Source: Chitinophaga pinensis (lineage in GTDB: Bacteria > Bacteroidota > Bacteroidia > Chitinophagales > Chitinophagaceae). Taken from it: 39,853 nt of DNA. Position 1 is the first letter of the stretch, and the number at the start of each line of letters is the position of its first letter. The DNA lies in NCBI GenBank assembly GCA_943327275.2, contig CALPWM020000001.1, forward strand, positions 1 to 39,853, read 5' to 3'. The notes below the pieces were generated by a model. It was not told where the DNA came from. It was given only the letters and a program-made list of their open reading frames with translations, and did no database searches. The translations under genes were made by a program, and so were the position numbers. Of this stretch, positions 1-39,853 are shown piece by piece.

Positions 1-2441
1 AAAAATGTAGAAATGTCGAGATCTGATCTTGTTGGGATATTTTTAGGAAGCATGCTTTGCTGAAAATCTCGGGCTGCCCTCAACTCATCAGACCTTCTTT
101 CATTTTCAGCTTTCACTCTTGTTTTACGAGACTGATATTTACCAAATAAATATACTCCATAACCCAATAGCATAATATAGGCCAAATAAGCGTACCACGC
201 TCTATACCATGGAGGTAAGATTGTAAAAGACATGGTATTTTGCTGAGCGATTAGACCGCTCGCATCCATTGCCCTTACGTGTAATGTATAATCCCCTTCC
301 CTGAGATTGGTGTATTCTTTTTTTGAATCGCTTGTAAAAGCTCCCCATCCCTTGTCTTGACCCTCCAACCAATAGCTAAAAAGAATTTTCTCTTCATTTC
401 CAAAGACGGGATATGCAACTTCAAAAGTAAGTTGATTTTGACGAAATGGAATTTCTTGGTTTCTTAAAGCAATTGCCGAATCCTGGAAATAAACTGCAGT
501 TATCAAGGCCCTAAAGGTTGAATTTTTCTTTTTCAACGCCAAGGATGGAATGTATCTGAATAATTTTTCATCCTGAGACCCCAACCACACAACCTCATTG
601 TCTCCCTTTCCTTCTGCAAATATTCTTGAAGATAACTCAGACATGTTAACCTTCTCAAATGGAAATTTTGTTATGCTGGGCTGGTTTTTTTCTCCAATAT
701 TAAGCGTGTACAATCCGTTGAGTGTATAAAACCAGTTGGTTCCTGACTCGCTGTTATAGGTAATTGAAAACACCCCATCTTTTACAAGACTATCTAAAGA
801 CCAGCCCACATATGTTAACCTGTTGCTTTTAAAATTCACGGCATAAAAATGATATGAAGAATCATAGCCGTAATATTTGCTTGTACCAGCTTGAAAAAAT
901 CGAATGGCTTTGTTGTTTCCAAATCTTTTATCTACAACCATTTCATCAAAGCTTCCTGTTCCATCAACGCTATACTTGTATGAAACAGGACCATTCGTTG
1001 TATTTAAGATGAGAAATCCCGGCTCTGGTTCAGCAAAACCACTGATATAGGTTTGTATATTATTGGGGACTGTCTTTTCCCTCCAGCGCCCTTTATCATA
1101 TTCATGCAATGTCAAACCTTTGCCTGATGAAAAAAGCAGCTTTTTGTTCAGTTTACTTTGTCGTGATGCGCTTGTATAATATTGTGTCTTAATAATAGAA
1201 GTCTTGCCTGCTTTCGTGTATTTTATGTTGTAATTATTTGTTGTTATCAACATATCATCAAATAATGACAAATCAGATCCAGCCTCATCTACTCCCTGGG
1301 GCTTAAAACCAACAGAACCAAAATTATCCTTGGGTGGTATCAACTCATACAAGTCGGTACCCGTTTTTACAAAAAACCGACCTCCCATCCTTAACATTCC
1401 ACCTACACCCCCAAACAAACCATTCGTCGTTGTGAAGTAAGTGAGAGATGGGTCGGTGGTAATTACAGATGCACCATTACTTGCAACCCAAATATCATTA
1501 CTTCTGTCTTCAAATATATCTGCCACATAGTTTGATCCCAATCCAATGGAAGTATTTACAATTCTCTTTAATTCAAGATTTTGGTCAATCAAAATGAGAC
1601 CATATTTTGTAGTACCAACCGCAATTAATCCATTGCTTAAGACTGTATTACTGAGGTATACTTCTCCCTCAATAATCAACTTATCAAGTTGGGGGGTTTT
1701 TGTTTTTTCAAAACTCCCATCTTTTTTGAATAACCAGAAACCTGAATTTCTAGATGCAATTAGAATATTTCCGTTATCCAGTTGATACATAGACTCTAGC
1801 CTGTTGTTTGCCCACAAGGCCGAACCGTTTATGAACCTAAACTCATTGCCAAGCAGTTCAAGCATGCCGACCCCCCATTGACGGACAAAAACCCTGTTGC
1901 CAACCTTATGCATGATGTGAATGCTAGGGCTAAAGTGCCATGCTTTGAGAAGTTTATTATCGTGGTATTTGTAAACAGCACTATCTGTTTGAAAAAAAAT
2001 AGTGTCTTTTAGAATGGCAGAACTCCAAACACGACTGGAAACCTTATCCTTTTCTGCTAATGAGTTTGACAAAGACACATACTCATATTGATCTGCGTAA
2101 TTTTTCTTTAGATATCCAAAATTGAAATTTGATGCCAAATAAATATTTCCCTTTGAGTCCGTCCGGATTTTTCTGCCCTCTTCTCCATAAGGCAAACCCT
2201 TTAGATTAATTTTTTTGACACGCTTTCCATCATATAATGCAATTCCATTCAAGTGATTGCCTACCAGCACAATACCATTGGTGTCTTGGGCAACAGTCCA
2301 GTTGACACCACGGCCATTTAAAAAATCCCGGGAATAGTTTTTGATAAAATAATTTCCCGTTTCCATTGGGTTGATTTGTGCAATAGCAACATTTCGACAA
2401 CAAATAGAAATGATCAACAGTATGATATGCGCCTTTTTCAT
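1..2441 (-). CDS. Partial (runs off left edge) membrane sensor: signal peptide, beta-propeller/Y_Y_Y periplasmic region, TM helix, start of a SpoIIE/PP2C phosphatase domain; paralog of 2451..5681
   Basis: Absent from the ORF track, presumably because it has no stop in the window. I translated both ends by hand. From ATG at 2441: MKKAHIILLIISICCRNVAIAQINPMETGNYFIKNYSRDFLNGRGVNWTVAQDTNG. At the left edge: FTILPPWYRAWYAYLAYIMLLGYGVYLF...ENERRSDELRAARDFQQSMLPKNIPTRSDLDISTF, which matches the neighbour's DNERKNSELQAAKDFQQSMLPKALPSRNDLDISTF. Confidence 0.88.
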   Translation of the reverse strand, partial: MKKAHIILLIISICCRNVAIAQINPMETGNYFIKNYSRDFLNGRGVNWTVAQDTNGIVLVGNHLNGIALYDGKRVKKINLKGLPYGEEGRKIRTDSKGNIYLASNFNFGYLKKNYADQYEYVSLSNSLAEKDKVSSRVWSSAILKDTIFFQTDSAVYKYHDNKLLKAWHFSPSIHIMHKVGNRVFVRQWGVGMLELLGNEFRFINGSALWANNRLESMYQLDNGNILIASRNSGFWLFKKDGSFEKTKTPQLDKLIIEGEVYLSNTVLSNGLIAVGTTKYGLILIDQNLELKRIVNTSIGLGSNYVADIFEDRSNDIWVASNGASVITTDPSLTYFTTTNGLFGGVGGMLRMGGRFFVKTGTDLYELIPPKDNFGSVGFKPQGVDEAGSDLSLFDDMLITTNNYNIKYTKAGKTSIIKTQYYTSASRQSKLNKKLLFSSGKGLTLHEYDKGRWREKTVPNNIQTYISGFAEPEPGFLILNTTNGPVSYKYSVDGTGSFDEMVVDKRFGNNKAIRFFQAGTSKYYGYDSSYHFYAVNFKSNRLTYVGWSLDSLVKDGVFSITYNSESGTNWFYTLNGLYTLNIGEKNQPSITKFPFEKVNMSELSSRIFAEGKGDNEVVWLGSQDEKLFRYIPSLALKKKNSTFRALITAVYFQDSAIALRNQEIPFRQNQLTFEVAYPVFGNEEKILFSYWLEGQDKGWGAFTSDSKKEYTNLREGDYTLHVRAMDASGLIAQQNTMSFTILPPWYRAWYAYLAYIMLLGYGVYLFGKYQSRKTRVKAENERRSDELRAARDFQQSMLPKNIPTRSDLDISTF

Positions 2442-2450
2442 CTTATTGAT

Positions 2451-5400
2451 TTATTTTTTCTTGATTACGATAATTGTAATGTCATCAGGATTGTTTTCTC
2501 CAGATAACCACAAATCAACAGCAGCAACCAATTCATTTTTAATTGATTCTGCATCTTTGGATCCATTTTTTTCAATTATTTCCTGAACCCGTTTGTAATC
2601 AAATAATTCTGCACTAGCGTTAGGTGCTTCGGGTAAACCATCTGATAACATTACAAATGCATCCCCAGGAGCAAAATCCCTATCCTCGATTTCAAACAAC
2701 TCCCTTTTTAGTCCCCCAAGTGGTAATCCACTCATTTGTATCTCTTCGGTCTTGCCCGTAGCTGATACATAATGATAAATGGGCGGCATTGCGGCAGAGC
2801 TCATCTCAACACCTTCTTGTTTTATGCAAATAATATTGAGACTCATGCGCATTGTTCCAAGGTCAACTTTTTTGATAACCTTGTTCAACTGTTTTAAAAT
2901 TTCGCTGGGAGAAAGCGCGCTTATTCCGTTAAGTCCGGCTTTTGCGATAGAAACCATCATACCAGATATAATACCATGGCCAGTAGCGTCACCACAAACA
3001 ACATATAGATCACCATTTTGCTGTTCAAAAAAGTCATAATAATCACCTCCAATTTCTGTAGAAGACCTCAGGAAAGTAGATATATCAAGGTCATTTCTCG
3101 ATGGCAAAGCTTTGGGGAGCATGCTTTGTTGAAAATCTTTTGCCGCTTGAAGTTCAGAGTTTTTTCTTTCGTTATCCATTTTCCTCTTCTGCATGTTCTC
3201 TCTGTATTTTACAAATACCCTTACAGAGAAACCAAGTATTGAAAAATAAATCAAAAACGCCCACCACGAAAACCAAGGAGCTGGATGAACCCTGATCATC
3301 AGCGTTGCCCCTTCTTCGTTCCAAACTCCATCATTGTTGCTTGCCTTTACGCGAAATTTGTATTTTCCTGATGGAAGGTTGGTATAGGTTGCAAAGTGTC
3401 GACCTCCAGAATAATTCCAGTCCCGGTCATAGCCCTCCATCATATATGCGTACTGGTTAAACTCGGGGCTTTTATAGTTAAAGGCAATGAATTCCAGCCC
3501 CAGCTGGTTTTCATTGTATTTTATCTGTATCTCTTTATCATAAGCATTGTCTTCAATATTCAACAATTTTCCCATTTTGGTAATTGACTGAATAATCACA
3601 CTAGGGGGCGTGGTATTGTCTTTTATGCTTTCAGGGAAAAAATAATTTGCACCAAATAAACCACCAAAGGCAATTTCTCCATTGTTGCTTTTAGAAAAAC
3701 TGAACGCATTGTATTCATAATCCTGAGCCCCATCATTTTTAAAAAACCCTTTAAAAGTTTTTCTGGTGGGATCATATCTTATGATTCCAAAATTGCTGGA
3801 GGACCAGACCATTCCGTTTTTATCTATGGTAACATCATAAAGATATTGGCTGGGTATGCCATTTTTTTGGTTCAATATTGTTAGCTTTTTTGCCTTGAGA
3901 TCGATTGTAACCAGTCCATATCCAAAAGAAGGCAAGTAGACTGTACTTTCTTCATCGATATCCGCATAATTCATGAGCAACATTCCCACAGGATCAAGTG
4001 TTGTCCAAGGGATAAGGTTGGTGATTGCCCCTGTTGACTCATTCCATTTCCAGAAATGTTTGTTGGTGAGAATATATGTTTTATCTTTTCCCTTGTTAAA
4101 AATATATTTGATTCTATCTTTTACTTTTAACAAGGGAGTATAGGCTTTCATCTCAAGCCGTCCCAGTTTATCTGAAATCAAAATGGCTGTATCCCCACCT
4201 GTTATAAAGTCTCCGGCTTGGGTTAAATAAAAAAATGACTGGCCTACAACAGCAGGAAGCTTTCCTTCAAGATATTGTTTTGTCAGATTGAGCAACTGAG
4301 CAAAACTTTTCTCTCCTTTGGCTTTTTTGTACAATATCCTTCCCGCTTTTGATGTTCCCATCACGTAAATAGCACCGGTATTGTCTTGACCAAACACCCA
4401 TTTTCTTGACTCAAGTGATTGGGGATCATTAAGAAACCGGGTGGATTTTTTGTTTTTTCTATCCACCATTGTTATGCCGCCGCCCGCATCTGAACTGCCA
4501 ACCCACAAATTATCTTCGTTATCAATAAATGTACCCCATGCGGTTGAAAAGCCCAATGGCATTTCGGATGGTTCGTTTTTGAGTACAAAATTCATTTTTT
4601 TCATGGATGGATCATACTTGAGTATGCCCGTACCAGATGATCCTACCCAATAATTTCCCTCTTTATCTTCAATAATGTTAAAGTAAATATCTCCGGAAAC
4701 TCCGCTATTGGGTGCTGTTTTTGCATTTACGTGTGTAAACTTTCCCGTTTTTATGTCTAGTATTTCTATTCCCAATCCATCAATTCCTGCCCATAACGTT
4801 TTCTTATCCCTGCTCAGGCAAACCGACCTCACTTGACCCGCTGAAATTGAATATGGGTTTTTCTTATCATTTGTGTACATTATACTATCACCTGTTACAT
4901 GATTGTATTTAACAATCCCCCTGTCAGAGGCCAAAATACATTCCTTATCGTTCAACTTAATTGACTGAAAAAAGAACATCTGCTTTTCCTGATCGTCGCT
5001 CTTAAAAATCCTCTTGGTGAATCGCTCTGAATTTTTATCAAAAACAACCAATCCGTTTCCAGAACTGATCAGGAGATTGTCCTTACCAACTGTTAGTGCG
5101 GATATAAATGTATTGTCCTTCCATCTTCCGTTTCTGTCTATTGCCTCTGGAAACCAATGTTGGCTGAACTTTCCGGTTTTGAGGTCTAAAATATACAGGC
5201 CTGTAAGAAAAGTGGATATATAAAGCTTTTGTCGGAGTGTATCCAAGTTCAATTGAACAACTAGCCCAAGATTGGTGGATTGATAATTGGGAAATTTTTT
5301 TCTGAATTCTTCGGAAAAGCCGGGTTTGTAGTTGATCCAACGATCCTCTCTTCGGTTATACATGGATATTGTTCCGAGGTTAGAACCCGTCCATATGTTT

Positions 5401-5681
5401 CCCTTATCATCTTCCATTGATGCTGTTCTCCAGCCAATTGAAATGGAAACACTATCTGCCGAGATTGGCTCAAACTTTTTAACGCCATATCCATCATACC
5501 GATTCATTCCCCCCTGTGTTCCTGCCCAGATATAACCCAAATGATCCTGAATTACCGAGTAGGCAGAACTTTGGGAAAGCCCTTGGGCTATGCTGATGCT
5601 TTGAAACTTATAATCGGATGGGGGTTGGGCTAAACAAAGGGTTGTTTGCAACAGCAAAATAAAGCAGGTGGTCAGCCGCAT
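2451..5681 (-). CDS. Two-component-regulator-propeller / Y_Y_Y sensor fused to a SpoIIE (RsbU-type PP2C) Ser/Thr phosphatase
   Basis: Signal peptide; Reg_prop-like repeats (GLSQSSAYSVIQDHLGYIWAGTQGG, EDKEGNYWVG); Y_Y_Y domain (YAYMMEGYDRDW...ATYTNLPSGKYKFRVKASNNDGVW); TM helix after PAPWFSWW; PP2C motifs GGDYYD, CGDATGHG, LSDG, DDITI. Confidence 0.92.
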   Translation of the reverse strand: MRLTTCFILLLQTTLCLAQPPSDYKFQSISIAQGLSQSSAYSVIQDHLGYIWAGTQGGMNRYDGYGVKKFEPISADSVSISIGWRTASMEDDKGNIWTGSNLGTISMYNRREDRWINYKPGFSEEFRKKFPNYQSTNLGLVVQLNLDTLRQKLYISTFLTGLYILDLKTGKFSQHWFPEAIDRNGRWKDNTFISALTVGKDNLLISSGNGLVVFDKNSERFTKRIFKSDDQEKQMFFFQSIKLNDKECILASDRGIVKYNHVTGDSIMYTNDKKNPYSISAGQVRSVCLSRDKKTLWAGIDGLGIEILDIKTGKFTHVNAKTAPNSGVSGDIYFNIIEDKEGNYWVGSSGTGILKYDPSMKKMNFVLKNEPSEMPLGFSTAWGTFIDNEDNLWVGSSDAGGGITMVDRKNKKSTRFLNDPQSLESRKWVFGQDNTGAIYVMGTSKAGRILYKKAKGEKSFAQLLNLTKQYLEGKLPAVVGQSFFYLTQAGDFITGGDTAILISDKLGRLEMKAYTPLLKVKDRIKYIFNKGKDKTYILTNKHFWKWNESTGAITNLIPWTTLDPVGMLLMNYADIDEESTVYLPSFGYGLVTIDLKAKKLTILNQKNGIPSQYLYDVTIDKNGMVWSSSNFGIIRYDPTRKTFKGFFKNDGAQDYEYNAFSFSKSNNGEIAFGGLFGANYFFPESIKDNTTPPSVIIQSITKMGKLLNIEDNAYDKEIQIKYNENQLGLEFIAFNYKSPEFNQYAYMMEGYDRDWNYSGGRHFATYTNLPSGKYKFRVKASNNDGVWNEEGATLMIRVHPAPWFSWWAFLIYFSILGFSVRVFVKYRENMQKRKMDNERKNSELQAAKDFQQSMLPKALPSRNDLDISTFLRSSTEIGGDYYDFFEQQNGDLYVVCGDATGHGIISGMMVSIAKAGLNGISALSPSEILKQLNKVIKKVDLGTMRMSLNIICIKQEGVEMSSAAMPPIYHYVSATGKTEEIQMSGLPLGGLKRELFEIEDRDFAPGDAFVMLSDGLPEAPNASAELFDYKRVQEIIEKNGSKDAESIKNELVAAVDLWLSGENNPDDITIIVIKKK

Positions 5682-5787
5682 GTAAGGATATTTGGATATT
5701 GGAAATTACTAAAATATTTTTTTTATTCTTAAAAATGGCAGAATAAAATGACCAAATATTAATATGCAATTTTCCTAAGCAATATCC

Positions 5788-6591
5788 TTATACCAATAAA
5801 AATTGATCACCATCCTTCCAAAACGGAAGCCTGGTGCGCACTTCATCCAATTGGCTTTTTTCCAAAATGGTGGTATGTATATCCTCTTCTTTGGATTGGT
5901 GATAGAGGATTTGCCCCAGCGGGTCAATGACCATGCTGTCTCCGCTATGGTAAAGGCCGTTGCCATCATTGCCAACCCGGTTAACACCAACAACAAAACA
6001 CTGGTTTTCTATGGCGCGGGCCTGTAGCAGGGTTTTCCAGTGGTGGCTCCTTCGCTCGGGCCAATTGGCCACATTGATCATTACATCATATTCTGGCGCG
6101 GGTTCTTTTTCAGGATCAGCATTTGTTTGCTGTCTGGCCCAAACCGGAAAACGAAGGTCGTAACAGATTTGAAGGTTGATTTTCCACCCCCCAACCGAAG
6201 CGATGGTCCTTTTGTTGCCGGGCGCATAATGCTGGTCTTCGCCACCCAGGGAAAAACAATGTCGCTTGTCGTAATGTCCGTATTGTCCATTGGGCAGCAT
6301 CCAAATGAACCTGTTGTAGTATTCGCCCTCTTCCTCAATGCTCAGGCTTCCGGCAAGAATGATGCCCTTTTCGCGGGCAATATTCCTCATCCAGGCAATG
6401 GTTTCCCCGTCCATCTTTTCTGCCAACAGCTCTGGTTTCATCGTGAATCCGGTGGAAAACATTTCAGGCAAAACCACGATATTGGTCTTTTCCGTGATGC
6501 CCATGATTTTGGTGCGCAACATGTCCAGGTTGGCAACCTTGTTTTCCCAGTGTAAATCAGTCTGTATCGTTGTTATGATCAGCTTGTCCAT
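5788..6591 (-). CDS. Nitrilase-superfamily amidohydrolase (YafV/omega-amidase-like)
   Basis: Catalytic triad motifs LPEMF, YDKRH, ICYDLRFP, plus ARAIENQ. Start reassigned to MDKLIIT (ATG at 6591); overlaps the 3' end of recX by 35 bp. Confidence 0.9.
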   Translation of the reverse strand: MDKLIITTIQTDLHWENKVANLDMLRTKIMGITEKTNIVVLPEMFSTGFTMKPELLAEKMDGETIAWMRNIAREKGIILAGSLSIEEEGEYYNRFIWMLPNGQYGHYDKRHCFSLGGEDQHYAPGNKRTIASVGGWKINLQICYDLRFPVWARQQTNADPEKEPAPEYDVMINVANWPERRSHHWKTLLQARAIENQCFVVGVNRVGNDGNGLYHSGDSMVIDPLGQILYHQSKEEDIHTTILEKSQLDEVRTRLPFWKDGDQFLLV

Positions 6592-7081
6592 CCAAAAACA
6601 GTTTGAGTTTTTTTGAAACAATGTCGTTTTCAAAACCCCGCAACAAAAGGTATTGCCGGGTCTTGGATTGCTTGACATATACCGTATTTCCAGGGCCCTT
6701 CAAAGATGTCCACTTTTTTTCAATCAGCTTCATCAATGTTTTTTCATAGGCTGGCAGATCGATTTCTTCCCTCAGGGCCTTGCTGATGCTATAGGAAGAT
6801 ACCTGTCTTTTTTTGAGCTCCATCTCAATTTTTTTTCGACCCCATTGCTTGATCCTGAACTTTCCACCCACAAAAGCAGCCGCAAATCTCTCTTCATTCA
6901 AAAACCCCTCTTCAATCAGCTTGGACAAGAGCGGGTTGGCATCTGCCCAGGAAATGCCATAGCTGGAAAGCTTCATCTTGACCTCCTGGTGTGACCTTTC
7001 CTGAAAGGCACAAAAATGGCGGATCTTGACATAGGCCTGTTCGGGCGTCAACACCTTCCGCTTAAAACTGTATTCCTCCAT
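6557..7081 (-). CDS. recX: Regulatory protein RecX
   Basis: FCAFQERSHQEV, LIEEGFLNEERFA, WGRKKIEMELKKR and YLLLRGFE are RecX three-helix-repeat motifs. Start MEEYSF at 7081 (alternative 7099). Confidence 0.9.
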   Translation of the reverse strand: MEEYSFKRKVLTPEQAYVKIRHFCAFQERSHQEVKMKLSSYGISWADANPLLSKLIEEGFLNEERFAAAFVGGKFRIKQWGRKKIEMELKKRQVSSYSISKALREEIDLPAYEKTLMKLIEKKWTSLKGPGNTVYVKQSKTRQYLLLRGFENDIVSKKLKLFLDGQADHNNDTD

Positions 7082-7098
7082 TGTTGGCAAATTAATCA

Positions 7099-7138
7099 TT
7101 AACCACAGTCCTCGGGGTGGTTTTCAACATTATTCACT
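7099..7138 (+). promoter_or_regulatory. Three degenerate DnaA-box-like 9-mers in the recX/dnaN divergent promoter region
   Basis: TTAACCACA (7099-7107), TTTTCAACA (7121-7129), TTATTCACT (7130-7138); each is 1 mismatch from TTWTNCACA and all share one orientation. Confidence 0.45.
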
Positions 7139-7193
7139 GTTTTTTTATCGAAAATGTCAGAAAATTTTGCCCATTTTATACGCCGGTTGCGAC

Positions 7194-7201
7194 TATATTT
7201 G
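7194..7201 (+). promoter_or_regulatory. Bacteroidota sigma-A -7 element for dnaN
   Basis: TATATTTG matches TAnnTTTG, 23 nt upstream of the dnaN ATG. Confidence 0.6.
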
Positions 7202-7224
7202 CCTGATACAAACAAGGATAGCAT

Positions 7225-8337
7225 ATGAAATTTATCGTCTCCTCATCGGCCCTTCTCAAACAGCTTCAGCAGATCAATGGTGTTATCGGCTCAAACAATG
7301 TTTTGCCGATCCTGGAGGATTTCCTTTTTGAAATTGAAACCAACAAACTCACGGTTGTTGCCACAGATTTGGAAACAGTGATGAAAATCCACCTTGATAT
7401 TGAAGCCAAGGACAGTGGCCGCGTTTGTATTCCAGCCAAGATTCTGATGGACTCTCTGAAGAATCTTCCCAACCAGCCACTGACTTTTGATATTGACAAA
7501 AATTTTGGTATCGAAATCACCAGCGACAACGGTAAGTACAAGGTGATGGGAGAGAACCCAGACAATTTTCCAAAAGAACCCCCTGCAGACGAAACCTCTG
7601 CATTTACCATGACAAGCCATGCATTGCTGACAGCCATCAACAAATCAATTTTTGCGGTCAGCAATGATGATCTTCGTCCGGCAATGACAGGCGTGTTTTT
7701 TGAGTTGGAGAAAAATGGCATCACCGCTGTTGCCACTGATGCACATAGACTGGTGCGCTACAAAATAAAAGACGTGCAGTGTCCAAGAACAGACAACTTC
7801 ATCGTTCCTAAAAAACCTTTGAATCTTTTAAAGAGCTCATTGCCCGACAATGAAGATGAGATTTCCGTTTCATACAACAACAACCACTTGTTTGTCACCC
7901 ATGGTACGGTTGAGCTTTCTTGCCGCTTGTTGGACGCTCGTTTTCCCGATTACAAGGTGGTGATTCCAGCAGACAATCCCTACAGAATGACGATTTCTCG
8001 CCAGGATTTTCAGTCAGCCCTTCGCCGCGTAAGCATCTTCAGCAACAAGAGCACCAACCTGGTAACCTTGAGCATTTCTGGCAGCGAACTCCAGTTGCTT
8101 GCCCAGGATGTTGACTTCAGTTTCGAAGGAAACGAGAGAATGTCTTGCCAATACGACGGGGAAGACATCACTATTTCTTTCAATGCCCGCTTCCTGATTG
8201 AAATGCTGGGAAGCACCGACAGCGAAGAGGTTCGCATGGAACTGTCAACGCCAACAAAAGCCGGCTTGATCAAACCTGTAGAACAAGAGGAAAACGAAGA
8301 TTTGCTGATGCTTGCGATGCCTTTGATGTCTAACTAA
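7225..8337 (+). CDS. dnaN: DNA polymerase III subunit beta (sliding clamp)
   Basis: 370 aa with LPILEDFLF, ATDLE, RPAMTGV, ATDAHRL, RFPDY, FNARFL and C-terminal LAMP. Confidence 0.98.
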   Translation: MKFIVSSSALLKQLQQINGVIGSNNVLPILEDFLFEIETNKLTVVATDLETVMKIHLDIEAKDSGRVCIPAKILMDSLKNLPNQPLTFDIDKNFGIEITSDNGKYKVMGENPDNFPKEPPADETSAFTMTSHALLTAINKSIFAVSNDDLRPAMTGVFFELEKNGITAVATDAHRLVRYKIKDVQCPRTDNFIVPKKPLNLLKSSLPDNEDEISVSYNNNHLFVTHGTVELSCRLLDARFPDYKVVIPADNPYRMTISRQDFQSALRRVSIFSNKSTNLVTLSISGSELQLLAQDVDFSFEGNERMSCQYDGEDITISFNARFLIEMLGSTDSEEVRMELSTPTKAGLIKPVEQEENEDLLMLAMPLMSN

Positions 8338-8349
8338 AAAACAATTGAT

Positions 8350-9171
8350 ATGGATGCGTTGATCTCCTATTTCAGCGATCTTGAAAAAAGACCCCTCGAA
8401 AGAGCGGGTTTTTTTATAGCCGGCATGGTCTTTTTGTGGATCGTTGAAAATGCGATACCCCTGCTTCAATCCGATTACAAAAAAAGCAAGGGCCGGCATG
8501 CTGCCACCAACATCGCTTTCACGGCCATTCACTTCATCATTCACACCTTGCTTGCTGGGGGCATCGTCTTCATCGCCGGCTGGACGAATGAGCACCAGTT
8601 CGGACTGATCCACTGGTTTAAGCTGAGTCCTTTAGCGCTGATCATCACCACCTGCCTGGTCCTGGATTTTTTTGCAGGATGGCTTTGTCATTTTGTAGAA
8701 CACCAGGTGCCGCTGTTCTGGCGTTTTCACATCATCCACCATGCAGACAACAACGTGGACGTAACCACCGGCCTTCGCCATCACCCTCTAGAATCGGTTT
8801 GGCGTGGTGTCTTTTTCTATATTGGGATCTTCGTGGCGGGGACGCCCATGTTTGCTGTATTGTTATACCAGACAGCCCTTGTTTTCATTACGGGATTCAC
8901 GCATGCCAACATCAGCCTGCCGAAGTGGCTAGACAAAACACTGAGCTGGCTCCTGGTTTCTCCCAACATGCACAAAGTGCATCACCACTGGAAACAACCC
9001 TACACCGACAGCAACTATGGTGCCGTGTTTTCGATCTGGGACAGGTTGTTGGGTACGTTCATGAAACTTGATCCTTCAAAGATCCGTTATGGCCTTGACC
9101 AATACTATCCGAACGAAAAGGACGAGGATTTTGTCAGGCTCCTGAAAAGACCATTTCAAAAATTAAAATAA
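8350..9171 (+). CDS. Sterol desaturase / fatty acid hydroxylase family membrane protein
   Basis: His boxes HFVEH, HIIHH, RHHPLE, HAN, HKVHH, then NYG...WDRLLGT; multiple TM segments. Confidence 0.9.
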   Translation: MDALISYFSDLEKRPLERAGFFIAGMVFLWIVENAIPLLQSDYKKSKGRHAATNIAFTAIHFIIHTLLAGGIVFIAGWTNEHQFGLIHWFKLSPLALIITTCLVLDFFAGWLCHFVEHQVPLFWRFHIIHHADNNVDVTTGLRHHPLESVWRGVFFYIGIFVAGTPMFAVLLYQTALVFITGFTHANISLPKWLDKTLSWLLVSPNMHKVHHHWKQPYTDSNYGAVFSIWDRLLGTFMKLDPSKIRYGLDQYYPNEKDEDFVRLLKRPFQKLK

Positions 9172-9173
9172 CA

Positions 9174-9911
9174 GTGAAAAATATTGCTGTCATTCCCGCG
9201 CGCTTTGCCGCCAGTCGTTTTCCAGGAAAACTAATGCAAAGGATTGGTGAAAAAACCATCATCAGGATGGTCTACGAAAACGCAGTAGCCATGAATCTTT
9301 TTGATGAGGTATTGGTTGTTACTGATAGTGATGAGATCATGAACGAGATTGTTGCTGCTGGCGGGGCTGTGAAAAAAAGCACCAAAGACCACCAGAGCGG
9401 AAGCGACAGGATAGCAGAAGCCATTCAATCAATGGATGTTGATGTGGTGGTGAACATTCAGGGCGATGAGCCTTTTGTTGAAAAAGAACCACTCCAGGAT
9501 CTGCTGAACTGTTTCAAAGATCCTGCCGTAGCCGTTGCCTCCGTCATGAAAAGGTTTGGAGAAGGGGATGAGCCCGAAAACCCGAACCAGGTGAAGGTGG
9601 TTTGCAACAGGAACAACGATGCGCTTTATTTCAGCCGCTCACCGATTCCTTTCAAGCGGAACCGCAGCGCGGATCTGCCCTATTTTAAACATGTCGGGGT
9701 GTATGCTTACAGAAAAGAAACCCTGCTGAGTTTTACACAATGGCCCATGGGCGCACTGGAACAAACCGAAATGCTTGAGCAATTGAGGTATCTTGAAAAC
9801 GGGGTTGCCATTAGGATGGTAGAAACAAAAACAAGTAGCATTGGCATTGATACACCAGAAGATCTTGAAAGAGCCAGGGTTGAATACAAGTCTTCGCTGA
9901 AAGGGTTTTAG
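9174..9911 (+). CDS. kdsB: 3-deoxy-manno-octulosonate cytidylyltransferase (CMP-Kdo synthetase)
   Basis: IPARFAASRFPGK, SGSDR, NIQGDEP, ALYFSRSPIP, HVGVYAY, LEQLR, IDTPEDL; GTG start. Confidence 0.96.
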   Translation: MKNIAVIPARFAASRFPGKLMQRIGEKTIIRMVYENAVAMNLFDEVLVVTDSDEIMNEIVAAGGAVKKSTKDHQSGSDRIAEAIQSMDVDVVVNIQGDEPFVEKEPLQDLLNCFKDPAVAVASVMKRFGEGDEPENPNQVKVVCNRNNDALYFSRSPIPFKRNRSADLPYFKHVGVYAYRKETLLSFTQWPMGALEQTEMLEQLRYLENGVAIRMVETKTSSIGIDTPEDLERARVEYKSSLKGF

Positions 9912-10420
9912 GCTTTTTCTTTTCTTTTATAGACCGGAACCGTGCTACACGGCTCGCCGTACATGAGCGATTTGACCACGGGCAAGAGTTTGATGGATAT
10001 TGCTGCATAGGCATACTCGGGCACAGGTTTTTCTCCACAACCCTTTACCACAACCCGCTTTCCTTCAAATGCTGCCGCATTGACCTCTTTGATGTTTTCG
10101 ATAAATATTTGTTTAAAGGCCTCTTCTGGGGTTCCAGAGATGATCGATCTGGCGATTCCGGAAAGCTTTGATACAACCAGCATATAGGCCCACACGGGAA
10201 CAATGGCGTCGGTTGAACAATACACGGCCACATCTCTGTTCTCGTATTGGCTCCAATCATGATGATCAAGGGCCTCCCTAAAATCTTTCTCCTTGAGCAG
10301 CATTTCCATAAAAAGGAAATTTTTCAAATCGAAAGGCATTGGCTCCGCAGAAGGGTAATATTTTTCAAGTTCGATGGTGATCAACCCGCTTTCTGCCACC
10401 TTGTTCCTGATTTCTTCCAT
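9908..10420 (-). CDS. DUF2480 family protein (conserved Bacteroidota hypothetical)
   Basis: EEIRNKVAESGLITI, LKEKDFRE, CSTDAIVPVWAYML, KGCG, SLMYGEPCSTVP. Confidence 0.85.
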   Translation of the reverse strand: MEEIRNKVAESGLITIELEKYYPSAEPMPFDLKNFLFMEMLLKEKDFREALDHHDWSQYENRDVAVYCSTDAIVPVWAYMLVVSKLSGIARSIISGTPEEAFKQIFIENIKEVNAAAFEGKRVVVKGCGEKPVPEYAYAAISIKLLPVVKSLMYGEPCSTVPVYKRKEKA

Positions 10421-10443
10421 GATGCAAAGTTACCAAAAATGCA

Positions 10444-10467
10444 ACAGCCACCCTCGGGGGCGGCTGT
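10444..10467 (-). terminator. Probable intrinsic terminator of the PpiD-like gene
   Basis: Minus-strand RNA ACAGCCGCCC-CCGA-GGGUGGCUGU forms a 10-bp stem with one G-U pair, followed by UGCAUUUUU, about 30 nt after the stop codon. Confidence 0.6.
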
Positions 10468-10496
10468 GCGTTTGTTTTCTCATGAGCAGTATGTCA

Positions 10497-12620
10497 TCAG
10501 TATCCGGCGTCCCTTCTTTTATCAACGATTTTCATTGATTTTTTCAAAGACTCCATCGTGCTGTATCCTGCGAATTGCTTCATTTGTGACTCAAGTGCCT
10601 TTTTTTGACCAACAAAATCAATTGTTGATGAAGGAAGGGCGCCAACCTGGTTCACTTTAATATAGTATACACCATTTTGACCGTCAATCACGTCTGATGT
10701 ATTAGACAAGTTCTTTTTGTTAAACGCTGCACCAATTACTTTTGTTTCTGAACCAAGGTTGGGAACAAAAGGATCGGCAAACCTGACCGTGTCTGTTCTT
10801 CCGGTTGTTCCACCAAGCAAAGCAGCCAATTTATCCAGGTTTTTCTCAGATCCAGCCTTTTGGGCCACCATTTCTGCCTTTTTCTTGTTCCTAAGGGTTG
10901 GTTCTACCAATACCCTTGCAACCGATGCCGGCTGAACACCCTCTTTGATTTCATTGGTAACCATGGCTACCACATATTGGTCTTTGAGGTCGAATGGCTC
11001 AGAAACCGCTCCTGTTTTGTTTTCAAATATCCATTTTACGATAGCCCTTGAAGAAAGTGGGCCAGCGCTGTAATCAAGCTCTTTGATGTTGTCTGCTGTC
11101 AACTTGTTGATCTTCATTTTTGCAACGGTTTCGTCAAAAGACTTCTGGTCCCTGCTGCTTCCAACAAATTGTGTTGCGGAGGAAGAGGCTGAAGCGTCAG
11201 TTTCTTCACTGGCAACAATTGGCTTGGCCAGATAAGCAACCTTGTAGGCCTCTTCGAAATTTTTCTGGTTCAATACTTCAATGATATGGTAGCCGAACTC
11301 GGTTTTCACCACCTCCATGCTTCCTTTGGGTTTGTTGAAAATGAAGTCTGCAAATTCTTTTGCCAGGTTCATGTCAACAGAAGAGAAGTCATACTCACCG
11401 CCTTTGGCCTTGCTTCCTTGGTCATCGCTCAGGGCTGCTGCCAAAGCACCAAAGTTTCCGCCAGATTTGATTACGGCATAAATGCTGTCAATGCTCTTTT
11501 TGGCTGCGCTATCGCTACGCCTTTGCTGACCAGTTTGAGGATCAACAATTCCCACAAGGATGTGTCTGCACTTTACAGAGTCGGGCAATGATTTTGTTTG
11601 TATTTTTTTCGCGATCACATAGCTTCCTCCATCGAGGTAAGGACCCGCAACTGCACCAACCGGCAATGATATGATCGTATCCTTGGCGCCCATTTGGAGT
11701 TTTGACTTGAGAGCAAATCCATCAAAAAATGGAAGAGAAGTATTGTTTCTTGTAACAAAGCTTTTTGCATCTGGCGCTGTATAGAATGCGGCCTTCAGTT
11801 CATTGAGCTGGTTGTAAACCCTTGCGGAGTCCTGTGGTGTTGGGTTTGCGCTGAATGAAACATAGGCGATGCTTTTTACATGCTCCTGCTTAAATTCATC
11901 CTTGTGTTTTGACACATAATCACTGATTTCGCTGTCGCTCACTTTAATGGTGCTGTCTGAGATGGTGGTGTAAGGAATACCCACAAACGATATTGAAGCA
12001 AAAGAAGCGTTATCTGCTGCCATTTTCTCAAGCATCCACTTGGGAACATAAGAGCCCTGTGTAATCAGAGAAGTATATTTCTGAGAGAGCAGGTTGATGC
12101 CAATGGGCTTGATCAATTGCTCTTCTATATTCAAAGCATCTTCGGGTTTTGAGCTTTTTTTGACATTGGTTAACCAGTTTTTCGCAGCATTCACATCATA
12201 CGCTCCGGTGGTTCTGTCCGCAAACATTTGCTTAAACTCCTGTGGGGCATCATCAGAAAACAACACTGCACCCAATTCTTTGGGAGTAACTGCCAATCCG
12301 AGTTTAGCAGCTTCGCCGTTGATCATTTCTTCCTGCACATATGAGTTCCAAACATTTTCAACAATTGTTTGGGTCATCATTTCGTTGGTTTGCATGCCCT
12401 GAGAACGATAGTTTTGTTCGACCATGTTCACCTTCTTGCTGAAATCAACCAACTCAACGTCTTTTCCATTGATAGATCCTGCTGTTGTGGGTTGTCCATC
12501 AAACATGCTTCCACCCTTGCCAATAAATGCATCCTGAACCAAAAAGCCAATCAAGCTGATCGCGATCATTGTGGTAAGCAACACTGCTGCCTTGTCCCTA
12601 ATTTTCTGAATAATTGACAT
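10497..12620 (-). CDS. Membrane-anchored periplasmic peptidyl-prolyl isomerase/chaperone (PpiD/SurA-like)
   Basis: Start reassigned to MSIIQKIRDK (ATG at 12620); N-terminal TM, SurA_N-like region, parvulin motifs VKCRHILV, SDDQGSKAKGG, VKTEFGYHII. Confidence 0.9.
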   Translation of the reverse strand: MSIIQKIRDKAAVLLTTMIAISLIGFLVQDAFIGKGGSMFDGQPTTAGSINGKDVELVDFSKKVNMVEQNYRSQGMQTNEMMTQTIVENVWNSYVQEEMINGEAAKLGLAVTPKELGAVLFSDDAPQEFKQMFADRTTGAYDVNAAKNWLTNVKKSSKPEDALNIEEQLIKPIGINLLSQKYTSLITQGSYVPKWMLEKMAADNASFASISFVGIPYTTISDSTIKVSDSEISDYVSKHKDEFKQEHVKSIAYVSFSANPTPQDSARVYNQLNELKAAFYTAPDAKSFVTRNNTSLPFFDGFALKSKLQMGAKDTIISLPVGAVAGPYLDGGSYVIAKKIQTKSLPDSVKCRHILVGIVDPQTGQQRRSDSAAKKSIDSIYAVIKSGGNFGALAAALSDDQGSKAKGGEYDFSSVDMNLAKEFADFIFNKPKGSMEVVKTEFGYHIIEVLNQKNFEEAYKVAYLAKPIVASEETDASASSSATQFVGSSRDQKSFDETVAKMKINKLTADNIKELDYSAGPLSSRAIVKWIFENKTGAVSEPFDLKDQYVVAMVTNEIKEGVQPASVARVLVEPTLRNKKKAEMVAQKAGSEKNLDKLAALLGGTTGRTDTVRFADPFVPNLGSETKVIGAAFNKKNLSNTSDVIDGQNGVYYIKVNQVGALPSSTIDFVGQKKALESQMKQFAGYSTMESLKKSMKIVDKRRDAGY

Positions 12621-12666
12621 ACTATATATATTATTATAAGAGTTGGCAAAAATAGGGTAAAAATGG

Positions 12667-13130
12667 TTATTAACAAATTGTGGAAAACGCGCCGGGCCTA
12701 AGAAAATTATATGGCTTGTTGGCTGTTCAGGGAAATTTTTTGGTTTTCCACACCACCCTGTTGATATCCTGTTTTTTATGTGGATTACTGGCCTTTTTAT
12801 GAATTGAATTTGGGGATTGTTTTGAATAAGTTTGGGGATTAAATTCAATTTGAGGCTTTTAGGTTTTTTTACAACAATTTACCCTTGCTTTATCCACAGG
12901 ATTTTTTGTTATTTCTCATTGTTGAAAAATTTAATTTGATTTTTTTTGGATTGTTAATAGCATTGATTTGAATCAGTCTTGGTAGCCATATTGATCATGT
13001 GTATAAATGTGGATTGGTGTTAATTCATGTGTTTATAGATAGAATAAAAATTAATAAATAATAGTTTTAAACATTTCCACAGCCTTAATAGTAATAGTGT
13101 CTTTTATAAATAATAGATAATTATAAATAC
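12667..13130. other. Putative chromosomal replication origin (oriC): DnaA-box cluster, DnaA-trio-like repeats and AT-rich unwinding element
   Basis: Perfect TTATCCACA at 12890-12898; TTWTNCACA matches at 12679-12687(-), 12744-12752(+), 12998-13006(-); near-matches at 12667, 12779, 13008. Ends in TTTTAAACA-TTTCCACA-GCC-TTAATAGTAATAGTG-TCTTTTATAAATAATAGATAATTATAAATA (13065-13129). Non-coding 576-bp gap; dnaN, mnmG and parS sites are nearby. Confidence 0.78.
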
Positions 13131-13196
13131 TACAAAGGATATTAACATTAAAAAAGACCTGATGAATTCAATAGAATATTCTGTAATTTTCAACCG

Positions 13197-13808
13197 ATGA
13201 AAAAAATAAAGAATATCATTTTTGATCTGGGTGGAGTGTTGATTGATTGGAATCCAGAATACATGTATAAAAAGATTATCGCAGATGATAACGAAAGAAA
13301 AGATTTTTTAGAAAATATCTGTACCATGTCGTGGAATGAAGAACAGGATGGAGGAAGAAGTATTCAAGAAGCCAATGATTTACTCATTTCATTATACCCC
13401 GATAAGAGCGATTATATACTCGCTTTTTATCAGCGGTGGGAAGAAATGCTCAACGGCCCTATTGAGGGCACTGTTGAGGTTCTAAGGCAGCTTAAATCAA
13501 ATAATAAACACAATATCTATGCGCTAACCAATTGGAGTGCTGAAACCTTCCCTCGTGCTTTAGAATTATTTGATTTTTTACATTGGTTTGATGGTCGCAT
13601 TGTTTCTGGAGAAGAAAATACAAGAAAACCATTTCGGGAAATCTATGAGTTAACCCTTAGCCGATTTAGTCTTGACGTTTCTGAAACTATATTTATTGAT
13701 GATAACATCAGAAATATAAAAGCTGCTGAAGAATGTGGTATCCAAAGTATCCATTTTCAATCTCCAGATCTGCTTATCAATGAATTAAAAAAACTTGAAG
13801 TTATTTAA
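13197..13808 (+). CDS. HAD-superfamily hydrolase/phosphatase
   Basis: Motif I IIFDLGGVLID, motif II LTN, motif III KP, motif IV FIDD...NI. Confidence 0.92.
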   Translation: MKKIKNIIFDLGGVLIDWNPEYMYKKIIADDNERKDFLENICTMSWNEEQDGGRSIQEANDLLISLYPDKSDYILAFYQRWEEMLNGPIEGTVEVLRQLKSNNKHNIYALTNWSAETFPRALELFDFLHWFDGRIVSGEENTRKPFREIYELTLSRFSLDVSETIFIDDNIRNIKAAEECGIQSIHFQSPDLLINELKKLEVI

Positions 13809-15926
13809 TCAACTCAGGAGCTGATATGCAATAAAACTCAATAAATAAGCCAATCCTGTCATATAAATCAATTGTATGACAGGCCATTTCCACGAACCTG
13901 TTTCTCTCTTTACAACAGCCAGTGTGCTCATGCATTGCATTGCCAAAAGATAAAATATCATTAATGAATAACCAGTAGCTGTTGTGTAAACCAATGTTCC
14001 ATCTGACCTTTTTGCAGCATGCATTTTATTCCTTAAAGTTTCACTGTTTTCATCAGCATCATCACCAACACTGTACAATGTTGCCATTGTTCCAACAAAT
14101 ACTTCTCTCGCAGCAAAAGATGTAATCAAAGCGATGCCTATTTTCCAGTCATAACCCAGTGGTTTAATCAAAGGTTCAATACTCCGACCCATGATTCCTG
14201 CATATGAATTTTCAAGCAATGCAGAAGATTTTTCTGCTTGATATCTGCTTTCATTTATCGGATCATTCTTGATCAATAGTGCATAATTTTCTTCAATTTT
14301 ATTTCTTTTACCTGAAGGCCCAAATGAACTAAAAGCCCATAAAACCAAAGAAATAATCATGATTACTTTACCTGCATCAAAAACAAAAACTTTGGCTTTT
14401 TCAACCATGGTAAAAACAATATTTTTCCATCTCGGTTGTCTGTAAACAGGTAGTTCAAGAATAAAAAAGCTTTTTTCTTTGATCTTAATAAAGAGGTTCA
14501 TTACATAAGATACCAATAAAGCAATTGCTATTCCTAATACATATAAACCCATCAATACCAACCCTTGTAAACTAATCACCCCTAAGATATGCTTATTGGG
14601 TACAACCAAAGATGCCAAAATAGTGAAAACGGGTAACCTTGCACTACAACTCATAAATGGTGTTACCATGATGGTAAGCAATCTTTCCTTTTTATTTTCA
14701 ATATTTCGGGCACTCATGATGGCTGGTACCGCACAAGCAAAACCACCAATCATTGGCATTACACTTTTACCATTCAAACCCACTCTTCTCATGATCCTGT
14801 CAGAAAGAAAACTAATCCTGGCCATGTATCCTGTGTCTTCAAGCAGGGTAATCAATCCGAATAATATCATGATTTGTGGCACAAAGACAAGTATTCCTCC
14901 TAATCCTGCCAGTATTCCATTGACTACTATATCTGATATCCATCCCTCGGGTAAAACAGCACCCAACCATCCGCCCAACATACCAACTCCTGATTCTATC
15001 AAGTTCATTGGATATTCAGCTACCCAAAAAACAGATTGGAATAAGATAAATAGCACAACACCCATGATGAGATAACCCCAGGTCCTGTGTAAAAAGAAAT
15101 GATCAAGCCTCTCAGAGAACATCTTCCTTTTTTCTATACTCTCCTCCTCAACGGATTTGAGCATAACCTGTCTGATTTTTTTATACCTGAGTTGAATGTC
15201 TTCAGCCTGAATTTTGGTATGATTGAATTTATATTTTGATTCTATTTCTTCAATCTTTTCTTGTATATCAGCACTTAATTCAAAAGATTCATGGTTGATC
15301 AAGTGATGAATGGCTCCATAGTTTCCGAGATTAGGCATCACTTCACGGATTTCTCCAATTGCTTCTTTTGCCAAATCCTCAATAGGAAAAAAATCCTGTC
15401 CCGTTACTTCTATGTTTGACATTTGAGCAACTGTTGACTTCAATTGTTCAATTCCTTTTCCTGTTCTTGCATTAACCACCACAACAGGCACCTGCATTTC
15501 TCTTGATAAACAATCAACATCAATTTTAATACCTCTTTTTTTGGCCAGGTCGACCATTGTCAAAGCAACAACTACAGGTATTTTAAGGTCAATCACCTGT
15601 GATACATACAACAGGTTTCTTCTGAGGTTACTGGCATCCACCACAACAATGGCCAAATCAATTGATTCCCCCTTTTCTGGCGTCATCAACTGTTTATAAG
15701 AAACCCATTCATCGCTTCTTCTTGGATATAAACTATAGGTTCCTGGCAAGTCAAGCACAATACACTCCTGCTTATTGGGTAGCGTAAAACCACCTTCTTT
15801 TTTTTCAACCGTAACACCAGGAAAATTGCCCACTTTTTGTCTCAATCCTGTCAAAAGGTTGAATAGAGAGCTTTTTCCACTGTTTGGATTACCAATAAGG
15901 GCGATATTGGGCTTATTACCGATCAT
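13809..15926 (-). CDS. feoB: Ferrous iron transport protein B
   Basis: G-domain GNPNSGKS, VGNFPGVTVE, DLPGTYSL; membrane domain LEDTGYMAR, GFACAVPAIM, PFMSCSARLP, AAREVFV. Confidence 0.97.
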   Translation of the reverse strand: MIGNKPNIALIGNPNSGKSSLFNLLTGLRQKVGNFPGVTVEKKEGGFTLPNKQECIVLDLPGTYSLYPRRSDEWVSYKQLMTPEKGESIDLAIVVVDASNLRRNLLYVSQVIDLKIPVVVALTMVDLAKKRGIKIDVDCLSREMQVPVVVVNARTGKGIEQLKSTVAQMSNIEVTGQDFFPIEDLAKEAIGEIREVMPNLGNYGAIHHLINHESFELSADIQEKIEEIESKYKFNHTKIQAEDIQLRYKKIRQVMLKSVEEESIEKRKMFSERLDHFFLHRTWGYLIMGVVLFILFQSVFWVAEYPMNLIESGVGMLGGWLGAVLPEGWISDIVVNGILAGLGGILVFVPQIMILFGLITLLEDTGYMARISFLSDRIMRRVGLNGKSVMPMIGGFACAVPAIMSARNIENKKERLLTIMVTPFMSCSARLPVFTILASLVVPNKHILGVISLQGLVLMGLYVLGIAIALLVSYVMNLFIKIKEKSFFILELPVYRQPRWKNIVFTMVEKAKVFVFDAGKVIMIISLVLWAFSSFGPSGKRNKIEENYALLIKNDPINESRYQAEKSSALLENSYAGIMGRSIEPLIKPLGYDWKIGIALITSFAAREVFVGTMATLYSVGDDADENSETLRNKMHAAKRSDGTLVYTTATGYSLMIFYLLAMQCMSTLAVVKRETGSWKWPVIQLIYMTGLAYLLSFIAYQLLS

Positions 15927-16051
15927 GTATTATATGTAAAGGTACATTCTATTGTACCCCTACCCTTACGAAAACAGTAAAAAGCCCATCTTTATCGAGA
16001 TATTGGTATTCATCGGATCAACTACACTAAATTTGTATTAAAATAAGCCAC

Positions 16052-17692
16052 ATGTTCAGGATTTTAATCCCTCTGCTCTTTTTGTGTCATTTTGCTACAG
16101 CCCAAAAATTAAAAAAAGCTGATAAAGAGATAGTACAATATCTCCAGCAGCAAGTTGGTTATCTTTCCTCAGAAGAACTCAAAGGAAGAAGAGCTGGAGA
16201 CCCTGGTGAAATTTTAGCCTCTGATTTCATTGCAGCAAAATTCAAAGAGATTGGCTTAACGCCAAAAGGAGACAATGAAAGTTATTTTCAGCATTTTACC
16301 ATTAATGATGGTAAAGAAATTTCTAAAGACAATGATTTAAGGTTAAATGGTAAAGTACTCAAAGCGGGTGTAGATTTCTTTCCGCTTTCTAATTCACCCG
16401 CAGCCAATATTAATGCAGAATCTTCGCCCTCATTGAATGAAAAAGGCCAACCATGGATGGTTGATCTTGCAGAAGCCCTACAGGAGAATAAAGACAACCC
16501 GCATTTTGATGTTGCTAATTTGTTGACAGATAAAATGATCAAAGCCAAAGAAAAAGGGGCTTCTGCTGTCATTTTTTTCAACTCCTCTTCTTTGGACGAT
16601 AAAATCAAATTTGATCCTAAAGATAGGTCAGAGCCTGCACCACTGCCTGCTGCATATATCAACAACAACGCACAAAAGCAACACCTTGCTGATATTTCTT
16701 CCTCTTATCAGATTTCTGCTAAACTTTCGATCACCCCAAAAATTAGGAAAGCAAGAAATGTGATTGGTTATTTAGACAACAATGCAGCGTATACCATCGT
16801 CATCGGTGCCCACTTTGATCATCTCGGTTATGGTGAAGATGGAAACTCAATGATCAGAACTGGAGACCTTGGAATTCATAATGGTGCTGATGATAACGCT
16901 AGCGGAACATCTTCGATGATCGAACTTGCGTTCCTTTTAAAGTCCAGTAAAGCCAAAAAGTACAACTTTCTTTTCATTGCATTTTCTGCAGAAGAACTGG
17001 GTCTTTATGGTTCTAAGCATTTTGTAGAAAACCCAACGGTTCCATTGAACAGCATCAATTACATGATCAATATGGATATGGTTGGCAGAATGAACGACAG
17101 CACTAAGGCAATTACGGTAGGTGGTTATGGAACATCGCCATCCTGGAAATCCAAGATAGATGCAGTTAAGAAAAAAGAATTTTTAATTCGGGTTGATTCC
17201 AGTGGAACCGGACCTAGCGATCATACCTCTTTTTATAGAAAAGACATCCCAGTTCTCTTCTTCTTCACCGGACTTCATTCTGATTATCATAAACCCAGTG
17301 ATGATGCAGACAAAATCAATTATGTTGGGATGTTAAAGATTATTCGTTTTATCCAGCAAATGATAGAAGGGGATAAAGAGAACGAAAAGCTTGTTTTTAC
17401 AAAAACAAGAGAACAACAAACAACAACATCAGCGAGATTCAGCGTAAGCATGGGTATCATGCCAGATTACTCTTTTACCGGTTCTGGTGTAAGGGTAGAC
17501 GGTGTTTCAGATAATCGCCCAGCGAAAAAAGCGGGTATTTTAGCTGGCGATATTGTTAAACAATTGGGTGAACACAAAACTTCATCGGTTGAGTCTTATA
17601 TGCAAGCACTTTCTAAGTTTAAGAAAGGAGATACTACTACAACCATTGTTCTGAGGGGAGACAAAGAGCTCAATTTTGAAATTGTTTTCTAA
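16052..17692 (+). CDS. Secreted M28 family metallopeptidase with PA-like insert and C-terminal PDZ domain
   Basis: Signal peptide; GAHFDHLG, NGADDNASG, FSAEELGL, NMDMVG, SDH, DYHKPSDD; PDZ GIMPD...PAKKAGILAGDI. TAAATTTG -7 element at 16028-16035. Confidence 0.92.
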   Translation: MFRILIPLLFLCHFATAQKLKKADKEIVQYLQQQVGYLSSEELKGRRAGDPGEILASDFIAAKFKEIGLTPKGDNESYFQHFTINDGKEISKDNDLRLNGKVLKAGVDFFPLSNSPAANINAESSPSLNEKGQPWMVDLAEALQENKDNPHFDVANLLTDKMIKAKEKGASAVIFFNSSSLDDKIKFDPKDRSEPAPLPAAYINNNAQKQHLADISSSYQISAKLSITPKIRKARNVIGYLDNNAAYTIVIGAHFDHLGYGEDGNSMIRTGDLGIHNGADDNASGTSSMIELAFLLKSSKAKKYNFLFIAFSAEELGLYGSKHFVENPTVPLNSINYMINMDMVGRMNDSTKAITVGGYGTSPSWKSKIDAVKKKEFLIRVDSSGTGPSDHTSFYRKDIPVLFFFTGLHSDYHKPSDDADKINYVGMLKIIRFIQQMIEGDKENEKLVFTKTREQQTTTSARFSVSMGIMPDYSFTGSGVRVDGVSDNRPAKKAGILAGDIVKQLGEHKTSSVESYMQALSKFKKGDTTTTIVLRGDKELNFEIVF

Positions 17693-18126
17693 TGAAGCTT
17701 AGGCTTGATGACGATAGAATGTCCGATCATTTTTTCGAGGACACGAGAATACTGGGTATTGTTTGTACGCTGAAGAATTATCATTTTTGTTGGCATATAG
17801 AAAAAGCACTGCAAATTGATTTTCAAACTGCACCTGACCTGCAGATTGGAATGGAAAAAAACAGAAGGTCATATTCATTTACGGTTTATGAGTTTTTGCA
17901 TCCCGTTTCCGCAAAAGAACATTTTTTATACAGCAACAAACACGATGGGGAATTTCTTTTACCTGAGCTCCAACACTTAGATTTCATATGGTTGGTCAGG
18001 GATTCTTTTCAGGATGAATTATATTTTCAACAGTTGCAGCAACAACTGCGTTCTATTCCCGGCGTGCAACTTGTAACAGAAGTTGCGCACGATAAAATCA
18101 AGTCAAGAGATAACTTACAACGATAA
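17692..18126 (+). CDS. IPExxxVDY family protein (Bacteroidota-specific, function unknown)
   Basis: LYSNK...FLLPELQHLDFIW resembles the family motif; TAATG coupling to the upstream stop codon. Confidence 0.75.
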   Translation: MKLRLDDDRMSDHFFEDTRILGIVCTLKNYHFCWHIEKALQIDFQTAPDLQIGMEKNRRSYSFTVYEFLHPVSAKEHFLYSNKHDGEFLLPELQHLDFIWLVRDSFQDELYFQQLQQQLRSIPGVQLVTEVAHDKIKSRDNLQR

Positions 18127-18129
18127 TTT

Positions 18130-18360
18130 ATGTGGCAAGAAAAAGACAATCAGCTGTATAGAAAATTTGTATTCAATAACTTTATTGATGCATTTGCTTT
18201 CATGACCAAAGTAGCTATTCTGGCTGAAAAAGCCAACCATCATCCAACGTGGACAAATACATGGAATACGGTTGAGGTTTGGCTTTCAACTCATGATGCA
18301 GGAAATATTGTTACCGAGAAAGATCTTAAACTCTCCAAAGCAATCGACGACTTGAATTGA
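18130..18360 (+). CDS. phhB: Pterin-4-alpha-carbinolamine dehydratase
   Basis: FAFMTKVAILAEKANHHP, LSTHDAG, VTEKD. Confidence 0.92.
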   Translation: MWQEKDNQLYRKFVFNNFIDAFAFMTKVAILAEKANHHPTWTNTWNTVEVWLSTHDAGNIVTEKDLKLSKAIDDLN

Positions 18361-18368
18361 ATTTGTTT

Positions 18369-19424
18369 TTATTGATACACAGATACTGCAAAGTTATCAG
18401 ACTCGATTATTTCTCCTATGTGCATTGTTCTATCTGATAAACCATTTTGTTCTAGTGCTTCAATAACATCTTTAACAGCATCTTTGGATACAGATATTAA
18501 CAAACCTCCGCTGGTCTGAGGGTCTGCCAAAATGTTTTTTTGTAATATTTGGTTTTGACCATCATGAAAATGGACCTTGTGTCCATAACTATCCCAATTT
18601 CTGTTTGTTCCTCCGGGCACCGATCCCATTTCAACATATTCAATCAACCGATCAGAAATCAAAGGAACAGACCTGAAGTTTATTTTAGCCGAATATCCGC
18701 TTCCTTCAGCCATTTCAATGAGGTGCCCCAATAGCCCAAAACCAGTTACATCTGTCATTGCATGAACCCCCTTTATTTTACCCATGATAGAACCAATTTT
18801 ATTCAATTCCATCATTTGGTCAGCTGCTAATTTCTCATCTCCATCTTTAAGCAGATTCTTTTTTTCTGCAGTTGTCAAAATTCCAACGCCTATTTTTTTG
18901 GTCAAAAACAAAATATCGCCTTTTTGGGCTGTATTGTTCTGTTTCAAATGTGTAATGTTGACCAACCCATTAACCGCCAGACCAAAAATAGGTTCTGGTG
19001 AATCAATGCTGTGTCCTCCAGCCAAAGGAATCCCCGCTTCCAAGCAAATACTTTTGCTACCCTCTATAACCTTCCTGGCCACAAGTGGTGACAATAGGTT
19101 GATGGGCCACCCCAAGATGGCTATTGCCATGATTGGATCACCCCCCATGGCATATACATCACTGATGGCGTTGGCAGATGCAATCCTTCCAAAATTATAT
19201 GGATCATCAACAATTGGCATGAAAAAATCTGTTGTAGATATCAGTGCCGTGCCATTTTTTAAATCATATACTGCAGCATCGTCTTTGCTGTGGTTGCCAA
19301 CAATCAAACGATCATTGTCTGGCATGCTAAAACTTGAATGCAATATCTCATCTAATATTTTCGGGGATATTTTACACCCACAACCAGCTCCATGCGAGTA
19401 TTGCGTCAGTTTAATTTCTTCCAT
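18369..19424 (-). CDS. selD: Selenide, water dikinase (selenophosphate synthetase), Cys form
   Basis: [72 protein letters not shown]. Confidence 0.97.
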
Positions 19425-20472
19425 TGTTGATTTTTATTATTTCTCTTGCATTTTCTATGTCTTTTACAGAATCTGCTGATACCGTTATAATATTTGGCTT
19501 TGGCTCTTTCCTGTTTTCAAGTCCTTTTCTGTACTGCTTATCATAGTATTTTAGCAAGACTTCAAAACAGCCATGAATATTTTTTTCTTCAAGTGCCGCA
19601 ATGGCAGTTTTGGTCTCTAGGCCCCCAAGTCTTTTTTTTATCCTAAGTATAGCATCTCTCAGCGCCACCCAATCAAGTGTACCATATGTTTCTACTAAAT
19701 ATTTTAATCTTGAAGAAAACGGAATATCCAAGAAAACAATTTCGCATGTTCTCATGTGCACCCACATACTTTGTGGGATGTTTACTGTACCAATACGCTG
19801 GCTTTCATCTTCTAGCCATATTTTTTGATTCGGATATTTTTCTTGTTCTGTTCTAATTGCTATGGCCAGTTTGTTTTCAAACATTTCTTGGCTGGGTTGT
19901 TTGGGTAATCCAATATTGCCAAACGCGGAGCCCTTATGGCCTGCCAGGCCTTCAAGATCAACAACAGCTTCGTTGCTGTTTTTAAGCGACTGTAACACAA
20001 TTGTTTTTCCCGAACCCGTATTTCCCCCCAATATTTGGAAAGGATGATTTTTGCTCAATTCGTTGATTACCCAGTTCCTGAATGATTTATATCCGCCAAT
20101 TAGTGTATATACTTTGAAGCCATATAAATCAAGCAACCAGGCAACAGCAGCACTCCTCATTCCCCCCCTCCAACAATGAACCAAGACTGTTTTATCATCA
20201 GGATCTTTCTCCTTGATCAGACCCTCTGCCGTTAAAAGCATTTCTTTCATCTTGGGACCAAAAAAATCAAGCCCCTTTTTTATAGCCTCTTCCCTTGATT
20301 GTTGTTTATAGATGGTTCCAACAATAGCGCGCTCCTCATCGTTGAAAAGAGGAATAGACGAGGCTCCTGTAATATGTGCATGTGCATATTCTGCATTGCT
20401 TCTTACGTCAATGACAGTATGCTTTTGAGATAGTTGAACAAACTGTTCAACAGGGATTTTTTCTATTCCCAT
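19411..20472 (-). CDS. mnmH: tRNA 2-selenouridine(34) synthase (SelU/MnmH)
   Basis: Rhodanese domain IDVRS...HCWRGGMRS; P-loop GNTGSGKT; [26 protein letters not shown]; overlaps selD by 14 bp. Confidence 0.95.
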
Positions 20473-20488
20473 ACGCTGTTTAAGAAAA

Positions 20489-22168
20489 TCACTTGTTCAT
20501 TGTCGCCAAAAACTCGTGGTTGTCACGCGTTCCCTTCATTTGTTTGAGCAACAAATTCATGGCTTCTTCACTGTTCATGTCTGCTATATGGTTACGAAGA
20601 ATCCACATTCTTTGCAGCACATCTTTATCAAGCAACAAGTCTTCGCGCCTTGTAGATGATGCAGTAAGGTCGATGGCGGGGAACATGCGCTTGTTGGCAA
20701 GACGTCTATCCAATGCCAATTCCATGTTACCGGTTCCCTTGAACTCTTCGAAAATAACCTCATCCATTTTGCTTCCAGTGTCAATCAGTGCTGTAGCCAG
20801 GATGGTCAAAGATCCACCGTTTTCTACTTTTCTTGCTGCACCAAAAAACTGTTTAGGTTTTTGCATAGCATTTGCTTCTACACCACCAGACAACACTTTA
20901 CCCGATGAAGGCGCAACGGTATTGTGTGCCCTTGCCAGCCTTGTGATTGAGTCTAACAATATAACAACATCATGGCCACACTCAACCAATCTTTTTGCTT
21001 TTTGTAGTGCCATTGCAGACACTTTCACGTGTTTTTCGGCGGGTTCATCAAAGGTAGAGGCCAAAACTTCTGCCCGGACACTTCTCTCCATATCAGTAAC
21101 CTCTTCCGGACGTTCATCAATCAAAACCACCATCAAATAACATTCAGGATGGTTTGTTGCAATTGCGTTTGCTACTTCTTTCAGCAACATTGTTTTACCA
21201 ACCTTGGGTTGTGCAACAATCAAACCCCTTTGTCCTTTTCCCAAAGGAGTAAACAAGTCCATCATTCTTGTGGAATAATTATCTTGTTTGGTATAAAGAT
21301 TGAATTTTTCAAAAGGAAACAATGGTGTCAGGTAATCAAATGGCACCCTGTCGCGCACTTCATCCGGCAAACGACCGTTGACGGTATCTACCTTATATAA
21401 GGCAAAATACTTTTCACCCTCTTTTGGAGGTCGAACACTTCCGCTAATGGTATCTCCAGTTTTTATCCCAAATAGTTTTATTTGCGACGGAGACACATAC
21501 ACATCATCTGGTGATGAAAGATAATTATAATCACTGCTCCTCAAAAACCCATATCCGTCAGGCATCATTTCTAATACTCCCTCTCCAGCAATTGCACCGT
21601 CAAATTCAACATTGAACACGGGCTCTTTCTTGATAAATAGTTGCTTTGTGGGTACCTCATCCTGGGGTATCACATTTTCTGGTGACTGCGGTTCTTCTTC
21701 ATTGCTGTTTTCAGCAGAAGCAACTGTCTGTTGTACTTCCTGTGTAACTACCGATTGTGCCGGTATTGGTTTTATTTTTTTAATCGGTTGTTTTATTTCT
21801 TTTGACACCGGCGCTATTTCTTCAACAACAGGAACTATAGGGTTTGCAGGAGGCCTTCCTCTTTTTGCTACTTTTTTCTCCAACTTTGGTGTTTCCGATA
21901 TTTCAAGCGCCTCAGGGCTGGCGTCTTCGCTTTCAACAATAGCTTCTTCAGTACTATTTGAAGTTGTTGTTTTTACAATTCTTTTTTTCTTGATGACACC
22001 ATCCTTTGTTTCAGTTTTTGTACTGCTATTTAGGATTGCTTGTTTGTCTAAAATTTTATAGATTAAATCCTGTTTTTCCAGCTTTTTTACTCCTGTAATT
22101 TTAAGTTGTTCTGCTATATCGAGCAGTTCTGGAACAAGCATGTCGTTCAGCTGAAGAATGTCGTACAT
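20489..22168 (-). CDS. rho: Transcription termination factor Rho with N-terminal low-complexity insertion
   Basis: Start reassigned to MYDILQL (ATG at 22168); [64 protein letters not shown]. Confidence 0.98.
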
Positions 22169-22391
22169 AAATATTATTTGTGAAATAGACCCCTTGGGGA
22201 ATTTGACGAGATAATGATGATGATTGTGAAGTGAAAACGATGTATGGGGCGATGTTTTCCTTATTAAGGCCCATGTTTCCGAGCACAATATTAACGTATT
22301 TTCAAATTTAAAAAAAATTATTACCCAACTTATCCCCGAAGGCCTGTCCTTGCTACCTCCTATTTATTACCTTTGCACCAAGAAAAAACAT

Positions 22392-23828
22392 ATGTTTAAC
22401 AAGAGAATCAAGATAAAAGAACTTCTGCTCCAGCCTGCTGGTCAGAAAGATATTGTTGTGATGGGTTGGGTCCGTACTTTCAGGAACAATCAATTTATTG
22501 CCCTTAACGATGGCTCAACCAATACCAACATTCAGGTTGTTGCACCCCTTGGCCAGTTTGATGATGAGCTTTTAAAACGAATTACCACAAGTGCATCCTT
22601 AAAAATCACCGGAGAACTCGTTTCATCACAGGGCAAGGGACAATCGGTTGAACTTGTTGCCCATACAATTGAAGTTTTAGGTGAATCTGACGCAGAAAAA
22701 TACCCGCTTCAACCTAAAAAACACAGCCTTGAATTCTTGCGCGAGATAGCCCACCTTAGGTTTAGAACCAACACATTTGGATCCGTTTTCAGGGTAAGAC
22801 ATGCATTGGCCTTTGCTATTCATCAGTTCTTCCACGAAAAGGGATTCCTTTATATGCATACACCAATTGTTACGGCGAGCGACGCCGAAGGTGCCGGTGA
22901 GATGTTTCGGGTAACCACACTGCCTTTTGACAACCCGCCTCGTGATGAAAATGGTGCGATAGACTTCAAGGAAGACTTTTTCGGGCGCAGCACAAACCTC
23001 ACTGTCAGTGGTCAACTAGAAGGAGAGCTTGGTGCTACTGCTTTTGGTGAAATTTATACTTTCGGGCCTACTTTCAGGGCTGAAAATTCGAATACGACAA
23101 GACACCTTGCTGAATTTTGGATGATTGAACCCGAAATGGCTTTTTCTGATCTGGAGGACAACATGAACCTTGCCGAATCCTTCATCAAGTATATCATCGG
23201 TTTTGTAATGCAACACAACATGGAAGACCTTACCTTCCTTGATCAACGGCTTGCAGAAGAAGAAAAACAACTCCCTGCAGACAAGCGCAGTGAAATGGGA
23301 TTGATTGATAAGTTAAGGTTTGTCCTCGATAACGATTTTGAGCGCATTACTTATACAGAAGCCATTGATATTCTTTTGAACTCCCCCGCATATAAGAAAA
23401 AGAAATTCCAGTATGAGGTTAAGTGGGGTATTGATATGCAAAGTGAACACGAAAGATACCTGGTTGAAAAACACTTTAAAAAACCTGTTATTGTTACCAA
23501 CTATCCTAAAGACATTAAAGCCTTTTACATGCGCCAAAATGATGACGGCAAAACAGTTGCCGCCATGGACATTTTGGCTCCAGGTATTGGTGAAATTGTT
23601 GGTGGTTCCCAAAGGGAAGAACGGCTTGCATTGTTAACGGCGCGCATGAAGGATATGCATATTGCTGAAGAAGAGCTTTGGTGGTATTTAGATACGAGAA
23701 GATTTGGAACAGTTCCTCACGCAGGATTTGGTCTTGGTTTTGAAAGAATGGTATTGTTTGTTACTGGTATGACCAACATCCGTGATGTGATCGCTTTCCC
23801 TCGCACACCTAAGAGTGCTGAATTTTAG
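22392..23828 (+). CDS. asnS: Asparagine--tRNA ligase
   Basis: [57 protein letters not shown]. Start MFNKRI at 22392, with TACCTTTG at 22368-22375. Confidence 0.98.
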
Positions 23829-24672
23829 CCATTACAGGTTCTTTTATTTTTCGATGAATACACATAATTGGTATATGTGTTTCATGTATCAACTCACGGG
23901 TAATGCTTTTCTCAAAAAACCGCTCAAGTATACTGTGTTTTTTGGGTAATGTTATTAAGAGATCCAGATTGTTTTTTTCAGCAAAGTCACTTAAGCCCTC
24001 ATCAATATCCTTGTTTTCTATAAAATCATACAGTGGATTCATCCCTGCAAGCAAACTGTCCATGTTCAATGTTTCTAACGGTGTGCTTGAGGTAAAATGT
24101 TTACGGTGATAATCAACATTTAATACATGCAGCTCTGCATTAAAGAAATGTACCAATTCTCTGATTTTATCTAAAGGAGTATTATCAACAACGGCTCTTA
24201 GGTCTGTAGCTAACCCCAATTTCTTAATTGGTTTAAAGCGTACACCGGGGGGTATAACAAATACGGGTACCCCGACTTTTGAAATTACTGATATGGAATT
24301 GCTTCCCATAAAAAACCTGCCGACTCCTGTCGTTCCCCTTGTTCCCATAATTATTGCAAACGGAGCCAATGTATCTGTAAGTTTTGTGATTTCTTCCCCC
24401 ACTTCTCCCAACCGGCTTTCTGTGTAGATTTTAAGTTTATTTGCTGTTATTGTTTCTATGTTATGTTTTAATTCAGCCAGTTTATCTTCACTTATTTTTC
24501 TAATTTCATCCATTGAAATTGTTACCAGTGGCACTTCTGAAAAACTTATCGGTAATTGATAAACATTGACCAACATTAGACTGGTGCCCATGGCTATCGC
24601 CATGTCTGTTGCGTAATTGATTGCGTTATCTGATATTGGCGAAAAATCTGTTGGAGCAATAATTAGTTTCAT
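23809..24672 (-). CDS. Universal stress protein (tandem USP domains)
   Basis: [18 protein letters not shown]...MGSNS, VPVFVIP, and a second domain starting LATD; start reassigned to 24672. Confidence 0.92.
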
Positions 24673-24735
24673 CTTAAGTTTTTTCAAACTTATCTTCCTT
24701 TTCAGCTCCAATGTATGACCTCAATATTTCTTAAT

Positions 24736-24751
24736 AATGATTCAAATCATT
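24736..24751. promoter_or_regulatory. FNR/CRP-family-like palindrome upstream of the usp gene
   Basis: AATGAT-TCAA-ATCATT (TGAT-N4-ATCA core), 20 nt before a minus-strand TACATTGG -7-like element (24715-24708). Confidence 0.5.
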
Positions 24752-25772
24752 TACCTATCAGAAAATTGGTAATTCTTCTGCTTACATCATTCCTAACATC
24801 AACATAAAACAAATTGATATCACCAGCATGATAATTCTTGTTCCTATATAAAAAAGAACCAGGAAATTTTGGATGTGAAACCCATAGTGCGCTTCCCTCT
24901 GCCTGAGCATTTTGTGTATGTGCGTATACTTTATTTAAATTGTATAAAACAGCACCTTTTTGCAAAGACTTGTCAGCAATTTCACTGGTTGTTTTCCAAG
25001 TAACGGGATTCACCACCACAATGCTTGTGTCAAGTCGGTTTGCCCACTCACCTTCATAATCTTTCCTGTATGTGCGCCAACTAACATAGCATCCAGTTTT
25101 TGTGCTGTCCGTACAAATGGGTATTTTTTCATAGCTATCTTTCCTTACTGCCATTCCTATTAGATATGCACAGACCAAACGATTTGACAGTTCTTTGCCA
25201 TCAAAGAACTCTTTCAATAACCTTGTTGCGTGTGTTGTTCCCTGGCTGTGAGAAGCTATGATAATTGGCCTACCGTTGTTTTCATTTTTTAGATAGTACA
25301 AAAATGCATTTTTAACATCTTCATATGCTAGATTAAATGCTGCATATTTCGACGCGCTATCCTTCTCACTATACATACCAATATGTGCCTGCCTATATCT
25401 TGGAGCAAAAACCCTTGCGTTTTCATTGAAGGCTGAAGCCTGGTAAATGATGGGTGAATAATCGGTTTTGTAATTGATGTAAGGGTCATCAATTTTGGCG
25501 TTACTGATACCGATTTCTCTTGGCCCGACCAGTGTTGTAGGGTGTAGAAAAAACACATCCGCTCTTTTTTCCTTTTCATTTTTCTTCAATGGATATGGAA
25601 TTGTGTCTGACGGATCGTTTTTTCCTGGATGTGCTGCCCAGTATTCTATTCTACTATAATCGGGTACCCCGGTTTCGCTCTTGAAAGCGTCGCCTCCCGT
25701 ATAAGATACAATTTTCGGGGAGCACGAGGAAACAACTACAACAAGCAACAGGATACTATATAACCTACTCAT
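24747..25772 (-). CDS. DUF3089 family alpha/beta-hydrolase lipoprotein
   Basis: Lipobox VVVSSC; DVFFLHPT, FAPRYRQA, nucleophile elbow ASHSQG, VNPVTW, YHAGD. Confidence 0.85.
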   Translation of the reverse strand: MSRLYSILLLVVVVSSCSPKIVSYTGGDAFKSETGVPDYSRIEYWAAHPGKNDPSDTIPYPLKKNEKEKRADVFFLHPTTLVGPREIGISNAKIDDPYINYKTDYSPIIYQASAFNENARVFAPRYRQAHIGMYSEKDSASKYAAFNLAYEDVKNAFLYYLKNENNGRPIIIASHSQGTTHATRLLKEFFDGKELSNRLVCAYLIGMAVRKDSYEKIPICTDSTKTGCYVSWRTYRKDYEGEWANRLDTSIVVVNPVTWKTTSEIADKSLQKGAVLYNLNKVYAHTQNAQAEGSALWVSHPKFPGSFLYRNKNYHAGDINLFYVDVRNDVSRRITNFLIGK

Positions 25773-25833
25773 CTAATTTCTATTTATAAATCAAAATTAT
25801 GTTTGTTATTTTTACCTAACAATCTTTTTTACC

Positions 25834-26778
25834 ATGAACATACCAGTAGTTGATCTTAATGTTTTTATAAACGGAACAGACGAAGAAAAAGTTCATTTTG
25901 CAGCCACTCTAGGTAAAGCTTTTGAGGAGGTGGGTTTTGTCTCAGTTAAAAATCATGGTATTCCTGTAACCCTTATCAATAATCTTTACGCGACTGTAAA
26001 GCAGTTTTTTGGCCTTCCAGAATCAGAAAAAAGATCTTATGAGATTCCGGGTCTCGCTGGCCAGCGCGGTTATACCTCCTTTGGAAAGGAACACGCCAAG
26101 GGTAGTGACGCTCCAGACCTCAAAGAATTTTTCCAATATGGTCAGATTATTGAAGAGGGGGTAGTTTCTCCTGAACCCTACCCCGAAAACGTAAAAGTAA
26201 TTTTTCCAGAGGATTTTAATTCTCTTTTTCATCAGGCATATAGAGCCTTTGAGGTTTCTGGTGCCGCCCTGCTTTCGGCAATAGCCATACATCTTCAGTT
26301 AGGAGAATCCTATTTTGATGAACATATACATCTGGGTAACAGCATTCTCAGGGCGATTCACTATCCACCAATTTTGCATGAGCCTAAATCTGCCATACGT
26401 GCAGAACAGCATGAAGATATCAACCTAATTACACTTTTGGTTGGAGCCTCTGCAGACGGTCTTGAAATTCTTAGTAAAGAAGGTGAATGGCTCCCCGTAA
26501 AAGCTGGTCCTGACGAAATTGTGGTTAATGTTGGAGACATGCTACAACGGCTCACCAATGACAGACTAAAAAGTACCACACACAGGGTTGTTAATCCTCC
26601 GAGAGAAATGTGGCACAGTTCCCGCTTTTCTATTCCCTTTTTCTTACACCCTCGCAGCAATATGTCACTTGCCTGTTTGTCATCTTGTGTATCCGATGCC
26701 TACCCCAAGCTATATGAAGATTATACAGCAGGTTATTATCTTGATGAGCGGCTTAGGGAAATTGGTTTAAAAAAATAA
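25834..26778 (+). CDS. Isopenicillin N synthase family 2OG-Fe(II) oxygenase
   Basis: IPVVDL, GFVSVKNHGI, HxD motif HEDIN, NVGDML, distal His in THRV, RFS. Confidence 0.92.
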   Translation: MNIPVVDLNVFINGTDEEKVHFAATLGKAFEEVGFVSVKNHGIPVTLINNLYATVKQFFGLPESEKRSYEIPGLAGQRGYTSFGKEHAKGSDAPDLKEFFQYGQIIEEGVVSPEPYPENVKVIFPEDFNSLFHQAYRAFEVSGAALLSAIAIHLQLGESYFDEHIHLGNSILRAIHYPPILHEPKSAIRAEQHEDINLITLLVGASADGLEILSKEGEWLPVKAGPDEIVVNVGDMLQRLTNDRLKSTTHRVVNPPREMWHSSRFSIPFFLHPRSNMSLACLSSCVSDAYPKLYEDYTAGYYLDERLREIGLKK

Positions 26779-26781
26779 TGT

Positions 26782-28026
26782 TTGCCAATTCTAAAACATC
26801 TTCCATTCTTTCGTACAGTTTTACTGTATAGCTTATCAGCCTTTGGTGGCCCACAGGGACAATTTGGCATGATGATCAAATCCTTTGTTGAAAAGCACCC
26901 ATACATTACACTCAAGGATCTTGTCAACATTAACGCTTTTTGCCAGTTGATGCCTGGTGCAACTGTTACACAAACTGTTTCACTTATTGGGTATCGCCAG
27001 GGAGGGGTTTTGGTAGCAATGATAACTTTGTTGATCTGGACCACGCCAGCAGTTCTTTTTATGTCGGCCCTTTCTTTTGTGTTATCGAGTAACAATATTT
27101 CAACTCTTCAACACTTCCGTTTCCTCCAACCCATGGCTTTAGGCTTTCTTGCTTTTGCTTCAATCAAAACATATACAACGATTGACACCAAACTACAATG
27201 GTTCATTGTTTTTGTTTCAGCAATTATAACCTATTTACTATTCAAATCGCCCTGGGTTTTTCCTATTGTTCTAATTTGTGGCGGGATCATTGGTTTTACA
27301 TCAAAGCCTATAGCCACCATTCATCAGGCTGTTGCCAAGCGTTTACGCTTTTTTCCTATTCTTCTTTTCGCCTCTCTTTTTTTATTGGCCGGTTTTTTTT
27401 CAGAGACAGCTCGTAAACAATCATGGGAAAACAGAACTCCCTTCAATGTTTTTGAAAACATGTACCGATTCGGTAGTATTGTATTTGGCGGAGCAGATGT
27501 TCTCATACCCGTTATGTACAACCAATATGTTGTTAGGCCCGAAACAGAAAGAATTAAAAGAACAAATAAAGATGCTATCAGCATTGATCGTGATGTTTTT
27601 TTATCTGCCTCGGGAGTAGTTCGTGCGTTACCTGGCCCTGCTTTTTCAATCAGTGCATTTATTGGCGGAATGGCAATGAGCGATAGGGGATGGGGATATC
27701 AACTGCTGGGCTGTTTTCTTGCTGCAACAGGAATTTTTCTTCCCACATTTTTATTGGTTATTTTCTTTTATCCGTTTTGGGAAAACGTCCAGCAATACGG
27801 CCGGGTTCAAAATATCATGACCGGTGTAAACGCCGCTGTTGTAGGTATCATGACCGCAAGCATTATTTATCTTTTTAAGGATACCGCAATTGCTTTTGTT
27901 GATAAGCCCCTGCATGATACTATCCTTTTCTTCTCAGTTTTTTGTACAACTTTTTTCTTGCTTTATCACACGAAAATTGCTGCACCATTGATTGCTGTAG
28001 GTTGTCTGTTGTTGGGCTTTCTTTAA
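26782..28026 (+). CDS. chrA: Chromate ion transporter (CHR family, long-chain)
   Basis: Two CHR repeats: AFGGP...CQLMPGA and VFGG...LPGPAF...IFLP; TTG start. Confidence 0.88.
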   Translation: MPILKHLPFFRTVLLYSLSAFGGPQGQFGMMIKSFVEKHPYITLKDLVNINAFCQLMPGATVTQTVSLIGYRQGGVLVAMITLLIWTTPAVLFMSALSFVLSSNNISTLQHFRFLQPMALGFLAFASIKTYTTIDTKLQWFIVFVSAIITYLLFKSPWVFPIVLICGGIIGFTSKPIATIHQAVAKRLRFFPILLFASLFLLAGFFSETARKQSWENRTPFNVFENMYRFGSIVFGGADVLIPVMYNQYVVRPETERIKRTNKDAISIDRDVFLSASGVVRALPGPAFSISAFIGGMAMSDRGWGYQLLGCFLAATGIFLPTFLLVIFFYPFWENVQQYGRVQNIMTGVNAAVVGIMTASIIYLFKDTAIAFVDKPLHDTILFFSVFCTTFFLLYHTKIAAPLIAVGCLLLGFL

Positions 28027-28032
28027 TAATAC

Positions 28033-28602
28033 CTATTTGTAATATCCGCTTTTCAGGATTTCTTCGTTTACTGTATCTGGAACCATGTAGCGGATAGACT
28101 TACCTGATGCGACCAATTTTCTGATGGTGGTAGACGAGATGTCTAACATCGGCGCATTGAGAATGGTTGCTTTCTTTTCATCACCTTCAGCAATCAAAAA
28201 ACCGGGTCTTTGGTAAACGAGGATTGGGTATCTTTTTTGAAGCACATCTCCGCTTTTCCATTTCGCAAGATTTTGATAACTGTCAGATCCCATGATTACA
28301 CTGAAACTATTTTCAGGATATTTTTCCTCTAGATAAGTGAGTGTGTCAATTGTATAAGATGGCCTTGGAAGAGAGAACTCAATGTCTGATGCCTTTAGTT
28401 TTGTTTCCCCCTCAATAGCTTGTTGCACCAAGTGAAGTCGGTGATACTCATTCAATAAAGCCCCACTTTGTTTGAATGGATTTTGTGGACTTACCACAAA
28501 CCAAATTTGATCGAGCGATGTATTTTGTAAAATATGGGTAGCGATGATCAAATGACCATTGTGAATCGGATTAAAAGAACCAAAATACAGCCCAATTTTC
28601 AT
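28033..28602 (-). CDS. nadD: Nicotinate-nucleotide adenylyltransferase
   Basis: MKIGLYFGSFNPIHNGH, SPQNPFK, PSYTIDTL, IMGSD, ISSTTIR. Confidence 0.96.
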   Translation of the reverse strand: MKIGLYFGSFNPIHNGHLIIATHILQNTSLDQIWFVVSPQNPFKQSGALLNEYHRLHLVQQAIEGETKLKASDIEFSLPRPSYTIDTLTYLEEKYPENSFSVIMGSDSYQNLAKWKSGDVLQKRYPILVYQRPGFLIAEGDEKKATILNAPMLDISSTTIRKLVASGKSIRYMVPDTVNEEILKSGYYK

Positions 28603-28623
28603 AAACAAATGAAAATCAATTAA

Positions 28624-28857
28624 TTATGATTGTTTTACCTCTACCATTATGGTATCTGCCTCGCTGATGCGCAAGCTTACCTGGTACCCGGCCACCATTA
28701 CTGAAATAGGATCTCCCAATGGCGCTATTTGTTCTACAGTAACTTCTTCTCCAGGAAGAAATCCCATTTCCATTAGCTTCAATACCAGTTCCTCATCTTC
28801 AAGAGAACAAATGATTGCTTTGTGTCCGACCGCTAGTGCTGAAAGTTTTTTCTGCAT
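28624..28857 (-). CDS. feoA: Ferrous iron transport protein A (SH3-like)
   Basis: KLMEMGFLPG, APLGDPI, SLRISEA; start reassigned to MQKKL (28857), with TAGCTTTG -7 element upstream. Confidence 0.92.
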   Translation of the reverse strand: MQKKLSALAVGHKAIICSLEDEELVLKLMEMGFLPGEEVTVEQIAPLGDPISVMVAGYQVSLRISEADTIMVEVKQS

Positions 28858-28923
28858 GTTCAATTCTACGAGGTGCAAAGCTACTTCCCTTCGGTGGATT
28901 TCTTGTACTTTTATTCTCTTTCT

Positions 28924-29355
28924 ATGAACGATATACATCTCTTTTGCCTGAAGCCTGTGCATGTGCTGAAACAGCGAAACCGCCTTAAATCATTTTTGGC
29001 CAGCACCGCCCATGCCTCAAGACGACCATTGGGCTCGCTCAATATTATTTTTTGTGACGATGATCATTTGCTCGGGATCAACCGCGATTTCCTGCAGCAC
29101 GATTATTATACAGATATCATCACTTTTGATCTTTCTCCCTCCAGCAAGGCGCCTCTTGAAGCAGAGTTGTACATCAGTGTTGAACGGGTAAAAGAAAATG
29201 CAGCATCCTTGGGTCAGCCTTTTTACAGAGAGCTTCATCGTGTTATATTCCATGGGCTCCTCCATTTACTCGGGTACAAAGACAAGCAGAAAAAGGACCA
29301 GGCTTTGATGAGGCAGATGGAGGAGAAGCTTTTGGGTGAATATTTTGGTCTGTAG
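28924..29355 (+). CDS. ybeY: rRNA maturation RNase YbeY
   Basis: TDIITF, ELYIS, HGLLHLLGY metal-binding motif; start MNDIH at 28924. Confidence 0.95.
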   Translation: MNDIHLFCLKPVHVLKQRNRLKSFLASTAHASRRPLGSLNIIFCDDDHLLGINRDFLQHDYYTDIITFDLSPSSKAPLEAELYISVERVKENAASLGQPFYRELHRVIFHGLLHLLGYKDKQKKDQALMRQMEEKLLGEYFGL

Positions 29356-29463
29356 GGCAGTTCAAGGTTTTGGGATTGATAAAACTGGACAGGAGGAGTG
29401 TTAAGTGCTACTGCCTGAAGCTCATAACCAGAACAGATGTAATCTTCTCCCCAAACACCCACA

Positions 29464-29479
29464 TGTTCCACGTGGAACA
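29464..29479. other. parS centromere site 1
   Basis: Perfect palindrome TGTTCCACGTGGAACA matching the bacterial parS consensus TGTTNCACGTGAAACA. Confidence 0.9.
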
Positions 29480-29610
29480 TTCACTTCAATTAGTCTTATC
29501 GGGGGAGCTGTCTGGGTTTTCTAATCCATTGTTGGTGGTCAATCTCTCGACCATATCTGAATTCCACAGCACTTAATTAATTGTTGTCATCTTCTGGCCC
29601 AATGCCCACA

Positions 29611-29626
29611 TGTTCCACGTGGAACA
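29611..29626. other. parS centromere site 2
   Basis: Perfect TGTTCCACGTGGAACA. Confidence 0.9.
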
Positions 29627-29693
29627 TTTAATATTGACTGATTGAGTTATTGCTCCCCCCTCCGAAGAAACCTTTAATCGTTTTTAAGGCCAA

Positions 29694-29709
29694 AGCTCCA
29701 CGAGGAACA
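29694..29709. other. Degenerate parS-like site
   Basis: AGCTCCACGAGGAACA, 13/16 identical to the flanking perfect sites. Confidence 0.5.
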
Positions 29710-29800
29710 CTGGTTTTGATTGTTCTGTAATTCTCTAGAGCTTTATTATCAACTGCTTCACCAACCACTTTATGAATGTTGTTTGAATATTAGCAGCTAT

Positions 29801-29840
29801 AACTCCCCTCCAACCCTTGGTTGGAGAGGAGTTGTTTTAT
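29801..29840 (+). terminator. Strong hairpin, terminator-like or REP-like, inside the parS cluster
   Basis: AACTCCCCTCCAACC-CTT-GGTTGGAGAGGAGTT: 15-bp stem with 1 mismatch, followed by GTTTTAT. Confidence 0.5.
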
Positions 29841-29887
29841 CCCGCCGTAACGGAAGAGCTCTTGATCTTGTGCCATAAATGGCCAGA

Positions 29888-29903
29888 TGTTCCACGTGGA
29901 ACA
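29888..29903. other. parS centromere site 3
   Basis: Perfect TGTTCCACGTGGAACA. Confidence 0.9.
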
Positions 29904-30022
29904 TTGAGTAAATACACACAATTCCTTCATTTAAGGGATCTATCCATCAAGGATTTCCCAAAAATTGCGCTTGGTTGGGCCGATCAAGCGAAAAGACCTT
30001 AGTTCTTTTTTATCTTTGCTGC

Positions 30023-31891
30023 ATGTTCCATAAGTATGATGTTATCGTGGTTGGTGCCGGTCATGCGGGCTGTGAGGCTGCTGCCGCCGCCGCCAATATG
30101 GGAAGCAAGACCCTTCTTGTGACCATGAACCTTCAGACAATTGCCCAAATGAGTTGCAATCCTGCCATGGGCGGAATTGCAAAGGGCCAGATTGTAAGGG
30201 AGGTTGATGCACTGGGAGGATATTCTGGTATTGTTACCGACCAGACCATGATTCAATTCAGGATGTTGAACAGGTCTAAGGGTCCTGCCATGTGGAGTCC
30301 AAGGGCACAAAGTGACCGCATGCTTTTTTCCCAACGGTGGAGAGAGTTGTTGGAAAACACCCCAAACCTCGATTTTTACCAAGATATGGTCAATGGATTG
30401 CTCGTAAAAGATGGCAGGGCTAGGGGAATCATCACAGGTATGGGCAATGAGATTGAGGCCAAGTCGGTGGTATTGACCAATGGAACCTTTTTAAATGGCA
30501 TCATCCATATTGGAGAGAAGCAGTTTGGTGGTGGAAGAATGGCAGAGCGTGCGGCTACGGGTATTACTGAACAACTGGTGGAACTTGGATTTGAAAGCGA
30601 TCGACTCAAAACAGGAACACCTCCAAGGATAGATGGCCGAAGCCTGGATTATTCCAAGATGGAAGAGCAGAAGGGAGATGAAGAAATCACCGGGTTTTCT
30701 TACCTGAACATTGACAGGATTAAGCCGGAACAACAAAGAAGTTGTTGGATTGCCTACACCAATCAAACGGTGCATGATACATTAAAAACTGGCTTTGACA
30801 AAAGCCCCATGTATGCGGGCCGTATTGAAGGAACCGGGCCAAGGTATTGCCCAAGCATCGAAGACAAGATCAACCGCTTTGCCGAGCGTGACAGACACCA
30901 GTTGTTTGTTGAGCCGGAGGGATGGAATACGGTAGAGATTTACCTGAACGGATTTTCGACCTCTTTGCCGGAAGACGTTCAATACAAGTCACTGGTCAAG
31001 ATTCCAGGTTTTGAAAACGTGAAGATGTTCAGGCCGGGTTATGCCATTGAATATGATTATTTCCCACCGCACCAGCTTCACTACTCATTGGAAACCAAAC
31101 AGTTACGTGGTTTGTTCTTTGCCGGGCAGATCAATGGAACCACCGGATATGAAGAGGCTGCCTGCCAGGGGCTGATGGCTGGTATGAATGCCCACAACAA
31201 TGCTTTTGAGCGAGAGCCCTTGGTTTTGAAAAGAAGCGAAGCCTATATAGGGGTCTTGATTGATGACTTGATTACAAAAGGAACAGAGGAGCCATACAGG
31301 ATGTTTACATCACGGGCGGAATTCAGAACCCTTCTGAGGCAAGACAATGCAGACATCCGCCTGACCGAAATTGGTTACGCACAGGGATTGGCCAGTGAAG
31401 AAAGGTACCAGCAAGTGAAAAGCAAGAAAGATAATGTAGATAGGATCGTCAAAAAGTTTAGCGAGGTTTCGGTTGAGCCTGAATCCATGAATGCATTTTT
31501 TGAGGCAGCGGGTTCCGCAGCCCTTACCCAAAAACAGAAAATATCACAACTGGTCTTGCGCCCGGGAATCGGTGCCAAAGAAATGATCGAACACTCAGAA
31601 CAGCTGAAGGCTGAGTTTGGTCATTATGCTCCGCTCGAAATTGAGCAAGCGGAGATCCAGATGAAGTATGCCGTTTACCTTGAGAAGGAAAAGGAAATGG
31701 TGCAAAAAATGGCACAAATGGAAGAACTTGAAATTCCTTTAACCTTTGATTATACAAAGGTTCAGGCCATCGGCACCGAGGCGAGAGAAAAGTTGAAAAA
31801 AATTCAACCCAAAACGCTTGGCCAGGCATCCCGCATATCGGGCATCAATCCCAGCGATGTTCAGATCCTGATGGTATACATGGGCAGGTAA
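30023..31891 (+). CDS. mnmG: tRNA uridine-5-carboxymethylaminomethyl(34) synthesis enzyme MnmG (GidA)
   Basis: YDVIVVGAGHAGCEAA, MSCNPAMGG, LKTGTPPR, GPRYCPSIEDK, AGQINGTTGYEEAA, YRMFTSRAEFR; start MFHKYD at 30023. Confidence 0.98.
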   Translation: MFHKYDVIVVGAGHAGCEAAAAAANMGSKTLLVTMNLQTIAQMSCNPAMGGIAKGQIVREVDALGGYSGIVTDQTMIQFRMLNRSKGPAMWSPRAQSDRMLFSQRWRELLENTPNLDFYQDMVNGLLVKDGRARGIITGMGNEIEAKSVVLTNGTFLNGIIHIGEKQFGGGRMAERAATGITEQLVELGFESDRLKTGTPPRIDGRSLDYSKMEEQKGDEEITGFSYLNIDRIKPEQQRSCWIAYTNQTVHDTLKTGFDKSPMYAGRIEGTGPRYCPSIEDKINRFAERDRHQLFVEPEGWNTVEIYLNGFSTSLPEDVQYKSLVKIPGFENVKMFRPGYAIEYDYFPPHQLHYSLETKQLRGLFFAGQINGTTGYEEAACQGLMAGMNAHNNAFEREPLVLKRSEAYIGVLIDDLITKGTEEPYRMFTSRAEFRTLLRQDNADIRLTEIGYAQGLASEERYQQVKSKKDNVDRIVKKFSEVSVEPESMNAFFEAAGSAALTQKQKISQLVLRPGIGAKEMIEHSEQLKAEFGHYAPLEIEQAEIQMKYAVYLEKEKEMVQKMAQMEELEIPLTFDYTKVQAIGTEAREKLKKIQPKTLGQASRISGINPSDVQILMVYMGR

Positions 31892-31916
31892 GCGTAACTT
31901 GAAATCAAACCCCAAG

Positions 31917-32564
31917 ATGACAACACTGAACCCCAAAGCGCTGATTGACATATTTCCATTGTTTGATCTTCCGCTGGCAACATTTTTGCATGAGCACGGC
32001 GAAAGCAAAACATTTGAGCAGGGTTCAATACTGATGAAGCCCGGACAGTTTTTCAAATATGCCATGCTCATTGTAAGTGGCAGGGTAAAACTCTATCGCG
32101 AGGGAGAAGATGGTGAAGAGTTTTTCATGTATTTTTTGGAAAGCGGAAACGCTTGTGCACTCAGCATGATGTGCATGGCCCGCAGCCAGACCAGTACTAT
32201 CATGGCGGTTGCCCTTGAAGAAACTGAGGTCATCATGATTCCGATTCAATACATGGATACACTGATGAAAAACTACAGCGCCTGGTACCACTTTGTGATT
32301 GAAACCTACCGGAATAGGTTTGAAGAATTGCTTACTGTTGTAGACCAGATCGCTTTCAAAAACATGGATGAGCGTTTGGAGTGGTACCTGAAAAGACAAG
32401 CAAAATCCCTGGGCAACAACCTCATGCTAACGCATCAACAAATAGCACATGATATCAACTCTTCCAGAGAAGTGGTTTCCAGGCTCCTTAAAAAAATGGA
32501 AAAGACCGGCCTGGTTTCAATGGAGCGCAACAGCATTGTTTGGATGGGAGAGGAGCTTGAATAA
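31917..32564 (+). CDS. Crp/Fnr family transcriptional regulator
   Basis: cNMP-fold SGRVKLY...G.E and HTH LTHQQIAHDINSSREVVSRLLK; CALSMMC cysteine pair in the sensor domain. Confidence 0.93.
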   Translation: MTTLNPKALIDIFPLFDLPLATFLHEHGESKTFEQGSILMKPGQFFKYAMLIVSGRVKLYREGEDGEEFFMYFLESGNACALSMMCMARSQTSTIMAVALEETEVIMIPIQYMDTLMKNYSAWYHFVIETYRNRFEELLTVVDQIAFKNMDERLEWYLKRQAKSLGNNLMLTHQQIAHDINSSREVVSRLLKKMEKTGLVSMERNSIVWMGEELE

Positions 32565-32576
32565 AACCTCCTTCCG

Positions 32577-32592
32577 TGTGATAAATATCACG
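32577..32592. promoter_or_regulatory. CRP-type operator upstream of the yeeE/yedE pair
   Basis: TGTGA-TAAATA-TCACG (1 mismatch to TGTGA-N6-TCACA), 21 nt before GAATTTTG (32614-32621). Confidence 0.72.
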
Positions 32593-32658
32593 TTCAGATA
32601 AAATAAGTTTACTGAATTTTGTTTCACTCTTGTCAAGAGACAAGATTAAAAATACACG

Positions 32659-33228
32659 ATGACAATTATTGAACTGATCAAACAACCCTGGCCATGGTAT
32701 GTGGCTGGACCCATCATTGGATTGATGGTACCAACACTATTAATTTTTGGTAACAAAACATTTGGTATTTCATCATCATTGCGCCATGTATGCGCAGCAT
32801 GTTTGCCTGCCAAGATTCCATTTTTTCAGTACGATTGGAAAAAAGAAATCTGGAACTTGTTTTTTGTATTTGGCATTTTTCTTGGCGGCATCATTACGGC
32901 TATCTATTTTAAAAATGATGCAGCCGTAGTTGTTGATTCAAACCTTGTCGCGGAACTATCGGGGTATGGCATTGCTGATTTCAGCGGATTGGTTCCTGCT
33001 GATATTTTCAGTTGGGCTTCACTTGCTACACCAAGGGGTTTTATCCTGATGGTGATTGGCGGATTTCTTGTTGGTTTTGGTACACGGTATGCTGGTGGTT
33101 GTACTTCGGGTCACGCCATCATGGGCTTGTCAAATCTTCAGCTTCCCTCATTGATTGCTACGATTTCTTTCATGGCCGGGGGTTTCATCATGGCAAATCT
33201 TATTCTTCCATTTATCCTTTCATTGTAA
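32659..33228 (+). CDS. YeeE/YedE family sulfur-compound transporter subunit (short form)
   Basis: WPWYVAGPIIG, FGISSS, GGFLVGFGTRYAGGCTSGH; about 4 TM segments. Confidence 0.9.
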   Translation: MTIIELIKQPWPWYVAGPIIGLMVPTLLIFGNKTFGISSSLRHVCAACLPAKIPFFQYDWKKEIWNLFFVFGIFLGGIITAIYFKNDAAVVVDSNLVAELSGYGIADFSGLVPADIFSWASLATPRGFILMVIGGFLVGFGTRYAGGCTSGHAIMGLSNLQLPSLIATISFMAGGFIMANLILPFILSL

Positions 33229-33240
33229 AAATCTACGATC

Positions 33241-33744
33241 ATGACAATAAATAAAAAATATAACAATACTGATTTTGAAGTAAGGTCGTTGGATGCCATT
33301 TGCAAAAATCAAGAAACTGTAGAAACCCCCATGTGGCATAACGTTAAATACCTTTTATTTGGTATTGCATTTGGCATTGTATTGATCAAGTCTGAAGTGG
33401 TTTCATGGTTCCGCATACAAGAAATGTTCAGGCTCCAAAGTTTTCACATGTTCGGTGTGATTGGTTCAGCAGTTGTTGTTGGAGCACTGTCCGTTTTTCT
33501 CATCAAGAAATTAAAGATCAAATCAATCCAAGGCGAAGAAATCATTCTTCCTGAAAAAACTTTTAACAAAGGACAGATTTATGGTGGATTGATTTTTGGA
33601 TTTGGATGGGCAATGACGGGAGCCTGCCCCGGTCCTTTGTTTGCTCAATTGGGATATGGTGCAATGGCAACAGCGGTAACCATTTTGATGGCCATAGCTG
33701 GTACATGGGTATATGGCCTGATCAGAGAAAAACTTCCTGCATAA
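33241..33744 (+). CDS. YeeE/YedE family sulfur-compound transporter subunit (short form, partner)
   Basis: GIAFGIVL, RIQEMF, GGLIFGFGWAMTGACPGP. Confidence 0.9.
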   Translation: MTINKKYNNTDFEVRSLDAICKNQETVETPMWHNVKYLLFGIAFGIVLIKSEVVSWFRIQEMFRLQSFHMFGVIGSAVVVGALSVFLIKKLKIKSIQGEEIILPEKTFNKGQIYGGLIFGFGWAMTGACPGPLFAQLGYGAMATAVTILMAIAGTWVYGLIREKLPA

Positions 33745-33760
33745 ATCAAGAACATTTATT

Positions 33761-35569
33761 TTACCTGAACTCATATCCGAATCCCATCAATTGGGTCAGC
33801 AGAGAATTCGGTGCATCGGTTGCAGTGCAACGACCTTCAAGTTTTGGTGCAATGGGAGAATTCACTTTTAAATATTCTTCAATAACACTGTGCAATGTAG
33901 CGCCCAGTCTCTTGGGATTTTTAACGCCTTCAACACGACAAATCGTTGTGTCGGGATCTCCCTCGCGTTCGCAGGCAACGAAGCTGTATGTTTTTTCAAG
34001 GTCCAGGGCTTGGTTGGCCACCTTGATCCAGTTGACTCTTTTTCCCGCATCGTTTCCAATGGTGAAGTTGACTTCCACTCCTTTGAAACGCACCACCCAT
34101 CCACCAAAGCGCTTGGCAGGATCTTTGGCAAATGCATTTTGTAATTCTTTCTCCATCCAATCCCAAAGTTGTTTTCCGGTGATGAATCCTTTTTTCGCTT
34201 CGCTATCAACCGGTAACATGTTCCACAAATAATCAACCGTGATGATGGCTTCGCCTGTTGCAGGATCTGGTACAAGCGGTGGACAAAAACGGAAACCATT
34301 GCTCAGGGCAATGTCTGGTTTGAACTTCCACATGATCGCATCGGTGATGAAATTATCCATTGGCGTTTCAATCACGTAGTAACGCATCAATGGTGTTTTC
34401 GATTTTCCGATAACACGGTTCAATTCTTTTTTATAAGGCTCACGTGCTTTCTCTACCAATCGTTTCATTTCCTCGTCCTGCTTGTACACAAGCGGATCAA
34501 CATCCATCAGTTGATACGTATGGTCTTTGACGATTCCGTTCTCAACAACGATATCCAGTTTTGCAATGAACGATCCGAACGCACCGGGTTCTGTTACTTT
34601 TGTATGTACACCTTGTATAGGCGTTCTGACGCGCTCATGTGTATCTGCACCCAAAATATAATCAACGCCTTTTACTTGCGGCAGATTGGCCAAGCCCACT
34701 TGTTGTGCCAAGCCCATGTGTGTAAGGAGAAAAACCATATCACACAATTCATACTCCTTCAGGATTTTTATATATTTTGAAACATTGAGCTCCGGCGTGG
34801 TAAACTTGATGCCATCGCTGTAAGCAGGAGATTGGCGCTTGGGTGTAAGCGGATCATTGTATCCGATAAACCCAATTTTGATGCCAGCAATATGTTTTAT
34901 AAAATAAGGTGGAAAGATGAGGTCTCCCTTCATTTCGTCTTGGGTATCGTGGAACATGTTGGCACATACTTTTACTCCGTCGTATGCGAACATGTCTTTC
35001 ATCATCATTTCCTTTCCATACACCACTTCCCAGTTGCCCGGCAACATGATGTCATATCCTATATTGTTCATGAGTGGAACAATGGCCCTGCCTTTGCTCA
35101 TGGCAGCAACGCCGCTTCCCTGAAAACAATCGCCACCATCAATCAACAACGTGTTGGATTTGTTTTGGTTGCGAATGGTATTGATCATGGATTTCATTGT
35201 GGCAAATCCCCCCCGTTTTTTAAAAACAGGTTTTCCATTTTCCATGAAAAACTCATCGTGTACCATGAGTTGTGAATGGATGTCTGCCGTATGCAGCAGT
35301 GTCAACTTTGTGGCTTTCCCATCAAGAACAGCCTTGTTGTTGGACATGGATTTTTCCTTGTAGGCAGATTCTTCGTTGTTGAGCGCTGATGCTGCAACGG
35401 GTGATCCAATCAGTCCGCCTCCGATACCGAGACCTAATCCCAGCTTTGTTGATCTTCTTAGAAAATCCCTTCTGCTGTTTTCAGAAAGCGCAACATGTAA
35501 TTCTTTTTCTGCCTTGCTGATGGAGACTGCATGACAAGCGTTGCAGGAGCAATTTTTTGTATGAGACAT
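33761..35569 (-). CDS. Tat-exported SoxB-like dimetal hydrolase (5'-nucleotidase superfamily; putative thiosulfohydrolase)
   Basis: Tat motif SRRDFLR; metal motifs HTADIHSQ, DGGDCFQGS, PGNWE (Trp as in SoxB GHWE, not the nucleotidase GNHE), LTHMG, GADTHE; SoxB-like C-terminus SNGFRF...NAFAKDPAKRFGGWVVR; sulfur gene context. Confidence 0.75.
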   Translation of the reverse strand: MSHTKNCSCNACHAVSISKAEKELHVALSENSRRDFLRRSTKLGLGLGIGGGLIGSPVAASALNNEESAYKEKSMSNNKAVLDGKATKLTLLHTADIHSQLMVHDEFFMENGKPVFKKRGGFATMKSMINTIRNQNKSNTLLIDGGDCFQGSGVAAMSKGRAIVPLMNNIGYDIMLPGNWEVVYGKEMMMKDMFAYDGVKVCANMFHDTQDEMKGDLIFPPYFIKHIAGIKIGFIGYNDPLTPKRQSPAYSDGIKFTTPELNVSKYIKILKEYELCDMVFLLTHMGLAQQVGLANLPQVKGVDYILGADTHERVRTPIQGVHTKVTEPGAFGSFIAKLDIVVENGIVKDHTYQLMDVDPLVYKQDEEMKRLVEKAREPYKKELNRVIGKSKTPLMRYYVIETPMDNFITDAIMWKFKPDIALSNGFRFCPPLVPDPATGEAIITVDYLWNMLPVDSEAKKGFITGKQLWDWMEKELQNAFAKDPAKRFGGWVVRFKGVEVNFTIGNDAGKRVNWIKVANQALDLEKTYSFVACEREGDPDTTICRVEGVKNPKRLGATLHSVIEEYLKVNSPIAPKLEGRCTATDAPNSLLTQLMGFGYEFR

Positions 35570-35580
35570 GGTTGCGTTTT

Positions 35581-36558
35581 TTATTTTCTTGCATCAATGA
35601 TGGGCTTGAACGGGCCGAACTTGTGTTGTTGTTCATTAAAGCCATCTGTATAGGGACCGAATGGGTGATCAATCGGTTTCTTTGAAACATTGGGCCAATC
35701 TTTGCTCAGGTCTTTGGTGGGGCGGGGCCTGGAATTCACAAAGGCAGCTACATCCCAACTTTCTTCATCAGTTAAAACCGGGGCTCGGTGTGTTGCCTGA
35801 TTAAGGGGCATGTTGTCGCGCACATATCCCGCGAAGCGGGAAAGGCGAAACAAACCTGCGCCAATATTATAACTGTGTTCTCCCCAGAGCGGAGGATAGG
35901 TATATGATTTTGCATCTGCTGCCATCAGCCCTTCGCCATTGGCGCCATGGCAGCTCTGGCATTTTGCAGTATAAACGACCTGGCCTTTTTCCGGACTGGC
36001 TGCACGATCAAGGTACTCGGGAGGTTTAATGCCAGAGCCTTTCGGGATGCTGTCTTTGGGAACTTGATATCCAACCCATTTGATGTAAGCAATCATCGCT
36101 TTCATTTCGCGGCTGTTGCTATCAAGGGCGCTGCCGTTCAGGCTTCTTTCCATGCAATCGCTCACCCTTTTATAAACTGTTTCGATGGTTCCGCTCCTGT
36201 CACGAAACTTCGGATAGTTGGCGGCAACAGCTCCGTAATTGTTGCCCCATGTTTTTCTTCCTGCGTTGAGGTGACAGTTCTGGCAATTCATGCCGTTCGT
36301 GACATGTGCCACGGAACCATTGGGTCCTAAGTATCTGGATGTATTGGCAATTAGTTCTTCACCATAAATCACCAGCGCTCTCTCTTCACCCTGCACAGAC
36401 CTGTCAGTGAACAAACTTGGGGCCGTCCATCCTTCAGCAACGAGTGCGGGCATTTCCCTTTCTGGCTTGTTGACAAATTCAATGGTTTTAACGGAGATGG
36501 CCAGCACCAGTGCAATGGTTATTGAATAGATGATCCAGTTTTGTTTCGAATTGTTCAT
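35581..36558 (-). CDS. tsdA: Diheme c-type cytochrome, thiosulfate dehydrogenase/tetrathionate reductase (TsdA) family
   Basis: Two CxxCH motifs (CQNCH, CQSCH), YPKFR, RVSDCMERSLNG carrying the catalytic heme-1 Cys, PPLWG..SYNIGAG, NMP heme-2 ligand loop; N-terminal membrane anchor. Confidence 0.82.
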   Translation of the reverse strand: MNNSKQNWIIYSITIALVLAISVKTIEFVNKPEREMPALVAEGWTAPSLFTDRSVQGEERALVIYGEELIANTSRYLGPNGSVAHVTNGMNCQNCHLNAGRKTWGNNYGAVAANYPKFRDRSGTIETVYKRVSDCMERSLNGSALDSNSREMKAMIAYIKWVGYQVPKDSIPKGSGIKPPEYLDRAASPEKGQVVYTAKCQSCHGANGEGLMAADAKSYTYPPLWGEHSYNIGAGLFRLSRFAGYVRDNMPLNQATHRAPVLTDEESWDVAAFVNSRPRPTKDLSKDWPNVSKKPIDHPFGPYTDGFNEQQHKFGPFKPIIDARK

Positions 36559-36607
36559 TTCCTCTTCTTATGGTGAACTAAATATAAATCAATTCGAAAG
36601 GATGATA

Positions 36608-36623
36608 TGTGATTTTGGTCACA
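36608..36623. promoter_or_regulatory. CRP-type operator upstream of the tsdA / soxB-like operon
   Basis: Perfect TGTGA-TTTTGG-TCACA, 21 nt before minus-strand TATATTTA (36586-36579). Confidence 0.78.
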
Positions 36624-36626
36624 TGG

Positions 36627-37379
36627 TCAATGCATTTCATTGCCATATTCCTTAATGATGGCCTTGTTAAGTGATTCCCCAATTTTTCTTAATTCGATAA
36701 GCTTGGCGTTCAAGTAGCGGTTGGTATTTAGTCCAATGGAAACAAGGTTTAGCAATTCGTTGAGGGCGGCCTTATTTTTCTGGGTAATGTCATCTGCCTT
36801 GGCGGGCGGCTGAAACCGCATGATTCCCTCTATTTGGTTGATAGACATTTCATATAGAATAACCGCATCCATCACTTCTGCCATTTTGAAACGTCCTTTT
36901 TCAAGTGTTCTTTCCCGCAGCTCCTCTAGTTTGTCGATGGAGCTCAGCATGCGTTCATATTCCTGAATTCCCGAACTGATTGTCTTATTTCTGACCATCC
37001 TTAATCCACCGGCTGATTTGATCTGATCAAATCCAATACGAGAACTTTCGAATGTAGACCGCAGGGCCAAGTTTCGGACATAATAATAAACCTCTTCGTT
37101 GGTGATGGATTGATTGTTCTTTTTTTGAAATAGCGTGTCGAGAGCTTTTAGTCGTGTCTCATTGGATCGCACTACATTATCACAGGATTGAAAATCAAGC
37201 AGTAAATCTTCATGCACATTTTTCAGGTAAGAGATTTCCCTGTGTTTTTCAATTTGCGTTTCGCGAAGATTTTCTGCGAAAAATCCAAGGGTGACAGCTG
37301 CAAACAACATCACGAACTCTGTGATGTATTCCTTCCATGCTTTTTTATGCGTGGGATGGTGGGGGTGATGAACTTCCAT
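36627..37379 (-). CDS. Hypothetical single-pass membrane protein with His-rich N-terminus (MEVHH type)
   Basis: MEVHHPHHPTHKKAWKEYITEFVMLFAAVTLGFFAENLRE followed by a helical domain; start reassigned to 37379. Confidence 0.8.
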   Translation of the reverse strand: MEVHHPHHPTHKKAWKEYITEFVMLFAAVTLGFFAENLRETQIEKHREISYLKNVHEDLLLDFQSCDNVVRSNETRLKALDTLFQKKNNQSITNEEVYYYVRNLALRSTFESSRIGFDQIKSAGGLRMVRNKTISSGIQEYERMLSSIDKLEELRERTLEKGRFKMAEVMDAVILYEMSINQIEGIMRFQPPAKADDITQKNKAALNELLNLVSIGLNTNRYLNAKLIELRKIGESLNKAIIKEYGNEMH

Positions 37380-37539
37380 TTTTTGAAATATAAGCGCCTT
37401 AAAGATAAGATTGATATTTCTCCTAATCAAATGCCAACTAAATATTATTGACCATGAATCATTCGGTTAATGAAATAGAAAACGCACTAAAAATAAACCG
37501 AAACGCGGCACATATGGTTTAACCGCTCAGCATGGTAAT

Positions 37540-38253
37540 TCACATCGGCACCTCCATCAACAATATTTCCGAGTCATCTTCAGATGAAGTCAAGATGAAT
37601 TCTTCTGTTTCCCAGATGCCCAGCCCATCGCGGTTTGTAATCTCAATGCCATCAAGTTTGAATGATCCTTTGAGGACAAACGCATAGACCCCGTTTCCTG
37701 GCTTTTTTATCGCATATGTTGCAGAAATGCCATTATCAAAAGTTCCCAAATGAAACCAGGCGTCCTGGTGAATCCAGACACCTTCGTCATTGCTGTTGGG
37801 TGAAAGGACCTGTTGGAATTTATTTTTTCTTTCTGCTTCATTCAGTGTGATCTGATCATACCGTGGGCTGACGTTTTTCTTGTTGGGGAAGATCCAGATC
37901 TGAAGGAACTTGACGGGCTCGTTTTCGTTCTTGTTGTATTCGCTGTGGTAGACGCCAGTGCCTGCACTCATCACCTGAATATCTCCCTTTCTGATGACTG
38001 TAGTATTGCCCATGCTGTCCTGGTGTTCCAGGTCTCCCTCCAGCGGGATGCTGATGATTTCCATGTTGTCATGCGGGTGTTTTCCGAACCCCATGCCGCC
38101 GTTCACCCAATCATCGTTCAATACCCTCAATACACCAAAATGCATCCTTTCCGGATTATAATATCCTGCAAAACTGAAGCTGTGAAAGCTTTTCAGCCAG
38201 CCATGGTCGGCTTGTCCCCTGCTGTCTGCTTTGTGTAAAATCGTTTTTGCCAT
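37540..38253 (-). CDS. Pirin family protein (YhhW-like bicupin)
   Basis: RGQADHGWL.SFHSFSF, LRVLNDD, FGKHPHDNMEI, MSAGTGVYHSE, FLQIWI; start MAKTIL at 38253. Confidence 0.94.
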   Translation of the reverse strand: MAKTILHKADSRGQADHGWLKSFHSFSFAGYYNPERMHFGVLRVLNDDWVNGGMGFGKHPHDNMEIISIPLEGDLEHQDSMGNTTVIRKGDIQVMSAGTGVYHSEYNKNENEPVKFLQIWIFPNKKNVSPRYDQITLNEAERKNKFQQVLSPNSNDEGVWIHQDAWFHLGTFDNGISATYAIKKPGNGVYAFVLKGSFKLDGIEITNRDGLGIWETEEFILTSSEDDSEILLMEVPM

Positions 38254-38301
38254 GGCAGCTTTTTTTTGCAAAGTTCGGGTAAGTTGTGGGGAATGCAAAG
38301 T

Positions 38302-38336
38302 GGTTTAAGGGTTGAGGGGTTTAAAGGTTGAGGGGG
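38302..38336 (+). repeat. Short G-rich tandem repeat (8-bp period)
   Basis: GGTTTAAG GGTTGAGG GGTTTAAA GGTTGAGG GGG between divergent pirin and SOUL genes. Confidence 0.6.
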
Positions 38337-38414
38337 AAAAATATGAGAAAACCCAAAATTCAAAATTCTTGAACATGTATTGTGTTGTATGTGTTATAAG
38401 ATGAATACCTTGAC

Positions 38415-39011
38415 ATGAAAAAAATGTTGATCACCCTTTTGGTCATTTTTGTTGTTCTCATCGCACTCCAATCTTTTATGGCCATATCCACTTCAAATGT
38501 TGAAAAGCAGAAATACCGGGTTGTGAAGAAAGAAAGCGGTTTTGAAGTTCGGTTCTATCCTCCTGCCACTTTTGCGACCATCCGGTCATCCGCAAAAAAC
38601 TACAGAGAACTTTCCGGCAGTGGCTTCAGAAAAATCGCCGGTTATATTTTCGGAAACAATGAAGCGTCTGCCAAGATTGCGATGACATCGCCTGTACACA
38701 TGGACATCAATCAGGATGGGTCTTCCATGAGTTTTGTGATGCCATCTGAATATGATATCAAAAGCCTTCCCCGTCCAAACGACGCAAAAGTAGAAATACA
38801 CGAATCCCCCAGTGAATATGCTGCTGCCATTGAATTTGGCGGGTATGCCAATGATGAAACCATCAGCAAATATGCCGAGCAACTCAAAAAATCACTGGAA
38901 GAAAAAGGCATAAAGCCCATCGGCCACTATCGGTACCTTGGATACAATCCGCCCTATCAACTGATTGGAAGAAAAAACGAAGTCATTGTTGCAGTTGAAT
39001 GGAAAGAATAA
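38415..39011 (+). CDS. SOUL family heme-binding protein
   Basis: FEVRFYP, GFRKIAGYIFGNN, KIAMTSPV, MSFVMP, YNPP...RKNEV; N-terminal signal or anchor. Confidence 0.92.
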   Translation: MKKMLITLLVIFVVLIALQSFMAISTSNVEKQKYRVVKKESGFEVRFYPPATFATIRSSAKNYRELSGSGFRKIAGYIFGNNEASAKIAMTSPVHMDINQDGSSMSFVMPSEYDIKSLPRPNDAKVEIHESPSEYAAAIEFGGYANDETISKYAEQLKKSLEEKGIKPIGHYRYLGYNPPYQLIGRKNEVIVAVEWKE

Positions 39012-39044
39012 GATTCCTCTTTCTATTTTGAATAGTGCTCTGTT

Positions 39045-39200
39045 CTACAAGACTTTCCCACCACGAATGACATTCAGCAAAATGGCTATAATTGCAATGA
39101 TAAGGAGAATGTGAATTATCCCGCCGGCACTGTAGGCAAAAAACCCAATGGCCCATCCCAGAATGAGAATTACAGCTATGACATACAATAGGTTTTTCAT
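39045..39200 (-). CDS. Small membrane protein, lmo0937 family
   Basis: MKNLLYVIAVILILGWAIGF...GGIIHILLIIAIIAILL; 51 aa. Confidence 0.85.
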   Translation of the reverse strand: MKNLLYVIAVILILGWAIGFFAYSAGGIIHILLIIAIIAILLNVIRGGKVL

Positions 39201-39354
39201 GTTTGTTTTTTTAAGATTATCACACAATATACAATCCGTGTCCCCTCTGAAAACTAGTCTAGTTCATTGATTCGGGTGATTGGCATCACAGAAAAACATA
39301 GAGAAGTATAATGTTGTTGTTCATTTTGATGCTTAGGTTTATTTTTGTAAACAG

Positions 39355-39717
39355 ATGAACAACCCAGCAGCACAACAAGAGCGCATTGCCAAAATGAAAT
39401 TTTCATCTGTCTATCCTTTGTACTTCGCAAAAGTGGAGAAGAAAGGCAGGACAAAAGAAGAGCTTGACCAGGTTGTTTCCTGGCTGACCGGATTCGACAA
39501 CAATAAGGTTCAGGAGTTGATCAATGAAGGTGTGAATTTTGAAACCTTTTTCCAGCAGGCAACAATGCATCCCAATGCACACCTCATTACCGGTCTCATC
39601 TGCGGTTATCGCGTGGAAGAAATTGAGCATACACTTACACAGCAGGTTCGCTACCTCGATAAGCTCGTTGATGAACTGGCCAAAGGAAAGAAAATGGAGA
39701 AGATCCTACGCGGCTGA
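39355..39717 (+). CDS. DUF2200 family protein
   Basis: FSSVYPLYFAKVEKKGRTKEE, WLTG, ITGLICGYRVEEI, RYLDKLVDELAKGK. Confidence 0.88.
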   Translation: MNNPAAQQERIAKMKFSSVYPLYFAKVEKKGRTKEELDQVVSWLTGFDNNKVQELINEGVNFETFFQQATMHPNAHLITGLICGYRVEEIEHTLTQQVRYLDKLVDELAKGKKMEKILRG

Positions 39718-39761
39718 TGATGATTCAAAAAATGATTAATATTGTGCTTCAAACACATGCC

Positions 39762-39853
39762 ATGAATCTGGGATCGATCGTAAAATCGAGTTTTTTTGCA
39801 AGTGCCATTTTTAGTTTTATCGGTGCATTCCTTAAAATTACCCATAGGGAAGG
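39762..39853 (+). CDS. Partial hypothetical membrane protein (runs off right edge), GldL-N-terminal-like motif
   Basis: Hand translation MNLGSIVKSSFFASAIFSFIGAFLKITHRE, open to the window end; GAFLKITH resembles the GALFKIxH motif. Start uncertain (in-frame ATG also at 39732). Confidence 0.45.
   Translation, partial: MNLGSIVKSSFFASAIFSFIGAFLKITHRE

What the first reader, a model, noticed from the sequence alone, without database searches (positions are those of the whole stretch)
31917..36623. Self-contained TsdA + SoxB-like + YeeE/YedE + Crp thiosulfate/tetrathionate module without soxXAYZ in a Bacteroidota genome
Seen: two convergent units whose stop codons are 16 bp apart. One is Crp/Fnr followed by two Cys-bearing YeeE/YedE proteins (GGCTSGH, GACPGP). 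The other is a TsdA-type diheme cytochrome followed 11 bp later by a Tat-exported SoxB-like hydrolase. No SoxY, SoxZ, SoxA, SoxX or TsdB is in the window. Established: TsdA interconverts thiosulfate and tetrathionate; canonical SoxB hydrolyses a sulfonate from SoxY-bound S-thiosulfonate; YeeE/YedE proteins move thiosulfate or sulfane sulfur; a TsdA+SoxB route to zero-valent sulfur has been described in the alphaproteobacterium Erythrobacter flavus. Inference: this is a minimal, carrier-free periplasmic pathway (thiosulfate to tetrathionate to sulfate plus sulfane sulfur, the latter moved by the YeeE pair) with its own regulator, in a lineage not normally regarded as sulfur-oxidising. It is the best candidate here for an undescribed system.
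Basis: partly seen in the sequence, partly recalled or inferred. Interest (0 to 1): 0.82.

Follow-up and report, generated by a model that had tools for sequence, protein, structure and literature searches.

The report
Carrier-free thiosulfate oxidation in freshwater Bacteroidota
A freshwater Bacteroidota genome carries a thiosulfate dehydrogenase gene next to a SoxB-related hydrolase gene and a sulfur-transporter gene pair, with no Sox carrier genes found, and these likely oxidise thiosulfate through tetrathionate by a route already shown genetically in Erythrobacter flavus, so this is a further member of a known pathway and not a new system.

Summary
All five genes, motifs and spacings are as described. 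The cytochrome is a TsdA. The hydrolase is neither a 5'-nucleotidase nor a canonical SoxB. It lies in a sister clade to SoxB, in a strongly supported 7-row group with the counterpart of E. flavus D0Y83_01365 (42% identity), the gene whose deletion blocked tetrathionate-to-sulfur conversion. SoxY/SoxZ were not found in this 79%-complete genome. SoxY was also not found in 60 relatives or in 17 near-complete Bacteroidota genomes with the hydrolase. TsdA adjoins the hydrolase in 28 of 36 same-genus genomes. The module is not self-contained: CRP-type boxes at a fixed 21-base spacing link tsdA and yeeE to persulfide dioxygenase/rhodanese/TauE genes elsewhere in the genome, and weaker boxes precede sqr and a DUF2200 gene. 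It is not undescribed: Zhang 2020 showed the route and listed two Bacteroidetes with TsdA+SoxB and no soxYZ. This scan reported the same module on at least six other DNA stretches. Activity is untested. What stays open and useful: a Tat-exported, cysteine-bearing subtype, near-core in one freshwater genus, with an apparently unstudied Crp regulator. Verdict: new member of a known kind.

The parts
35581..36558 (-). tsdA: diheme c-type thiosulfate dehydrogenase/tetrathionate reductase family protein, 325 aa, with one N-terminal hydrophobic segment (anchor or signal)
   Evidence: PF21342 + PF00034; best PDB hits A. vinosum TsdA, E 3e-42; CxxCH at 92-96 and 200-204, Cys135 in the DCxERS motif, and Asn249-Met250 invariant in 59 of 59 homologues
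33761..35569 (-). SoxB-like di-metal hydrolase, 602 aa, twin-arginine signal preceded by a CxCxxC n-region
   Evidence: TIGR04486 264 bits, cut-off 550; best PDB sequence and fold hits are T. thermophilus SoxB; motifs DIH, DGGD, GNWE, TH, DTH, NGFRFC; tree position
32659..33228 (+). half-size YeeE/YedE protein matching the C-terminal half of PF04143 (PmpA-like); GGCTSGH plus a CxxC
   Evidence: C45, C48 and C148 invariant in 44 of 44; half-size classification from PMC11582611 passages
33241..33744 (+). half-size YeeE/YedE protein (DUF6691) matching the N-terminal half of PF04143 (PmpB-like); GACPGP
   Evidence: C129 invariant in 48 of 48
31917..32564 (+). Crp/Fnr-family regulator with an SREVVSR recognition helix and two conserved cysteines (C80, C86); directly follows mnmG
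   Evidence: R184, E185 and R189 invariant in 22 of 22, C80 in 20 of 22, C86 in 18 of 22
36608..36623 (.). perfect TGTGA-N6-TCACA box, 49 bases upstream of tsdA; a -7-like TATATTTA follows 21 bases after it on the minus strand (36586-36579)
   Evidence: box with at most 1 mismatch within 150 bp upstream of tsdA in 16 of 55 related loci, 15 of them 46-53 bases from the start
32577..32621 (+). TGTGA-N6-TCACG box (32577-32592) and -7-like GAATTTTG (32614-32621), 21 bases apart, upstream of the yeeE pair
   Evidence: box with at most 1 mismatch upstream of the first yeeE in 24 of 41 related loci, against 0 of 10 for mnmG
39275..39290 (.). weaker palindromic box upstream of the DUF2200 gene (39355-39717); possible further regulon member
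   Evidence: score 13.9, no -7 element at the usual spacing

Best explanation
This is likely the periplasmic arm of a Crp-controlled sulfur-oxidation regulon in a heterotrophic freshwater Chitinophagaceae, in which TsdA is predicted to oxidise thiosulfate to tetrathionate and the SoxB-like hydrolase is predicted to split sulfate from tetrathionate without a SoxYZ carrier, as in Erythrobacter flavus. The sulfane sulfur left over would be imported by the YeeE half-pair. It would then be oxidised by the persulfide dioxygenase-rhodanese proteins encoded on contigs C30/C311, with sulfite leaving through TauE. SQR (C161) would feed sulfide into the same loop, so thiosulfate may be partly home-made. 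Electrons from TsdA would reach the aerobic chain through an unidentified cytochrome, since no TsdB was found. Shown here: the genes, motifs, tree position, co-occurrence, lack of Sox matches, and boxes. Inferred: every activity, the direction of flux, transport, and binding of this Crp to the boxes.
For: (1) TsdA catalytic and heme-ligand residues are invariant in 59 of 59 homologues. (2) The hydrolase has Trp180 where SoxB has the Trp mutated to Cys in the SoxB-SoxYZ cross-linked structure 4UWQ, and where nucleotidases have the GNH(E/D) His. It lacks the nucleotidase xDFL/YxxGGDGY stretch. The genome encodes a separate protein with nucleotidase-type GNHD on C201. (3) Tree: canonical SoxB plus the SoxB-like clade form one branch apart from nucleotidases (100/99), and the window protein sits in a 7-row clade (100/98) with the D0Y83_01365 counterpart, 42% identity over 430 aa against about 29% to Paracoccus SoxB. 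That counterpart is assigned by three of four published soxB knock-out primer sites mapping around it on metagenome locus L114. (4) In E. flavus, deleting that gene made tetrathionate accumulate and abolished sulfur formation (PMC7608252). (5) Same genus: hydrolase in 30 of 36 genomes, TsdA in 28 of 36, and all 28 have them side by side. Phylum sample: 17 of 400 genomes have the orthologue (47% identity or more); 15 of these have a TsdA domain, against 43 of the other 297 genomes outside the two SoxY-bearing families; 0 of 17 have SoxY, while the same search found SoxY in 44 other genomes. (6) In 80 related loci the neighbours are TsdA 62, YeeE halves 43 and 46, TauE 40, PDO-rhodanese 38, OprD porin 32, DsrE 24, Crp 21. 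(7) A matrix trained on other genomes ranks the boxes before tauE/pdo, yeeE and tsdA first to third genome-wide, each with a -7-like element 21 bases on. (8) Half-size YedE1E2 pairs import zero-valent sulfur for PDO (PMC10812762 passages).
Against: There is no biochemical test of any member on tetrathionate in the papers found; the E. flavus assignment is genetic, and two paralogues there were dispensable. The window enzyme differs from the E. flavus counterpart in export route (Tat against a Sec-type signal) and has RFC against RYG after the substrate arginine. L114 is a metagenomic relative of E. flavus 21-3, not the strain; its gene is frameshifted, and one of four primer sites did not map near it. 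Two SoxB metal-site positions are changed (His to Asn179, His to Asp309; alignment, ligand roles recalled). Seven of 39 full-context loci have no TsdA within about 8 kb, and one closed genome (G273) with the Sec-type orthologue gave no TsdA match. A YeeE match was missing in 2 of 5 hydrolase-bearing genomes tested. The genome is 79% complete. Related genomes are not independent. In the window alone the box count does not exceed chance (3 found, 25 of 100 shuffles reach 3).
Confidence: 0.65

Rival explanations
1. The hydrolase does not act on free tetrathionate but on thiol-bound S-thiosulfonates (protein or low-molecular-weight) that tetrathionate forms. A substitute carrier is used: the periplasmic one-cysteine DsrE, a rhodanese, or the enzyme's own Cys429. 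The module would then be a SoxYZ-free but still carrier-based route, or a repair system for tetrathionate damage.
For: Canonical SoxB works on cysteine-bound substrates and prefers sulfane-extended ones (PMC5336275 passages). Cys429 directly follows the Arg-aromatic pair and is present in 78 of 78 close homologues and in 15 of 17 phylum-wide orthologues. DsrE with an invariant Cys (24 of 24) and a signal-like N-terminus is a frequent neighbour, also in the Erythrobacter-type locus.
Against: The E. flavus counterpart and the Sec/lipoprotein subtype have Gly at the Cys429 position. Deleting D0Y83_01360, which maps by primers to the DsrE gene, did not stop sulfur formation. DsrE is near the hydrolase in only 24 of 80 loci. 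The distance of Cys429 from the metals was not measured.
Confidence: 0.17
2. The module runs reductively or for assimilation: TsdA reduces tetrathionate to thiosulfate, and the YeeE pair imports thiosulfate or sulfane sulfur as a sulfur source.
For: TsdA can be bifunctional (PMC7608252 discussion). The window protein has Asn where wild-type A. vinosum TsdA has Lys before the heme-2 Met; that the tetrathionate-reducing C. jejuni TsdA also has Asn there is recalled. Full-length YeeE (TsuA) imports thiosulfate for assimilation.
Against: Boxed partner genes are oxidative or detoxifying (PDO, TauE, SQR-like). No cysteine-synthesis genes recur among the neighbours. The YeeE proteins are the half-size type, shown to import zero-valent sulfur, whereas thiosulfate uptake is ascribed to full-length YedE3. 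A reductive TsdA leaves no role for the tightly linked hydrolase.
Confidence: 0.08
3. The hydrolase is an ordinary periplasmic 5'-nucleotidase or phosphoesterase that happens to lie next to tsdA.
For: Pfam gives only Metallophos + 5_nucleotid_C. The SoxB model score is under half its cut-off. RefSeq names the relatives 'bifunctional metallophosphatase/5'-nucleotidase'. The fold is shared with nucleotidases at similar TM-scores (0.81 against 0.79).
Against: The catalytic GNH His is replaced by Trp and the base-binding stretch is missing. The tree separates it from nucleotidases. It is adjacent to tsdA in 28 of 28 same-genus genomes that have both. Relatives in all six SoxY-less plasmid neighbourhoods of other taxa opened, and the Bradyrhizobium one, sit among sulfur-handling genes.
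Confidence: 0.04
4. The genome has a complete Sox system in the unassembled 21%, and this is its displaced soxB.
For: The genome is 79% complete, in 325 contigs.
Against: SoxY was found in 0 of 61 genomes, including 42 at 90% completeness or better. SoxY and SoxZ were not found in closed genomes G046 and G096, which carry the tsdA-hydrolase pair. The protein lacks the roughly 40-residue insertion shared by all six canonical SoxBs aligned.
Confidence: 0.02

Closest known systems
Erythrobacter flavus 21-3 TsdA-SoxB-SdoA/SdoB thiosulfate oxidation pathway (Zhang et al. 2020, PMC7608252; follow-up PMC9426585)
   Same: TsdA plus a SoxB-like hydrolase of the same subfamily (PGNW, xDTHER, SNGFR motifs; 42% identity to the D0Y83_01365 counterpart), no soxYZ found, persulfide dioxygenases encoded, and DsrE in the same regulon or locus.
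   Different: No TsdB or cbb3-type genes beside tsdA. TsdA has a single N-terminal hydrophobic segment and is directly coupled to the hydrolase gene. Tat export with a CxCxxC n-region, Cys429 after the Arg-aromatic pair, one hydrolase instead of three, a Crp-type regulator with TGTGA-N6-TCACA boxes, and near-core presence in a freshwater genus.
Canonical SoxB thiosulfohydrolase of the Kelly-Friedrich Sox pathway (TIGR04486; T. thermophilus 2WDC/4UWQ)
   Same: Two-domain di-metal fold (best Foldseek hit, TM 0.81), Tat signal, Trp after the metal-binding residue, Arg flanked by hydrophobic/aromatic residues.
   Different: 264 of 550 bits; sister clade in the tree; lacks the SoxB-specific insertion; AFPY tyrosine and second Arg of YRRG not kept; Asn and Asp at two His positions; no SoxXA, SoxYZ or SoxCD found.
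TsdA thiosulfate dehydrogenase (A. vinosum 4WQ7/4V2K; M. purpuratum TsdBA 5LO9)
   Same: Two CxxCH motifs, active-site Cys in DCxERS, PPLWG and NMP motifs.
   Different: Asn instead of Lys before the heme-2 Met; an extra conserved C-terminal tail with two invariant His (298, 312); no TsdB found.
Half-size YeeE/YedE pairs PmpAB (Serratia) and YedE1E2 (Cupriavidus; PMC10812762)
   Same: Two adjacent half-size proteins matching the two halves of PF04143, each with the conserved Cys motif, co-occurring with PDO.
   Different: Longer (189 and 167 aa against about 130-140); the first carries an extra invariant CxxC.
UshA/5'-nucleotidase family
   Same: Fold and N-terminal metal motifs; an Arg at the position of SoxB's substrate Arg.
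   Different: No GNH(E/D) histidine, no GGDGY base-binding stretch, and a separate branch in the tree.

Membership tests
E. flavus-type TsdA-SoxB pathway | tsdA present with intact heme and Cys ligands | tested here: met
E. flavus-type TsdA-SoxB pathway | hydrolase of the same subfamily as the validated D0Y83_01365 | tested here: met
   7-row clade 100/98 and 42% identity, using the primer-mapped counterpart on L114 and not the strain's own sequence
E. flavus-type TsdA-SoxB pathway | no SoxYZ/SoxXA in the genome | tested here: met
   not found in G000 (79% complete) nor in closed relatives carrying the pair
E. flavus-type TsdA-SoxB pathway | persulfide (sulfur) dioxygenase for the downstream step | tested here: met
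   two MBL-rhodanese proteins on C30/C311; PDO function is by family assignment
E. flavus-type TsdA-SoxB pathway | thiosulfate converted to tetrathionate, sulfate and zero-valent sulfur in vivo | not testable with these tools
   needs cultures and knock-outs
Canonical SoxB (TIGR04486) | score above the equivalog cut-off of 550 bits | tested here: not met
   264 bits; Paracoccus SoxB scores 861
Canonical SoxB (TIGR04486) | falls inside the SoxB clade and has the SoxB-specific insertion | tested here: not met
   sister clade; insertion absent
Canonical SoxB (TIGR04486) | Trp at the substrate channel in place of the nucleotidase His | tested here: met
   W180, 78 of 78
Canonical SoxB (TIGR04486) | SoxYZ partner encoded | tested here: not met
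UshA/5'-nucleotidase | GNH(E/D) catalytic His and C-terminal base-binding motif | tested here: not met
   GNWE; motif replaced by ACEREGD; roles of these residues recalled
TsdA | diheme, His/Cys heme 1 and His/Met heme 2, closer to TsdA than to SoxA | tested here: met
   all 5 PDB hits are TsdA/TsdBA; TIGR04484 SoxA 33 bits against cut-off 110
TsdA | direction of catalysis (oxidation versus reduction) | not testable with these tools
   needs enzyme assay
PmpAB/YedE1E2 half-size sulfur importer | adjacent pair covering both halves of PF04143, each with its conserved Cys | tested here: met
PmpAB/YedE1E2 half-size sulfur importer | imports zero-valent sulfur | not testable with these tools
   shown for Cupriavidus and Sinorhizobium pairs only
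CRP-type activator regulon | palindromic box at a fixed distance from the promoter element of target genes | tested here: met
   70 spacings of 21-22 bases among 77 training sites; top three genome-wide hits are the sulfur genes
CRP-type activator regulon | this Crp binds the boxes and responds to a sulfur species | not testable with these tools
   needs EMSA or reporter assays

The most novel reading that the evidence does not exclude
The Tat-exported, RFC-motif subfamily is a stand-alone neutral-pH tetrathionate hydrolase that uses its own Cys429 as a built-in sulfane carrier in place of SoxY. Together with TsdA, the YeeE pair, PDO and SQR under a cysteine-bearing Crp sensor, it lets a widespread genus of small-genome freshwater heterotrophs oxidise sulfide and thiosulfate fully to sulfate without any Sox system. 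Standard soxB models would miss it, because it is annotated as a 5'-nucleotidase.
Probability: 0.15. Interest if true: 0.7.

Novelty: new member of a known kind. Interest (0 to 1): 0.36.

Why it matters
Tetrathionate hydrolases have been purified only from acidophiles (PMC10859504 passages), and the E. flavus 'SoxB' step rests on knock-outs. This subfamily is therefore a direct candidate for the neutral-pH tetrathionate-splitting enzyme, and cultured carriers exist (Flavihumibacter and Chryseotalea strains; Runella slithyformis plasmid). The genes are near-core in one freshwater Chitinophagaceae genus (30 of 36 genomes) and score under the SoxB cut-off, so surveys that rely on canonical soxB would miss this capacity in lake and river heterotrophs. 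The pathway concept itself is published, so the gain is in scope, enzymology and regulation.

Tried and rejected
(1) The primary SoxB structure papers (Sauve 2009, Grabarczyk 2015) were not held. SoxB residue roles beyond what the 2WDC/4UWQ alignment shows are therefore recalled, and the loss of a SoxYZ docking surface was not tested. (2) The first tree of 81 rows did not finish. One search used 54 of 87 collected rows and one search used 40 of 87 plus two L114 proteins. Dropped were partial or wrongly extracted ORFs (Hymenobacter gap ORF, Sulfurovum fragment, the genome's half nucleotidase) and redundant rows. Both are LG+G4 trees without the mixture model. (3) 'Cys429 as a universal built-in carrier' was rejected as a general rule, because the Sec/lipoprotein subtype and the E. 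flavus counterpart have Gly there; it is kept only in the novel case. (4) The CxCxxC n-region is not general: 75-76 of 78 close homologues but only 4 of 17 phylum-wide orthologues. (5) RNA evidence: one freshwater metatranscriptome has contigs at 90-100% identity over yeeE, tsdA and parts of the hydrolase, with little over the flanks. These are contigs, unstranded, from a run picked for holding the stretch, so I do not count them as proof of expression. The second run is probably DNA. (6) Of the 11 metagenome loci matching the E. flavus tsdA primer, 3 encoded TsdA and only L114 reached the hydrolase genes. (7) The AlphaFold model (pLDDT 93.9) could not be measured for cysteine-to-metal distances, as no coordinates were available to scripts. 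(8) No complex prediction, protein-database word search or Atlas search was run. (9) Of the two phylum-sample genomes with no TsdA-domain match, G202 shows only a TsdA C-terminal tail next to the hydrolase, with the rest unreadable, and is counted as a miss; G273 gave no match.
Full report
Observation. The convergent stops are 16 bases apart, and tsdA is 11 bases from the hydrolase. GC content is like that of the flanks. The window is contig C1 of a 2.44-Mb, 325-contig, 79%-complete assembly. The closest named relatives (92-97% identity) are mostly Chitinophagaceae MAGs whose record titles point to lakes and rivers.

The cytochrome. It matches PF21342 and PF00034 and scores far under the SoxA cut-off. 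All five PDB hits are TsdA or TsdBA, best E 3e-42. Both CxxCH motifs, Cys135 and Asn249-Met250 are invariant in 59 of 59 homologues. It is a TsdA. The direction of catalysis cannot be read from sequence. It is the only SoxA/TsdA domain in the assembly, and no small diheme gene lies beside it.

The hydrolase. Its best NCBIfam model is SoxB, at 264 bits against a cut-off of 550. Its best PDB sequence and fold matches are T. thermophilus SoxB, though nucleotidases are close behind in TM-score. It has GNWE where nucleotidases have GNH(E/D); this Trp is the position changed to Cys in the SoxB-SoxYZ cross-linked structure. It lacks both the nucleotidase GGDGY stretch and the roughly 40-residue insertion of canonical SoxB. 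In a 42-row tree (a 54-row quick tree agrees), canonical SoxB and a large SoxB-like clade are sisters, together apart from nucleotidases (100/99). The window protein is in the SoxB-like clade. Plasmid members of that clade from Runella, Pontibacter, Hymenobacter, Novosphingobium, Bosea, Bradyrhizobium, Sporosarcina and Halorarius sit beside sulfur-handling genes (variously PDO, rhodanese, TauE, YeeE, DsrE, TusA, thiol-disulfide proteins or c-type cytochromes), and RefSeq calls them nucleotidases.

Link to the validated enzyme. Zhang et al. 2020 (PMC7608252; I read main-text parts 2-5 of 7 and supplement parts 1-2 of 3) showed by deletion that E. flavus needs tsdA and D0Y83_01365 to turn thiosulfate into tetrathionate, sulfate and sulfur, with sulfur dioxygenases downstream. 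The strain's genome was not available to me. A scan with the published tsdA primer gave 11 metagenome loci, of which L114 holds the cluster. Three of four soxB knock-out primer sites map around one gene on it (0-1 mismatch), and the 01360, 01405 and 01430 primers map in the expected order. That gene's 469-aa ORF (frameshifted near its end, used as is) is 42% identical to the window hydrolase and groups with it in a 7-row clade (100/98). The dispensable 01405 counterpart is 25% identical and falls outside the SoxB-plus-SoxB-like branch. So the window enzyme belongs to the subfamily of the validated gene. It differs in having a Tat signal and RFC in place of RYG.

Absence of Sox. SoxY, SoxZ and SoxC families and the Paracoccus SoxX, Y, Z, A, C, D proteins find nothing in the assembly. 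SoxY was found in 0 of 61 genomes of the relatives set, G000 included. In a 400-genome phylum sample, SoxY was found in 44 genomes, all in two families that are probably green sulfur bacteria (inference), and in none of the 17 that carry the window-type hydrolase. SoxZ was found in 0 of 5 carriers, two of them closed.

Co-occurrence. In the genus, 30 of 36 genomes have the hydrolase and 28 have TsdA, and in all 28 the two are adjacent. In the phylum sample, 15 of 17 carriers have a TsdA domain, 10 of them within about 10 kb, against 43 of the 297 other genomes outside the SoxY-bearing families. TsdA therefore often occurs alone, while the hydrolase rarely does. In 80 loci of close homologues, TsdA is present in 62 (directly upstream in 43), both YeeE halves plus TsdA in 38, and all five genes in 14. 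Restricted to 39 loci with full flanks, the counts are 32, 21 and 7. These genomes are related, so the counts are not independent.

Not self-contained. PDO-rhodanese (38 of 80), TauE (40), OprD porin (32), DsrE (24) and rhodaneses (35) are regular neighbours elsewhere. In this genome dsrE, two pdo-rhodanese genes, tauE and a rhodanese lie on C30/C311 and an SQR-like gene on C161; no OprD match was found. Following a lead from earlier findings, I looked for CRP-type boxes. The window has a perfect box before tsdA and a one-mismatch box before yeeE. The window count alone is not above chance, but such boxes recur upstream of tsdA (16 of 55), yeeE (24 of 41) and tauE (22 of 38) in other genomes, and not upstream of mnmG (0 of 10). 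A matrix built from 77 sites of other genomes ranks the tauE/pdo, yeeE and tsdA boxes first to third in this genome, each with a -7-like element 21 bases downstream. Weaker boxes precede sqr and the DUF2200 gene, ranked among several matches inside coding sequence. The Crp has a CRP-type recognition helix and two conserved cysteines. Binding is inferred.

Mechanism. Most likely (0.65): thiosulfate, from outside or from SQR/PDO activity, is oxidised by TsdA to tetrathionate, and the hydrolase releases sulfate. The sulfane sulfur enters through the half-size YeeE pair, a type shown to import zero-valent sulfur for PDO (PMC10812762, passages; PMC11582611, passages), and is oxidised to sulfite, all under Crp control. 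Rivals are a thiol-bound substrate or substitute carrier (0.17), reductive or assimilatory use (0.08), an ordinary nucleotidase (0.04) and a hidden Sox system (0.02).

What is in print. The route is published and cited in later work (passages of PMC9426585, PMC9774590, PMC12345210, PMC10859504). Table S5 of Zhang 2020 lists Hymenobacter sp. PAMC 26554 and Maribacter sp. T28 as having TsdA and SoxB with no soxYZ. Free-substrate hydrolysis by canonical SoxB (trithionate) is cited in PMC5336275 (passages). Searches for Chitinophagaceae + thiosulfate oxidation + tsdA and for Bacteroidetes + persulfide dioxygenase + Crp + sulfane sulfur + regulator returned no papers. (listings only, apart from the papers named) showed no title on this Bacteroidota cluster or on a purified member of the subfamily. 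The library lacks most subscription papers, and supplement part 3 and figure alignments of Zhang 2020 were not seen. This scan has reported the same module on at least six other stretches and the boxes on two.

Verdict. The module is real, conserved and coherent. It is a new member of the E. flavus-type TsdA/SoxB-like pathway, embedded in a wider sulfane-sulfur regulon. Interest 0.36: the concept is known, but the enzyme is untested biochemically, the regulator appears unstudied in the papers searched, and the prevalence in a freshwater genus is notable.

Noticed in passing
window 35534-35551 (hydrolase residues 7-12): A CxCxxC motif in the n-region before the twin arginines, kept in 75-76 of 78 close homologues although neighbouring residues vary, but in only 4 of 17 phylum-wide orthologues. 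It could bind metal or sense sulfane sulfur and gate export; untested.
   Followed up: partly
window 18369-20472: Adjacent AIRS-domain and rhodanese-domain genes that look like selD and a tRNA 2-selenouridine synthase (naming from recall; Pfam hits).
   Followed up: no
window 36627-37430: A 250-267 aa ORF upstream of tsdA with no Pfam or NCBIfam match, found beside tsdA in only a few very close relatives. The tsdA box lies just after its stop.
   Followed up: partly
window 39275-39717: DUF2200 gene preceded by a palindromic box like those of the sulfur genes; possibly a further regulon member.
   Followed up: partly
window 35584-35670 (TsdA C-terminal tail): The TsdA family here has a conserved tail (DHPFGPY...QHKFGPF) with two invariant histidines (59 of 59), beyond the region aligned to A. 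vinosum TsdA.
   Followed up: no
window 33745-33760: Only 16 bases separate the two convergent units, too little for a usual terminator, so the transcripts may overlap.
   Followed up: no
L106 (Pontibacter akesuensis plasmid) 6601-13530: Three different SoxB-like/nucleotidase-like paralogues beside a TsdA-sized c-type cytochrome, mirroring the three in E. flavus, next to conjugation genes.
   Followed up: partly
L103, L105, L108, L110 (plasmids of Novosphingobium, Hymenobacter, Sporosarcina, Bradyrhizobium): A separate clade of about 480-aa SoxB-like proteins with no evident signal peptide sits in PDO/rhodanese/TauE clusters of several phyla; probably cytoplasmic S-sulfonate hydrolases, uncharacterised as far as I found.
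   Followed up: partly
L059, L068, L070, L073 (Niastella, Longitalea): Close orthologues of the hydrolase (75-79% identity) lie here with no sulfur genes within 8 kb; whether these genomes have tsdA elsewhere was not checked.
   Followed up: no
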